Assembly: GCA_035712245.1 (NCBI GenBank)
Contig: DASTBC010000310.1
Coordinates: 1-54,776 of the forward strand
Length of the DNA: 54,776 nucleotides
DNA from: Candidatus Eiseniibacteriota bacterium
GTDB lineage: Bacteria > Eisenbacteria > RBG-16-71-46 > SZUA-252
Direction of reading: 5' to 3'
Below the pieces are notes generated by a model. It saw only the letters and a program-made list of their open reading frames with translations, did no database searches and had not been told where the DNA came from. A program made the translations under genes and the position numbers. This document shows, piece by piece, positions 1 to 54,776 of this stretch. Numbering within the stretch: the stretch's first letter is position 1; each line of letters begins with the position of its first letter.

Positions 1-54
1 GTGTGAGCCCTGCACCGTGTGTCCGTAATCTCACATGCGATCGTAATGTAGCGA

Positions 55-88
55 GCGGCCCGGCCGAGGAGCACCCCGGCCGGGCCGC
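55..88 (-). terminator. GC-rich hairpin just downstream of the DUF4239-like gene (possible terminator, no U-tract)
   Basis: Perfect 12-bp inverted repeat GCGGCCCGGCCG (55-66) / CGGCCGGGCCGC (77-88) with a 10-nt loop, 6 nt past the minus-strand stop codon at 95-97. No T-run follows on the minus strand. Confidence 0.3.
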
Positions 89-94
89 GCGACC

Positions 95-904
95 CTAGTG
101 GCGGTCCCCGGGGTCGGCCGGCGTCATCAGATTGTGCCGGATGATCTCGAACGCTTCCGGAGTGACCTGGATCCCTCCTCGAAGAGGCTGGTCCAATGCG
201 GCAAGAAGAAAGATGATGAGCCCGGTCATGAGCGACAGGCTTCCCGCGAGGAGAAAGTGCGCCGCGGGCCGGCGCACGTGGAGGAGCAGCGTCAGCACGA
301 TTCCCAGGATCGCCCCTGCCGCGACCACCCACCACATCGCTGCCGGAAGTCGGTGCTCGGCGCTGTAGATTCGCTGCCGGCGTGCTTCGATGAACCTGTT
401 GTACTCGTGCAGGGTCTGCGCGTGCAGGATCTCCTGGCCCTTGGTCTGCGGCTCGAAGTCCATGAGCGCCGTCTGAAATCGGTTCAGACGCTCGACGCCG
501 CCCTGTGGGATCCTCCCGCGCCTCTGCTCCTGCCACGCGACCTCGATGACGTACGTGCAGTAGTCGCGCAGGCTGGACATCATCGAGCTTCGCAAGGGTT
601 CCGGATATCCCGTGGCGTCACGATAGAGGGTGCCCAGCGAGGAGGCCTCGTGCCCCACGGTGTCGAGGAGCCTGGCGCGATTCTCCAGCGCCGCGAGCGC
701 CAGGAGCGCGAGCAGGATCCCATAGAGGACTCCGTGGCTCGCAATCACGTGGCCCATGACGTGATTCCAGCCCTCCTCGGTATCGGTCCAGCGGTGGACG
801 AAGGGACGCATGAGGCTGAGTCCGAGCCAGGTCAGGCCCAGGAAGAGCGAACAGATCAGGAACGCGAGCAGCCAGAGCGGAAGCTGATAGATCCAGGCGA
901 ACAC
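95..904 (-). CDS. Membrane protein, DUF4239-like (family assignment from memory of the family pattern)
   Basis: 270-codon ORF with GTG start at 904 and GGAGGA 7 nt upstream. N-terminal TM helix plus two C-terminal TM helices. Central ...SLGTLYRD... and ...ARRQRIYSAEHRLPAAMWWVV... layout matches what I recall for DUF4239 proteins. Confidence 0.75.
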   Translation of the reverse strand: MFAWIYQLPLWLLAFLICSLFLGLTWLGLSLMRPFVHRWTDTEEGWNHVMGHVIASHGVLYGILLALLALAALENRARLLDTVGHEASSLGTLYRDATGYPEPLRSSMMSSLRDYCTYVIEVAWQEQRRGRIPQGGVERLNRFQTALMDFEPQTKGQEILHAQTLHEYNRFIEARRQRIYSAEHRLPAAMWWVVAAGAILGIVLTLLLHVRRPAAHFLLAGSLSLMTGLIIFLLAALDQPLRGGIQVTPEAFEIIRHNLMTPADPGDRH

Positions 905-1085
905 GGGGCGATCCTCCGGATCGAAGGGAATCGACGATGAAGCCTCGGAGAATAGAGGAGAGTGGGGGAGGGGACCAGCCCCGTAGCTCTTGTCCGGCTA
1001 CTTGGGAACGTGAGAGCCCGTTCGGGACCCCACGAATGCATCGAGCGGGGCCGGCGCCGGAACCGCCGACCCCGCTCGGTCGAGC

Positions 1086-1691
1086 TCAGGGAGCGGAGGG
1101 CGCTCCGAGCTTGTAGCGCAGCCCTGCCTGAAGTCCGAGGAATGACGCGTTGTCGTGGCCGATCTCCTCCTCGTCGGGCCAGACCAGGTGGTAGGTCACA
1201 TCGGCTCCCAGTCCAAAGGCGGGTCCCAACCAGAAGTTCGCGCCACCCTTGAAATTCACCCCGAGTGAGGTGTTCGAGAACTCCTGGGACCCGAAGAGCG
1301 GACTTTCGACTTCTTCCTTGAGGTCGTACGCCGCGAGCCCCACACCGAGGTACGGGCCCAGCGACCCTTGCGTCGCAGGCATCCAGCGAGCGTGGACGCC
1401 GTACTGCACGAACGAGAACTCGGCGGTGGCATCGAACGGTTCCAGATCCTCCTCCGAGTAGGAATCCGAGGGATCGTTGGAGAGGAAATTGAGATCCGCG
1501 CCGATCTCGAACGGAGCGCTGAGGTATCCCACGGACGCGCCGACCAGGAGACCCGAGTCCCAGTAGTCGCCGAAGTCGCCCTGGGGCATTCCGACACCGA
1601 CGTTCCCTTCGAGGAGCCAGGTCGCATGACCCGGGCAGGGCGATGCGAGGGCGACTGCGGAGAGGAGAAGGAGCAACCACTTCGATTTCAT
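1086..1691 (-). CDS. Small outer-membrane beta-barrel protein (porin-family/OmpA-barrel-like)
   Basis: Internal ATG at 1691 (MKSKWLLLLLSAVALASP...) preceded by AAGGAGG. Has a signal peptide and alternating aromatic/Gly beta-strand pattern. The upstream part of the 1727 ORF lacks signal features. Confidence 0.8.
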   Translation of the reverse strand: MKSKWLLLLLSAVALASPCPGHATWLLEGNVGVGMPQGDFGDYWDSGLLVGASVGYLSAPFEIGADLNFLSNDPSDSYSEEDLEPFDATAEFSFVQYGVHARWMPATQGSLGPYLGVGLAAYDLKEEVESPLFGSQEFSNTSLGVNFKGGANFWLGPAFGLGADVTYHLVWPDEEEIGHDNASFLGLQAGLRYKLGAPSAP

Positions 1692-1973
1692 CGCGTGCCT
1701 CCTTGGGTAGCGGGACCAAGGAAGCATGGTGCGACTGGGGACCCATCAAGGCTAAGCGACCGCGCTCCGTCTTGCCAGAGTCCGCTCTGCCCCACGGCAG
1801 GGCGGGCGGATCCTGCCTCCCGGGCCCGGCGGGGCCAGGCATACGGCCCCAACCGTCCCTGGTCCAACACGTTACCAGAGCCACCGCTCCAGCCTCGAAT
1901 CGAGCCGATCCGGCTTCCCCAGCAGGTGCTAAACTCGAACCCGAAGTGGCCGATTCATGATCTAAGTCCTTAT

Positions 1974-2320
1974 GGGGGCGAACGGATTCGACGGAGTGGT
2001 GAACTTAGGAGCGCGCGCCGAGGTGCCCGTAGGCCTCGTAAAACCACGGGCAAAACACAACAGCGAATAACGAATTCGCTCTGGCGGCTTAGCTGCCACG
2101 CTCGACTGGTCTGAGCCTGCCGAGGCTGGATCGGGCGTCATTCAGGCGGGCTGGTCCCGACGATTCGCCCGAGTCGAAGGGATGAGATCTTATCGGGATA
2201 GTGACCTCCAGACCTTGTCCGTTTGTGTCGGAGGAAACGAAGCAGAATAACGGACTACGCGCGTAGTGCTTCTTCCGGATCCACTTTCGGACGAGGGTTC
2301 AATTCCCTCCGCCTCCACCA
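1974..2320 (+). ncRNA. ssrA: tmRNA (transfer-messenger RNA), one-piece, 347 nt with encoded CCA
   Basis: 5' GGGGGCGAACGGATTCGACGG and 3' GGACGAGGGTTCAATTCCCTCCGCCTCCACCA. 7-bp acceptor stem 1974-1980/2310-2316 contains the G3:U wobble. T-arm is GAGGG-TTCAATT-CCCTC. Internal tag frame 2048/2051..2092 reads (G)QNTTANNEFALAA-TAG, with the canonical ALAA end. Confidence 0.95.
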
Positions 2321-2345
2321 TCTCTCCGCTACCCGAAACGAGAAC

Positions 2346-2374
2346 GGGGTCGGCGCCACGGCGGCGCCGACCCC
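2346..2374. terminator. Hairpin between convergent ssrA and the OmpA-family gene (candidate bidirectional terminator)
   Basis: Perfect 12-bp stem GGGGTCGGCGCC (2346-2357) / GGCGCCGACCCC (2363-2374) with a 5-nt loop. Only weak T-runs on either side. Confidence 0.5.
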
Positions 2375-2402
2375 GATGTGTTCCGGGAATGTTACCAGCG
2401 AC

Positions 2403-3920
2403 CTACTCGGACGGAGTTCCTTCCTTCAGGATCTCCCGGCTCTCCTTGAGTCTCCTCAGCTCCTCGGGATTCATGACCTTGAACTCCACGCGCCGGTTCT
2501 GCGCGTACGCCTCGGCCGTGGCGCCCTTGGCGACCGGCATGCTCTCGCCGTATCCCTTCGCGGTGAAGTTCGCGGCGTTCGCCCCCGTGCAGTTGGCGGC
2601 GAGGTAGTCGCGCACCGCGTTCGCGCGCTGCTCGGAGAGGTTCTGGTTGTAGGCGTTGCTGCCGCGGGCGTCCGTGTGTCCGCCGATCTCGACCTGGATC
2701 GTGGGCCACTGCTGGAACACCTGGCAGAGGGCCTGGAGCGTGGCCTCGGACTCCGGCTTGATCGTCGCCTTCGCCGTGTCGAAGAGGAGCTCGCGCTCGG
2801 TGATCACGCCCTTGTCGAGCATCTCCATGACGCGCCGCGTCACCTCGATCGGACACCCGTCCTTGTCCACCTTGGCGCCGGCCGGCGTCGCGGCGCACTT
2901 GTCGAGACCGTCGACCACGCCGTCGGCGTCCGAATCCGTCGTGCAACCGTTCGCGTCCACCGTGGCTCCCACGGGCGTCGACGCGCACTGGTCGAGTCCG
3001 TCGCAGACCTTGTCCTGATCCGAGTCGGTCTGGCATCCCTTCGCGTCCACGGTGCATCCCTTCGGCGTGTCGGCGCAGGTGTCGATGCCGTCGTAGACGC
3101 CGTCGCCGTCCGCGTCGGTCGGGCAGCCCTCGGCGTTCACCGTCGCCCCCGTCGGCGTGTTCGCGCACTTGTCGAGCCCGTCCGGGACCTTGTCGCCGTC
3201 CGCGTCGAGCGGGCAGCCCCTCAGGTCCACCAGCGCGCCCGTCGGGGTGTTCGGGCACTCATCGCTCTTGTCCGAGACTCCGTCCGTATCGGCGTCGGGC
3301 ACCTTGCCGCCGATCGAGAACTGGAGGCCGCCCGTGAAGGCGAGGCTGTGCTGCGACTCGTCGGAAGCTCCGAGATCCTGCTCCTCGTCGCTCCACGAGT
3401 AGATCATGTCGCGGGCCTCGAGCCGCAGCGCGACCTTGGGCGAGAAGTGGATCTTCAGACCGGCCGCCACGTTGAAGCCGTCCGCGGTCGATTCGTTGGC
3501 GGTCGAGTCCTCGGGGTCGAACTTGTGGGAGCTGTACCCCCCCTGGAGGTACGGATTGATCTTCGAGTCGGGGAGTATGTTGAAGACCAGATCGCCTGCC
3601 CAGTGGCTGAACGTCATGTCCTGCACAGGGCTCGGGGAGGTCGTCACGTAGGGCCGTCCGCCCCCGTCCTCCAGGGTCTCCGCGTTGCTCCGTCCGTACG
3701 AGCCTTCGATGCCGAACCGCTTGCCGAACATGAGTCCGAGCCGTCCGCCGAACAGAGCCTTGTTCTCGGCGTTCGTCTGATCTGCCCACGAGACGATTCC
3801 CGCGTAGGGCGTGATGTTCACGTGGAAGCCGTCCACTTCCGCCCGTGCCGCCGGGGGATGGAAAGCCCCCCACGCGAGTGCCATGGCCAGAGCCGTCACA
3901 CCAACCGAGAGCCTTCGCAT
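2403..3920 (-). CDS. OmpA-family outer-membrane protein: N-terminal beta-barrel, five thrombospondin-type-3-like Ca-binding repeats, C-terminal OmpA peptidoglycan-binding domain
   Basis: ATG at 3920 (aa 209 of the 713-aa track ORF) preceded by GGAGGG. Signal peptide MRRLSVGVTALAMALAWG...ARA. Repeats follow the pattern DxDxDGxxDxxDxCxxTPxGxxV(D/N)xxGC. C-terminus carries GHTDARGSNAYNQNLSEQRANAV...NRRVEF. Confidence 0.9.
   Translation of the reverse strand: MRRLSVGVTALAMALAWGAFHPPAARAEVDGFHVNITPYAGIVSWADQTNAENKALFGGRLGLMFGKRFGIEGSYGRSNAETLEDGGGRPYVTTSPSPVQDMTFSHWAGDLVFNILPDSKINPYLQGGYSSHKFDPEDSTANESTADGFNVAAGLKIHFSPKVALRLEARDMIYSWSDEEQDLGASDESQHSLAFTGGLQFSIGGKVPDADTDGVSDKSDECPNTPTGALVDLRGCPLDADGDKVPDGLDKCANTPTGATVNAEGCPTDADGDGVYDGIDTCADTPKGCTVDAKGCQTDSDQDKVCDGLDQCASTPVGATVDANGCTTDSDADGVVDGLDKCAATPAGAKVDKDGCPIEVTRRVMEMLDKGVITERELLFDTAKATIKPESEATLQALCQVFQQWPTIQVEIGGHTDARGSNAYNQNLSEQRANAVRDYLAANCTGANAANFTAKGYGESMPVAKGATAEAYAQNRRVEFKVMNPEELRRLKESREILKEGTPSE
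2853..3300 (-). repeat. Five tandem approx 23-aa (approx 69-nt) TSP3-like coding repeats inside the OmpA-family gene
   Basis: Repeated Asp-rich/Cys-containing units, e.g. DADGDKVPDGLDKCANTPTGATVNAEGC, DADGDGVYDGIDTCADTPKGCTVDAKGC, DSDADGVVDGLDKCAATPAGAKVDKDGC. Confidence 0.8.
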
Positions 3921-4060
3921 TCTCTTCCCTCCTAGGTCCCCGCACGCTCCTCGTGGCTGGAGCGCGCTTGGTCGAATGCTGCGGTCCTTCGAGATGAAGG
4001 ATCCCTCCCGACCCCACGAATCCACAATCATTCGGACAATCGCCCCATGCGCGTCAAGCG

Positions 4061-4546
4061 TCATCCTCCGTGCCCCGCGCGCCGGGCGAAGAAGAGGCTC
4101 ACGGAAAGCAGCAGAATGGCGACCGGCTGGACCAGAAGCCCCCAGTGGAGATGATCCAGATGCGCCAGGAGTGACGTCAGGGAGCCCACGACGAGCACGA
4201 CCAAGATCGCCTCCCACAGGAGCGCCTTCAGCTCCGAGATGCTCTCCACGCGCATCCAGGTCGGCACGCGCGGATCGATCTCGTGCCCCCCCGGCTTGAG
4301 GAACAGGCTCGCGGTTCCGCACGCCAGCACGATCAGCGCCAGTGCGAAGAGGAGTGCGTCCACCGACTCGGCGATGCGGATTCCAGGCCGGTCCGCTCCG
4401 GACCACTCCCGTCCCGAGGTCATGATCTCGTACGCCTCGTACGCGCGGAACATGCCGAGGGCGAGGAGGCCGAGCGTGTGGACCATGAGGACGACGACCA
4501 CGACGGCCGCGAGATATCGGAACTTCAGGATGAAGCCGATCCACAT
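4061..4546 (-). CDS. Small inner-membrane protein, YqhA/UPF0114-like
   Basis: 162-codon ORF with ATG at 4546 and GGAGGA upstream. Has 3-4 TM helices. The ...PTWMRVESISELKALLWEAILVVLVV... segment resembles the UPF0114 pattern as I recall it. It overlaps the spurious 5' extension of the 2403..4544 track ORF. Confidence 0.6.
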   Translation of the reverse strand: MWIGFILKFRYLAAVVVVVLMVHTLGLLALGMFRAYEAYEIMTSGREWSGADRPGIRIAESVDALLFALALIVLACGTASLFLKPGGHEIDPRVPTWMRVESISELKALLWEAILVVLVVGSLTSLLAHLDHLHWGLLVQPVAILLLSVSLFFARRAGHGG

Positions 4547-4572
4547 AGGTCCTCCGGGGGCCTTTGCTTCGA

Positions 4573-5955
4573 CTAGATCGTGAAGCCGACGATCAGCCTG
4601 AAGTTCCGATACCGGGTCTCGGCTTCCTCGAAATCCGTGTCCACCGCCGTGCCGAAGAGGGGCGAGTCGTTGAGCCTGCCGATCCGGTCCGCGTCACCCG
4701 TCCCGAAGCCGTATCCCAGGCCCAGGGTGAACTCGGACTTGCCCACGGGGAAGTTGAGCCCGCCGGTGACGAGGTAGGAGTCCCAGTCCCCGAACGCGAT
4801 GTCCGACTCACCGTCGGGGGTCGCGGTGAAGTCGCTCGAGACGCTCACGAACGCCGAGGTCCGCGCTCCGATCTGGCGCTCGACGCCCGCGCCGAAATTG
4901 ACCAGGCTCTGGCGTTCATCGAAGAATTCGAACGGGACGGTCAGACTGGTGCCGAGGTCCCGCGCCGGCGACATCTCGAAGATGGAATAACGCTTTTCCT
5001 CGCCGAACGCTTCCGCGCTCAGGTGGATCGTGGTCCGATCGAGGTCCACCGCGAGCCCGGCGCCGATCGAAGGAGGTGAGTGGAAGTCCGACGGAACGTC
5101 CTCCTGGAACGACGCGATGAGCTGGTTGTCGATCCCCGGATCGGCGTCGACGTCGAATCCTTCCCGGAACCGGTTCCAGCCGACGTCGGCGCTCCCCATG
5201 ATGTGGATCCCGGGGCTCGTGACCACGAGCCCCGCCCGCGCGTTCGGGAACTCGAACGAGATGCCGATCTTGGTGACCGCGCGCCAGTCGTTGTAGGAGA
5301 AGCCGCGAACGTCGATCGCGGAGCCGCCGATGCTGTCGTTGGCGAGGGCCTGCGCGAGGATCTGGCGCCGCGCGCGCTGGCTACGCACCGCGACGTACTG
5401 GCTGAGGCCCACCGAGACGCGGCGGCTCAGCATGCGCGACCACGTCACGCCCGCCCAGGTCTCGTCGAGATCCTCTTCGAACCTCGCCTCGTCCACGACC
5501 GCCTCCGGTCCCGGATTCTGCGGCAGGAGGTCGAGCGAGCGGATGTTCCGCAGGCCCATGTTGAAGGTCGCGAGCTGGCGTGGAAAGAGCGAGTAGGCGA
5601 GCGGACTGCTTCCCGCGAGCCGCACGTTCACCGTGCCTCCGAAGAAGCTCGGCAGGACCGAGTTCCTCGGCTCGCTGATGTCCTCTCCCGTCTCCGTGGC
5701 GCGGTCCACCGTGACGTTCGAGAAGTCGAACGCCTTGACCGCGATCACCTTCATGGAGTCGCCGAGCGGCGCGAGCCCGCCGGGGTTGTAGTACGTCGTG
5801 CTGAGGTCGACCCCGCCCGCGATGGCGACGCCGCTCAGCAGCAGTCCCTTGGTTCCGTACTTCTGCGTCCAATACTGCGAGTCCTGCGCCCACGACGGCG
5901 TGTTGCCGAGGAGCAGCATCCAAAGGGCGCAGGCCAACCATCGAAAGGAGCGCAT
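4573..5955 (-). CDS. Secreted, probable outer-membrane beta-barrel protein of unknown family
   Basis: Signal peptide MRSFRWLACALWMLLLGNTPSWAQD. Alternating beta-strand pattern throughout, with C-terminal strand ...YRNFRLIVGFTI. No clear SD. Confidence 0.75.
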   Translation of the reverse strand: MRSFRWLACALWMLLLGNTPSWAQDSQYWTQKYGTKGLLLSGVAIAGGVDLSTTYYNPGGLAPLGDSMKVIAVKAFDFSNVTVDRATETGEDISEPRNSVLPSFFGGTVNVRLAGSSPLAYSLFPRQLATFNMGLRNIRSLDLLPQNPGPEAVVDEARFEEDLDETWAGVTWSRMLSRRVSVGLSQYVAVRSQRARRQILAQALANDSIGGSAIDVRGFSYNDWRAVTKIGISFEFPNARAGLVVTSPGIHIMGSADVGWNRFREGFDVDADPGIDNQLIASFQEDVPSDFHSPPSIGAGLAVDLDRTTIHLSAEAFGEEKRYSIFEMSPARDLGTSLTVPFEFFDERQSLVNFGAGVERQIGARTSAFVSVSSDFTATPDGESDIAFGDWDSYLVTGGLNFPVGKSEFTLGLGYGFGTGDADRIGRLNDSPLFGTAVDTDFEEAETRYRNFRLIVGFTI

Positions 5956-6119
5956 GATGGCGGAGCCTACGTCGGGGTCCGTGCCGCGTCAACGCTCCTG
6001 CTCGAGAAGCAGGGCGCGGGATTTCGTGGCATGGAAGCGCTATTGACGATCCCGATGAATCGGTGTCTGCTGCAGCCACAGGACAGTTGCAGGTGTCGTC
6101 GAATCCCAGGGAGGACACG

Positions 6120-7127
6120 ATGGAACGTCCCCGGCATCGATTCCTTCGGATGGCCACGCTCGGGATCCTCACCGCTTGCGTTCTCCTCGGTCCGGTTCGG
6201 GCTCGGGCACAGGAGCCGTCGCCCGACGAGGCCCCACGATATTTCGGAGGCCATCAATACATTCCTTCCACCATCGTTCCGGATCCGTTCATCTCGACCA
6301 CCTTCACGACCACGACCGGGTTTGGAAGGGCCATGGGGCTCGAGGTGCCGATCTACAACCTGGACAACGAGCAGATCGGGGAGCTGGAGGGCAACATCGG
6401 ATTCATGCTGCTGGAATTCAATTACCAGCAACGGCTCGGGAGCCGCTTCGCCCTTCGCGGGGGAGCCGTGGCGACGGCGCGAGTGGGCACGACCGCCGAG
6501 GCGATCTTGTCCGAGGGAATCTCGGCCCTGTACGGATACGGGATCGGCGGATCGGCCAACCTGGCGCGCAAGGAGAAGTGGCAGCTCACCGCGACCGTCG
6601 ACTTGCGCGGGAACACCCTCTATGCGATGTCCCCCCTCGCGTTCGTCCAGGCGGTCGTCGAGGAGATCGAGAGCGGCGATTCGACGGGCGCGGTGCAGTC
6701 GGCGCAAGACACGCTCTTGAGCTCGGGGGACAACCTGAGAGTGCTGGGCGGGCTCCGGGGCGCGTACACGCCGTCCGAGTGGATCGGGTTCACGGCATTC
6801 GTCGAGGGCGGCCTGGGGGAGCGTTTCAGCCGCAGCGAGGACAACACGACCGTCATCAACTTCGGTGCCGCGGTGAGCTTCGACCTCAGGCCGCTCACCG
6901 GCAAGGCGGTGGGACTTCTGGGCACCTTCCGCCGCGAAAGCCTCGGAGAGCGGGGGGACGACGACCTCGGAGACTCCGAGGCGTTCGGGCTCGGGATCTT
7001 CTACACCGGCAGGCGGTTCTTCTCGATCGGGCTCGAGAACTCCTGGAGTCAGGTCCGCCAGCTGCGGGCCGACTCGAAGATCGACGTCGGACAGGCGCGG
7101 ATCGTCATGCGCTACGACTTCCGGTAG
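6120..7127 (+). CDS. Secreted, probable outer-membrane beta-barrel protein of unknown family
   Basis: ATG at 6120 (aa 20 of the track ORF) preceded by GGGAGG. Signal peptide ...MATLGILTACVLLGPVRARAQE. C-terminal ...ARIVMRYDFR strand. Confidence 0.75.
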   Translation: MERPRHRFLRMATLGILTACVLLGPVRARAQEPSPDEAPRYFGGHQYIPSTIVPDPFISTTFTTTTGFGRAMGLEVPIYNLDNEQIGELEGNIGFMLLEFNYQQRLGSRFALRGGAVATARVGTTAEAILSEGISALYGYGIGGSANLARKEKWQLTATVDLRGNTLYAMSPLAFVQAVVEEIESGDSTGAVQSAQDTLLSSGDNLRVLGGLRGAYTPSEWIGFTAFVEGGLGERFSRSEDNTTVINFGAAVSFDLRPLTGKAVGLLGTFRRESLGERGDDDLGDSEAFGLGIFYTGRRFFSIGLENSWSQVRQLRADSKIDVGQARIVMRYDFR

Positions 7128-7139
7128 CGGCCCCCGCGC

Positions 7140-8318
7140 TCAGCCCAGGAGCTGGAGCAGGACTCCCAGGATCTTCTCGATCGGCACGACGACGGCCACG
7201 ACGGGCAGCAAGGGCAGAGCCGCCGACAGCAGAAGCGTCACCGCGTTCCCCGCGGTGGCGGGGATGAATTTCATGTTCCGGATCGCGGCATAGCTGTTCC
7301 CGAGGTCGGCGAGGGACTGAATGTCCGCGCTGCCGAGGACCTCCTCGCCGGACGACTCTCCGTGTACCCACTTCCGATCGAACCGGTGCGTGTAGTCGGA
7401 CGCGAGCGTGCCGTACTCCGCGAGGCCGCGGCGCTTCGCGGTGAGGAGCTTGGGAAGGAACACGAGCAGGGGGCCGAGCGACAGCACGAGGGCGAGGACG
7501 AGGAACGCGATGAGCGCGTTCCGCAGCGGCTCGAGCGTTCCGCTGCCGTACTGCACCCAGAACACGCCTCGAGCGCCCGTCGTCAGCGCGAGCGGCACGA
7601 GGAGCGCGCTGAAGGAGCTGTGCGCCAGCCCCAGGAAGCCGAGTCCCGCCGCGCCATCCGGGTGCGTCGGGATCAGCATGAGATCCATGCGGGACACGCG
7701 GAAGAGGAACCGGGACCAGAGGAAGATCCGCCAGAACCAGCGAAGGACGAGGAAGCGGAAGAGGGGAAGGCTGACCAGGCCGAGCCATTGCCCCGCCATC
7801 GTCGTGCTCGACTCGTCACCTGGAACCGGCACACGCCAGGAGGGAACCGTGAGCTCGAGCGTCGCACGAGCGCCGGCCCAGGACGACCCGAACGCGATCG
7901 CGAGCAGGATCAGCTCGGGGAGCACGGAGCGCAGCGTACGCGTGAGGTGCTGGAGGGCGGACTCGAACTCGCCGCGCACGTTCCCAGGAACGACGCCTGA
8001 CGTGCGGAGGAGGCCCACCGCTTCCGAGAGTCTCGCGTCGATCGACTTCTCCGCGAGCACGAGCAGCGGGACGCAAATCGCGAAGCGCACGAGCGCGGAC
8101 CAGTCGGACAGCAGGGGGAGGACGACACGGTCTCCGTACAGCACATCCTGGAGCGCGGCCAGGACGGCGATCGGTACGATGGCGATGGCTCCGAAAACGG
8201 CGGCGGTCAGCGCGAATCGGTCCGAGCCGCCGAAGGGAAGCCGCGTCGCGATCCGGTGGACGAGTCCCCCGTGAACGAGCGTGAAGGAAGTCGCCGGCTC
8301 CCGCGCGGGTTCCGTCAT
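7140..8318 (-). CDS. Polytopic membrane protein of unknown function
   Basis: ATG at 8318 (aa 28 of the track ORF) preceded by GGGAGGA. Multiple long hydrophobic helices. No motif I recognise. Confidence 0.7.
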   Translation of the reverse strand: MTEPAREPATSFTLVHGGLVHRIATRLPFGGSDRFALTAAVFGAIAIVPIAVLAALQDVLYGDRVVLPLLSDWSALVRFAICVPLLVLAEKSIDARLSEAVGLLRTSGVVPGNVRGEFESALQHLTRTLRSVLPELILLAIAFGSSWAGARATLELTVPSWRVPVPGDESSTTMAGQWLGLVSLPLFRFLVLRWFWRIFLWSRFLFRVSRMDLMLIPTHPDGAAGLGFLGLAHSSFSALLVPLALTTGARGVFWVQYGSGTLEPLRNALIAFLVLALVLSLGPLLVFLPKLLTAKRRGLAEYGTLASDYTHRFDRKWVHGESSGEEVLGSADIQSLADLGNSYAAIRNMKFIPATAGNAVTLLLSAALPLLPVVAVVVPIEKILGVLLQLLG

Positions 8319-8407
8319 CCGATCCTCCCTTGGGGCGAAGTGGGTGCCGGAGGGTAGCGGGAACCCTCGCCGAAGGTCAACCGCTCCCGCGTGATACACT
8401 GCGCGCC

Positions 8408-9751
8408 ATGCGCTCCTATGGTGCGCGCGCGCTTGCGATTTCGCTCGCTGCGATCGCGTTCTCGATTCCCCTTCACGCCGCCGCCAGCGATGCGATCGGG
8501 TCCTCTCCCGGCGACAGCCTCGAAGCCCCGAGGGTGACGCGGGTCGACGTGACCGGCTTTCGCGTCACCAAGGAATACGTGATCCGAAGGGAGATCGAGA
8601 CCGCGCCCGGCGAGCCGCATGATCCCGCAGACGTCGCGGCCGACGTCCAGCGGCTCGAGAACCTCGGCATCTTCAGCTCGATCGACGTCGTCTCGTCGCC
8701 CGACAGCGCCGGGGTCGCGCTCGAGTATCAGGTTCGCGAGATGCCCTGGCTCATCCCCGCGATCGCGCTCTCCTATACCGAGCAGAACGGGTGGTCCGGC
8801 GGACCCTCGATCTCGACGCTGAATCTCGCGGGGCGGGACATCGCGTTGAGCGGAAAGGTTCTCTTCGGGGGCTCCACCACGTTCTCCGCGAATCTCTCCT
8901 ACCCATGGATCACGGGGAACCACGTCGGGGTGGACGCGTACGTGGCGCGCCTCGTCCGTGAGGACGAGCTGAACGAGTTCGAAGAGCGAAGCACGGAGAT
9001 GACCCCCCAGCTCGGGACCTACCTGGGACGGCGTGGAAGGCTGCGCGCGATCTACTCCTCGTTCCGGATCACCAGCGACGTGGACGGGAAGACCCTCTCG
9101 CCCGACAACGAGGACCACTTGCACCGCATCGGCGGCGCCATCGGCTACGACTCCCGAAACTCGTGGCGCGATCCCACGCAGGGCTGGTGGCTCGAGCTCC
9201 AGACCCTCCGAACGGGGGGAAGGTTCCTCCGGGGCGACGGAGACTTCTGGACGACGGACATCGACGTGCGGCGGTATCAGCCGGGGCCCTTGCGGCACTC
9301 CATCCACATCGCCTCGCTCCTCTCGCTCCAGAGCGGCGAGGCCGGGGTGGACGTTCCGCAGTACCTCCTCTACCGCCTGGGTGGCGCGAACACGATTCGA
9401 GGGCACGACATCGACGTGCTCGGCAAGGAGCTCTACGGAAAGAACCAGCTCCTCATCACGACGGAGTATCAGATCCCCGTGATCGACCTGAGGGAGTTTC
9501 GCTTCTTCAACAAGCTGTCGTTCAGCCTGGGGCTCAAGGTGGCCCTCTTCGCGGATCAGGGCGTCGCGTGGTCGGACGGGGACGATTTCGGGGCCGACCG
9601 TTCCCGCAGCGGAGTCGGCGCCGGGCTGCGTCTCCTGATTCCGGGCGCGGACGTGCTGCGGTTCGACTTCGCGTACGGCGAGGGCGGGGAGTGGAGATTC
9701 CACCTCGCCGGAAGGCCGAAGATGGTCTCCCAGCGAGGCCGGGTGCGGTGA
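8408..9751 (+). CDS. Omp85/BamA-family outer-membrane protein with a single POTRA-like N-terminal domain
   Basis: ATG at 8408. Signal peptide MRSYGARALAISLAAIAFSIPLHAAA. POTRA-like VTRVDVTGFRVTKEYVIRREIETAPGEPHD...DVQRLENLGIFSSIDV. C-terminal barrel carries ...YRLGGANTIRGH... and ...GVGAGLRLLIPGADVLRFDFAYG..., a typical bacterial surface-antigen signature. Confidence 0.85.
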   Translation: MRSYGARALAISLAAIAFSIPLHAAASDAIGSSPGDSLEAPRVTRVDVTGFRVTKEYVIRREIETAPGEPHDPADVAADVQRLENLGIFSSIDVVSSPDSAGVALEYQVREMPWLIPAIALSYTEQNGWSGGPSISTLNLAGRDIALSGKVLFGGSTTFSANLSYPWITGNHVGVDAYVARLVREDELNEFEERSTEMTPQLGTYLGRRGRLRAIYSSFRITSDVDGKTLSPDNEDHLHRIGGAIGYDSRNSWRDPTQGWWLELQTLRTGGRFLRGDGDFWTTDIDVRRYQPGPLRHSIHIASLLSLQSGEAGVDVPQYLLYRLGGANTIRGHDIDVLGKELYGKNQLLITTEYQIPVIDLREFRFFNKLSFSLGLKVALFADQGVAWSDGDDFGADRSRSGVGAGLRLLIPGADVLRFDFAYGEGGEWRFHLAGRPKMVSQRGRVR

Positions 9752-9755
9752 CGCG

Positions 9756-10220
9756 CTACTGGACGAGCGGAATCGACGCGGCCATCTCGTAGTCGATCAC
9801 CGCGTCCATCTTGTTCTCGATCTGGTAGAAGCGGACCACCTTCGTCGTGGCCATCGTCTTCGAGAACTTCTTCACGTAGGACTTGCGCAGGTTCAGCTTG
9901 TCCGCGCGCAGCTTCATCCAGTCGCTCAGGAGCGACTGCGCCTGCTTGTCCGTGAGGGAATCGGCGTTCGAGAAGTAGTTCTCGGCGACCGCCACGAGCT
10001 TGTCGTCGATCTTCCGGATGTCCTCCCGATAGGTGTTGTAGACCGGCCAGAAGGCGTTGCTCTCCGCTTCGGTCATCTGCATGAGCTTGGAGACGATCGC
10101 CTTGCGGTCGGCCTGGATCTGGGTGCGGGCCGCCTCGAGCTCGTCGGTGGCGGTCTGGGCCAGAGCCGGCGAGACCACGGTCATGGCCACGAGTAGGATT
10201 GCGAGGACCCGGGACATCAT
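9756..10220 (-). CDS. Periplasmic helical protein with one LTxxQ-like motif (possibly Spy/CpxP-like)
   Basis: ATG at 10220 preceded by AAGGAGA. Signal peptide MMSRVLAILLVAMTVVSPALAQ. Helical, charged sequence with ...DSLTDKQAQSLL.... Function is tentative. Confidence 0.6.
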   Translation of the reverse strand: MMSRVLAILLVAMTVVSPALAQTATDELEAARTQIQADRKAIVSKLMQMTEAESNAFWPVYNTYREDIRKIDDKLVAVAENYFSNADSLTDKQAQSLLSDWMKLRADKLNLRKSYVKKFSKTMATTKVVRFYQIENKMDAVIDYEMAASIPLVQ

Positions 10221-10406
10221 CGTTCTCTCCTTTCGCTGCACGTCGTTCATGACGAAGTCAGGTGGGGGACGATACCACAGCTCCCCTGGACCCTCCTTCC
10301 TCCCGAATCCCCATGTTCAAACACGTTTCGTTCTGATAGAACTCACCGCGGACCAAGGCCGTACGTGCCCAGACGCTGGGCTCATCGTCCCGAGGCTTGT
10401 CCCAGG

Positions 10407-11192
10407 ATGGTTCCAAACGTCATCGCGCGCCTGCGCACCACAGGCTTCCTGCTCCTTCTCCTGGGCGGCCAACTCCTGATCGTGACCCCTGGCCATGCGG
10501 ATCTCGACGAGTCGAGAGACAGCTCCTTCGACGTCTCTCTCTACCTCCTCGGCGCCGCGATGACCGGCGACGTGGCGGTCGGATTCGTACAGGCGGATCT
10601 GAACGTCGGCTTCGACGAGATCGTGGACCACATGGAGTTCGGTGTCATGGGTTTTGGCCGTCTGCGAAGCGGGCACTGGTCGTTCACGGCCGAGTTCATG
10701 TACATGGGGCTTGGCGCGTCGAAGGACTTCGCGAGCTCGAACTTCGACCAGTGGATCGCCGAGCCCCGCATTGGGTACCGGGTTACGCCGTGGCTGGAGC
10801 CGCTCGCCGGGGTCCGGTACAACAGTCTCTCCGGCGAGGTCATCGGATCTCTCGGCCGGAATCCGTCGGGAACTCAGGACTGGTGGGACCCCATCGTCGG
10901 GGCCACGGCGACCGTGCCCGTGAGCCGCGCCGTCTCACTCGCGCTTCACGGCGACATCGGTGGCTTTGGAGTCGGCTCGGATCTCACCTGGCAAGCCCAT
11001 CCCTACGTCGACTGGGTCTTCATGCCGAACGCGTCGCTCCAGGCGGGCTACCGCTGGCTCGATGTCGACTATGAATTCTCAAAGCCCGCCCCGGGGCGCG
11101 CGATTCCATGGTTGGGGAGCGGCGACTACGACTTCCGGTGGGACGTCCTCACCCAGGGGCCGCAGGTGGGCGTCACCGTGCGGCTGCGCTGA
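10407..11192 (+). CDS. Outer-membrane beta-barrel protein (first gene of a tightly packed six-gene envelope operon)
   Basis: ATG at 10407 gives signal peptide MVPNVIARLRTTGFLLLLLGGQLLIVTPGHA (alternative GTG at 10365). Beta-strand pattern ending ...GPQVGVTVRLR. Confidence 0.75.
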   Translation: MVPNVIARLRTTGFLLLLLGGQLLIVTPGHADLDESRDSSFDVSLYLLGAAMTGDVAVGFVQADLNVGFDEIVDHMEFGVMGFGRLRSGHWSFTAEFMYMGLGASKDFASSNFDQWIAEPRIGYRVTPWLEPLAGVRYNSLSGEVIGSLGRNPSGTQDWWDPIVGATATVPVSRAVSLALHGDIGGFGVGSDLTWQAHPYVDWVFMPNASLQAGYRWLDVDYEFSKPAPGRAIPWLGSGDYDFRWDVLTQGPQVGVTVRLR

Positions 11193-11193
11193 G

Positions 11194-11871
11194 ATGAGCG
11201 CCTTGACCGCTCGACATCGCGTGACGGCGCGCGTGCGGAGTGGAGCCGTTCTCCTGCTCGCGGCCGCGCTCCTCGGCGTCGCGCTCCCATCCCGGTGCCT
11301 GGCGCTCGAGGAGCATGTCCGCGACGGTTGGGTCGCGGGAATCGGCTTTGGCTTCGGCCGCGCGAAGTTCCAGGGCGGCGAGGCGCTGAATCGCATCGAC
11401 ACCGGCTGGGAAGAGGGCACCACGCCGAGGCTCCGGCTGGGCCACATGCTCGGGAAGCGCGTGATGCTCGGCTACGAGCAGTTCCAGTGGTTCGACGAGC
11501 AGGGGCTCGGGACGGCGGCCATCCGCGTGAGCGCGCAGACCTTCGGCGCGGCGCTCACCTTCTTCCCCGGGAACCCTCGCGGCGAGACCGGCGGGATCTA
11601 CCTCCGGGCCGGCGCGGGATTCGCCAGCGCGCGGATCGCGGTCATGCCGGACGCGATCGGTGGCGTCGACACCACGGATACGGGACATCACGAGGAGCAC
11701 CTCGACGAGGGCGGCACCGCCTTCATGCTCGGAGGCGGGTACGAGTTCCGCCTCGCCAAGCCCGTCGCGCTCGGCCTCGACGTGACCGCTCATTATCACT
11801 CGATCAAGCAGGAGTTCTTCGACGAGATCTGGTTCGTTCCCGTGACGGCAGGGCTCACGTGGTACTTCTAG
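11194..11871 (+). CDS. Outer-membrane beta-barrel protein
   Basis: ATG at 11194, 1 nt after the upstream TGA (TGAGATG). Signal peptide ...AVLLLAAALLGVALPSRCLA. C-terminal ...VPVTAGLTWYF with terminal Phe, typical of OMPs. Confidence 0.8.
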   Translation: MSALTARHRVTARVRSGAVLLLAAALLGVALPSRCLALEEHVRDGWVAGIGFGFGRAKFQGGEALNRIDTGWEEGTTPRLRLGHMLGKRVMLGYEQFQWFDEQGLGTAAIRVSAQTFGAALTFFPGNPRGETGGIYLRAGAGFASARIAVMPDAIGGVDTTDTGHHEEHLDEGGTAFMLGGGYEFRLAKPVALGLDVTAHYHSIKQEFFDEIWFVPVTAGLTWYF

Positions 11872-13016
11872 CCCGCGCGGCGCTGGCCGCGGCCCTGCTC
11901 TCTCTCGCGGTTTCACCTCCGGCTGCGGCCCAGGAAGCGAAGCACCATCCCGTCAACCTGACGTTCCTCTATCCCATCGGGACGAACCAGGATCCCAACG
12001 TCTCGACCACGTTCCAGCTCTCCGCCCTTCACGGGCGCGTGGGATCGCTGCGCGGCCTCGGGGTCAACGGGGTCGTCTCGATGGTGGAACGGGACATGCG
12101 CGGCATCCAGCTCACCGGCGTGTACTCGCAGGTGGGCGGTGATTCCAGGGGCCTGCGCGTCACCGGAGCGGCGAACTACACGAGGGGCGACGCGAGCGGC
12201 ATCCACCTCGGCGGGATCGCCAACGTGAACCGGGGCGGGGTACGGGGACTCCAGCTCGGCGGCCTCATGAACCTGGTCGGCGGGAGCATGGGCGGCATTC
12301 AGATGTCCGCGCTCGCGAACGTGATCGATCAGGGCGCCAAGGGATTTCAGCTCTCCGGCTTTGCCAACGCGGTCGGGGGTCCGGTCGACGGCTGGCAGCT
12401 CGCGCCGGGGTTCAACTACGCCGCGGGCGGGCTCGTCGGACTCCAGCTGGGCGGTGCGAACGTCGCGCCGCGCATGGAAGGAACGCAGATCGGTATCGCC
12501 AACTTCGCGGCGCGCTCGACCGGGCTCCAGGCGGGCGTGTTCAACCGCGCCGAGGAGCAGCGCGGGATCCCGTTCGGAATGGTCAATCTCGCGCGGAACG
12601 GCGACGCGGACTGGGTGAGCTACGGCAGCAACATCTCGGGCTTCAACACGGGCGTGCGCACGTCCATCCGGCGGTTCTATTCCATGCTGACGGCCGGCCT
12701 GCCGGACGTGCAGGGGGACGTGAGCCAGTCCCTGATCCTGACGTGGAACTACGGATACGCGATCCCCGCCGGGGAGCGGACCAGCATCGGCGTCGATCTG
12801 GGATTCGCGCATTACATTCCGGAGAAGGTGGACGATCCAAACGAGAACGACCGGCTCCACTACGCGCTCCAGGCCCGAGCGCTCGCGGAGCGGACACTCA
12901 GCCAGAAGATGAAGGGATTCGTGGGGGCCGGCGTCGCCCGCATCTCGGACGACTACCGGCTCGACGCACCGTTCACGACCGAGCCGCTCTTCTTCGGCGG
13001 CGTGGCGCTCTACTAG
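11859..13016 (+). CDS. Secreted surface-repeat protein with about 11 tandem G-[IL]-Q-[LM]-x-G repeats (resembles LA_2272-type repeat proteins)
   Basis: The only in-frame start after the upstream gene is GTG at 11859 (13-nt overlap). It gives the signal peptide (M)VLLARAALAAALLSLAVSPPAAAQE. Repeats are 15-17 aa. The first 188 codons of the track ORF overlap real genes in other frames. Confidence 0.7.
   Translation: MVLLARAALAAALLSLAVSPPAAAQEAKHHPVNLTFLYPIGTNQDPNVSTTFQLSALHGRVGSLRGLGVNGVVSMVERDMRGIQLTGVYSQVGGDSRGLRVTGAANYTRGDASGIHLGGIANVNRGGVRGLQLGGLMNLVGGSMGGIQMSALANVIDQGAKGFQLSGFANAVGGPVDGWQLAPGFNYAAGGLVGLQLGGANVAPRMEGTQIGIANFAARSTGLQAGVFNRAEEQRGIPFGMVNLARNGDADWVSYGSNISGFNTGVRTSIRRFYSMLTAGLPDVQGDVSQSLILTWNYGYAIPAGERTSIGVDLGFAHYIPEKVDDPNENDRLHYALQARALAERTLSQKMKGFVGAGVARISDDYRLDAPFTTEPLFFGGVALY
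12009..12602 (+). repeat. Coding tandem repeats (15-17 aa period): RGIQLTGV.., RGLRVTGA.., GIHLGGIA.., RGLQLGGL.., GGIQMSAL.., GFQLSGFA.., GWQLAPGF.., GLQLGGAN.., GTQIGIAN.., GLQAGVFN..
   Basis: Periodicity read directly from the translated ORF. Confidence 0.75.
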
Positions 13017-13018
13017 CG

Positions 13019-14518
13019 ATGAGGGCCGGCGTGCTGGATTCGAGAACGGAAACGGAAGAGACGGAGTCCGTGCGGAAGCGGCGGATTCGCTCGTGGCTCG
13101 CTCGCACCATGTGGGCCGCGCTCCTCCTGCTCGGCCTCCTGACCGCGGCGCTCACGCTCGTGACGCCGCCGGCCGCCGCGCAGCTCCTCCCGGACTCCAC
13201 CTCGGCGCTTCACGCCGATCGGCCGGCCGAGGGGGCGGACACCTATGTGGCCGTCCGGCGTCCGTGGCTCGCTGCGGGCGAGGTGGTCGCCGCCAACGCG
13301 GTGGTCTGGATCTACGACCGGTACATCCGCGAGGGTGGCACGAATCCCGGATTCCGCATCGGCTTCAATTCGTTCGAGGAGAACATCAAGAACGGGTTCG
13401 AGTGGGATGACAACAACTTCTCCACCAACCAGTTCGCCCACCCGTTCCATGGCAGCCTCTACTTCAACGCCGCGCGATCGAATGGACTGACCTACTGGGA
13501 GTCGATCCCGTTCGCCTGGGCGGGAAGCTTCATGTGGGAGTACTTCGGCGAGGTGCATCACGCGTCGATGAACGACTGGATCGCGACGAGCATGGGAGGC
13601 AACACGCTGGGCGAGGCGCTGCACCGCTTCTCCGTCATGATGACCGACAACACCGCGACCGGATCCGGCCGGACGTGGGGGGAAGTCGGAGGCACGCTCG
13701 TCAACCCCGTGCGCGGATTCACGCGGCTCGTGACCGGCGACTTCAACCGCGTGCACCCCAACCCTCCGGACCGCTTTCCCCGTGCCAGCGCGATCTCCTA
13801 CCGTGCCGGCCTTCGCACCGTGGGACAGGATCACCTGTGGAGCGCGGACACGACCCGCGTGTTCATGGAGCTCGCCGCGAGCATGGGGGATCCGTTCCTC
13901 GGGGACCGGGAGAAGCCGTTCGACTCGTTCGACTTCGGGCTCCAGCTCAACTTCGGTGACAAGGCCACCCTCGGCCGCGCGCAGGCATCGGGACTTCTCT
14001 TCGCGTCTCCCGTGATGGGGACCGAGGACTCGCGGCATCTGGTCGGAGCGTCGCAACAGTTCGACTACTTCAACAACAACGCGTTCGAGCTGGGAGGCCA
14101 GAGCCTGGCCGCGTCCTTCTTCTCCCAGATGAAGGCCAGCGAGGAATTCGCGGTGCGCACGCAGCTCCACGTGAACGCCGTCGTGATGGCGGGAGTCTCG
14201 GCGGACTACGAGTCCATCTCGGGTCGCGAGTACGATTTCGGCCCCGGCCTCGGCTTCCGGTTCGGGGGAACGTTCTACTACAACCGCCATCCGTTCCTGA
14301 CCCTCACGCACAGCCAGTTCTGGATCCACTCCGTCAACGGGAACTCCGCCGAGCACGTCGTCAGCGGCAGCCGGGCGCGGGTGGACATCCCCCTCACGCG
14401 AGGGTTCTCCATCGGGGCCGACTACGTGCTATACCTAGCGGACCGGAACTACCGGGATTTCCCGGACGTACACGAGCGGGTCCCCGAGCTCCGGACCGGT
14501 ATCTCCTTCAACCTCTAG
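13019..14518 (+). CDS. Secreted/outer-membrane protein, DUF3943-like
   Basis: ATG at 13019 (aa 93 of the track ORF), 2 nt after the upstream TAG. Signal/anchor ...MWAALLLLGLLTAALTLVTPPAAAQ. ...FEWDDNNFSTNQFAHPFHGSLYFNAAR... matches the DUF3943 motif as I recall it. C-terminal half is beta-strand rich. Confidence 0.7.
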   Translation: MRAGVLDSRTETEETESVRKRRIRSWLARTMWAALLLLGLLTAALTLVTPPAAAQLLPDSTSALHADRPAEGADTYVAVRRPWLAAGEVVAANAVVWIYDRYIREGGTNPGFRIGFNSFEENIKNGFEWDDNNFSTNQFAHPFHGSLYFNAARSNGLTYWESIPFAWAGSFMWEYFGEVHHASMNDWIATSMGGNTLGEALHRFSVMMTDNTATGSGRTWGEVGGTLVNPVRGFTRLVTGDFNRVHPNPPDRFPRASAISYRAGLRTVGQDHLWSADTTRVFMELAASMGDPFLGDREKPFDSFDFGLQLNFGDKATLGRAQASGLLFASPVMGTEDSRHLVGASQQFDYFNNNAFELGGQSLAASFFSQMKASEEFAVRTQLHVNAVVMAGVSADYESISGREYDFGPGLGFRFGGTFYYNRHPFLTLTHSQFWIHSVNGNSAEHVVSGSRARVDIPLTRGFSIGADYVLYLADRNYRDFPDVHERVPELRTGISFNL

Positions 14519-14585
14519 GGCCTCCGGGCGATCCAACCGGAGGCTGGTCGTTCGCCGGATCACGCAAGGAAAGGATGGAAACCCT

Positions 14586-15212
14586 ATGAAGAGCAGCCGG
14601 GCCGTTGTTGCCGTTCTCGCGCTGACGCTTGCCGCGACCTCGTGCGGCACTTCCAGCACCCTCACGCAGCGGTGGTCGGACGAGAGCTACCAGGGCTCCC
14701 CGGGTCAGAAGATGATGGTCATCGCCCTGACACCCGCGGAGCGGAACATGCTGATCTGGGAAGGCGCCTTCTCGAGCGCCCTGTCCAAGTACGGCGTGCA
14801 GCCGATCCCGGGGTCCAAGACGTTCCCGTTCGGTCAGAAGATCGAGGAGTCCGTGCTGAAGCAGGGCATCCGTGAGTCAGGGGCCAACCTCGTCGCGGTG
14901 ACGCGGGTTCTCGCGGTCGACAAGGAGCAGGAGTACGTGCCCGGGTCGTCGTACTACACGCCGGCGCCCGGCTACTACGGGATGTACGGGTACTACCATA
15001 GCTCGTACGCCTTCGTGAGCAGCCCCGGGTACATCCAGGAGAACACGATCGTCAAGCTCGAGACGAACGTCTACGACGTGAATACCGAGAAGCTCGTGTG
15101 GAGCGGCGTCTCGGAGACGCTCAATCCCGAGACCGCGCAGGACGTGGCGAACTCGGTCGCGATCATGCTCGTGGACGACATGAAGAAGAGCAAGGTCATC
15201 CAGAAGGGCTGA
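14586..15212 (+). CDS. Lipoprotein, DUF4136-like
   Basis: ATG preceded by AAGGAAAGGA. Lipobox-like LTLAATS-C at Cys20. Tyr/Gly-rich loop PAPGYYGMYGYYHSSY. Confidence 0.7.
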   Translation: MKSSRAVVAVLALTLAATSCGTSSTLTQRWSDESYQGSPGQKMMVIALTPAERNMLIWEGAFSSALSKYGVQPIPGSKTFPFGQKIEESVLKQGIRESGANLVAVTRVLAVDKEQEYVPGSSYYTPAPGYYGMYGYYHSSYAFVSSPGYIQENTIVKLETNVYDVNTEKLVWSGVSETLNPETAQDVANSVAIMLVDDMKKSKVIQKG

Positions 15213-15214
15213 GC

Positions 15215-15916
15215 ATGAACGCGATCGTGCGCACCCTCGCGCCGGCGCTCGCCGCGGCTGCCCTGCTCTGCATGGCCGGGAGCGCCCGCGCCCAGGATCC
15301 GGACCTGGAGCCGCCTGAGGATACGAGGAGCGGCTCGACGGAGCTGACCCTCTACGGGGGCGGGTACTTCGGCGGCACCGTCTACGCCGGGACGAGCGGG
15401 ACGATCGTGCGGGACGTCCAGGTGGGAGACGACTGGGCCTACGGCGCCCGGCTCGGATATGTCTTCAACCGGACCGTGGGCGTCGAGCTCGGCTACGGCC
15501 GGTCCACGTCCGGCCTCACGGTCGACTCCGGCGGAGGGTTCCAGTCCTCCTCGCTCGGCGAGCTGACCGAGAACCGCTACGAGCTGAACCTGAACTTCTA
15601 CCTGAGCCCGCGGGAGATGCGGTTCTTCTTCACCGCCGGCGGGGGCGCGACCCACTTCAGCGCGGACCTGAACGACGGCCAGGGCAACACCGCGTCGGCG
15701 AGCGACACGCGGTTCACGAGCAACCTCGGGCTCGGCTTCCAGTACGACGCCAGCGAGAAGGTGGGGCTCCGGATCGACGGGCGGTGGCGCTACACGGACA
15801 CCAATACCGGCGGGAGCGACATCACCTGCGACGTGTACGGGTTCTGCTACGAGTACGACAACTCCTCGTACTCGAGCGCGGAGATCGCGGCGGGGCTGAC
15901 CTACCAGCTCCGCTGA
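15215..15916 (+). CDS. Outer-membrane beta-barrel protein (OmpA-barrel/porin-family-like)
   Basis: ATG at 15215, 2 nt after the upstream TGA. Signal peptide MNAIVRTLAPALAAAALLCMAGSARAQD. G-Y-rich beta strands ending ...AEIAAGLTYQLR. Confidence 0.8.
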   Translation: MNAIVRTLAPALAAAALLCMAGSARAQDPDLEPPEDTRSGSTELTLYGGGYFGGTVYAGTSGTIVRDVQVGDDWAYGARLGYVFNRTVGVELGYGRSTSGLTVDSGGGFQSSSLGELTENRYELNLNFYLSPREMRFFFTAGGGATHFSADLNDGQGNTASASDTRFTSNLGLGFQYDASEKVGLRIDGRWRYTDTNTGGSDITCDVYGFCYEYDNSSYSSAEIAAGLTYQLR

Positions 15917-16030
15917 ACGGCAGCGCGCGAACCCGAGCGCCCGCGTGCCCGGAGGGATCCGGCGCTCGGGCGTCGGCGCGTTCACGGCGACTACCGTCGT
16001 GCTCCGCCCGGTGGTAGACTCCCGCGGAAC

Positions 16031-16909
16031 GTGCCGACCCGCTACCCGAAATGCCTCCGGGACCCGGCAGCCTGCCAGGCCCGGACCCGCCCCTCGCTGT
16101 GCGCCCGAGCCGCGTGCGCCCTCCTCGCCCCGCTCCTCGCCGCGTCCGCGGGGTGCGCGCACAATTACACGGCGGACGTCGCTCCGCGCTATGCCGGGGG
16201 ACTCCGGCATCTGATCCCACGAACCTCGGTGGATACGCTTCGGGTGGTCAGCTTCAACCTGGAGCACGGCCGCCGCGTGCAGGAGGCGACGGATCTCCTC
16301 CGCCGCGAGCCGCGTCTGCGGGAAGCCGACATCCTCCTTCTCCAAGAGATGGACGCCCGCGGAACGGCCCGGATCGCCGCGGCCCTGGGCTACGCCTGGG
16401 TCTACTATCCCGCCACGCGGCACCCTTCGACGGGGCGCGACTTCGGCAATGCCGTGCTCTCCAAGCTCCCGATCGAATCCGACCGCAAGGTGATCCTGCC
16501 GCATCTCGCCCGGATCGGCCGGACACAGCGGATCGCGGTCGGCGCCACGCTCCGCTGGAACGGCCGTCCGCTTCGCGTCTACAGCCTCCATCTCGCGACG
16601 TTCGCGGGAAACGGGCCGAAGGCTCGCCGCCAGCAGCTCGAGGCGGTGCTCGCGGACGCGGACAGCTTCGAGTACGTCGTCGTGGGGGGAGACTTCAACA
16701 GCGAGAGCCTTCCCAAGCGAGCGGCGGAGCTCGGGTACCACTGGCCGACCCGGAAGCTTCCTCCCACGAGCGTGGCGGGCACCATCGATCACTTCGTCAC
16801 CCAGGGACTCACCCTCGCGGACACCCTGAGCGTGGGCGTGATCCCGAAGATCCGGGATATCAGCGACCACAAGCCGATCTGGGCGCGGCTCGTTGCCCGG
16901 GAGTCCTGA
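16031..16909 (+). CDS. Endonuclease/exonuclease/phosphatase (EEP) family protein, probable lipoprotein
   Basis: ...LRVVSFNLEHG..., ...ADILLLQE..., ...VVGGDFNS... and ...SDHKPIWARL are the conserved EEP catalytic blocks. N-terminal ...LLAPLLAASAG-C. GTG start at 16031 is uncertain. Confidence 0.8.
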   Translation: MPTRYPKCLRDPAACQARTRPSLCARAACALLAPLLAASAGCAHNYTADVAPRYAGGLRHLIPRTSVDTLRVVSFNLEHGRRVQEATDLLRREPRLREADILLLQEMDARGTARIAAALGYAWVYYPATRHPSTGRDFGNAVLSKLPIESDRKVILPHLARIGRTQRIAVGATLRWNGRPLRVYSLHLATFAGNGPKARRQQLEAVLADADSFEYVVVGGDFNSESLPKRAAELGYHWPTRKLPPTSVAGTIDHFVTQGLTLADTLSVGVIPKIRDISDHKPIWARLVARES

Positions 16910-16930
16910 ATCCCCATTCCGTGTAGCGCC

Positions 16931-18061
16931 ATGCGAGCGCGTGGAGACGGCGCTCGGCTCGTTCTCGCGGCGCTCGCCCTCGCGGTCCCGATCGGGATCG
17001 CCTCCTGCGGAAAGCGTCCGTCCGCGGAGCGCGCGAGCTCGGGCTCGATCCTCGTCACCGAGTTCCTTCCCACCGTGGAGGACTCGGCGCGCCCGGAGGG
17101 CGACTCGCCGGAGGGAATGGTCTGGATCCCGGGCGGCGAGTTCTCCATGGGCGCCGCGGACGTGCCCGGTGGGAACGAGGTCGATGCCCACGCGGTCTTG
17201 GACTCGCGGCCCGTTCATCGGGTCCACGTGGACGGGTTCTGGATGGACCGTACCGAGGTCACGAACGACCAGTTCGCGCGCTTCGTCGCGGCCACCGGGT
17301 ACCTGACGGTGGCCGAACGCGTCCCGCGGGTGGAGGACTATCCGGGTGCTCCTCCCGAGAATCTGGTCGCGGGCTCGGTGGTGTTCGAGAGACCGGACAC
17401 CGCGGTCGCGCTGAACGACAGGTACCAGTGGTGGATCTACCGGCCTGGTGCGAGCTGGCGACATCCCCAGGGGCCGGGCAGCGATGTCCGGGGCAAGGGG
17501 AGTCATCCCGTCGTCCACATCGCATTCGAGGACGCGCGAGCCTACGCGGTATGGGCCGGAAAGCGCCTCCCGACCGAAGCCGAGTGGGAGTTCGCCGCTC
17601 GAGGCGGCATCGCGGGCGCGCTCTATCCGTGGGGAAACGAGCTTCGCCCCGAAGGCGTCTGGCACGCGAACATCTTCCAGGGCCAGTTCCCGGACCGGGA
17701 CAGGGCCGAGGACGGATTTGCAGGCCTGGCTCCGGTGGGGCAGTATGCACCCAACGGGTACGGGCTCCTCGACGTGGCCGGGAACGCCTGGGAGTGGGTG
17801 AGCGACTGGTATCGCTCCGACACGTATGCGGAGCGCGCCGCACCGGGGGTCATCGCCCGCAATCCGGTCGGACCCCCGTCGTCGCACGACCCGGCCGAGC
17901 CGGGAATACCCAAACGCGTTCATCGAGGCGGATCGTTCCTCTGCACCGACCAGTACTGTTCGCGCTACCTGGTGGGAACGCGGAGCAAGGGGGCCGTCGA
18001 CACGGGCACCGACCATCTGGGCTTTCGCTGCGCGCGATCTCCGCGTGCGGCCGGGGAGTGA
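16931..18061 (+). CDS. Formylglycine-generating enzyme (FGE/SUMF1) family protein, lipoprotein
   Basis: Lipobox PIGIAS-C. MVWIPGGEFSMG, ...RLPTEAEWEFAARGG..., ...GNAWEWVSDWY..., ...RVHRGGSFLC... and ...HLGFRC are hallmark FGE-sulfatase blocks. Confidence 0.85.
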   Translation: MRARGDGARLVLAALALAVPIGIASCGKRPSAERASSGSILVTEFLPTVEDSARPEGDSPEGMVWIPGGEFSMGAADVPGGNEVDAHAVLDSRPVHRVHVDGFWMDRTEVTNDQFARFVAATGYLTVAERVPRVEDYPGAPPENLVAGSVVFERPDTAVALNDRYQWWIYRPGASWRHPQGPGSDVRGKGSHPVVHIAFEDARAYAVWAGKRLPTEAEWEFAARGGIAGALYPWGNELRPEGVWHANIFQGQFPDRDRAEDGFAGLAPVGQYAPNGYGLLDVAGNAWEWVSDWYRSDTYAERAAPGVIARNPVGPPSSHDPAEPGIPKRVHRGGSFLCTDQYCSRYLVGTRSKGAVDTGTDHLGFRCARSPRAAGE

Positions 18062-18148
18062 CGGAGTGGCGGAACGGCGGTGCGCTGAGGCCATGCCGCG
18101 AGGCTGGACGGTCGTGAGCAGGAAGGATGGCCGGACGCGGGTCTTCCC

Positions 18149-19594
18149 GTGGGAGTGAGCGCCGGCTCCGGATCCAGCGGGGGCGCATCCGCGGCCGACC
18201 GAAGGACGGCGGGCGCGGGGGGCGAGCCTCCGCTTCGCCGTCAGATCGGCCTCTACGCCGCCACGGCGGTGACGGTCGGGAGCATCGTCGGCTCGGGCAT
18301 CTTCCGCTCCCCGCACTCGGTCGCGCGCGAGCTCCCCTCCGAGGGGCTGATGCTCGCCGCGTGGATCGTGGGGGGCCTCCTCTCGATGGTGGGCGCGCTC
18401 GCGCTCGCGGAGCTCGCCGTGGCGCATCCCCGGACCGGCGGCCTCTACGTGTTCATCCGCGAGGGATTTGGACGACGGCTCGCGTTCGTCTTCGGCTGGG
18501 CTTCGCTGACCGTCATCAAGCCGACCGTGATCGCATCCATCACGAGCGTGTTCGCTCTCTACTTCTGCGAGGCGGTCGGGCTCGGGGAGAGCGCGCAGCT
18601 TCCGGCCGGCATCGCGGCGATCGGGGCGCTCACGCTCGTGAACTGGCTCGGGGTGAAGGAAGGGACGCGCACCCAGACCTTCCTCACGACGCTCAAGGTC
18701 GCGGGGATCCTGCTCCTCTGCATGGCCGCGTTCGCGCTGCCCCACCGCGGCGCAACGCCAGGCGCTGCGTCCGCGGCGGCGCCGCCCCTCTCCACGTCGC
18801 CGCTCTGGCTCGCGTTCGTCGCCGCGATGATCCCGATCCTCTTCGCGTACGACGGGTGGACGGACTCGACCTACGTCGCCGGCGAGTGCGTGCGTCCGCG
18901 GCGCAACCTCCCCATCGCGATCGTCGGAGGAACGGCGATCGTGATCGCGATCTACGTGCTGACGAACCTCGCCTACTTCGCCGTGCTCTCGCCCGCCGAG
19001 GTCGCCACCTACGAGGCGGTCGGAAGCGAAACGGTGCGGCGAATCCTCGGGGACTGGGGAGGCCGCGCGCTCGCCGTCCTCGTCGCGGTGAGCACGTTCG
19101 GCACGATCAGCGCCTCGATTCTCACGGGACCTCGCGTCACGCTCGCGATGGCGTCCGACGGGCTCTTCTGGAGGCGCGCGGCGCACGTGGCGCCGAGGCG
19201 GGGCACTCCGGACGTCGCTCTCTGGCTCCAGTGCGTGCTCGCGTGGATCTGGCTGGCGGTCGCGGTGGAGGGGTTCGAGGACGTGTCCGGGTGGTTCGTC
19301 ACCACCTCGTGGCTGTTCTACGGCCTCACCATCGCCGCGGTGATTCGGCTCCGCGCACGTCCCGGCGGCGGGCCTCCAGGCGATCCACCGGCAGACGAGG
19401 CGGCCGAGGCAGGCGGCGGCCGCGCCTATCGAACTCCCCTCTACCCGCTGACGCCCGTTCTCTTCATCCTCGTCACGCTGGGCCTGATCGCAAGCGATCT
19501 CGCCGCGAGCCAGTGGCGCGCGGCGGCGGGGATCCTCGTGGCGGCCCTGGGGTTCCCGATCTACCACGTCTGGAAGGGCCGGTCCGCAACGTAA
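18149..19594 (+). CDS. APC-superfamily amino-acid permease
   Basis: About 12 hydrophobic segments. N-terminal ...TVGSIVGSGIF... motif. 481 codons. GTG start not verified. Confidence 0.85.
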   Translation: MGVSAGSGSSGGASAADRRTAGAGGEPPLRRQIGLYAATAVTVGSIVGSGIFRSPHSVARELPSEGLMLAAWIVGGLLSMVGALALAELAVAHPRTGGLYVFIREGFGRRLAFVFGWASLTVIKPTVIASITSVFALYFCEAVGLGESAQLPAGIAAIGALTLVNWLGVKEGTRTQTFLTTLKVAGILLLCMAAFALPHRGATPGAASAAAPPLSTSPLWLAFVAAMIPILFAYDGWTDSTYVAGECVRPRRNLPIAIVGGTAIVIAIYVLTNLAYFAVLSPAEVATYEAVGSETVRRILGDWGGRALAVLVAVSTFGTISASILTGPRVTLAMASDGLFWRRAAHVAPRRGTPDVALWLQCVLAWIWLAVAVEGFEDVSGWFVTTSWLFYGLTIAAVIRLRARPGGGPPGDPPADEAAEAGGGRAYRTPLYPLTPVLFILVTLGLIASDLAASQWRAAAGILVAALGFPIYHVWKGRSAT

Positions 19595-19607
19595 CCCGCG
19601 GGGTGCC

Positions 19608-22600
19608 ATGACGGAAACGCTCGGCGCGGGCGCGCGCCTCGGCCACTACCGCATCCGGAACAAGCTCGGCTCCGGAGGCATGGGCGAGGTCTATCGTGCC
19701 GAGGACCTGCGGCTCGAGCGCCACGTCGCGATCAAGGTTCTCGCGCGGAGCGACGCCGCGGACCGAACCTCCGTCGACCGCCTGCTCCGCGAAGCGAAGC
19801 TCGCGTCGTCGCTGAGCCATCCGGGGATCGTGACGGTGCACTCGGTCGAGGAGGCGGATCAGACGCACTTCCTCGTCATGGAGCTGGTCGAAGGGGAGAC
19901 GCTCCGGGACCGGCTCGCGAGGGCGCCGCTTCCGCTCGAAGAGATCGTCTCGCTCGGAGCCCAGACCGCCGAGGCTCTGGACGCGGCGCACCGCGCGGGA
20001 CTCATCCACCGGGACGTCAAGTCCACGAACATCCTGGTCACGCCGGAAGGCCGCGCCAAGGTCGCCGACTTCGGTCTCGCGAAGCGGCTCCCCGGGTCCG
20101 GAACCGATGCGGACGTGACGGCCATGGCCTCGCTCACCGCGACCGGGGCGATCGTGGGCACCGTCTCCTACATGTCCCCCGAGCAGTCGCGCGGCGAGTC
20201 GCTCGATGCCCGGACCGACATCTTCTCCCTGGGAGTCGTCCTCTACGAGGCCGCGACCGGCCGGCTCCCCTTCGAGGGACCGACCACCTTGACCGTGCTC
20301 CACGAGATCGCGCTGGTGGAGCCCCCCGCGCCGTCACGCGTCCGGGCCGGACTGCCGCGCTCGCTCGATCACGTGATCCTCCGCGCGATGGCGAAGAAGC
20401 GGGAGCGGCGGTTCGAGACCGCGGGAGAGCTGGCCCGCGCGCTGCGCGATCTCCTGCAGGAGGACGCCACGTCCGGGCGCGATCTCGCGCGTGCCGGCGT
20501 CACGGCCGGATCTCCCTCTGGGCGGCAGGGGCGGGTCCGGAACAACCTGCCGGTTCCGCTCACGAGCTTCGTCGGACGGCACGACGAGATGGAAGAGGCC
20601 TCGAGACTCCTCGAGACGCATCGCCTCGTCACGCTCGCCGGCGCGGGGGGATGCGGCAAGTCGCGTCTCTCGATCCACGTCGCGCGCAACGTGCTCGAGT
20701 CGTTTCCCGACGGCGTGTGGCTCGTGGAGCTGGCCTCCCTGTCCGACCCGGGGCTCCTTCCCCAGAGGATCGCGGCGGCCATGGGCGTTCGCGAGGAGCC
20801 GGACCGGCCCGTGCTCGAGACGCTCGGGGACGCGCTCTCCGAACGGACGGTCCTGATCCTCCTCGACAATTGCGAGCACATGACGTCCGCGTGCGCGTCC
20901 GTGGCGGCGTCGCTCCTCGATGCCGCTCCGGCCGTTCGAATCCTCGCGACGAGCCGGGAGCCTGTGGGGGTGCCGGGAGAGAGCCTGCTGCGCGTCCCTC
21001 CGCTCGAGACTCCGGATCCGGCGCGACAGCGCTCCCGCCGCGAGCTGGGACGATTCGAGTCGGTCCGCCTCTTCGTGGAGCGCGCCGCGGCCGCGAGTCC
21101 GTCGTTCGCCCTGAACGACGAGAACGCGGCGACCGTGGGACAGATCTGCGCGCGGCTCGACGGGATCCCGCTCGCGATCGAGCTGGCGGCCGCTCGCATC
21201 CGGGTGCTGCCGGTCCCGCAGATCCTGGTTCGTCTCGAGGACCGGTTCCGTCTGCTCACGTCCGGCGGAGCGGCGCTTCCCCATCACCAAACCCTCCGCG
21301 CGACGGTCGACTGGAGCTACGAGCTCTTGAGCGAGCCGGAGCGCGCGCTCTTCGACCGGCTCAGCTGCTTCGCGGGCGGCGCGACGCTGGAGGCGGTCGA
21401 GGCGATCTGCTCGGGAGACGGGATCGCCGAGACCGACGTCCTGGACCTTCTCGCCAATCTCGTCGACAAGTCCCTCGTGGTGCCCGAGACCGGCGCGGGG
21501 AATACCGCGAGATACCGGCTCCTCGAGACCCTGCGCGCGTACGGCGCCGAGCGGCTCGATCGCGCGGGGCATCGCGAGACGGTGGCGGCGCGGCACGCGC
21601 GCACGTTCCTCGGACTCGCCGAGGAGTCGGAGCCCAAGCTGAGCGGAGGAGGCGAGTCGGAGTGGCTCGCCCGTCTCGAGGAAGAGCACGACAACCTGCG
21701 GCGTGCAGGCGGGTGGCTTCTCGAGGCCGGACATGCCGAGGAGCTCCTTCGCCTCGTCGGCGCGCTCTGGAGATTCTGGCGCATCCATGGCCATCTCGGA
21801 GAAGGCAGGCGCCGCATCGAGGCGGCTCTCGCGTTGCCCGACGGAGATCGCGCTCCCTACGCGCGCGCGAAGGCGCTCCTCGGAGCGGCCGCGCTGGCGA
21901 GGAGCCAGGGCGACTACGAGACCGCGTCCACGCGGCTCCAGGAAGCGCTCCCGATCGCGCGCGCCACCGGCAATCGTGAGACCGCCGCGTCCATCCTCAA
22001 CGAGATGGGGAACGTCGCGGACGATCAGAGCAAGCTGGCGGAAGCGGAGGCCCGCTTCCAGGAGTGTCTCGCCATCCGGCGCGAGCTGGGCGACCGGTGG
22101 GGAATGGCCATGGTGCTCCACAACCTGGGAGTCGTGGCCCAGGGCCGCCTCCACTTCGAGGAAGCGAGAGCGCTCTACACGCAGTCCATCGGCTTGAGCC
22201 GGGAGGTGGGCTGGCTCGAAGGAGAGGGTGGGACCCGAAACGCGCTCGGAAGCATCGAGCTGGACCTCGGCAACCACGAGGCCGCGCGGCAGCACCACGA
22301 GGCGGCCCTCGCCATCCATCGGAAGCTCGGGAGCCGGCCGTTCGTCGCGTACTCGCTCCGAGAGCAGGGAAGAGCGTTGACCGGCCTGGGGCGTCACTCC
22401 GAAGCGCGGCGTCTGCTGACGGAGAGCATCGAGACCTACCGCGCGCTCGGGGATTTGCTCGGCACGGTCGAGACGCTCGAGCACTTCGCCGTCCTGGATG
22501 CCGGAGAAGAGCGGGACGAGCGGGCGCTCCTTCTGGCCGGCGCGGCCGACGCGCAACGCTCGAGCCTGGGTGCGCCGCGCAGTGAACCGGACCGCGAGAA

Positions 22601-22739
22601 CCTCGAGCGGAGCTTGAAGCCGGCGCGCGACCGGCTCGGGCTCGAGCGATCGGCGTCGGCTACGGAGGCTGGCAGCGCGATGCCGCTCGACAGGGCGATC
22701 GTCATGGCGACGGAGGAACTACATAAACCATTGACATAG
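19608..22739 (+). CDS. Ser/Thr protein kinase fused to NB-ARC/STAND-type ATPase and TPR repeats (1043 aa)
   Basis: Hanks motifs GSGGMGEVY, AIK, HRDVKSTNIL, DFGLAK, YMSPEQ. P-loop LAGAGGCGKS followed by ...LILLDNCEH... and ...GIPLAIELAA.... C-terminal TPR-like repeats. Confidence 0.9.
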   Translation: MTETLGAGARLGHYRIRNKLGSGGMGEVYRAEDLRLERHVAIKVLARSDAADRTSVDRLLREAKLASSLSHPGIVTVHSVEEADQTHFLVMELVEGETLRDRLARAPLPLEEIVSLGAQTAEALDAAHRAGLIHRDVKSTNILVTPEGRAKVADFGLAKRLPGSGTDADVTAMASLTATGAIVGTVSYMSPEQSRGESLDARTDIFSLGVVLYEAATGRLPFEGPTTLTVLHEIALVEPPAPSRVRAGLPRSLDHVILRAMAKKRERRFETAGELARALRDLLQEDATSGRDLARAGVTAGSPSGRQGRVRNNLPVPLTSFVGRHDEMEEASRLLETHRLVTLAGAGGCGKSRLSIHVARNVLESFPDGVWLVELASLSDPGLLPQRIAAAMGVREEPDRPVLETLGDALSERTVLILLDNCEHMTSACASVAASLLDAAPAVRILATSREPVGVPGESLLRVPPLETPDPARQRSRRELGRFESVRLFVERAAAASPSFALNDENAATVGQICARLDGIPLAIELAAARIRVLPVPQILVRLEDRFRLLTSGGAALPHHQTLRATVDWSYELLSEPERALFDRLSCFAGGATLEAVEAICSGDGIAETDVLDLLANLVDKSLVVPETGAGNTARYRLLETLRAYGAERLDRAGHRETVAARHARTFLGLAEESEPKLSGGGESEWLARLEEEHDNLRRAGGWLLEAGHAEELLRLVGALWRFWRIHGHLGEGRRRIEAALALPDGDRAPYARAKALLGAAALARSQGDYETASTRLQEALPIARATGNRETAASILNEMGNVADDQSKLAEAEARFQECLAIRRELGDRWGMAMVLHNLGVVAQGRLHFEEARALYTQSIGLSREVGWLEGEGGTRNALGSIELDLGNHEAARQHHEAALAIHRKLGSRPFVAYSLREQGRALTGLGRHSEARRLLTESIETYRALGDLLGTVETLEHFAVLDAGEERDERALLLAGAADAQRSSLGAPRSEPDRENLERSLKPARDRLGLERSASATEAGSAMPLDRAIVMATEELHKPLT

Positions 22740-22759
22740 GCCAAGTTGTCTGTTAGTAT
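22731..22759 (+). promoter_or_regulatory. Near-consensus sigma-70-type promoter for the 22795 gene
   Basis: TTGACA (22731-22736), 17-nt spacer, TG-n-TAGTAT (extended -10, hexamer 22754-22759). The -35 abuts the kinase stop codon TAG (22737-22739). The patch is locally AT-richer. Confidence 0.5.
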
Positions 22760-22794
22760 CTACCTCCTCAGGGCGCGACCAACTCGGGGGCTCC

Positions 22795-25700
22795 GTGCGC
22801 CGAAACAGCTCGGTCATCGCACTCGCGTTCGCGTTCCTCCTCCTCCCTTCGTGGACACTCGCGAAACCCCCGAAGCTGAACGTGACGACGAGCCCTCCCT
22901 CGGGCTCCGGCGGGACGACGCTCTCGGGCACGCTCGTCAAGAAGTCGAGCGCGACCACGAGCTGGTATCTCTATCCCGGCGCCTGCGTCCAGCGGGCCCT
23001 CGGCACCTGGAGCCCGAAGAGCTCGGCCGTCGCCGATAGCCTCCAGCCACACGGGAGCTTCCCGAACTCGGGCGGGTACACGGACGGTCAGCCGGTCCCC
23101 GGCTCGAACACGATCGCGTACACCCGCGCGGACCTCCTGTCCTTGCAGAAGCTGTGGGGCGTCGTGGATGCCTCGACGCCCGCGGGGCAGCGCCCCGCCA
23201 TCATCGACGGGAGCCGCAGTCTCTGGTGCGGGAAGTTCGAGACGGGGTGGACGATCTCGGTCGGATATCCGAACAACACCTACCAGATCCTGTACCTCGA
23301 CACGGGCACGCACGGCGGCAACTACACCCTCACGTTCGAAGGCGACATCAGCACCGAGCTGAACTACGACTTCCTGCACGTGATCGGAGGCGGAACCGAC
23401 ACGGCGGCCGCGAACGGGAACCGGGATCCGCTCGGCAACCGGCGCGATTACTTCGACTCCATCATCCACACCGGTTCCGGCGGGCCCGACGGCAACGGAC
23501 ACGTGATCGTGACGTTCACGGGCAGCATCACCTCCGCCCAGTCGGTGTCGTCCGGCGCCGGCACCATCGAGGGCAACGGCTCGGGTCAACCCAACACGGT
23601 GAGCTATTCGATCAGCGGAATTCCGGATCGAGCCGTGTACCTGGTTCTCGTCTCGGATGCGGAAACCTCCTCGGAAGACGGCCTCTGGCCGGAGGGCGAC
23701 GGCGCCGTCCTCGACCTCGTTCAGGTGAGCGACAACGGCTCGATCTACAACGACCAGACGGCCGGTGTGGCGCTCGATCCCCATGACGGAACGGTGCTCA
23801 CGGGCACGTATGGATCGTTCGGGTGCGTCTCCGCACGCACGGCAGCCGGCGTGGGAGAGCTCTGGCAGCTCGCGCCGGGGACCGAGAACCCGACCTCGGA
23901 TGGATGCGCGCCGGCGAAGACGCTGGGTTCCGACCTCTTCTTCGAGGGCGGTGAGCCGAACTTCAACACGTCTCTCGCGGCGCACGCCGCGTTCGTCACG
24001 TGCACCTTCCCGATCGGGGCGGGCAACGCCTCGGTCGTGGCCCAGTGGAACCGGCACATGGATCTGCCCCGGTACTCCGGTCTCTATCAGATGACGGACT
24101 ACCGTTACTTCAAGGATGGAACGTGGTCTTCCTGGAAGAGCATGAACCTGGCCGGAGGCTTGAGCGGAGAAGGGCTTCGATCCTGGGGGGTGGAGCGCGC
24201 GGAACTCGCGGAGGCCGCTCGGGCCGACTCGGTCCAGCTCCGGTTTGGGATCCAGTGTGTCGCGAGCACGGCCGCGGACCAGGCGAACTGCAACACGTCC
24301 ATCCTCAACGCGCTCCTCTACGATGACCTCCGGCTCGAGGTCACGAGCGGCGTTCCGGCGCCGGTCCTCGGAATCGCGCCCGCCTCGCTTCCGCAGACCA
24401 CCTTCATCGACGGCGCCCAGGGAGGGGTGAACTGCGGCGCGGCTCCGTGCTGGCCGGGCCTGCGCGGTTCGGCCCTCGGAACGATCGCGTCCCGCAACCT
24501 CGCCGTGCACGACAACTTCAACTCGCCGTTCGGAGATTCCATCACGATCGCATGCGCGAGCCCCCTTCGCCGTGGCGGGATGGGCATCAACTGGAGGCGC
24601 GGATTCTCGAAGAGCGTGAACTCCGGCGAGCTCGGATCCCCGGGTGCGGAGTACGCGTTCCTGAACGCGTCCTACAACGCGGCGGTCGACGTGCCCCGGA
24701 TGATCTTCCGGCTCTTCGACCCCGCGACGAAGACGTGGAGCCCCTGGGACTCCACCGAGCTCGTGGCCGATGCCGTGGTCGCCGCCGCGGAGACGACCGT
24801 CATCTACAGCGGATATCAGACCAACTGGCCGCCGTATGACAAATCCGTCGCGAACGCCTCGTTGCCCGGAGGGTTCACCGTGAACGGAGTCTCCGCCTAC
24901 AACGGGCTCCGTTTCCTCCCGCGCGGCGCGCGGGTCCAGTACTACTTCAAGGCGACGGACATCCATGGAGGGGTGGCGTACCGGTTCACATCGGATGCGC
25001 CTCCGTACGAAACGGAGGATCTTCCGACGCTGCCCGGAAGCGCGATCAAGGCTCCCGACATCATGGAGTTCCGTGTCCTCCCTGGTGTGTACGCGCCCGG
25101 CCCCGCCGGCTCGCTTCTGGCGGGGCGGACGAACACGCCGCTCCTGAACCTCGACCGCTCCTATGGAACGTGGTCCTTCGGCTACGACCCGGTGACCCAG
25201 GCGCTGCGCGGCCTCGGCGTCCGGGCGGACCGCTACCGGTTCCTCCCGAGCGTGGTCACCGCGAACGGCATCGGCGGCCGCGAGCTGCCCGCGTCGAGGA
25301 TCGATCGGCCCGGGAACTACTTCCCGAACCGGGTCGACTGGGCGCTCGTCGACTCCCTCGGCGCCTGGTACCGGATCCTCATCGAGTCGGGGCACACCCG
25401 CACCGTCACCGCCTTCGACGAGCAGGACGCGATCACGACCGAGGAGTGGTGGCGGAGCAATACGGGGACGGACGCGGGAGACCGGTGCCTGTTCGCGAGC
25501 GGAGACAACCTCTTCAACCTTCTTCTCAATACCGGCGGTGTCGTGACCCTGAATCAGGTGAGCCTCGCCCAGAACGTCTTCGGGGTCTTCTCCGCGATCG
25601 ACAACTGGGCCATCGGCAACGCGTATCCCACGATCGACGATCGGTTCACCGGCGGCAACGGTGTCGGTCTCGCCGCGCCGGGAACATTCACCTATCCGGT

Positions 25701-26463
25701 GGACGGCGGCTGTCCGGGTCTGAACCGCTTCGATGCCCTCACGAAGGTCGGAGACGTGGACGCCGTGGTCGGGGCCACGTATCCCAGCGGATCCATCGCC
25801 GCGATCGCCCGCGCACGCGAGGTGGACAACACGGCCGACCGTGACCTGAACAAGGCTCTGGGTTACGGCTTCTCGATGCAGTTCATCCGCAACCCTTCGT
25901 ATGGCGTCTCGAACGCCAATTACACTCGCGCCGGCGTCGAGAACCGGATGCGCGTGCTGTACCGGTTCCTCACGGGCTGCCGCGGCACTCGCGAAGCGGA
26001 CGATCTCTCCTGCTGGCCCTGCCCGACCCCAGGCGCGGCCGTGCCGACGGTTCCGCAGATGCAGGCCGAGTGGGCCCTCCAGTCGGCGGGATTCCAGACG
26101 TCCACGTACGGACCGCTCTACCCGATCCAGGCCGCGGCGCTCGTGACCTTGGTGGAGCCACCGGCCACGCCGCCCGCACCGTTCGTGAACGCCCTCGGTC
26201 AGAACCGCCCGAACCCGTTCAATCCGGAGACCACGATCCCCTACAGCCTCGCCACGCCGGGCCGCGTCACGATCCGCATCTACGACATCGCGGGCCGGCT
26301 CGTGCGGACGCTCGTGGACGGCCCGGCCCAGGCCGGTCCGCACGCTGTCCGGTGGAACGGTGCCACGAACGAAGGCTCCTCGACGGCGAGCGGCGTGTAC
26401 TTCTACAAGATCGAGTATCCCGACGGCGCGGTCAGCTCGAGGAAGATGATCCTGCTGCGGTAG
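22795..26463 (+). CDS. Large secreted protein of unknown function (1222 aa) with FlgD-Ig/T9SS-type C-terminal domain
   Basis: Signal peptide MRRNSSVIALAFAFLLLPSWTLA. C-terminal approx 90 aa (approx 26188-26460) read ...NRPNPFNPETTIPYSLATPGRVTIRIYDIAGRLVRTLVDG...GVYFYKIEY...RKMILLR. No catalytic motif recognised in the body. Confidence 0.85.
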   Translation: MRRNSSVIALAFAFLLLPSWTLAKPPKLNVTTSPPSGSGGTTLSGTLVKKSSATTSWYLYPGACVQRALGTWSPKSSAVADSLQPHGSFPNSGGYTDGQPVPGSNTIAYTRADLLSLQKLWGVVDASTPAGQRPAIIDGSRSLWCGKFETGWTISVGYPNNTYQILYLDTGTHGGNYTLTFEGDISTELNYDFLHVIGGGTDTAAANGNRDPLGNRRDYFDSIIHTGSGGPDGNGHVIVTFTGSITSAQSVSSGAGTIEGNGSGQPNTVSYSISGIPDRAVYLVLVSDAETSSEDGLWPEGDGAVLDLVQVSDNGSIYNDQTAGVALDPHDGTVLTGTYGSFGCVSARTAAGVGELWQLAPGTENPTSDGCAPAKTLGSDLFFEGGEPNFNTSLAAHAAFVTCTFPIGAGNASVVAQWNRHMDLPRYSGLYQMTDYRYFKDGTWSSWKSMNLAGGLSGEGLRSWGVERAELAEAARADSVQLRFGIQCVASTAADQANCNTSILNALLYDDLRLEVTSGVPAPVLGIAPASLPQTTFIDGAQGGVNCGAAPCWPGLRGSALGTIASRNLAVHDNFNSPFGDSITIACASPLRRGGMGINWRRGFSKSVNSGELGSPGAEYAFLNASYNAAVDVPRMIFRLFDPATKTWSPWDSTELVADAVVAAAETTVIYSGYQTNWPPYDKSVANASLPGGFTVNGVSAYNGLRFLPRGARVQYYFKATDIHGGVAYRFTSDAPPYETEDLPTLPGSAIKAPDIMEFRVLPGVYAPGPAGSLLAGRTNTPLLNLDRSYGTWSFGYDPVTQALRGLGVRADRYRFLPSVVTANGIGGRELPASRIDRPGNYFPNRVDWALVDSLGAWYRILIESGHTRTVTAFDEQDAITTEEWWRSNTGTDAGDRCLFASGDNLFNLLLNTGGVVTLNQVSLAQNVFGVFSAIDNWAIGNAYPTIDDRFTGGNGVGLAAPGTFTYPVDGGCPGLNRFDALTKVGDVDAVVGATYPSGSIAAIARAREVDNTADRDLNKALGYGFSMQFIRNPSYGVSNANYTRAGVENRMRVLYRFLTGCRGTREADDLSCWPCPTPGAAVPTVPQMQAEWALQSAGFQTSTYGPLYPIQAAALVTLVEPPATPPAPFVNALGQNRPNPFNPETTIPYSLATPGRVTIRIYDIAGRLVRTLVDGPAQAGPHAVRWNGATNEGSSTASGVYFYKIEYPDGAVSSRKMILLR

Positions 26464-26575
26464 GAATGAACGAGCAGCAGCCAAGTGCCACGCGGTCCTA
26501 GAGTCGGCGCGTGTTCCCAACGGCTGCTGTATACTGGCCAGCACTCCCGCAACCAATTCGAACTCGAGGCCCTGC

Positions 26576-29047
26576 ATGGGTTGGGTACTCGCATTGCTCA
26601 TGGCACTCTCACCCCTACTGGGGCCGGGGCGCGCCATTGCGTCTCCTATAGTTCACGAACGCCAGGCGCAGCCACCTCCCGACTGGCGCCGAGCCATGAA
26701 GACACCACAGAGTGTTACAGCGCCGATACCTCAGCCCGGTGACGAGCTGTGGTGGAACGGGTTCTCGCTGCCTTCCCTGGATGGATGGGTAAACGCAATC
26801 GGGCAGTTTGAAGGGAAGATCGTTGTCGGGGGAAGATTCACGCAAGTTGGCGGTATTCAGGCGGGCAATATCGCGGCGTGGGACGGATATCGGTGGACGG
26901 CGCTAGCAACCGGTACGAATGACGACATCATGTGTATCGCAGTCTACCGCGGCGAGTTGATCGCCGGCGGTCGCTTCCAGCAGATCGATGGCGTTGAAGC
27001 GCGTGGCGTCGCGCGTTGGAACGGCGCCCGATGGTCACCACTCGGCACGGGCCTCTCCACGCCGAATTGGATGAACCCTGCCGTGAACGCGCTCTATGTG
27101 CAAGACGATCAGCTCTTGGCGACTGGCGAATTCACCATGGCGGGCGACTCGGTCGTGAACCACGTGGCCCAATGGGACGGTACTGTCTGGCGCCCGATCG
27201 GCAGCGGAGTGCCATTCCCCGGAAGCGCCGTGACCCGTTTCGGCGACCAGGTGTTCGTTGGGGGCGAGTTCAGCGTGGAGAATCCCGGTCCCGGGTTGGC
27301 CAAGTGGGACGGCGCGTCATGGCAGCCCATTGCGATGGAACCCCTGTCGAGCGGATACGTCGGGGTTCGCGCGTTCACGACGTTCCAGGATGGGCTCATC
27401 GTCGGCGGATACTTCGAAGGCGTGGCAGGTGTTCCGGCTCACAACGTCGCTCGATGGAACGGCTCTGGTTGGACACCGCATGGATCCGCGGGGCCGGACT
27501 ACGTCTACGCCTTGACCGCGCATGACGACACGCTGCGGGTCGCCGGCGTCAACGAGTACTACGAGGTGCTCGCCGTCCACAACTGGTCCGGATCCGAGTG
27601 GATCCAGCTTCCGGGTCTCTATGGTCAGGCCATGAGCCTTCTCTCGACCGATCAAGGTCTCGTGGCAGGAGGAGTCATTTCTGCTCGAACCGAGGATGCG
27701 CGGCGGTTCGCGACGGGCGTTGCGGCTTGGGATGGATCGAGCTGGTCGGGACTCCAGCAATGGACGGAGAACATGAATGGCCTCCAGTCCTGGTACGGTC
27801 TCCTTCCTGCGGTCTCTGCCCTTGCCATGTACAAGGACCACGTGCTCGCGGGGGGGTACTTCGATTACTGCGGAGATCCACCTGGATACGTCCGAGCCAA
27901 TGGAATCGCGTCCTGGGACGGAGATCGCTGGACACCATTCCCCTGGTACTCGTCCATCGACCCTCCTTCGACGTTCCACGTGGAGCAGGACACGTTGTAC
28001 GCGGGCGGGTACTTCGACAACTGGTTCGGCCCAGAGGCTCCCGTGCCTGTTTTCCGCTATGACGGGCTCAACTGGACTCCCTTGGACACACTCTCCCTCT
28101 TGGTAACCGGCATCGCGCGCTATCAGGGGGACCTCTACATTGCCGGGAGAAGGGTGTCACTGAGCCATCCCGCGTCCCAGGGGGTCTACAGGTGGAGTGG
28201 CACGCAGTGGGTTTCGATTGGACCGGTGTCTGGAGTGGATTACGCAGGGGTCTCCACGATGGCCGTCTTTCAGGACAAGCTCGTCGTGGGAGGAGAATTC
28301 GATCGCATCGCCACAGTGAATGCATCGGGAATCGCTTCGTGGGATGGAACCCGTTGGGTGCCCATGGGACCGGAAGTAACCGGAGGATCGGCATTGCCTG
28401 CGGTCGCGGATCTCGAAGTTCACCATGGTCAGCTCATCGCCGCATCAGACCGAGTGTTTCGCTTCGATGGAAGCCAGTGGTCGGACATGGGCTCGATCCG
28501 GGGCGTTTACAACCTCGGAAGCGTAGGAGGACAACTCTTTGGAGGCGGGTGGCCTCACCGGTCGGGGGGGCTGGCCACCAATGGGCCCGTGCGCTGGGAT
28601 GGGCTCGATTGGCAAGCGCTCGGGTCCGGCACGAACGGCCCGGTTCGTGTCTTTCTCGGCAACGGAGGGCACGTCTTCATGGGGGGAACGTTCACCCGAG
28701 CGGGCGGTGTCAGTTCCTTCGCCATCGCCCGATGGGACGGACTGTCGGAATCGGTCACACCAGGGACACCCGCAGCTCTGGTGAAGGCGGCTCCGAACCC
28801 ATTCCGTGAGTCCTTGTCATTCTCCCTGCAACTTCGGATTCCTGGTGACCTGCGCGTTGCCGTGTATGACCTTCATGGCCGTGAACTGGTGGTCCTAGCG
28901 GATGGACATTGGTCGGTGGGGAGCCATCCGATCGTGTGGGACGGACGTGATCGAAGAGGAGTTCGGGTTGGTTCGGGTATCTATTTCCTGAGCCTTCGGG
29001 GTCCGGGCGACAGGTCGCAGACTGTGAAAGTCGTTCGAATGAAGTAG
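26576..29047 (+). CDS. Secreted multi-blade beta-propeller repeat protein with FlgD-Ig/T9SS-type C-terminal domain
   Basis: Signal-like N-terminus. About 13 repeats of the pattern (A/V)xWDGxxWxxLGxG...GG.F with approx 50-aa period. C-terminus is ...APNPFRESLSFSLQL...LRVAVYDLHGRELVVLADG...GIYFLSLRG...VKVVRMK. Confidence 0.85.
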   Translation: MGWVLALLMALSPLLGPGRAIASPIVHERQAQPPPDWRRAMKTPQSVTAPIPQPGDELWWNGFSLPSLDGWVNAIGQFEGKIVVGGRFTQVGGIQAGNIAAWDGYRWTALATGTNDDIMCIAVYRGELIAGGRFQQIDGVEARGVARWNGARWSPLGTGLSTPNWMNPAVNALYVQDDQLLATGEFTMAGDSVVNHVAQWDGTVWRPIGSGVPFPGSAVTRFGDQVFVGGEFSVENPGPGLAKWDGASWQPIAMEPLSSGYVGVRAFTTFQDGLIVGGYFEGVAGVPAHNVARWNGSGWTPHGSAGPDYVYALTAHDDTLRVAGVNEYYEVLAVHNWSGSEWIQLPGLYGQAMSLLSTDQGLVAGGVISARTEDARRFATGVAAWDGSSWSGLQQWTENMNGLQSWYGLLPAVSALAMYKDHVLAGGYFDYCGDPPGYVRANGIASWDGDRWTPFPWYSSIDPPSTFHVEQDTLYAGGYFDNWFGPEAPVPVFRYDGLNWTPLDTLSLLVTGIARYQGDLYIAGRRVSLSHPASQGVYRWSGTQWVSIGPVSGVDYAGVSTMAVFQDKLVVGGEFDRIATVNASGIASWDGTRWVPMGPEVTGGSALPAVADLEVHHGQLIAASDRVFRFDGSQWSDMGSIRGVYNLGSVGGQLFGGGWPHRSGGLATNGPVRWDGLDWQALGSGTNGPVRVFLGNGGHVFMGGTFTRAGGVSSFAIARWDGLSESVTPGTPAALVKAAPNPFRESLSFSLQLRIPGDLRVAVYDLHGRELVVLADGHWSVGSHPIVWDGRDRRGVRVGSGIYFLSLRGPGDRSQTVKVVRMK
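26747..28745 (+). repeat. About 13 propeller-blade coding repeats (WDG-x2-W-x2-LG)
   Basis: AAWDGYRWTAL, ARWNGARWSPL, AQWDGTVWRPI, AKWDGASWQPI, ARWNGSGWTPH, AAWDGSSWSGL, ASWDGDRWTPF, YRWSGTQWVSI, ASWDGTRWVPM, VRWDGLDWQAL and others, read from the translation. Confidence 0.8.
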
Positions 29048-29115
29048 TACTCGGGAGAGAGGTCGCAGAGAAGGGAAGCTGGGAAGAGGCGCGCAGCGCC
29101 TGGCGGAGCTGAACC

Positions 29116-30900
29116 CTACCGAATCAGCACCATCTTCACGCGCGCTTCCGTCTTCGTGGCCGTTGCCGCGCGTGCGTAGTACGTGCCCGAAGGCGCCTCG
29201 TGCCCCTGATCGTCCCTGCCGTCCCACACCACGCGATGCGTCCCCGCGGGGAAGTGCGAATCGGTGATCGCGCGGACGAGCTGCCCGCGCGCGTTGTACA
29301 CGCGGACCGCGACGCGCCCGGCACGCTGCGTGGTGAAGGTGATCGACGTGCCCTCCTTGCGGAACGGGTTGGGCACGTTCTGGCGCAGCGTCAGCTCGGG
29401 AGCGGGACCCGGAGCGGCATTGGTATTGAGCTTCGGATAGGCGAAACCGCGGAACCGGCGGCCGGCCCCGTTCGAGTACGCCTCGAACTGGAGCGGAACG
29501 TTCCTTCCCGCGTAGCCATGCGAGCGGAGCAGCGCTTCCACCTCGGCCCGGTCCCACGAGACGTCGATCGCGTGCTTCCCCGCGATGCGCCGGTCGGTGA
29601 AGACCGGGAAGACGTTCCCCGTCGCCGCATCCCCGATCGGCAGCAGATCCTCGAGCGTGGGGCTCGGCACGAAGTTGAGACGAAGGCGCACGCCCTCGAG
29701 CGGCCCGTCGAACGACGAGCACTGGTATCCCGCCGCGATCGTCTCGTCGGGGAAGCTGAGCGTGACGGTCATCTTTCCGGCCGAGGAGCCCGGCTTGTTG
29801 GGCTGGACCTGGACGGTCATGGGAAGCGGGGTGACGCAGTTGTAGATGTGCTGCCCCCGCCAGACATGGGGCCCGTTCTGCATGGACGTGAAGAGGAAGT
29901 AGTTGAACGGGATTCCCTCGGGCGTCTGGTGCACGTACGAGGACACGTCCGGGTCGGAGTCCGCGGTGAGATCGTCCACCGCGATCGAGCACTTGGCCTT
30001 GGTCTCGAGGTGGAGCATCCAGATGTCCGGGAGCTCGTTCTCGTTCTCCGCCTTGGGGGCGTGGTAGTAGATCACCTTGCCGTCGCTCGACCAGTCCGGC
30101 GAGCCATGGAACACGGGCGCCGGGTTCAGCTCCGCAAGCGTGATGACGTGCGGAGAAGGCGTACCGAGCTCCGCGATGGCGATGCAGGGCGGACCGAACA
30201 TGTTCGTCATGAACGCGATCCGGCTCCCGTCGGGGTTGAACGCCGGAGCCTGCTCCGCGAACCGGTCGTCGAACGTGCGCCGCGTGGGCGTGCCCACGGC
30301 CGGGAACACCTCGATCGTGTACAGGTCGAGGCTCAGCCCCGAGGCGCTCGATTCGAACACGAGGCTTCGGCCGTCCGGGCTCCAGTCGGGCCGGCGAAGA
30401 CTCACGGCAGGGTCTCCCGGAACGACCAGGATCCGGTCTCCGACCGGCGTGGCGGCCTCCGCGATGTCGTCGGAGATCGCGTACTCCTGCACGTAGATGG
30501 CCGGACTCAGACCGAAGAAGTTGGTCTCCACGTACGCGAGGAAGCGCCCGTCCATGCTCCACGCCGGATCGAGGTAGGACACCATGCCGGTGGGATCCCG
30601 GAGCATGGGGACCCGCGCCTCGTTCAAGGGCATGTTCACCCCCGCGCGCGCGACGTTCCGGTGGAGCCAGATCTCGCGGGTCCCTTCCCTGCGGGGAACC
30701 GGGCTGCGCGTGGTGAAGCAGAAGTAGCGCTCCACTCCGTCGGTTGCCGGGAGCGGACGCCAGGTCCCGGTCTCACACCGGTTGTAGATCTGGCTGTCGA
30801 TGGTGATGGGGTCGAACGAGCCGCGGAATCCGGCATCGGCCGGAGACGGCGCGAGAATCGAGAGGAGTCCGAGAGTTACGAGAGCGCGGATGCGGAACAC
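29116..30900 (-). CDS. Secreted TolB-like (PD40/WD40-like beta-propeller) protein with FlgD-Ig/T9SS-type C-terminal domain
   Basis: GTG at 30900 directly after AAGGAGGAGG gives signal peptide (M)FRIRALVTLGLLSILAPSPADA (alternative ATG at 30939). PD40-like repeats: AWSMDGRFLAY, DWSPDGRSLVF, AFNPDGSRIAF, DWSSDGKVIYY. C-terminus (approx 29119-29394) is ...VPNPFRKEGTSITF...VAVRVYNARGQLVRAITD...GTYYARA...VKMVLIR. Confidence 0.85.
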   Translation of the reverse strand: MFRIRALVTLGLLSILAPSPADAGFRGSFDPITIDSQIYNRCETGTWRPLPATDGVERYFCFTTRSPVPRREGTREIWLHRNVARAGVNMPLNEARVPMLRDPTGMVSYLDPAWSMDGRFLAYVETNFFGLSPAIYVQEYAISDDIAEAATPVGDRILVVPGDPAVSLRRPDWSPDGRSLVFESSASGLSLDLYTIEVFPAVGTPTRRTFDDRFAEQAPAFNPDGSRIAFMTNMFGPPCIAIAELGTPSPHVITLAELNPAPVFHGSPDWSSDGKVIYYHAPKAENENELPDIWMLHLETKAKCSIAVDDLTADSDPDVSSYVHQTPEGIPFNYFLFTSMQNGPHVWRGQHIYNCVTPLPMTVQVQPNKPGSSAGKMTVTLSFPDETIAAGYQCSSFDGPLEGVRLRLNFVPSPTLEDLLPIGDAATGNVFPVFTDRRIAGKHAIDVSWDRAEVEALLRSHGYAGRNVPLQFEAYSNGAGRRFRGFAYPKLNTNAAPGPAPELTLRQNVPNPFRKEGTSITFTTQRAGRVAVRVYNARGQLVRAITDSHFPAGTHRVVWDGRDDQGHEAPSGTYYARAATATKTEARVKMVLIR

Positions 30901-31059
30901 GCCTCCTCCTTGCCGGGAACGACCAGGGGACACTATCACAAACGTGCGGCAAGATCAATGGAAGCGTCTGGGAACACAGCGGAAAACGCGCTATACTGAT
31001 AGGTCCGAGTTCGGCTGGTTGTTCGCGGACCGTCGCACCCCCTCGAGGGCCGTGTCCTC

Positions 31060-34000
31060 ATGACCTCGGACCCCGGACAGATCTCCCATTATCGCATCGA
31101 GTCCGTCCTCGGCCAGGGCGGGATGGGAGTGGTCTACCTCGCCGAGGACCTGCTCCTGCGCCGCCGCGTCGCGCTCAAGTTCCTCACCCCGAGCCTCTCG
31201 CGCGACGCCGACGCCCGGCGCCGCCTCCTCAACGAAGGGAGAGCCGCGGCGACGCTCGGCCATCCCAACGCCGCGGTCCTCTACGAAGTCGGAGCGGACG
31301 GGGACGACCTCTTCCTCGCCATGGAGTACGTGCCCGGCGTGACGCTGAAGGAGCACGCCGCCGAGGGCGCGCTTCCCTGGGTCGAGGTCGTGGACGTCGC
31401 GCTCGGCATGCTGGCCGCGCTGCGTGAGGCCCACGCGAAGGGGATCGTCCACCGCGACATCAAGCCCCAGAACGTCCGGCGCACGCCGGACGGACGGATC
31501 AAGGTGCTGGACTTCGGGCTGGCGAAGGTCCTGGGCGGGAGCACCATCACGCGCGAGGGCTCCCTCCTGGGCACGGTCGCGTACATGTCGCCGCAGCAGG
31601 TCGTCGGCGAGGAGGTGGACGGCCGCACGGATCTGTACTCGACGGGAGTCGTGCTCTACGAGCTCCTCACCGGCCGCGCTCCGTTCACGGGCGATCAGGA
31701 GGTCGCGGTCGCTCACGCGATCCTCCACGAGGATCCAATCACGGTCCGCGAGCTCAATCCGGAGGTTCCCGCCGAGCTCGAGCACATCGTCTTCAAGGCC
31801 ATGATGAAGCGTGTCGCCTCGCGCTATCAGACGGCGGAGGAGATGGCCGAGGACCTGATGCGGTTTCGGGAGCACGACCGCCGGCGCCGCGCCGGGATCC
31901 ACGAGGAGCTGGATCTCCTCGCCACGCAGGAGGTGTACGCGGTCCGGCGCGAGCGGTTCCTGGCGCCGCTCGTCGGGCGCGACTCGGAGATCCAGAGACT
32001 CCGCGGATTCCTGCGGGAGGCCCGATCGGGCGAGGGCATGGCGGTGTGCCTCGCGGGCGAGGCGGGCGTTGGAAAGACGCGGCTGCTCCATGAGCTGCAG
32101 CAGGCCTGCCGGCGCGAGGGGGCGCGCGTTCTCGTCACGCCGTGCCTCTTCGGCGGCACGACGAGCTCCTACTTCCCGTTCGCGGAAGCGTTCCGTCACT
32201 ACTTCTCGCTCCGCGGCGTCACCGGCGCGGCGGCGCTCCAGAGCTTCCTCTTCGACCGCGCGCCCCGCCTCGCGGGATCGCTCCCCGTCCTGAACCGGTT
32301 CCTCCGGTTCACGTTCGCCTCCAACGGGCCCGCGAGCGAGGAGGAGCTGTGGGAAGTGCTGGATCAGCTCGTCACGTTCATCGCCGAGGAGCGCCCGCTC
32401 GTCCTCGTGGTCGAGGACCTCCAGTGGGGGGACGACGCGTCGATCCGTCTCTTCCACTTCCTCGCGCAGCGGGTCGCTCGCCGCCGGTTGCTCCTGGTCG
32501 GGAGCTACCGCCCCGAGGAGATCCACGCCGAGCCGGGAGCGAGGCCGCATCCGCTGCCCGCGATGCTCCGGATGCTGGGACGCGAGGAGCGATTCGAGCG
32601 CATCGAGCTCGGCCGTCTCCGCCGCGAGCACGTGAGGGAGATCCTGGATCGCCTCTATCCGGCGCACGAGTGGGGCGAGGACTTCCCCTCGCTGCTCTTC
32701 CGGGAGACGGAGGGGAATCCCTTCTTCATGGTGGAGATCCTGAAACTGCTCGCCGGCGAGAAGGTGCTCGAGGAGCGCGACGGCCGCTGGGCGCTTCGCA
32801 CCACGGTGGACCGGATCTCGATCCCGGAGAAGGTCTTCGACGTCGTGATGCAGCGGCTGGGCCGCCTCGGCCCGCGCGAGCGCGAGATCTTGGAGCTGGG
32901 CGCGGTGGAAGGGGACGTCTTCCACTCGGGAACGATCCTGCGCGGGCTCCGCATCGAGCGGATGGCGCTCCTGAAGACGCTCCAGTTCCTGGAGCAGATC
33001 CACCACCTGATCCACGCGGCGGGTCCGCAGTACCACTTCGACCACTCGAAGATCCGGGAGATCCTCTACGAGAGCATCCCGCCGGAGCTGCGGATCGAGT
33101 ACCACACCGTCGTGGGGCAGTTCCTGCGCGAGAGCTTCGGGGAGTCGGAGGAGTACGCGGGGATCATCGCGCACAACCTGCTCGCGGCGGGACTTCGCGA
33201 GGAGGCGATCCCGTTCCTGACCCGGGCGGCCGCGATGGCTTCGAGGCTCTTCGCGCACGCCGACGCGATCCACTACCTGGACCAGGCCGAGCGCGTGCTC
33301 CACGAGCTCTACCCGCAGAGCCCGCCGCTCGAGCGCGTGCGCGAGCTCTGCGAGATCCGCGAGCGTCGCGGGGACGAGGAGTACGCGAGCGGCCACTACC
33401 GGGAGTCCCTCGCGAGCTACGAGCTCGCGCTCTCGCTCGACGCGGCGACCGGCGATCCCGTGCGCGCGGCCTCCCTCACCAAGGCCGTCGGCCGCATCCA
33501 GTACCTGCTCGGACGCACGGCCGAGTCGCAGCGCTCCTACGACAAGGCGATCGCCGACTACACGGAGATCGAGGCGCGCGCGCGCGCGGCGGACGATGTC
33601 GAGCAGCTCGCGGGCGCCTGCCGCGAGCTCGGCAAGCTCCATTTCTTCCGTGGCGACCCGGAACGCTCCCGCCGGTACATCGAAGAGACCATCGCGCTCG
33701 CCGACCGGATCGGAGCGCCCCGGATGAAGTCGGCGGCGCTCAACAATCTCGCGGGGATCCACTACCAGCGGGGCGCGCTCGAGGAGGCGCTGGCGGCCCA
33801 TCGCGCGTCGCTCGCGATCCGCCGCGAGACGCGGGACCCCGGCGAGATGGCGCAGACGCACAAGAACCTCGGCATCACGCACTACCGGCTGGGGGAGCTG
33901 ACGGACGCCGAATCGCATCTCGAGGAGGCGCTGGGTCTCTATCGCAAGACCATGGACCGGCGAGGCGAGGCGGTCACGCTCCGCCACCTCGGAAACGTCT

Positions 34001-35049
34001 TCTACGAGCGCGGAGATCACGTGGGCGCGCAGCGGCACTGGGAGGCATCGCTCTCGCTCTGCCGCGAGCTCGGAAATCACGACGACCTCTGCCGGTGCCT
34101 CAACAATCTCGGGGTCCTCCACTTCGAGCGGGGCCACTACGCGAGCGCGCTCCGGCTCTACCAGGACGCGCTCGAGACGTCGGCCGCGATCGGCTCGAAG
34201 GACTCGATGGTGCCGGTCTACGTGAACCTGGCCGAGCTCCACCTGAGTCTCGACCAGCTCGCGCGCGCGGAGGAGAATCTGGGACGGGCCGAGGAGCTGG
34301 CGCGCTCGATGGGCATGACGCCGGCGCTCTGCGAGGTTCACGCGCTCCGGGGAATGCTCCTCGCGGAGCGCGGATCGCTCGAAACCGCCCGCCGCGAGGT
34401 CGAGCGCGCCTCCGAAGCGGCCGAGCCGACGGGGCACGTCGAGAATCTGGTGCGCGCGCTCCTCGCCCAATCCACGGTGTCGATCGCGTCGGGAGAGTAC
34501 GGGGAGGCGCGCCGCCTCGCGCACCAGGCGCGCGACCTCGCCCGATGGTCCCGCATGCTCCACTTCGAGCTGCGCGCGGCCTTCGAGGTCGCGCGGGCGT
34601 GCTGGAAGGAAGGGGCCACGTGGGACGCGGCGCGCGAGCTGCGGGAGCTCGTTCCGCGCTCCGAGGAGGGCGGATTCCGCCCGCTCGCCGCGCGCTCCCG
34701 CGACCTGCTCGGGAGAATTCTCTGGGAAACCGGGGACCGGGAGGGCGCGGCGTTCGAGTTCGTCCGCGCGGCCGACCAGATGAAGGAGATCATCGCGACG
34801 CTCTCCGAGGACGACCTGCGCTCGTTCGTGCACCATCCCGAGTGGAAGGCGGCGATCGGAAACCTGCTCGACGCGCTGATGCGGCTTGGACGGAGGGACG
34901 AGGCCCTGGGGTATCTGGTTCCGCTCGGCGTGGGGAGCTGCGAGATCGGCGTCGCCCAGTCAGCGCCCGCGGGGCCGGATGCCCGTTGGGACGAGACGCG
35001 CGTGGACGCCGGCGTCGCGGGCGGCGTGCCGGAAGGGACGGACTCGTGA
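31060..35049 (+). CDS. Ser/Thr protein kinase fused to AAA_16/STAND-type ATPase and long TPR array (1329 aa); first gene of the coupled kinase-adaptor-protease operon
   Basis: Hanks motifs GQGGMGVVY, ALK, HRDIKPQNV, DFGLAK, YMSPQQ. P-loop LAGEAGVGKT with ...LVLVVEDLQWGD... Many TPR_12-like repeats (...NNLAGIHYQRGALEEAL..., ...KNLGITHYRLGELTDAE..., ...NNLGVLHFERGHYASAL...). Confidence 0.9.
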   Translation: MTSDPGQISHYRIESVLGQGGMGVVYLAEDLLLRRRVALKFLTPSLSRDADARRRLLNEGRAAATLGHPNAAVLYEVGADGDDLFLAMEYVPGVTLKEHAAEGALPWVEVVDVALGMLAALREAHAKGIVHRDIKPQNVRRTPDGRIKVLDFGLAKVLGGSTITREGSLLGTVAYMSPQQVVGEEVDGRTDLYSTGVVLYELLTGRAPFTGDQEVAVAHAILHEDPITVRELNPEVPAELEHIVFKAMMKRVASRYQTAEEMAEDLMRFREHDRRRRAGIHEELDLLATQEVYAVRRERFLAPLVGRDSEIQRLRGFLREARSGEGMAVCLAGEAGVGKTRLLHELQQACRREGARVLVTPCLFGGTTSSYFPFAEAFRHYFSLRGVTGAAALQSFLFDRAPRLAGSLPVLNRFLRFTFASNGPASEEELWEVLDQLVTFIAEERPLVLVVEDLQWGDDASIRLFHFLAQRVARRRLLLVGSYRPEEIHAEPGARPHPLPAMLRMLGREERFERIELGRLRREHVREILDRLYPAHEWGEDFPSLLFRETEGNPFFMVEILKLLAGEKVLEERDGRWALRTTVDRISIPEKVFDVVMQRLGRLGPREREILELGAVEGDVFHSGTILRGLRIERMALLKTLQFLEQIHHLIHAAGPQYHFDHSKIREILYESIPPELRIEYHTVVGQFLRESFGESEEYAGIIAHNLLAAGLREEAIPFLTRAAAMASRLFAHADAIHYLDQAERVLHELYPQSPPLERVRELCEIRERRGDEEYASGHYRESLASYELALSLDAATGDPVRAASLTKAVGRIQYLLGRTAESQRSYDKAIADYTEIEARARAADDVEQLAGACRELGKLHFFRGDPERSRRYIEETIALADRIGAPRMKSAALNNLAGIHYQRGALEEALAAHRASLAIRRETRDPGEMAQTHKNLGITHYRLGELTDAESHLEEALGLYRKTMDRRGEAVTLRHLGNVFYERGDHVGAQRHWEASLSLCRELGNHDDLCRCLNNLGVLHFERGHYASALRLYQDALETSAAIGSKDSMVPVYVNLAELHLSLDQLARAEENLGRAEELARSMGMTPALCEVHALRGMLLAERGSLETARREVERASEAAEPTGHVENLVRALLAQSTVSIASGEYGEARRLAHQARDLARWSRMLHFELRAAFEVARACWKEGATWDAARELRELVPRSEEGGFRPLAARSRDLLGRILWETGDREGAAFEFVRAADQMKEIIATLSEDDLRSFVHHPEWKAAIGNLLDALMRLGRRDEALGYLVPLGVGSCEIGVAQSAPAGPDARWDETRVDAGVAGGVPEGTDS

Positions 35050-36155
35050 GCGCATCCCCTGCGGGCAAGGCCTCGCGAGCCTGCGCTCGAGGGACGGCTC
35101 TGGCGCTGCTGGCGCTCCTGGCCCTCCTGGGATCGGGATGCTCGGGAAAGGACGCTTCGGTTCCGGCGGCCTCGGCCGGAGGGGCAGGCGCGGCGGGCGC
35201 CCGGTCCGCCGGTTCGGTCGCGAAGGTGCACGTGGCGCCCGCGCGTCCCGCGCAGGGGAACGAGACCTCGTTCCAGACGTTCCTCGAGGCCGAGCGCGAG
35301 GCCGAGCTGGTCGCCGAGACCGACGGAGAGATCGTCGCTCTTCGCGTGCGCGAGGGCCAGCGCGTCCGGGAGGGGGACACGCTCCTCGTGATCGACGACC
35401 GGGACGAGAGGCTCGCGCTCCGCCGCGACCAGGCCGAGCTCGCCTGGTCCCGTTCCCAGGTGGAGCGGACGCAGCGCCTCAGCAAGGACGGGCACGTGAG
35501 CGTGACGGAGGTCGAGCAGGCGAAGCTCCAGCTCGACAAGGCGGAGGCCGCGGTCGGCATCTCCCAGGTCGCGCTCTCGCGGTGCGCCGTCCGCGCCCCG
35601 ATCGCGGGCCTCGTGTGGATGGTGCGCGCCGAGCCGCACCATCGAGTCTCGGTGGGACAGCCCCTCCTGCGCGTCACGAACCCGGATCGTCTCCGCGCGT
35701 CGGCCTATCTGCCGGCCTCGATGCGCGGACGCGTTCGCGCGGGCTCGCGGGTGCGCCTCGAGCCCGCGCGGGGAGGCGAGGCGATCGAGGCGGAGGTGAG
35801 CCGCGTCGATCCTCTGACCGATCCCGCGAGCGGCACCTTCAAGGCGGTGGCGCGCTTCCGGCGGCTCCCGTCCCATCCGGAGGCGGGCTCCGAGGTGCGG
35901 TTCGTCGTGCCCGGCCCGGCCGACGAGGCCGCCCTGCTCCTCCCGATGAACACCATCCTCCTCGCCGACGGGGATTCCACCTGGGTCTGGCGGTGCGACG
36001 GCGACCGCGTCCGGCGATCGCCCGTCCTCCTCGGTCCGACGCGAAGGGACGGATTCGAGATCGTGTCCGGACTCCCGAGCGGCGCGCGCGTCGTGACGGG
36101 GAGCGATCGACCGCTCCGGGACGGCGCCGTCGTGGAGGTCGTGGACGCGCGGTGA
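35046..36155 (+). CDS. HlyD/RND-type periplasmic adaptor (membrane-fusion protein), probable lipoprotein
   Basis: GTG at 35046 overlaps the kinase TGA (GTGA). Signal ...ALALLALLALLGSG-C. Lipoyl-like ...AETDGEIVALRVREGQRVREGDTLLVIDD..., coiled-coil segment, ...VRAPIAGLVW..., then beta-barrel and MP-like C-terminus. Confidence 0.85.
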   Translation: MSASPAGKASRACARGTALALLALLALLGSGCSGKDASVPAASAGGAGAAGARSAGSVAKVHVAPARPAQGNETSFQTFLEAEREAELVAETDGEIVALRVREGQRVREGDTLLVIDDRDERLALRRDQAELAWSRSQVERTQRLSKDGHVSVTEVEQAKLQLDKAEAAVGISQVALSRCAVRAPIAGLVWMVRAEPHHRVSVGQPLLRVTNPDRLRASAYLPASMRGRVRAGSRVRLEPARGGEAIEAEVSRVDPLTDPASGTFKAVARFRRLPSHPEAGSEVRFVVPGPADEAALLLPMNTILLADGDSTWVWRCDGDRVRRSPVLLGPTRRDGFEIVSGLPSGARVVTGSDRPLRDGAVVEVVDAR

Positions 36156-38206
36156 AGGGGCACCCGAAGCTTCGAGACGGGCTCGTGATTCGCAAGGTGG
36201 CCGAAGGAGACGACGTCGCCTATACGGTCTGCGACGCCGCCCGGAACCAGTACTTCCGCATCGACCCCTACACGCGCCTCGTCGCGGCGCATCTCGACGG
36301 CCGCCGGTCCCTCGCCGAGGTCTCCCGGCTCTGCCAGGACGAGATGCCGCACAACGATCTGTCGCTCCCCGTCGTGGAGGAGGCGGTCCACGATCTCGAC
36401 GCGATCGGCCTCCTCGAGGATCCGTACCGGAAGAACCTGCTGCTCCTCGAGCGGGCCAAGGCGAGCCGTCCCCGTCTCATGGATTTCTTCCACAACATGC
36501 TCAACTGGCAGGTGGGAATCTGGGATCCGGATCCGTTCCTGAACCGGACCGTCGACCGCGTGCGGTGGCTCTTCCATCCGGCGCTCGCGCTCGCCGTGAC
36601 GGCGGGGCTCCTCTGGAGCCTGTGGCTCGTGTTCGTGAACCGCCATCGGGTGAGCTTCGACCCCACGCACCTCCTCGGGATCGGAGACGGCGGGAGCGCG
36701 CTCGGGGGCATCCTGATGCTCCTCCTCATCCTCACGGTCGTGGGAGCGGTGCACGAGTTCGGGCACGCGTACGCGTGCAAACACTTCGGCGGGCCCGTGC
36801 ACCGGATGGGGTTCATGCTGATGTACTTCGGCCCCTGCTTCTTCGTCGACGTGTCGCATTCGATGCTCTTCGAGAACCGCTGGCACCGGATCTGGGTCGC
36901 CATGGGCGGGATCTACTTCGAGTCGTTCATCACGATCATCGCGGCGGTGCTCTGGGCCGTCACCCCGCCCGAGCTCTACCTCAACGATCTCTCCTACCGC
37001 GTGATGATGATGGGGCTCGTCATGGGGGTGCTCCTGAACCTGAATCCGCTCCTCAAGTTCGACGGGTACTACGTGCTGAGCGATCTCCTCCAGATCAGCC
37101 AGCTCCGCGAGCAGGCGCTCCCGTACGTCCGCAATGTCGTGAAGGGATGGTTCCGGCGGGACGCGGCTCCCACGGAGCGCGTGGTCGGGATTCGCCGCCG
37201 GCGCGCGTATCTGATCTACGGTCTCCTGACCTTCGCGTACTCGTACGTCGTGATCGTGTGCTTCTTCGAGTGGCTCCGCGTGACGCTGGTCGGCGCGTGG
37301 GCCGAGACCGGGTTCTTCCTCACCGCGTGCATGGTCGCGCTCTTCGTCCGGAAGCCCGTGACGAACGGAGTCATGAAGGCCGCCGAGGCGGCGCGCCGTC
37401 CGACGCCACGATTCCTTCCCTGGGCGATCGGGATCGCGGCGATCCTCGTCCTCGCGCTCTTCGTCCGCACGCCGGCCCATGTGAGCGCCGAGGCGCGCTA
37501 CACGAGCTCCGAGCGGGAGGCGATCCGCGCCGAGGAGCCCGGGCGCGTGGCCGCGGTTCTGGTACGGGAAGGAGATCGCGTCTTCCCGCTCCAGGCGGTG
37601 GCCGTGCTCGAGAACGACAGCGTGGTCGCCGCGTGGCAGGGCGCGCTCGTCCGCTCGCGGGAGAGCGCGATGGCGCTCGGGCAGGCCATGGACCGCTCGG
37701 ATCCCGCCCTCTACCGGACCGCGGACGCGCAGGGCCGCGCCGCGCTCGCCGTGGAAGGACGCCTCTCGGAGGCTCGCTCGCGGCTCGTGCTCGCGGCGAG
37801 GGCCGGAGGGATCGTGGTGACGGCGCGCACGGAGGAGCTCCTGGGGGAACGCCTCGATCCGGGAGACACGCTCCTCGTCCTGTCGAACGAGGAGCGATAC
37901 GAGGTCGAGTGCGACGTTCGCGAGACCGACGTCGGATGGGTCGAGGCCGGAGGGAAGGTCGAGCTCCGGATGAGGGGCAACCCGGGACGCAAGCTCGAGG
38001 GAACGGTCGAGCGGGTCTACTCCGTCCCCCGGCGCGGTCCGGAGGGCCGGGCGCGATTCCGCGCGGTGGTGCGGCTCACCGAGCCGGCACCGGACCTTCG
38101 TCTCGGCGAAACCGGGATCGCGCGGATCGAGATCGGAAACCAGAACGTGTACGAGCGGATCGGAAACGTCTGGGCCCGCCTCGTTCGCGCGGACTTCTGG
38201 CTCTGA
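36152..38206 (+). CDS. Fusion protein: PqqD-like N-terminal domain + M50 (site-2-protease family) zinc metalloprotease membrane core + C-terminal HlyD-type adaptor module
   Basis: GTG at 36152 overlaps the upstream TGA (GTGA). HEFGH at 36752-36766 and NLNPLLKFDG (NxxPxxxxDG) at 37037-37066. Multiple TM helices. N-terminal ...YFRIDPYTRLVAAHLDGRRSLAEVSRLC...VEEAVHDLDAIGLLED resembles PqqD/RRE-type domains (inference). C-terminal ...IRAEEPGRVAAVLVREGDRV... to ...GETGIARIEIG... resembles HlyD. Confidence 0.85.
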   Translation: MKGHPKLRDGLVIRKVAEGDDVAYTVCDAARNQYFRIDPYTRLVAAHLDGRRSLAEVSRLCQDEMPHNDLSLPVVEEAVHDLDAIGLLEDPYRKNLLLLERAKASRPRLMDFFHNMLNWQVGIWDPDPFLNRTVDRVRWLFHPALALAVTAGLLWSLWLVFVNRHRVSFDPTHLLGIGDGGSALGGILMLLLILTVVGAVHEFGHAYACKHFGGPVHRMGFMLMYFGPCFFVDVSHSMLFENRWHRIWVAMGGIYFESFITIIAAVLWAVTPPELYLNDLSYRVMMMGLVMGVLLNLNPLLKFDGYYVLSDLLQISQLREQALPYVRNVVKGWFRRDAAPTERVVGIRRRRAYLIYGLLTFAYSYVVIVCFFEWLRVTLVGAWAETGFFLTACMVALFVRKPVTNGVMKAAEAARRPTPRFLPWAIGIAAILVLALFVRTPAHVSAEARYTSSEREAIRAEEPGRVAAVLVREGDRVFPLQAVAVLENDSVVAAWQGALVRSRESAMALGQAMDRSDPALYRTADAQGRAALAVEGRLSEARSRLVLAARAGGIVVTARTEELLGERLDPGDTLLVLSNEERYEVECDVRETDVGWVEAGGKVELRMRGNPGRKLEGTVERVYSVPRRGPEGRARFRAVVRLTEPAPDLRLGETGIARIEIGNQNVYERIGNVWARLVRADFWL

Positions 38207-38208
38207 GC

Positions 38209-40224
38209 ATGACCCGGCACCCTTCCCGTCCACGCCGAGACCGCTCGTCCAGGGCCCGGACCTCCGGCGACATCCTGGCCGCCGTCACCACGCGCGCGCT
38301 CGCGCTCCAGGAGGTCGCGCTCGCGCTCGCCGAGCACGAGACTCCCGAGGAGATGGCCGCGGCGCTGCTGCCCACCGTCGCGGGAGCGGTCGGAGCTCGC
38401 GAAGCCGCGCTCCTCGTCTCGGAGCCGGGGGATGCGTTCCGCATGGCGGCGACCCATGGCGTCCCCGGGGATCTTGCCGGAGCGGTCGAGGAGAGCGCGG
38501 TGGAGCAGGCGGCCGCGAGCGTGGCGGCGAACACAGGGCATCCTCTCCTGGGCGCGGAGATCGAGCAGGACGAGTCCTTCGTCGAGTGGCGGGAGCGTCA
38601 GGCTCCCCCCGAAGGAGAGCCGAGCGAAGGGGACGGCGAGGGATCGGCGGCTGCCGGGGCGCGGCCCTACTTCGAGCTCTACGCGCCGCTTCAGGCCCAC
38701 GACGCGGTGGTCGGCGTGCTCGCCCTGGGACGGAGGGCCGACGGGCAGGACTTCACCGACGAGGATTTGATCTTCATCGAGCACGTGGGATCCGGCGTGG
38801 CCGTGGCGCTGAGCCGGAGCCATCTCGACCTGGAGAACCGGCGGAAGATCGAGATGCTCCGTGCCCTGGCCCGCTTCACCGGCGAGATCACGTCGACGCT
38901 GGACCTGAACCGCGTGCTCCACACGGTCGCCAACACGACCGAGGCCGTCATCGATCGCGACCGGGCCCTGGTCGTGCTCGTCGAGGCGGGCGGCCTCAAG
39001 GTGCGCGCCGTGAGCGACAAGGTCACCGTCGAGGTGAACGAGGCCGAGGTGCTCGGGGTCCGGGAAGTCCTCGACGTGATCCACCGCCGGAAGGGGCGCC
39101 TCCGTGTCACCGTGGAGTCGGTGGCCGACGAGTCATCCGAGGTTCCCGACCGGGAGGTCTTCGCCCGCTACTTCGAGGCGGGGGAGATGCAGTCGATCCT
39201 GGTCCTTCCGCTCCAGGACGAAGAGGGCCTCCTGGGCTACCTGGTCCTCGAGTCCCGCGACCCGGCCGGCTTCGGGGACGCGGCCGCCGAGGAGTTCCTG
39301 GGAATCCTGAGCGGATCCGTGTCGGTGGCGATCCGGAACGCGGATCTCTACCGCCGCGTGCCGATGGTCGGCTTTCTCGCCCCCATCGCCGGGCAGAGGC
39401 GGCGGCTCGCGGCCATGAGCCCGAACCGGCGCCGGATCATCCTCGGAGCCACCGCAGCGGCGACTCTCTTCCTCGTGGCCGTGCCGCTTCCGCGCCACGC
39501 CGCGGGACCGGCGCTCGTCCGGCCCTCCGAGGTGCTCCCGGTCGTCGCGCTCGCCCCGGGCATCGTCGAGCAAGTCTACGCTTCGGGAGGGGATGAGGTC
39601 GTGGCCGGCGCCCCCATCGCCGCGCTCCGGAACCGGGAGTCGGACGCCCGCCTCGCCGAGGCGGAGGCCGAGCTGTCGATCGCGGAGCGCCGCGCGGCCG
39701 AGGCCACGGAACGGCGCGACCCCGCGGAGGCGCGGCGCTGGTCGCTCCAGGCGAAGAACCTCTCCGGGTGGATGAGCTACGCGCGATCCGAGGGAGCCGA
39801 CCAGCGGCTCGCGGCACCCGTCACGGGCTCCATCCTCACGCCGCGGATCGGCGAGCGCGTCGGAGAGATGATGGAGCGCGGCGACGCGCTCTGCGAGATC
39901 GCCCGGCTCGACCCGGTCCACGTCGAGGTCCAGGTCTCCGAGGAGGACATCGGGGATCTCGCGCCGGGTGGAGTCGCGCGCGTGAAGGTGCTCGCGTACC
40001 CCGATCGCCAGTTCCGCGGCAAGGTCCTGACCATCGCGCCCGAGGGATCGGGTCCCGCCGGGAAACCTTCTTCGTTCACCGTGACGGTCGAGTGCGCGAA
40101 TCCCGATCTGGATCTCCTCGCGGGAATGACCGGGCGCGCGAAGGTCGAGGCGGGATGGACCCCCTGGCTCTGGAGCACGCTTCGCCCGCTCGGACGCGCG
40201 CTGCGGATGAATTTCTGGTTTTGA
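38209..40224 (+). CDS. GAF-GAF-TM-HlyD protein (cytoplasmic tandem GAF-like sensor domains fused to a periplasmic adaptor module)
   Basis: ATG at 38209, 2 nt after the upstream TGA. Two GAF-like segments (...AALLVSEPGDAFRMAATHG...VGVLALGRRADGQDFTDEDLIFIEHVG... and ...VLHTVANTTEAVIDRDRALVVLVE...LGYLVLESRDPAGF...). Single TM helix RRIILGATAAATLFLVAVPLP. HlyD-like ...VVALAPGIVEQVYASGGDEVVAGAPIA..., coiled coil, ...LAAPVTGSIL.... The C-terminus ...RMNFWF echoes ...RADFWL of the preceding protein. Confidence 0.8.
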   Translation: MTRHPSRPRRDRSSRARTSGDILAAVTTRALALQEVALALAEHETPEEMAAALLPTVAGAVGAREAALLVSEPGDAFRMAATHGVPGDLAGAVEESAVEQAAASVAANTGHPLLGAEIEQDESFVEWRERQAPPEGEPSEGDGEGSAAAGARPYFELYAPLQAHDAVVGVLALGRRADGQDFTDEDLIFIEHVGSGVAVALSRSHLDLENRRKIEMLRALARFTGEITSTLDLNRVLHTVANTTEAVIDRDRALVVLVEAGGLKVRAVSDKVTVEVNEAEVLGVREVLDVIHRRKGRLRVTVESVADESSEVPDREVFARYFEAGEMQSILVLPLQDEEGLLGYLVLESRDPAGFGDAAAEEFLGILSGSVSVAIRNADLYRRVPMVGFLAPIAGQRRRLAAMSPNRRRIILGATAAATLFLVAVPLPRHAAGPALVRPSEVLPVVALAPGIVEQVYASGGDEVVAGAPIAALRNRESDARLAEAEAELSIAERRAAEATERRDPAEARRWSLQAKNLSGWMSYARSEGADQRLAAPVTGSILTPRIGERVGEMMERGDALCEIARLDPVHVEVQVSEEDIGDLAPGGVARVKVLAYPDRQFRGKVLTIAPEGSGPAGKPSSFTVTVECANPDLDLLAGMTGRAKVEAGWTPWLWSTLRPLGRALRMNFWF

Positions 40225-40350
40225 CATGACAGAAATGAGGAATTTCCGCGGCGCGCACGCCTCGCGATTCCAGGACTCGAAGAGCGGTCGCGCTCGTGGA
40301 AGCAAGCGGCGCTCGGGGTTGCGGCCTGCGCGATGCGCCCGCGGCTTCGC

Positions 40351-40364
40351 GGCACGCCGGTTGC
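40351..40364 (+). promoter_or_regulatory. Sigma-54 (-24/-12) type promoter upstream of small peptide gene 1
   Basis: GGCAC-GCCGG-TTGC: GG (40351-40352) and GC (40363-40364) have the canonical 12-nt register of TGGCAC-N5-TTGC. It lies 63 nt upstream of the ATG at 40427. A sigma-54 activator gene lies about 0.7 kb downstream. Confidence 0.65.
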
Positions 40365-40426
40365 GATAGCGTCGGGATGTCGGCCGGCGTCACGGTGACG
40401 CCCGGCTCCCAACGAGGGAGGGTGTC

Positions 40427-40558
40427 ATGGCAGCGAAGAAGATCCAGGCCAAGTCGAAGAGCAAGACCGCCGCGAAGAAGGGTGCCCGCAAGGTTTCGCC
40501 GACGACGCCGCGTGGAATGGCGCGCCGGCAGTTCTATACGCCGCCGTCGAGCGAGTAG
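40427..40558 (+). CDS. Small Lys-rich peptide, 43 aa: MAAKKIQAKSKSKTAAKKGARKVSPTTPRGMARRQFYTPPSSE (candidate precursor/substrate peptide; not in the ORF track)
   Basis: ATG preceded by GGGAGGG 5 nt upstream. Own sigma-54-like promoter and hairpin plus T-tract terminator. Its paralog at 40912 has an identical 18-aa C-terminus despite 6 synonymous codon differences and no non-synonymous ones. Confidence 0.75.
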   Translation: MAAKKIQAKSKSKTAAKKGARKVSPTTPRGMARRQFYTPPSSE

Positions 40559-40583
40559 CCTGACACCCTCGATCGACGAGGAC

Positions 40584-40621
40584 GGGCGGACCCGGCAGTC
40601 TCGGGTCCGCCCGATCCTTTT
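40584..40621 (+). terminator. Rho-independent terminator after peptide gene 1
   Basis: 11-bp perfect stem GGGCGGACCCG (40584-40594) / CGGGTCCGCCC (40602-40612), 7-nt loop, followed by GATCCTTTT. Confidence 0.8.
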
Positions 40622-40828
40622 GGAGGACTTCGGGGGCGGACGGCTTGACCGATCGGCTCCATCAACGAGGCAGCTGCCACCGATCGCGCGAGCCGCGGAC
40701 CTTCCTCAACGCCCTCCTCAAAACTGCGGAAATTCATCGGCGAGAGCGACGCGCTCCCGCGTGGGTTCGAGACGGCGTGCTCGCGCGTCTCAAGAGGTTG
40801 CGGCGTTCGATCGGGTGTCTCGCGATCC

Positions 40829-40842
40829 GGCATGAGACATGC
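40829..40842 (+). promoter_or_regulatory. Sigma-54 (-24/-12) type promoter upstream of small peptide gene 2
   Basis: GGCAT-GAGAC-ATGC has the same GG..N10..GC register. Flanks are homologous to promoter 1 (CGGCAyG....TGCGAT...AGCGTCGG...CACGGTG). It lies 70 nt upstream of the ATG at 40912. Confidence 0.55.
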
Positions 40843-40911
40843 GATGACATCCGGAGCGTCGGTCGGGAGCCACGGTGGCTCCGTCCGCGGACCATCAACG
40901 AGGAGGGTACG

Positions 40912-41040
40912 ATGGCTGCGAAGAAGGTGAAGGCCAAGGCGAAGTCGACGAAGGCGAAGAAGGGAACCCGGAAGGTTGCCTCGACCACCCCGCGTGGGAT
41001 GGCCCGCCGCCAGTTCTATACGCCGCCGTCGTCCGAGTAA
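40912..41040 (+). CDS. Small Lys-rich peptide paralog, 42 aa: MAAKKVKAKAKSTKAKKGTRKVASTTPRGMARRQFYTPPSSE
   Basis: ATG preceded by GAGGAGGG. It is the last 42 codons of the otherwise featureless track ORF 40645..41040. C-terminal TTPRGMARRQFYTPPSSE is conserved with only synonymous changes relative to gene 1. Followed by a terminator. Confidence 0.75.
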   Translation: MAAKKVKAKAKSTKAKKGTRKVASTTPRGMARRQFYTPPSSE

Positions 41041-41061
41041 GTCACTCCGCTTTCGGTTTCC

Positions 41062-41104
41062 GAGGCGGGCCCCGGCGAGACCGGAGCCCGCCTCTTCGTC
41101 TTTT
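41062..41104 (+). terminator. Rho-independent terminator after peptide gene 2 (between convergent genes)
   Basis: Stem GAGGCGGGC-CCGG / CCGG-GCCCGCCTC (41062-41094, one mismatch, 5-nt loop) followed by TTCGTCTTTT. A T-tract is present only on the plus strand. Confidence 0.75.
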
Positions 41105-41130
41105 CCGGGTTCCGGCGTGGGACGCGGAAG

Positions 41131-43035
41131 CTAGACCGCGTTCCTCCAGCGGCGCTCGACGTAGCTGCGCAGGATCCTGTCCACGTAGTCGTGGTAGGGA
41201 GCGGGAAGCTTCGGGATGCGCTTCTCGCAGACCCTCCTCGCGCCGCCGACGTCCCCTTCGGCATCCGCGGCCGCGGCGAGGATCCGCAGGAGCGAGCGGA
41301 GTCTCCGGGTGACGACGCCGGTCAGATAGGGCCCTCCGGCGAGCGACCGGGACGCGCGGTCGAGGTCGAAGTCGGCCTCGCAGAACTCGCGCAGGCACTC
41401 CCCCTGGAGGTAGTAGGTCAGGGTCGTACGATCGGCGATCGGCGCGTCGAGCGTTCCTTCCTTCGCCTGCGCCTCCTTGAGCGATCGACCCGCGGCCGCA
41501 ATGTTGAAGCCGTGCCGCCGCAGGTGGGTGACGACCCAGTTGCCCATGCTCCGCTCGCCTCGTTTGGGCTGCGGCACCGCCGTGGCCGTCGCGGGGCGCC
41601 GGAAGATCCGCTCCAGGTCGGTCGCGCCGTTTCCGGCGGTCCCTCCGACGGCGAGCGCGGTGATCAGGTTCTGCAGCTCGCGAATGTTGCCGGGATAGTC
41701 GTGCTCGAGAAGCCTTCGCTCGAGGGACGAATCGAGGCGCAGCTCGGGGGTCCCCATTTCCTCGGCGGCGATACGCGCGAAGTGGCCGGCGAGGACCGGA
41801 ATGTCGCCCTTTCGGTCGCGGAGCGGCGGCACATGGAGCGTGAGCACGCTGACCCGGTAGTAGAGATCGCTGCGGAATCGTCCCGCCTCGACTTCTCCCC
41901 AGAGATCCCGGTTCGTGGCCGCGACCACGCGGACGTCCACCTGGATCGTCTCCTCGCCGCCCACGCGCCGGAAGCAGCCTTCCTGGAGCACGCGAAGGAG
42001 CCGTGTCTGCGCGGAGAGCGGCAGCTCTCCGAGCTCGTCCAGGAAGATCGTGCCGTGGTGCGCCATCTCGAAGAGTCCGCGGCGATCCCGAACGGCGCCG
42101 GTGAACGAGCCGCGCTCGTGGCCGAAGAGCTCGCTCTCGATCAAGTCCTTGGGAATGGAGCCGCAGTCGACCACCTCGAACGGCCCCTTGGCCCTCGGGG
42201 ACATCTCGTGCACCGATCTCGCGAGGAGCTCCTTTCCGCACCCGGTCTCGCCCTGGATCAGGACCGGGCAGCGGGTCGGCGCCACGCTCTGGGCCTCCTC
42301 GAGGAGGCGGAGCATGGCGGGGCTCTCGCCCAGGATGCGCCCGAGAATCGGGTGGGCCGCGCGGAGCTGCCGGAGCCTCTTCGAGATCTGGACCGGCGCC
42401 TTCGAGTGCGTCTCCGGCACCATCGGGTACTGCTGCTCGGCCGGGATATCGGAGAGCGCCGCGGAGGACTCGATCGCCTGGGCGGCGAGCGCCGCGGCGC
42501 GCTCGAGCAGCTCGAGCGTCTCGACGGAGTAGGGCTCGCCGCCGATCCTCGGGCCCACGGCCGCCACGCCGAGGAGGTTCGCGCGCACGACGATCGGGAG
42601 GAGGAAGGCCGCCTCGAGGCCGGCGGCCCAGCGGCGCAGTCTGCCCTCGGGGAGCTGTTCGTACCCTCCGTCGTGACCGGAAACGGGGAAGACCGCGGCC
42701 CCGTCACACTCCGCGAGGAGGCGGTCTTCGTTTCGCGTCAGGACGAGACGGGAGCGGTGCTCGCTGGGCGTCAGTCCGAAGGATACCGTGAGGCCGAGCC
42801 GCCTGCGGCTGGGAGCGTAGAGATAGCCGACCGCATGGGATGCGCCGGTCAAGCCCAGGGTGGAATGCAGGAACCGCCCCAGGATCTCGGAAGGGCGGCT
42901 GGCGCCTAGAAGCGATCGTGCGATTTCGAGGAGCGAGCAGGCGTCGGAGTACTCGCGCGCGAGATCCGGAATCGGTTCGTCCTGTGGAGTCGTGATCTCA
43001 GCCCGCATCCGGCGCCTCACGGGGGACGGGGTCAT
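41131..43035 (-). CDS. Sigma-54-dependent transcriptional activator (bEBP): N-terminal GAF-like domain, AAA+ sigma-54 interaction domain, Fis-type HTH, plus an extra approx 130-aa C-terminal extension
   Basis: ATG at 43035 preceded by GGGAGGGAG. Walker A GETGCGKE, ...ELFGHERGSFTGA... (GAFTGA-loop variant), ...IFLDELGEL..., ...RVVAATNRDL..., ...FRSDLYYRVSV..., ...GNIRELQN.... HTH-like ...HGFNIAAAGRSL.... Confidence 0.9.
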   Translation of the reverse strand: MTPSPVRRRMRAEITTPQDEPIPDLAREYSDACSLLEIARSLLGASRPSEILGRFLHSTLGLTGASHAVGYLYAPSRRRLGLTVSFGLTPSEHRSRLVLTRNEDRLLAECDGAAVFPVSGHDGGYEQLPEGRLRRWAAGLEAAFLLPIVVRANLLGVAAVGPRIGGEPYSVETLELLERAAALAAQAIESSAALSDIPAEQQYPMVPETHSKAPVQISKRLRQLRAAHPILGRILGESPAMLRLLEEAQSVAPTRCPVLIQGETGCGKELLARSVHEMSPRAKGPFEVVDCGSIPKDLIESELFGHERGSFTGAVRDRRGLFEMAHHGTIFLDELGELPLSAQTRLLRVLQEGCFRRVGGEETIQVDVRVVAATNRDLWGEVEAGRFRSDLYYRVSVLTLHVPPLRDRKGDIPVLAGHFARIAAEEMGTPELRLDSSLERRLLEHDYPGNIRELQNLITALAVGGTAGNGATDLERIFRRPATATAVPQPKRGERSMGNWVVTHLRRHGFNIAAAGRSLKEAQAKEGTLDAPIADRTTLTYYLQGECLREFCEADFDLDRASRSLAGGPYLTGVVTRRLRSLLRILAAAADAEGDVGGARRVCEKRIPKLPAPYHDYVDRILRSYVERRWRNAV

Positions 43036-43141
43036 GAACTCCCTCCCGGTGAAGATCGCGGATCCGATCGGATGATTCTAGCGCGTGGCGTGCTCCCCGG
43101 CAAGGCGGGACTGCGAACACACGGGCCGTGCGCGCCGAAAC

Positions 43142-44020
43142 TCAGCGCCGGTAGGAGATCCCGAGGAAGAGGGCGACGCCCTCGGCTTCATCCGAGACGC
43201 CCAGGCGTGTCCCCCCGTCGAGCTGGAGGTCCGGTGTGGCGGCGAAGGTGAGCCCCGCGTTCAGAAGAGCCGTCCACTCCCCCTCGGATCGGGGGCGGTG
43301 ACCGGAGGTCCCCTCGAGGAAGCCCGCCAGGCTCCCGACCAGGTCCCGCGCGATGGTCCCCGTGAAGAGCCACTCGACGTGATGCCCGTCCCCGTCCGCG
43401 TCGGGGAGCACGTCCATCTGGGCCATCGTGGCGAGGCCCGTCTCCCAGGGGCCCGAGATCGCGAGCGGCACGATGAGTCCGCCGCCCACCTGCGTCTCGC
43501 CCTCGGCGGTCGGGAACTCGACGTACGGCATCGCGGCCAGCGCGGTGGAGCCGCCGTCGTTGCCCCAGAGGTTCCACTTGAGCCTGGCCGTCAGATTGGT
43601 GGGCCCGGTCTCGCCGTCGGACGTGGACGGGTCCGGGGGCAAGGCCCCCGAGTCCCGTTCCTCGTGGATCGCGTCGAACCCGATCTGGAGGTCCGAACGG
43701 GGCGTGAGGCCGAGCTTCACCAGAAATCCCGCGTACCCGGTCTTGTCGAGGCCCTCGTCGTGCGTCAGGGTCACGGCTTCGACCTCGATCTGGGCGTGGC
43801 CCGCGTCCACCGTGTACGGGCTCTCGGTGAGGTCGGGGCGGTCGGTGCTCATCTCCCGGAGGAGCGCCCGTGGCGTGGGGTGGAAGAGGTGATACCCGGC
43901 CTTGGACGCGCGGATCGCCACGGCCGGGTCGGCGGCCCCGGGCTCCTGGCCCCGGGCCTCGGCCGCCGCGGCGGCGAGAACGACGATCGCGCCGAGGAGG
44001 CATTTGTCGTGACGAAACAC
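43142..44020 (-). CDS. Outer-membrane transporter of the MetA-pathway/phenol-degradation-like family
   Basis: Signal peptide ...CLLGAIVVLAAAAAEARGQE. ...MSTDRPDLTESPYTVDAGHAQIEVE... is the family N-terminal signature as I recall it. Beta-barrel ending ...ALFLGISYRR. GTG start without a clear SD. Confidence 0.75.
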   Translation of the reverse strand: MFRHDKCLLGAIVVLAAAAAEARGQEPGAADPAVAIRASKAGYHLFHPTPRALLREMSTDRPDLTESPYTVDAGHAQIEVEAVTLTHDEGLDKTGYAGFLVKLGLTPRSDLQIGFDAIHEERDSGALPPDPSTSDGETGPTNLTARLKWNLWGNDGGSTALAAMPYVEFPTAEGETQVGGGLIVPLAISGPWETGLATMAQMDVLPDADGDGHHVEWLFTGTIARDLVGSLAGFLEGTSGHRPRSEGEWTALLNAGLTFAATPDLQLDGGTRLGVSDEAEGVALFLGISYRR

Positions 44021-44056
44021 GGATTTAGGTTAGCCTAACTCTGGAAGGAGTCAAGC

Positions 44057-44089
44057 AAAAGGGCGGGCGCTTCGTGGAAACGCCCGCCC
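44057..44089 (-). terminator. Rho-independent terminator after the DinB-family gene
   Basis: 9-bp stem GGGCGGGCG (44061-44069) / CGCCCGCCC (44081-44089). On the minus strand the stem is followed immediately by TTTT (44057-44060). Confidence 0.7.
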
Positions 44090-44129
44090 GATGGATTCGG
44101 TGTTCCGGCCGGTCGCCGTGCCTGCGCCT

Positions 44130-44654
44130 CTACGCCTGCTGCACCTGCTTCGGCTGGTACTCGGGGGCGTTCTGATCGAAGGACCACATGAAGGGGGGCT
44201 CCACGCCGAGCTGGCGCAGATACGCGTAGAGCTGGCCCCGGTGGTGCAGGTGCTCGTCGTAGATGATCGTGATGCAGATGGCGCCCGGGAAGGGCATCCC
44301 CCACTGCGTCGGGACCATCGCCTGGAGCTGCGCATCACTCATGGACGCCACCGCGCGGTCGGCGATGTTCCAGGACTCCGTGGCGTAGCGCACGAGATCG
44401 TCCTTCGTCTTCACCTTCTCCAGCGTGACGGGGTCGTCCTTCGAGTCGACGTATCCGATGTTCCCCTTGGCCGCGCCGTCCGCCGCGTAGCGCATCATGT
44501 TGTACATGTGCACGAGCAGCTCGCGGGGCGTTCGCATGTCCTTGCACGGACGGGCATCGACCTTGTCGGCCGGGATCGCCTCGATCGCCCGGACCGTGAT
44601 GCCCTGGACTCCGCGGAAGTGTTCCCAAAACGCGCTCATCTGTGCCTTGTTCAT
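44130..44654 (-). CDS. DinB-superfamily protein
   Basis: 174 aa four-helix-bundle-like sequence with ...ELLVHMYNM... and ...IYDEHLHHRGQLYAYLRQLG..., the conserved His triad context of the DinB family. Confidence 0.8.
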   Translation of the reverse strand: MNKAQMSAFWEHFRGVQGITVRAIEAIPADKVDARPCKDMRTPRELLVHMYNMMRYAADGAAKGNIGYVDSKDDPVTLEKVKTKDDLVRYATESWNIADRAVASMSDAQLQAMVPTQWGMPFPGAICITIIYDEHLHHRGQLYAYLRQLGVEPPFMWSFDQNAPEYQPKQVQQA

Positions 44655-44726
44655 GGAGCTCTCCTTGCGGCGGGCCGGCCGTCGCCGTCGCGGGCGGCGG
44701 CCGGTCCGCGCATGTGTGGGGATGCC

Positions 44727-45449
44727 TCAGCCCTTCGGCTTCACGTCCTTGTGATTGATGTCGAAGGTGATCATGAAGCCGTTCGTGCCCTTGTACTCGT
44801 ACGGCTTGTCGCCGGTGCGGTAGGCCTCGACCTCGTTCTTCATCATGACGAAGCCGTTGTTCCGCGGCGCGCCGAAGTACTTGAGGTTCTGGATCACGAC
44901 GGGCTGGTCGGTCATGCCCGGGCTCCGGTTCAGGATCACCTCTCCCATCTTCCCGCCGTCCAGCTTCGCCACGGCGCGGTCCTTCGTGTAGCTCCACTCC
45001 ACCGGAGCGTCCGCGCCCATGGTGAAGGACTTCCATTTCACGGGGTACAGGTGCCCGAGCACGGCCACGACCCCCTCACGCTGCTGCGGCGTGACGGCCG
45101 GATCGAAGTGGAGCACCGCCCAGTCCATCTCCCCGTCGCTGAAGCTCGCGCCCAGGTCGCCTGCGACCCAGAACTTCGCGCCGTCGAGCTTCGTCCCGCC
45201 GTAGGAGCCCTTGTTCACCTGGAAGACGTTGTTGAACTTGCAGAAGTGCTCGCCCGCGCCGTGGCCTTCGTGGCCCGCGTGCGCGGCCGGCTTGTCGTCG
45301 AAGTAGCACTGGCAGAACATCGGGCACGAGCAGGCCTCGATGATCGTGGCGTTCATGTTCCAGGTCGGCGCCTTCGCGTCGGCGGCGAGCGCGGAGCCGG
45401 ACGCCAGGAGGACGAGACCGAAGGCGAATGCGAGGGAGAGTCGGAGCAT
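44727..45449 (-). CDS. Secreted DUF1326-like protein
   Basis: ATG preceded by AAGGAGG. Signal peptide MLRLSLAFAFGLVLLASGSALA. The Cys cluster ...IEACSCPMFCQCYF... resembles the DUF1326 signature as I recall it. Confidence 0.7.
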   Translation of the reverse strand: MLRLSLAFAFGLVLLASGSALAADAKAPTWNMNATIIEACSCPMFCQCYFDDKPAAHAGHEGHGAGEHFCKFNNVFQVNKGSYGGTKLDGAKFWVAGDLGASFSDGEMDWAVLHFDPAVTPQQREGVVAVLGHLYPVKWKSFTMGADAPVEWSYTKDRAVAKLDGGKMGEVILNRSPGMTDQPVVIQNLKYFGAPRNNGFVMMKNEVEAYRTGDKPYEYKGTNGFMITFDINHKDVKPKG

Positions 45450-45579
45450 GGAGACCTCCTTGTTCGGGGAATGGACCTACGCGCGGCGGCGCGCCGCGCC
45501 TGGCGACGTCGGAAGCCCGGAGCGCCGGGCGACGAGGGATGAGTTCTACACCTTTTGAGCGGCGGGGTACAGGGGGTCG

Positions 45580-46350
45580 TCAGGGTGCCACGAGCTTCCG
45601 GAGCGCGGCGATGTCGATCCTGGGCGCCAGCGCGTCCACGTCACGGCGCTCCCCTCGAATCTCCACGATGATCGCCGCGATCCCGTCCGGCCGGCTCGAG
45701 GTCACGTCCCCGTCGCCGAGCCGGGGAAGATCCTCCGTCTGCTGCACCCTCTTGCGAAGGCCCGACTCGAGATCCGGCGGCACGACGTACGCCCGGACGA
45801 GCGTCAGGGCCCGCTTCGAGTCCTCCGGCGAGAGCGGAACCGCGACCCGGGAGCCCTCCTCCGCTCCGAGGATGGACTGGCGCACGAAGAGCGCGCCCTT
45901 CCGGTCGAGGATCTGAACCGCTCCTCCGACGGTGGCGAGGCCCGTGGAGAGTCCGCGTTCCCCGTTCAGGGCGAGGTTGATCTCGAGCGTGCGCTCGTCC
46001 TCGCTCGCGGTCCGGGTCTCGTACGAGCGCGAGAGCCAGGCCGGGATCGGATTCCACCCGTCGGGCGCGTCCAGCTTCCCCGCGTCGGCCCCGACGCGCC
46101 GCTCCTCACCCTCGGGTGCGAGACGGAACGTGGACGAAGGCTTCGGCAGCGCGCGCTCCGCGGACGCGAGGCGCGCGCGCACGCGATCCCGGTCCGCTTG
46201 GGTCGCGGGTGTTCTCAAGACCACGGGCGCGTCGTCTCCGACGGGAAGGCCCTTCGAGGGCGCGTCCTGCGCGTTCGGTCGCGAAGGCATGAGGAAGAGG
46301 AGCGCGAGCGCGAGCAGGCAGCGTGTCGGTTTCGGGTGGAGTCGTCGCAT
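45580..46350 (-). CDS. Secreted hypothetical protein
   Basis: Signal peptide ...CLLALALLFLMPSRPNAQD. Coding-like composition. No recognisable motif. Confidence 0.6.
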   Translation of the reverse strand: MRRLHPKPTRCLLALALLFLMPSRPNAQDAPSKGLPVGDDAPVVLRTPATQADRDRVRARLASAERALPKPSSTFRLAPEGEERRVGADAGKLDAPDGWNPIPAWLSRSYETRTASEDERTLEINLALNGERGLSTGLATVGGAVQILDRKGALFVRQSILGAEEGSRVAVPLSPEDSKRALTLVRAYVVPPDLESGLRKRVQQTEDLPRLGDGDVTSSRPDGIAAIIVEIRGERRDVDALAPRIDIAALRKLVAP

Positions 46351-46436
46351 GGCTGGGTCCCCCTCGGACGCTTCATTCTACTCATAAGGGTGGCCGTGAA
46401 TTCCAAGGAAACGGCGCGGCACGCGACCATACGGGG

Positions 46437-47624
46437 TTACATCAGACGACCGAGTGCTTCCTCCAAGACGGAGGGCTCGACGATCAGGCTGATGACGATG
46501 TGGTCGTCCGACAGCCCATAGAAGTGGCCGGGGTGGACCAGGATATCGTGCCGATCGAGGAGCCGCTCGCCCGGGTCCACGTCCTGGGCATGCTCTCGCT
46601 GTCGCAGCACGGCGCTCCAGCCGCCCTCCGCTTCGAGGAGCTGGAACGGCGTTCGCCCCGGGACGAGATTCGAGCGCAAGAGCCCGAGATTCGCCGCGAG
46701 CCGCTCTCGCATCGCGATCTGAAATCGATGCCGTCCGTCCAGGAACGAAGGAAGCGCGGCCTCGCTGGGGCCGCTCGTGGAGAGGAAGAGGTCCGCGATC
46801 CACTCGAGTCCTTCGGTCGCGCGCCCCATCTCGCGGTCGGGTCCTGCGACGGCGATCCATCCGAGCTTCATCTGGGGCAGACCGCAGAGCTTCGACACAC
46901 CTCCGAGCACGAAGGTCGGCCCTCGGCGAGGCTCCGCAAGGAGCGTCGGGAGCGGCCGGGTCGCCGGTGGCCACGGGAAGTCGCCGAAGACCTCGTCCGA
47001 GACGAGGGCGATGCCGAGGCGCTCCACGACGGCCTCGATGGCTCCCAGCTCCTCCGGTTGGACGCAGGAGCCGGTGGGGTTGTTGGGCTGCACGAGGAAG
47101 ATGGCGCGAGTGCGCGGCCCGGCCGCGGCTTCCATGGAGTCGGGGTCGCCGGTCCACCCGCCGGACGGCGTCGAGGCGGCCTGGAGCGCGTATTCGCGGA
47201 TTTCCACCCCCTCCAGTCTGGCCAGCGGCTCGAAGAGGGGATAGCTCGGCGTGGGGACCAGCACGTCGTCGCCGGGATCGCAGAGGAGCCGGAGCAGGTG
47301 CGCGTAGGACTCGCTCGTGCTCGAGGTGAGGACCAGCCGGTCGGGAGACACCGTGTCGCGTCCTTCCCGTTCCGCGTAATACCGGGCCACCGCTTCCCGC
47401 GCGGCGAGCGAGCCTCGCGGCTCCGGTTCGTACGCGTCCGGGAGTGCCAGCGTGGGCGGCGGTCCATAGTCCAGTCCCACGCGCGTGGGGTTCGAGATCG
47501 TGAGATCGAGGATGCGGACGCCCCGCGCGCGCTTCTCGGCCAGGAGCCGCGCGAGCGGATTCGGCTCGAAGTCGTCCGGGACGCGGGCGGAGAGGCGCGA
47601 GCGTCGCGGCCCTCCCGCGTTCAC
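46437..47624 (-). CDS. Class I/II pyridoxal-phosphate-dependent aminotransferase
   Basis: GTG at 47624 (aa 298 of the 692-aa track ORF), 2 nt after the upstream gene stop. ...RILDLTISNPT..., ...LVQPNNPTG... and ...GGVSKLCGLPQMKLGW... (PLP-Lys context) are typical. Confidence 0.85.
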   Translation of the reverse strand: MNAGGPRRSRLSARVPDDFEPNPLARLLAEKRARGVRILDLTISNPTRVGLDYGPPPTLALPDAYEPEPRGSLAAREAVARYYAEREGRDTVSPDRLVLTSSTSESYAHLLRLLCDPGDDVLVPTPSYPLFEPLARLEGVEIREYALQAASTPSGGWTGDPDSMEAAAGPRTRAIFLVQPNNPTGSCVQPEELGAIEAVVERLGIALVSDEVFGDFPWPPATRPLPTLLAEPRRGPTFVLGGVSKLCGLPQMKLGWIAVAGPDREMGRATEGLEWIADLFLSTSGPSEAALPSFLDGRHRFQIAMRERLAANLGLLRSNLVPGRTPFQLLEAEGGWSAVLRQREHAQDVDPGERLLDRHDILVHPGHFYGLSDDHIVISLIVEPSVLEEALGRLM

Positions 47625-47626
47625 GC

Positions 47627-47974
47627 TCAGTCCCAGTTCGCCGTGACCGCCTTCCACAGCATGTTCACCGCCGCGAGCACGAGCGCGGCGATGAAGGCCG
47701 GGAGGAAGCCGTTGATGCTGAACTGGGGGACGAGGAACGCCACGAGGAGGAGCACGAGGGCGTTCACCACGAAATAGAAGATCCCGAAGGTGAGGAGAAT
47801 GAGCGGGAACGTGATGATCTTGAGAATGAGGCCGATGGTCGCGTTGGCCAGCCCGAGGACCAGGGCCGCCAGGACGGCGACTCCCCAGTTCGGGACGTAG
47901 AAGCCCGGCAGCGTCCGGGCCATGAGGAGGAACGTGGCCACGATCACGAGGAAATGAACGAGCGCTTTCAGCAT
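47627..47974 (-). CDS. Small membrane protein of the phage-holin-4/YvlD-like family
   Basis: ATG at 47974 (aa 30 of the track ORF). 115 aa with four hydrophobic helices. ...GLILKIITFPLILLTFGIFYFVVNALVL... matches the family pattern as I recall it. Confidence 0.7.
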   Translation of the reverse strand: MLKALVHFLVIVATFLLMARTLPGFYVPNWGVAVLAALVLGLANATIGLILKIITFPLILLTFGIFYFVVNALVLLLVAFLVPQFSINGFLPAFIAALVLAAVNMLWKAVTANWD

Positions 47975-48189
47975 GGGTACCCCCCGGTCCGGAGCTCGGC
48001 ACGGCCCTGACCCGGGGTACGGTAGCACGCCACTTTCCCGGCTTGCACCGCCCGGAGTCATGGATTAGCTTCGCCTCTGCTCCTGCGAGCCGGCGCGTTC
48101 GCCCCGCGCCGAGGTTCCGCCACACTCCATCCGCACGCTCGGTCCGCAAAAAAGGGGAAGCTCTCTCCCGCTCACGGGGAGCTCTCTCT

Positions 48190-48402
48190 ATGGACCTCGA
48201 ACACTGGTACCGCTGCAACCTGTGCGGGTACATGTACACCCCCCAGCAGGTGCAGGCGCTCGTCCAGCTTCTCACCTCGCGATCCGAGGGCGGCGAGCTC
48301 GTGCTCGACGACGACGCCACCGCCGGGATCCCGTGCCGAAAGAAGGGGTGCTCGGGGCGTCTTCGCCCCACGGACCAGCTCCACCGGGATCCACCGCGGT
48401 AG
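48190..48402 (+). CDS. Small zinc-ribbon-like protein (70 aa), hypothetical
   Basis: ATG at 48190 with GGGGAG about 9 nt upstream. CNLC...CRKKGC gives two Cys pairs. Divergent from the holin-family gene. Support is weak. Confidence 0.4.
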   Translation: MDLEHWYRCNLCGYMYTPQQVQALVQLLTSRSEGGELVLDDDATAGIPCRKKGCSGRLRPTDQLHRDPPR

Positions 48403-48542
48403 CCCGCGGGGTTCCGTGCCGCCCGCGCGGCGCGGAATCCGCCGCCCGGGGACGCCCCGGGGGCGAATCCCCTTGTTGGCCCGGAAAAGGCGGACCTATA
48501 CTGTCCGGCTCGCATTTTGACGGGTCACGGGAGGTGGCGCGG

Positions 48543-49232
48543 GTGGAGCCACTTGCAGAGCGGCTGGCGGGGATCCGCGTCCGGATGGACAGCGCAACCG
48601 AGCGATCGGGCCGCGCGCCGGGATCGGTGCGGCTCCTGGCCATCACGAAGGGCTTCCCCGCTTCGGTCGTGCGGCAGGCGCTCGAAGCCGGCCTGACCGA
48701 GCTCGGAGAGAACCGAGTCCAGGAAGCCGAGGGGAAGATCCGCGAGGTGGGGCCGGGTCCGCGGTGGCATCTCGTGGGACACCTCCAGACCAACAAGGCG
48801 CGGAAGGCCGTCGATCTCTTCGAGGAGGTCCACTCCGTGGACTCCGCGGCCCTGGCCGAGGAGCTGGCCCGCAGGGCCGAGGCGGCGGGGCGTTCGCCTC
48901 TCTGCTACGTGGAAGTGAACACTTCGGGCGAGTCCTCGAAGCACGGAGTCCCGTCCGGGGAGGCGATGGCGCTGCTCGGGCGGGTTCGCGCGCTCGATCC
49001 GCTCCGTCTCGAAGGGCTCATGACCATCGGCCCGCGGCACGGCGGCCTGGACGGCGCCCGGGCGTCGTTCCGGGCGCTCGCGAGGCTCCGCGAGGAGGCA
49101 CGGGACGCCGGGCTCCTGGGCGGGGACGCCGGGCTCTCGATCGGGATGTCGGACGACTTCGAGATCGCGATCGAGGAAGGCGCCACGATCGTGCGGATCG
49201 GGAGCGCGCTCTTCGGCCCGCGCGGGACGTGA
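48543..49232 (+). CDS. yggS: YggS-family pyridoxal-phosphate homeostasis protein
   Basis: GTG at 48543, 9 nt after GGGAGG (alternative GTG at 48534). ...VRLLAITKG..., ...ELGENRVQE..., ...WHLVGHLQTNK..., ...LEGLMTIGP..., ...LSIGMSDDFEIAIEEGATIVRIGSALFG. Confidence 0.9.
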   Translation: MEPLAERLAGIRVRMDSATERSGRAPGSVRLLAITKGFPASVVRQALEAGLTELGENRVQEAEGKIREVGPGPRWHLVGHLQTNKARKAVDLFEEVHSVDSAALAEELARRAEAAGRSPLCYVEVNTSGESSKHGVPSGEAMALLGRVRALDPLRLEGLMTIGPRHGGLDGARASFRALARLREEARDAGLLGGDAGLSIGMSDDFEIAIEEGATIVRIGSALFGPRGT

Positions 49233-49492
49233 GGTTCGCGGTGCACGTGACGCCGAAGAGCCGCGCGGACGAGATCCGGGTGGACCCGTCTTCCCGGACG
49301 ATCCGGGTGCGCGTGACCGCGGCCGCGGAGTCGGGGAAGGCGAACGACGCGGTGCTCGCGCTCCTTCGCGAGAAGCTGGGGCTCCGGGCGGGGGCGCTTC
49401 GCATCAAGGCCGGCGCGACCTCGCGCACGAAGTGGATCGAGGCCGACGGACTCGAGGAGAACGACCTGTGGCACAGGCTGGAAGCGGAGTGA
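49229..49492 (+). CDS. yggU: DUF167 (YggU) family protein
   Basis: GTG at 49229 overlaps the yggS TGA (GTGA). ...VHVTPKSRADEI...VRVTAAAESGKANDAVLALL... is typical of DUF167. Confidence 0.8.
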   Translation: MRFAVHVTPKSRADEIRVDPSSRTIRVRVTAAAESGKANDAVLALLREKLGLRAGALRIKAGATSRTKWIEADGLEENDLWHRLEAE

Positions 49493-50382
49493 TGACGAAG
49501 AACGCACGCGCCGCCGGCGCGCGGGCCGCGGATCCGCTCGCCTCGAACCTCCCGGGCGCGATCGAAGACGCCCGCGCGTACGTCGCGGAGCGCATTCGCG
49601 TGAAGCCGGAGGTAGGGGTCATCCTCGGCACCGGGCTCGGACGCCTCTCCGACGCGATGCCGGACGCGGTGGTGGTCCCGTACCACGAGATCCCTCATTT
49701 CCCGACCGCGGGCGTGGAAAGCCACGCGGGGGAGCTCTACGCGGGAACCCTCGGAGGCCGCCCCGCGATCGTGCTGAGCGGACGCGCCCACTACTACGAA
49801 GGCTACACGATGCGCCAGGTGACCTTCCCGACGCGCGTGCTGCGTGCCCTGGGGGTCCACACGCTCGTCGTGACCAACGCGGCAGGCGGCATGAACCCCG
49901 GGTATGAAGCCGCCGACATCGCGCTCGTGACGGACCACCTCAATCTCATGGGAGACAACCCGCTCCTCGGACCCAACGAGGACTCGCTCGGGCCGCGGTT
50001 CCCGGACATGTCCGAGCCCTACGACAAGTCGCTCCAGGCGCTCGCGCGCGAGGTCGCCCTCGACGAGCGGATCCGCCTACGCGAGGGAGTCCTCGCCGCG
50101 GTGGCCGGTCCCAATCTCGAGACCCGCGCCGAGTATCGATTCTTGACGTGGGCCGGCGCCGATCTCGTGAGCATGTCCCTCGTCCCCGAAGCGATCGTCG
50201 CGGCCCACGCCGGGATGCGGCTCCTCGCGTTCGCGGTCGTCACGGACCTCTGCCTTCCCGACGCGCTCGAGCCCGCCGACATCACGAAGATCCTCGCGAA
50301 CGCCGCGCAGGCGGAGCCCTTCCTCACGCGCCTCGTCACCCAGGTGCTCACGCGGCTTCCCGCGCGCGGGGAGCGCGCATGA
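49492..50382 (+). CDS. Purine nucleoside phosphorylase (trimeric PNP/MTAP family)
   Basis: ATG at 49492 overlaps the upstream TGA by 1 nt. ...GVILGTGLG..., ...HFPTAGVESHAGEL..., ...GRAHYYEGY..., ...LVVTNAAGG..., ...VSMSLVPE.... Confidence 0.9.
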   Translation: MTKNARAAGARAADPLASNLPGAIEDARAYVAERIRVKPEVGVILGTGLGRLSDAMPDAVVVPYHEIPHFPTAGVESHAGELYAGTLGGRPAIVLSGRAHYYEGYTMRQVTFPTRVLRALGVHTLVVTNAAGGMNPGYEAADIALVTDHLNLMGDNPLLGPNEDSLGPRFPDMSEPYDKSLQALAREVALDERIRLREGVLAAVAGPNLETRAEYRFLTWAGADLVSMSLVPEAIVAAHAGMRLLAFAVVTDLCLPDALEPADITKILANAAQAEPFLTRLVTQVLTRLPARGERA

Positions 50383-53300
50383 GCGTGAAGGCCGAGCGCT
50401 TCCGTCCCCCCAGCGTGAAGCTCGACGCACCCGAGTCCGAGCGGAAGATCCTCGAGCTCTGGAAGGAGATCCGCGCGTTCGAGGAAGGACTCCGCCGCCG
50501 CGAGGGCTCGCCCCCGTTCACGTTCTACGAGGGCCCGCCCACGGCGAACGGACTCCCGGGCGTCCATCACGTGATCTCCCGGACCATCAAGGACATCGTC
50601 TGCCGCTACCGGTCGATGACGGGCCACTACGTCCCGCGCAAGGCCGGGTGGGACACGCACGGGCTTCCCGTCGAGATCGAGGTCGAGCGCCAGCTCCAGA
50701 TCAGCGGCAAGGATCAGATCGAGACGTACGGGATCGCGGAGTTCAACGCGCTCTGCAAGAAGAGCGTCCTCAAGTACGAGAGCGAGTGGCGCCGGAACAC
50801 CGAGCGGATCGGGTTCTGGCTCGACATGGACCATCCGTATCTCACCTTCGCGAACGAGTACATCGAGACCGTCTGGTGGCTCCTGAAGCGCATCTGGGAC
50901 GGGGGGCTCCTCTACCAGGGGCACAAGATCGTCCCGTACTGCCCGCGCTGCGGAACGCCCCTCTCGAGTCACGAGGTCAGCCTGGGATATGACGACGTGA
51001 CGGAGCCCTCGGTCACGGTGAAGTTCGCCCTCGAGGACGAGCCGGGATCGTACGTGCTCGCGTGGACCACCACGCCCTGGACGCTTCCGGGGAACGTCGC
51101 GCTCGCCGTGGGCGCCGACCTGGACTACGTCCGCGCGGTCCAGACGGTGGAGGGCAAGGAGGAGCGCTACTACGTCGCGCGCGAGCGGCTCGCCCAGCTC
51201 GCGGGGGAGTACACCGTGGACCGGGAGCTCAAGGGCCGCGATCTCGTCGGGCGGCGCTACCGTCCGCTCTTCGACTTCATGAATCTGGAAGCGGTCACCG
51301 GAAAGAAGGCCTACTACGTCGCTGCCGCCGACTTCGTGACCACGACCGACGGCACGGGCGTCGTGCACACCGCGGTCATGTACGGCGAGGACGACTATGC
51401 CCTCGGCCAGGCGCTCGATCTCCCGCAGCACCACACCGTGGACCCGCGCGGCCACTTCACCGAGGACGTGAAGCCCTGGGCCGGGCAGTTCGTGAAGGAC
51501 GCCGAGTCGGACATCCGGCGCTGGCTCCGCGCGCACGGATCGCTCTACCGCGAGGAGATGACGACGCACGCCTATCCCTTCTGCTGGCGCTGCGACTCGG
51601 TCCTCCTCTATTACGCGTGGAAGACGTGGTACATCGCCACGACGCGCTACCGCGACCAGCTCCTCGCGGCGCACAAGACCGTGGAGTGGCACCCTGGGGA
51701 CGTCGGCGCGAACCGGTTCGGGAACTGGCTCGAGAACAACGTCGACTGGGCGCTCTCGCGGAACCGCTACTGGGGGACGCCGCTCAACATCTGGCGGTGC
51801 TCCGGGTGCGGGGAGGACCGCTCCGTCGGGAGCATCGAGGAGCTGCGCCAGGGGAAGGGAGTTCCGGATCCGCTCGACCTCCACCGTCCCTACGTCGACC
51901 AGGTGACCTTCGACTGCCCGAAGTGCGGCGGCGAGCAGCGCCGCGTGCCCGAGGTGATCGACGTGTGGTTCGACTCGGGCGCGATGCCGTACGCGCAGTG
52001 GCACTACCCGTTCGAGAACCGGGACCGGTTCGAGCGCTCGTTCCCGGCCGACTTCATCTCGGAGGGGATGGACCAGACCCGCGGATGGTTCTACTCGCTC
52101 CTCGCGATCGCGGTGCACGCCTCCGGGCGCGCGCCGTACCGGCACGTGCTTCCCATCGAGCTCATCCTCGACAAGCAGGGCAAGAAGATGAGCAAGTCGA
52201 AGGGGAACACGGTCGATCCCAACAAGATCCTGGACGAGCGCGGAGCCGACGCGCTCCGCTTCTATCTCATCGCGACGAGCCCGCCGTGGATGCCGACGCG
52301 CTTCGACACGGACGGCGTGACCGAGGTGACGAAGAAGCTCCTCGGGACGCTCCGGAACGTCGGAGCGTTCTTCGCTCTCTACGCGAACATCGACGACTAC
52401 GATCCCGCGAGGAAGGAGCCCTCCGCGCCGAGCCTTCTCGACCGCTGGATCCTGTCCCGGCTCCACTCGCTCACCGCTTCGGTGAGGGACTCCCTCGAGT
52501 CGTACGACCTGACGCGCGGCGCGCGCGCGATCCAGGACTTCGTGCTCGAGGACCTCTCGAACTGGTACGTCCGGCGCTCGCGCCGGCGGTTCTGGAAATC
52601 CGGGGATCCGGCCGACAAGCGCGCCGCCTACGACGCGCTCTACGAGTGCCTGCGCGTCGTGTCGAGGCTCCTCGCTCCGTACACCCCGTTCGTCGCGGAG
52701 GAGATCCACCAGCACGTCGTGCGCCCCGGCGCGCCCGACGCGGAGCCCTCGAGCGTCCACTGGTGTGACTTCCCCGAGCCCGACCCCTCGCGCATCGACG
52801 AGGGCCTCGAGCGCTCCATGGAGCTCGCCCTCCGGGTCGTGAATCTCGCCCGGGCGGCCCGGAACGCGTCCTCGCTCCGGGTCCGACAGCCGCTTCGCCG
52901 GGTCGCCGTGGCGGGGATCGGAGCGCGGGAGGCACGGGACCTGCTAGGCCTCGCGTGGCTGGTCCAGGACGAGCTCAACGTCAAAGAGGTCGTTCTCGTG
53001 GAGGATCGGAACGACCTCGTGGCGCTCACGGTGAAGCCCAACTTCCCGGTCCTGGGGAAGAAGGCGGGGCCGGCCATGAAGGAGATTGCCGCCCAGATGC
53101 TGGCCGCCCCGCCCGGCCAGGTCCGGGCCGCGATCGAGGGAGAAGGCTGGGAGGTCGAGGCCGGCGGGCGCTCCTTCCGCCTCACGGCGGAAGACGTACT
53201 GGTGCAGGAGGCATCCAAAGCTCCTTGGGTGGCGCAGTCCGACGGAAGCCTCGCGGTCGCCGTCGACACCACCCTGGACGAGGATCTGCGGACGGAGGGG

Positions 53301-53558
53301 CTCGTCCGTGAGTTCGCGCACCGGATCCAAGCGCTCCGCAAGAGCGCCGAGTTCGACGTGACGGACCGGATCCGGCTCTCCTGGGAGCTCTCGCCCGGCC
53401 TCGCCAGGGCCTGCGAGCGCTTCGAGGAAACCATCCGTGACGAGGTGCTGGCCGAGGAGCTCGTCTCCCGCGCCCCCGTGGACGGCGCCGTCGAGGAGTG
53501 GACGTTCGACGGCGAGCGCGCCCGGGTCGGGATCGAGCGTGTTCGAAAAGGAGGGTGA
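50379..53558 (+). CDS. ileS: Isoleucyl-tRNA synthetase
   Basis: ATG at 50379 overlaps the PNP TGA (ATGA). ...FYEGPPTANGLPGVHHV... (HIGH-type motif), ...GWDTHGLPVE..., ...KMSKSKGN.... 1059 aa. Confidence 0.95.
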   Translation: MSVKAERFRPPSVKLDAPESERKILELWKEIRAFEEGLRRREGSPPFTFYEGPPTANGLPGVHHVISRTIKDIVCRYRSMTGHYVPRKAGWDTHGLPVEIEVERQLQISGKDQIETYGIAEFNALCKKSVLKYESEWRRNTERIGFWLDMDHPYLTFANEYIETVWWLLKRIWDGGLLYQGHKIVPYCPRCGTPLSSHEVSLGYDDVTEPSVTVKFALEDEPGSYVLAWTTTPWTLPGNVALAVGADLDYVRAVQTVEGKEERYYVARERLAQLAGEYTVDRELKGRDLVGRRYRPLFDFMNLEAVTGKKAYYVAAADFVTTTDGTGVVHTAVMYGEDDYALGQALDLPQHHTVDPRGHFTEDVKPWAGQFVKDAESDIRRWLRAHGSLYREEMTTHAYPFCWRCDSVLLYYAWKTWYIATTRYRDQLLAAHKTVEWHPGDVGANRFGNWLENNVDWALSRNRYWGTPLNIWRCSGCGEDRSVGSIEELRQGKGVPDPLDLHRPYVDQVTFDCPKCGGEQRRVPEVIDVWFDSGAMPYAQWHYPFENRDRFERSFPADFISEGMDQTRGWFYSLLAIAVHASGRAPYRHVLPIELILDKQGKKMSKSKGNTVDPNKILDERGADALRFYLIATSPPWMPTRFDTDGVTEVTKKLLGTLRNVGAFFALYANIDDYDPARKEPSAPSLLDRWILSRLHSLTASVRDSLESYDLTRGARAIQDFVLEDLSNWYVRRSRRRFWKSGDPADKRAAYDALYECLRVVSRLLAPYTPFVAEEIHQHVVRPGAPDAEPSSVHWCDFPEPDPSRIDEGLERSMELALRVVNLARAARNASSLRVRQPLRRVAVAGIGAREARDLLGLAWLVQDELNVKEVVLVEDRNDLVALTVKPNFPVLGKKAGPAMKEIAAQMLAAPPGQVRAAIEGEGWEVEAGGRSFRLTAEDVLVQEASKAPWVAQSDGSLAVAVDTTLDEDLRTEGLVREFAHRIQALRKSAEFDVTDRIRLSWELSPGLARACERFEETIRDEVLAEELVSRAPVDGAVEEWTFDGERARVGIERVRKGG

Positions 53559-53562
53559 CACG

Positions 53563-53952
53563 TTGCTCACCAAGAAGGATTTGAAGCACTTCGAGGAGCG
53601 GCTCCTGGAGGAGCGGAAGAAGCTGTCGGGCCAGCTCGGATACCTCGAGAAGACGATGGCGCAGACCCAGCGGGACGCGGGCGGAGACCTCTCGGCGTAC
53701 TCGTTCCACATGGCCGACATGGGCACCGACGCGATGGAGCGCGAGAAGGCGTTCCTCTTCGCTTCGGCCGAGGGGAGACTCCTGTACAACGTGGACGAGG
53801 CGCTCCGGCGTCTCTACCGCGGCGAGTACGGCATGTGCCAGACCTGCGGCAAGGAGATCGGGAAACCGAGGCTCGACGCGATCCCCCACGCGAACCTCTG
53901 CGTCACGTGCCAGGAGAAGCAGGAGAAGGAAACGAACGCGGCGCGAGGATGA
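53563..53952 (+). CDS. TraR/DksA-family C4 zinc-finger protein
   Basis: TTG at 53563, 7 nt after AAGGAGGG. Coiled-coil N-terminus. CQTCGKEIGKPRLDAIPHANLCVTCQ zinc finger. Confidence 0.8.
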   Translation: MLTKKDLKHFEERLLEERKKLSGQLGYLEKTMAQTQRDAGGDLSAYSFHMADMGTDAMEREKAFLFASAEGRLLYNVDEALRRLYRGEYGMCQTCGKEIGKPRLDAIPHANLCVTCQEKQEKETNAARG

Positions 53953-54458
53953 ACCGGAACACAGGGGTGTTCCTGGCGTGCGCCGCGGGCGTGGTGCTGG
54001 CCGACCAGCTCACCAAGTGGATCGCATCGTCCCAGCTCGTGCTGGGCCAGCCCGTCCCCGTGCTCGGGGACATCGTGCGATTCACGCTCGTCCACAACAC
54101 CGGCGCGGCCTTCGGGCTCTTTCCGGGGAGCCGCGGTCCGTTCATCGTCATCTCCATCCTCGCGATCGCGGTCGTTCTGAACCTCTTCCTTCGTGAGGCC
54201 TACCGCGGCCTGCACCATCGCGTCCTGCTCGGGTGTATTCTCGGCGGCGCCATCGGGAATCTGATCGACCGCGTGCGTCTCGGCTGGGTCGTCGACTTCA
54301 TCGACGTGGGCGCCGGTTCCGCGCGATGGCCCGTGTTCAACATCGCGGACAGCGCCGTCACGATGGGGGTCATCCTCTTTGCCTGGAGCCTCTACCGATC
54401 GGGACACCCCGCTCCCGATCCCGAAAGTCCACGTAGTCCCGGCCTCGAGAGCGGGTGA
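53949..54458 (+). CDS. lspA: Lipoprotein signal peptidase (signal peptidase II)
   Basis: ATG at 53949 overlaps the upstream TGA (ATGA). ...LADQLTKW..., ...LVHNTGAAFG..., ...GGAIGNLIDR..., ...VVDFID......FNIADSAV.... Confidence 0.9.
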   Translation: MNRNTGVFLACAAGVVLADQLTKWIASSQLVLGQPVPVLGDIVRFTLVHNTGAAFGLFPGSRGPFIVISILAIAVVLNLFLREAYRGLHHRVLLGCILGGAIGNLIDRVRLGWVVDFIDVGAGSARWPVFNIADSAVTMGVILFAWSLYRSGHPAPDPESPRSPGLESG

Positions 54459-54776
54459 GCGGCTGGACCGCTTTCTCGCGGAGGCCGAGCGCACCCTCTC
54501 CCGCTCGGCGGTACGCCAGCTCATCGACGGCGGCCACGTCCGTCTGAACGGCGAGCTCGCGCGCGCCAGCCGCCGCGTGCGCGAGGGCGACCGGATCGAG
54601 GTCGTGCGCCCCCGCCGGGAGCCCACGCCGCTTCGGGCCGAGCCGATTCCCCTGGACGTCGTCTACGAGGACGAGCACCTCCTCGTCGTGGACAAGCCGG
54701 CAGGTCTCGTCGTCCACCCGTCCGGCGGCCAGCAGACCGGGACGCTCGCGCACGGCCTGCTGGCGCACGGTGCCGC
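54379..54776 (+). CDS. rluD: RluD/RluA-family 23S rRNA pseudouridine synthase, 5' partial (runs off the window)
   Basis: S4-like ...AGERLDRFLAEAERTLSRSAVRQLIDGGHVRLNGE... then ...LDVVYEDEHLLVVDKPAGLVVHP.... The only canonical in-frame start upstream is TTG at 54379 (80-nt overlap with lspA), so the true start is uncertain. Confidence 0.75.
   Translation, partial: MPGASTDRDTPLPIPKVHVVPASRAGERLDRFLAEAERTLSRSAVRQLIDGGHVRLNGELARASRRVREGDRIEVVRPRREPTPLRAEPIPLDVVYEDEHLLVVDKPAGLVVHPSGGQQTGTLAHGLLAHGA

Follow-up and report, generated by a model that had tools for sequence, protein, structure and literature searches.

The DNA analysed here, referred to as the window, is a 54,776-nt stretch from a Candidatus Eiseniibacteriota bacterium (GCA_035712245.1, contig DASTBC010000310.1, positions 1-54,776). 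A GC3 frame plot supports four consecutive + strand genes with 4-nt overlaps at 31060-35049, 35046-36155, 36152-38206 and 38209-40224. Two small peptide genes follow on the same strand (40427-40558 and 40912-41040), and a regulatory gene on the - strand (41131-43035) converges with them.

The first + strand gene of the cluster (31060-35049) encodes a regulator with Ser/Thr kinase, STAND-like AAA_16 and TPR domains (Pkinase, 6.8e-41; AAA_16, 1.2e-25; TPR_12, 6.4e-38), and its 3' end shares 4 nt with the adaptor lipoprotein gene at 35046-36155. A kinase-AAA_16-TPR gene is also present upstream in L001, a 66%-identical relative. Of 43 related loci that have 5 kb or more of sequence to either side and are here called well flanked, only five carry a Ser/Thr kinase within 5 kb of the module; the protein is possibly a clade-specific regulator of the module. 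The convergent gene (41131-43035, - strand) encodes a sigma-54 enhancer-binding protein composed of a GAF domain, an AAA+ domain and a lid (Sigma54_activat, 2.5e-68; GAF_3, 5e-5). In 23/43 well-flanked loci, as well as in L001 and L002, an activator of this kind is encoded at the equivalent site. MFS fragments lie ~3 kb past the activator in L001 and have no counterpart in the window. When the locus was compared with the PADLOC models of known anti-phage defence systems, the three adaptor-bearing proteins gave no match and the regulators gave only generic kinase and AAA+ matches.

The central gene (36152-38206, + strand) encodes a 684-aa fusion of an RRE (PqqD-like) domain, a site-2 protease (S2P, M50) core, a TM segment and a periplasmic adaptor (MFP) module. 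Hydropathy analysis revealed seven hydrophobic segments in the polytopic core and linker TM (residues 144-438, nt 36581-37465). The motif HEFGH (residues 201-205, nt 36752-36766) lies at the end of the hydrophobic segment 182-200, and NLNPLLKFDG, whose Asp is predicted to be the third zinc ligand, spans residues 296-305 (nt 37037-37066) in a later TM helix, both exactly where the initial annotation had placed them. Across 24 diverse homologues both motifs are invariant, with H201, E202, H205, N296, N298, P299, D304 and G305 unchanged throughout. The core is predicted to be that of an M50 site-2 metalloprotease whose active site is intact. The NCBIfam model daptide_HExxH (NF041824) matches residues 18-401 with an E value of 1.7e-56. 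The window protein scores 22.1 bits against Pfam Peptidase_M50 (PF02163), under the gathering score of 27.2, yet at E<=0.01 the model detects all 24 members of the family, the best of them at 1.7e-8; the fusion family is therefore a divergent M50 subfamily. Among 8000 scored candidates, 329 homologues reached E<=1e-5, and GTDB species genomes contain at least 541 relatives. Hydropathy and positive-inside counts gave a topology of seven TM segments with the N-terminus inside and the C-terminus outside, which agrees with the orientation that had been expected for the two soluble parts: the RRE is predicted to be cytoplasmic and the MFP module periplasmic.

The N-terminal winged-helix domain (~residues 5-90, nt 36164-36421) was assigned from an AF2 model, Foldseek and a family profile. 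The model (pLDDT ~85-91) shows the beta3-alpha3 topology of an RRE, a three-stranded sheet (b11-18, b21-28, b33-37) followed by three helices (a39-47, a54-64, a72-85). The top Foldseek matches were all RREs (TfuB1, TbiB1, PqqD, ThcOx, CteB and LynD), with target-normalised TM scores of up to 0.72, and among them are lasso B1 RREs whose structures contain the bound leader peptide. A Pfam search with the window sequence alone returned no match to PqqD (PF05402) at E<=10. At the family level, PF05402 matches 4/24 homologues (P0100 reaches 26.6, the gathering score being 23.4), and the profile of the domain matches PqqD 3g2b over its full length with an E value of 2.9e-5. The PqqD-like character proposed earlier is visible at the family level and in the predicted fold.

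Three proteins of the locus carry adaptor modules. That of the fusion protein (residues 439-684, nt 37466-38203) directly follows the TM segment 420-438 and contains a lipoyl domain, a beta-barrel and an alpha-hairpin formed in the AF2 model by helices 489-515 and 518-543; its C-terminal amphipathic helix ends in FWL. It matches HlyD_3 (3.8e-13) and HlyD_D23 (5.6e-11), Foldseek retrieved MacA, MexA and AcrA with E values of ~1e-12, and the family profile matches MacA in the PDB at 8.9e-24. The gene at 35046-36155 (+ strand) encodes an AcrA/MexA-type MFP lipoprotein of 369 aa with a signal peptide and the lipobox LLGSGC (TIGR01730 RND_mfp, 188 bits against a cut-off of 94.9; HlyD_3, 1.8e-21). 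The gene at 38209-40224 (+ strand) encodes a 671-aa protein in which two cytoplasmic GAF domains are joined through a single TM segment (residues 410-428, nt 39436-39492; N-terminus inside, C-terminus outside) to a periplasmic MFP module (GAF_3, 1.3e-14; GAF, 3.8e-11; HlyD_D23, 6.7e-18). The frame plot, the profiles and the AF2 model uphold the initial annotation in reading a single 684-aa frame with PqqD-like, S2P and HlyD-like parts, the last behind a further TM segment, and in regarding both neighbouring products as HlyD-type.

The space between the adaptor genes and the activator gene contains two precursor peptide genes. Gene 1 (40427-40558, + strand) encodes the 43-aa peptide MAAKKIQAKSKSKTAAKKGARKVSPTTPRGMARRQFYTPPSSE behind the ribosome binding site GGGAGGG, and gene 2 (40912-41040, + strand), whose ribosome binding site is GAGGAGGG, encodes the 42-aa peptide MAAKKVKAKAKSTKAKKGTRKVASTTPRGMARRQFYTPPSSE. 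Gene 2 is a tandem duplicate of gene 1 at a distance of ~483 bp, and the codon comparison of the two (24 identical, 12 synonymous and 7 nonsynonymous) indicates a synonymous-biased divergence. Both peptides end in ...PPSSE. They share a conserved Lys-rich leader of 34 residues (...KKGxRKVSxxTPRGMARR), while the tail varies between relatives: orthologues of gene 1 at the equivalent place in the close relatives L001, L089 and L090 have the leader in common and diverge over their final 8-11 residues. Neither window peptide contains a hydrophobic segment, an uncommon trait in substrates of an intramembrane protease, and profile searches assigned them to no family. In Acidobacteriota, the equivalent gap carries either one to four tandem Lys-rich precursors (…TKPL+tail, …TKLM+tail) or repeat precursors made of 5-8-aa units such as ATKNL x14 or AKGTL x12. 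Precursor genes were recognised only in the clade of the window and in Acidobacteriota; none were identified in the Planctomycetota and Verrucomicrobiota that carry the adaptor trio.

Each peptide gene lies between a promoter-like element and a terminator. A sigma-54-type -24/-12 element, CGGCACGCCGGTTGCG (40350-40365, + strand), lies 77 nt upstream of gene 1, and a second, weaker element, CGGCATGAGACATGCG (40828-40843, + strand), which retains 8/12 consensus positions and the correct GG/GC spacing, lies 84 nt upstream of gene 2. Elements of this type precede 34/58 related peptide ORFs compared with 2.6% of random windows (p 6e-39). The sequence GAGGAATTTCCGC (40237-40249) recurs as an inverted copy at 40726-40738 (pair I7, 92% complementary), each copy ~100-113 nt upstream of a -24/-12 element; the repeats are a possible, weak candidate for the activator binding site. 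Gene 1 is followed on the + strand by an intrinsic terminator hairpin (40583-40613) with a 13-bp stem containing 11 GC pairs and a subsequent T run, and gene 2 by a terminator hairpin (41062-41094, + strand; repeat I6, 14-nt arms, 93% complementary) with a T-rich run. The two sigma-54-driven, leader-bearing peptides are likely the substrates of the fusion protease.

HlyD/MFP adaptors normally bridge an energised inner-membrane transporter to an outer-membrane channel. The surroundings of the module were analyzed in the window and in related loci. Pfam scans of 40 further ORFs of the window detected no ABC, RND, MFS or TolC-like gene, and jackhmmer searches of all window ORFs >=60 aa with ABC-ATPase and OEP seeds likewise found nothing, consistent with the earlier observation that the locus holds neither a transporter ATPase, an RND or MFS pump nor an outer-membrane factor (OMF). 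All three adaptor-bearing genes are retained together in 37/43 well-flanked loci from about ten phyla, with the HlyD-only gene within 5 kb in 39 and the GAF-HlyD gene within 5 kb in 38. An ABC-ATPase-like match was present within 5 kb in 5/43 loci; the pair flanking the module in L034/L050 most likely represents SMC proteins, and the remaining matches are on the opposite strand or non-adjacent, none being part of the operon. When the 83 nearest flanking genes are ranked by family, neither RND nor MFS is in the top 25, and at least four TM-like segments were counted in only 14/256 neighbouring ORFs. An energised pump (ABC, RND or MFS) is not a conserved partner of the module. The commonest family among the nearest neighbours is OEP (6/83). 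Outside the phylum of the window, 11 related loci (in Verrucomicrobiota, Lentisphaeria, Oligoflexia and Alteromonadaceae) have a TolC-family gene next to the module, and the gene shares the operon in L024, L029, L040/L052, L072, L073 and L082. The channel used by the module of the window, in which no such gene was found, would accordingly be encoded elsewhere in the genome. The initial annotation had offered two options, an M50 core that serves as the inner-membrane partner or a pump and OMF encoded elsewhere, and had considered that relatives might carry an adjacent ABC transporter or OMF. The synteny separates these elements: an adjacent OMF does occur in other phyla, which favors an OMF encoded elsewhere, whereas an adjacent ABC transporter is not conserved, which disfavors an unlinked pump. 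That the pump is not a conserved neighbour favors the S2P protein as the inner-membrane component.

We judge the chances to be about even that the fusion ORF encodes the core of a conserved envelope module for leader-guided peptide cleavage, probably with pump-less export; leader binding, cleavage and export are steps that we infer. According to this model, the activator and sigma-54 would turn on the precursor genes, and the RRE would bind the Lys-rich leader at the cytoplasmic face. The S2P core would then cleave between leader and tail, and the tail would be freed periplasmically into a chamber made of the three kinds of adaptor module, from which it could exit via the TolC-family channel. 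The S2P protein would take the inner-membrane place of the pump. Direction would be provided by irreversible cleavage and by retention of the polycationic leader inside the cell rather than by ATP or an RND/MFS motor, and the GAF domains may gate or regulate the machine. The products would be short linear peptides whose most likely role, by analogy with the Eep-processed pheromones of Gram-positive bacteria, is that of cell-cell signals. Solved S2P structures have an active site accessible from the cytoplasm and are not known to contain a through-membrane channel, which counts against an export role of the core. The absence of a hydrophobic segment from the window peptides, the restriction of recognised precursors to two groups and the weakness of the second promoter element also speak against the model.

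The first alternative is a conventional tripartite efflux or type I-like system with an unlinked pump, e.g., an ABC transporter of the MacB or HlyB type; the S2P-MFP protein would then serve solely as a leader peptidase tethered to the adaptor ring of this pump. OMF genes are frequently unlinked from their systems, and the 54.8 kb inspected are only a part of the genome. Moreover, the known S2P-dependent peptides (Eep, YydH, daptides) use separate ABC exporters, which counts against pump-less export, and an ABC half-transporter lies ~6.5 kb off in L085 and an opposite-strand ABC ATPase in L040/L052. Against this, the adaptor genes of characterised systems almost always adjoin their pump, as in the AcrAB, MacAB, HlyBD and EmrAB operons, while here the whole set of adaptor genes is retained in 37/43 loci across about ten phyla, the OMF joins the operon in several lineages and no pump gene is a conserved neighbour. 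We regard an unlinked pump as unlikely.

Still more doubtful in our view is regulated intramembrane proteolysis, in which the S2P would cut the GAF-HlyD protein and the freed GAF domains would control the sigma-54 activator and hence the peptide genes, the HlyD modules merely gathering protease, substrate and lipoprotein in the periplasm. The GAF-HlyD protein is indeed a single-TM, N-in, C-out (type II) protein like classical S2P substrates and accompanies the protease in 38/43 loci; the activator of the window clade also has a GAF domain, and in many clades a regulator (EBP, STK-TPR or BTAD-AAA_16) adjoins the module. However, the protease has an RRE, and the role established for such domains is to bind the leaders of small precursors; leader-bearing precursors adjoin the protease, and no candidate for a site-1 protease was seen. 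All three HlyD modules also have the full lipoyl, hairpin and barrel architecture, and the TolC family is the most frequent neighbour, which points to a conduit and not to a mere docking device.

That the Lys-rich ORFs have nothing to do with the protease and encode, for instance, sigma-54-regulated basic nucleic-acid-binding or stress peptides, with the trio serving another role such as envelope maintenance or membrane-peptide turnover, is very improbable: the peptides are assigned to no family, only eight cluster representatives match them at E<=1e-3 and phyla with the trio lack recognisable homologues, but the slot between protease and activator is kept in two distant clades whose proteases are only 28% identical, a conserved leader with a variable tail, or a series of repeats, is what processed precursors typically show, and RRE sequence types co-vary with the leader types of the peptides.

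Taken together, the recurrence of the module across many phyla without a transport pump suggests that it may be an undescribed route for cutting and exporting short peptides. We propose, tentatively and with less than even confidence, that it constitutes a new envelope-spanning secretion class, in which an RRE-guided S2P-adaptor, two further adaptors and a TolC-type channel replace the pump and leader cleavage drives release. If so, the exported peptides would include multi-copy penta- to octapeptides from the repeat precursors of Acidobacteriota. Should the peptides act as signals, the module would amount to a widespread sigma-54-controlled peptide communication system in Gram-negative soil and water phyla.

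Neither the literature nor curated family libraries yielded a description of the RRE-S2P-MFP module. The combination of a PqqD-like domain with an M50 core is known from daptide clusters, whose RRE-fused site-2 protease is described as an intramembrane peptidase that takes off the leader in an RRE-dependent manner (10.1101/2023.03.08.531785). Like the daptide leader peptidase MpaP (NF041824), the window protein combines an N-terminal RRE with an M50 core, aligns end to end (residues 18-401 with model positions 12-367 of 379) and has small precursors encoded nearby. Unlike MpaP, it adds a TM helix and a periplasmic MFP module, has two partner adaptors and occurs in a Gram-negative setting. The locus does not qualify as a daptide biosynthetic cluster: the score is 192 bits against the family cut-off of 300, Pfam scans detected no equivalents of MpaB, MpaC, MpaD and MpaM (the locus showed neither an aminotransferase nor an alcohol dehydrogenase or methyltransferase), and the peptides end in ...PPSSE, whereas daptide precursors end in Thr. 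The YydH/LiaK epipeptide metalloproteases (NF058609) are likewise membrane proteases in small-peptide loci and show weak homology in the HExxH core (E 5e-12), but the score of 45.9 bits is below the cut-off of 225 and the module has neither a radical-SAM epimerase nor a YydIJ-type ABC exporter. In Firmicutes, the RseP-type S2P Eep matures pheromones that are exported by PptAB (PMC4173765, PMC5167397, PMC7564271); it also makes short linear peptides, which act as signals, from the ends of small precursors, but it has no RRE or adaptor, cleaves hydrophobic substrates, needs an ABC transporter and belongs to Gram-positive hosts. PCATs with HlyD/TolC, which handle double-glycine peptides, offer a possible analogy, as they remove the leader of a small ribosomal peptide in the course of its export via adaptor and OMF. 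Their protease is a C39 cysteine protease rather than an RRE-guided M50 metalloprotease, and the leader of the module is Lys-rich, not double-glycine; a type I secretion or PCAT locus is not supported, since no ABC ATPase was detected among window ORFs >=60 aa. The tripartite and type I assemblies MacAB-TolC, AcrAB-TolC and HlyBD-TolC differ from the module, which has no conserved ABC, RND or MFS partner and whose three adaptor paralogues are distinct, a protease being fused to one of them and GAF domains to another. Yet the module shares with them an adaptor fold of the MacA/MexA type, made up of lipoyl domain, hairpin and barrel, the anchoring of one adaptor as a lipoprotein and of two by TM segments, and, in the 11 related loci, an adjoining TolC-family gene.

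The 684-residue protein encoded at 36152-38206 (M50-HlyD) carries both site-2 protease (S2P) motifs exactly where the initial annotation had placed them, namely HEFGH at residues 201-205 (nt 36752-36766) and NLNPLLKFDG at residues 296-305 (nt 37037-37066). An alignment of 24 diverse family members showed H201, E202, H205, N296, N298, P299, L300, D304 and G305 to be invariant. Pfam Peptidase_M50 scored below its threshold (22.1 bits vs a gathering score of 27.2), and NCBIfam NF041824 ("daptide biosynthesis intramembrane metalloprotease") aligned residues 18-401 with positions 12-367 of its 379 (E = 1.7e-56) at 192 bits, below the cut-off of 300. The C-terminal module, which had been read as HlyD-like, is so: structurally, its 245 residues match MacA, MexA and AcrA (E ~1e-12), Pfam HlyD_3 and HlyD_D23 match residues 547-652 (E = 3.8e-13) and 449-624 (E = 5.6e-11), respectively, and the family profile matches MacA (8.9e-24). 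The predicted adaptor hairpin has ∼27 residues per helix. The PqqD-like N-terminal domain that had also been proposed found no support in the window sequence alone but was borne out at the family level by profile, model and Foldseek. PF05402 matched 4 of the 24 family members, with the homologue P0100 exceeding the gathering threshold where the sequences align, and a profile of the domain matched Xanthomonas PqqD (3g2b) end to end (E = 2.9e-5), followed by TbiB1 and TfuB1, which are lasso-peptide RiPP recognition elements (RREs), and then by PaaA and PqqCD. AlphaFold models of the domain consist of three strands followed by three helices (pLDDT ∼88 over residues 1-90 for the domain alone, 80.5 for the whole protein), and their top Foldseek matches are RREs only: TfuB1 and TbiB1 with leaders bound, PqqD, ThcOx, CteB and LynD. 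Hydropathy and charge counts predict seven transmembrane (TM) segments, with a cytoplasmic RRE and a periplasmic adaptor. We regard the domain identities and the topology of M50-HlyD as shown by sequence and structure prediction.

Among 8000 candidates scored in a database search, 329 homologues had E ≤ 1e-5. They include a close clade of 680-685 residues (49-88% identity) and a large set of ∼715 residues (25-32% identity) that aligned to M50-HlyD over its full length. More than 300 proteins, with identities as low as 25%, keep the full architecture, which rules out an artefact of gene fusion or frameshift. A conserved aromatic amphipathic helix forms the C-terminus of both TM-anchored adaptors of the locus (…RLVRADFWL in M50-HlyD, 38152-38203; …RALRMNFWF in the GAF-HlyD protein, 40180-40221), and comparable endings such as …WRWIRSQFW and …LWSWFGW occur in homologues from many loci.

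The GC content of the window is ∼68%, and many of its long ORFs are therefore spurious. A codon-position GC plot picked out four successive genes on the + strand, at 31060-35049, 35046-36155, 36152-38206 and 38209-40224. Up to the third gene, the junctions of this cluster are 4-nt overlaps; the start at 38209 lies 2 nt past the end of 36152-38206. The gene upstream of M50-HlyD (35046-36155) encodes an RND_mfp adaptor (188 bits vs a cut-off of 94.9) with a lipoprotein signal peptide, and the downstream gene (38209-40224) encodes two GAF domains, one TM helix and a HlyD module (GAF-HlyD). Elsewhere in the window, a second Ser/Thr kinase-AAA-TPR protein (19608-22739, +) has the same architecture as the one heading the cluster, three large proteins (22795-26463, +; 26576-29047, +; 29116-30939, -) carry FlgD_ig/Por_Secre_tail-type C-terminal domains, which are type IX-like sorting signals and point to a host from the FCB group, and a full-length tmRNA gene lies at 1974-2320 (+; Rfam RF00023, 179 bits).

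The GAF-HlyD gene is separated by 906 bp from a convergent sigma-54 activator gene (41131-43035, -; Sigma54_activat 2.5e-68, GAF at the N-terminus), and this gap contains two tandem paralogous genes for small Lys-rich peptides, both missed by the initial annotation: 40427-40558 (+; MAAKKIQAKSKSKTAAKKGARKVSPTTPRGMARRQFYTPPSSE) and 40912-41040 (+; MAAKKVKAKAKSTKAKKGTRKVASTTPRGMARRQFYTPPSSE). Each has a strong ribosome-binding site and is followed by a terminator hairpin. A GG-N10-GC element of the -24/-12 type precedes each gene, at 40350-40365 (CGGCACGCCGGTTGCG) and, in a weaker form, at 40828-40843 (CGGCATGAGACATGCG). Compared by codon, the paralogues show 12 synonymous and 7 nonsynonymous differences and are thus translated. 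At this location, close relatives have between one and three copies, with the conserved leader MAAKKIxAKSKxKTAAKKGxRKVSxxTPRGMA(R/K)R, while the last 8-11 residues vary (NVYSPPGGVSE, VVTKPSQMID, FGYVAPSGE, YGHLYLDPPID, HAYVTPSYE). Real leader-bearing small genes with sigma-54-type promoters adjoin an RRE-bearing leader-peptidase homologue. Scans of ten of the small peptides against Pfam and NCBIfam matched no family, a phmmer search of 1.84 billion cluster representatives with the window-type peptide returned 8 relatives only, and Rfam recognized no known RNA where the peptide genes lie in the window. Inverted copies of GCGGAAATTCC at 40237-40249 and 40726-40738, ∼100-113 nt upstream of the respective -24/-12 elements, may be binding sites of the activator. 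Directly past the activator gene, in the window as in a 66%-identical relative (locus L001), lies a gene for an outer-membrane beta-barrel of the Phenol_MetA_deg family, which is not TolC-like (43142-44020, -).

We propose a cleavage-and-export model, for and against which we consider the chances roughly balanced. The RRE would bind the leaders of the small precursors, the S2P core would cut them, the variable tail would cross the membrane at the S2P, and the three adaptor types would assemble as one ring that feeds a TolC-family outer-membrane factor (OMF). A precedent for signaling peptides made by an S2P is Eep of Firmicutes, which requires the ABC exporter PptAB (PMC4173765, PMC5167397); the missing exporter of the present locus is therefore the point of interest.

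A GTDB scan, in which each species was represented by one genome, returned at least 541 M50-HlyD relatives from about ten phyla, with members in Acidobacteriota, Planctomycetota, Verrucomicrobiota, Gemmatimonadota, Zixibacteria, Eisenbacteria, Oligoflexia, Lentisphaeria, Myxococcota, Ignavibacteria and an Alteromonadaceae MAG. Loci were labeled with seeds from the window, and counts were limited to the 43 loci that are flanked by 5 kb or more on both sides. The trio of M50-HlyD, GAF-HlyD and HlyD-only genes is conserved, both partners lying within 5 kb in 37 of these loci; the activator is present in 23 and an ABC-ATPase-like match of any kind in five. The "ABC" matches flanking L034 and L050 (1297 and 1293 aa) are most likely SMC proteins, since two members with SMC_N and SMC_hinge appeared in a Pfam census of flanking ORFs. 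At least four TM-like segments were found in 14 of 256 neighboring ORFs. Among the 83 closest flanking ORFs, to which this census was applied, the TolC family (OEP) ranked first with six members, ABC_tran had two, and RND and MFS families were absent from the 25 commonest. A dedicated search found an OEP gene adjoining the module in 11 loci, among them clean four-gene operons of OEP, HlyD, GAF-HlyD and M50-HlyD in varying order (L024, L029, L040/L052, L072, L073 and L082) with no pump-like ORF within or immediately beside them.

In the window itself, neither a transporter nor an OMF was found when 40 further ORFs were scanned with Pfam and ABC and OEP seeds were searched, and the earlier statement that the locus has none stands; MFS fragments ∼3 kb past the activator in L001 have no counterpart there. 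The initial annotation had also considered that relatives might have an adjacent ABC transporter and OMF. This proved correct for the OMF in other phyla but not for the pump, so that in those phyla the module is linked to the former and not to the latter. A conventional pump encoded at an unlinked site is, beside these counts, a rather unlikely partner of the module. Also improbable is a role of the S2P in regulated intramembrane proteolysis, in which it would cleave the type II GAF-HlyD protein.

Several neighborhoods deserve mention in their own right. In a Phycisphaerae-type subfamily (L084 and L086, ∼25% identity), the module is surrounded by PilZ-domain genes and by large HemolysinCabind/cadherin-repeat proteins, in L086 also with an adjacent OEP gene and an additional short HlyD, and may serve RTX-like adhesin secretion instead of small peptides. 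A ∼660-aa ORF with no predicted TM segment overlaps the end of the M50-HlyD gene in two Verrucomicrobiota operons (L029, 7730-9733; L072, 7265-9247) and may be a further component or cargo. In four of the 42 related loci pooled for the census, the closest flanking gene encodes SecA (SecA_DEAD, 4 of 83 ORFs), which probably reflects lineage synteny, although the link to secretion is noteworthy.

Precursor-like genes recur in distant relatives. In an acidobacterial locus whose protease is only 28% identical, GAF-HlyD, HlyD and M50-HlyD genes are followed by a convergent sigma-54 activator gene on the opposite strand, and small Lys-rich ORFs again occupy the gap before it. Acidobacteriota loci contain one to four tandem precursors of 24-53 aa, with leaders such as MAKKTLKKxKKxExTKPL or …KGSSKVGNTKLM and variable tails of 3-10 residues (e.g., IRWGGN, IKLLHS, FGHINQ, WGGGGPIGT). 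Repeat precursors in other clades include (MKAPLKAN)x4 and five …RKAPL… units. Acidobacteriaceae, including the cultured Granulicella sp. S190, have ORFs of 82-127 aa with a MAIQKKSLIGN leader followed by tandem units of 5-8 aa (ATKNL x14, GGKNL x8, AKGTL x12, LSKNIS, ASALKP x10), which look like multi-core precursors. These ORFs lie on the - strand in the gap between M50-HlyD and activator genes of L023 (Granulicella sp. S190; NZ_LMUD01000023.1, ∼211-233 kb), L039, L047, L064, L069, L078 and L046, with TGGCAT-N5-TTGC elements upstream. Overall, 34 of 58 unique peptide ORFs have a -24/-12 element (score at least 9/12) at a distance of 30-150 nt on their upstream side, vs 2.6% of random windows (p = 6e-39). 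RRE sequence types go with leader types, a pairing that is consistent with recognition but inseparable from shared ancestry. That the peptides are unrelated to the module appears very improbable.

An all-against-all de novo search for conserved small ORFs across all loci returned the Lys-rich family alone, the other clusters being gene fragments or antisense artefacts, and precursors were recognized in two clades only. The gaps beside OMF-containing operons yielded a single weak candidate, a 46-aa ORF (MAIKQAQMNQ…; MAIKQAQMNQVKTDANNAIARAKARAAQVNANAHVLKAKRMMNRPK) at ∼7607-7747 (+) of L073, just upstream of the Alteromonadaceae GAF-HlyD/M50-HlyD/HlyD/OEP operon. In L085 (32% best-segment identity), a called acidic ORF of 51 aa (MDQNEKSIIRIDLTDTQKEQVK…RITPRPFMEI; 6762-6917) before the GAF-HlyD gene and beside a BTAD-AAA_16 regulator may be a precursor of a different type.

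An energised inner-membrane transporter is the defining part of tripartite systems. If the cleavage-and-export model is true, a widespread module challenges this rule by keeping adaptors and channel and swapping the transporter for an intramembrane protease, and RiPP-style leader recognition gains a role in export. Acidobacteriota, Verrucomicrobiota, Planctomycetota and their relatives, in which peptide signaling is to our knowledge essentially unknown, could then secrete unmodified short peptides, some in multiple copies per precursor. The system is open to direct testing: a single 12-kb locus contains the putative substrates, the regulator and the promoter, and Granulicella sp. S190 (L023), which carries the module, is in culture.

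Public annotations name M50-HlyD a "HlyD family efflux transporter periplasmic adaptor subunit" or a "putative peptide zinc metalloprotease protein", and no description of a HlyD, M50 and PqqD fusion was found in the literature searched or in the Pfam, NCBIfam and PADLOC libraries. It is not a daptide peptidase, since its NF041824 score is below the cut-off, tailoring genes are missing and the precursors lack a C-terminal Thr; an identity with YydH/LiaK was likewise rejected. The locus is neither a T1SS nor a PCAT because it has no ABC protein, it falls outside the definition of a tripartite efflux system, of which a transporter is part, and it is not a catalogued defence system, since PADLOC gave no match for the trio. 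The combination of RRE and S2P is already known (10.1101/2023.03.08.531785). Taken together, the locus is best filed as a combination of two known kinds, an RRE-S2P leader peptidase and an adaptor/OMF conduit.
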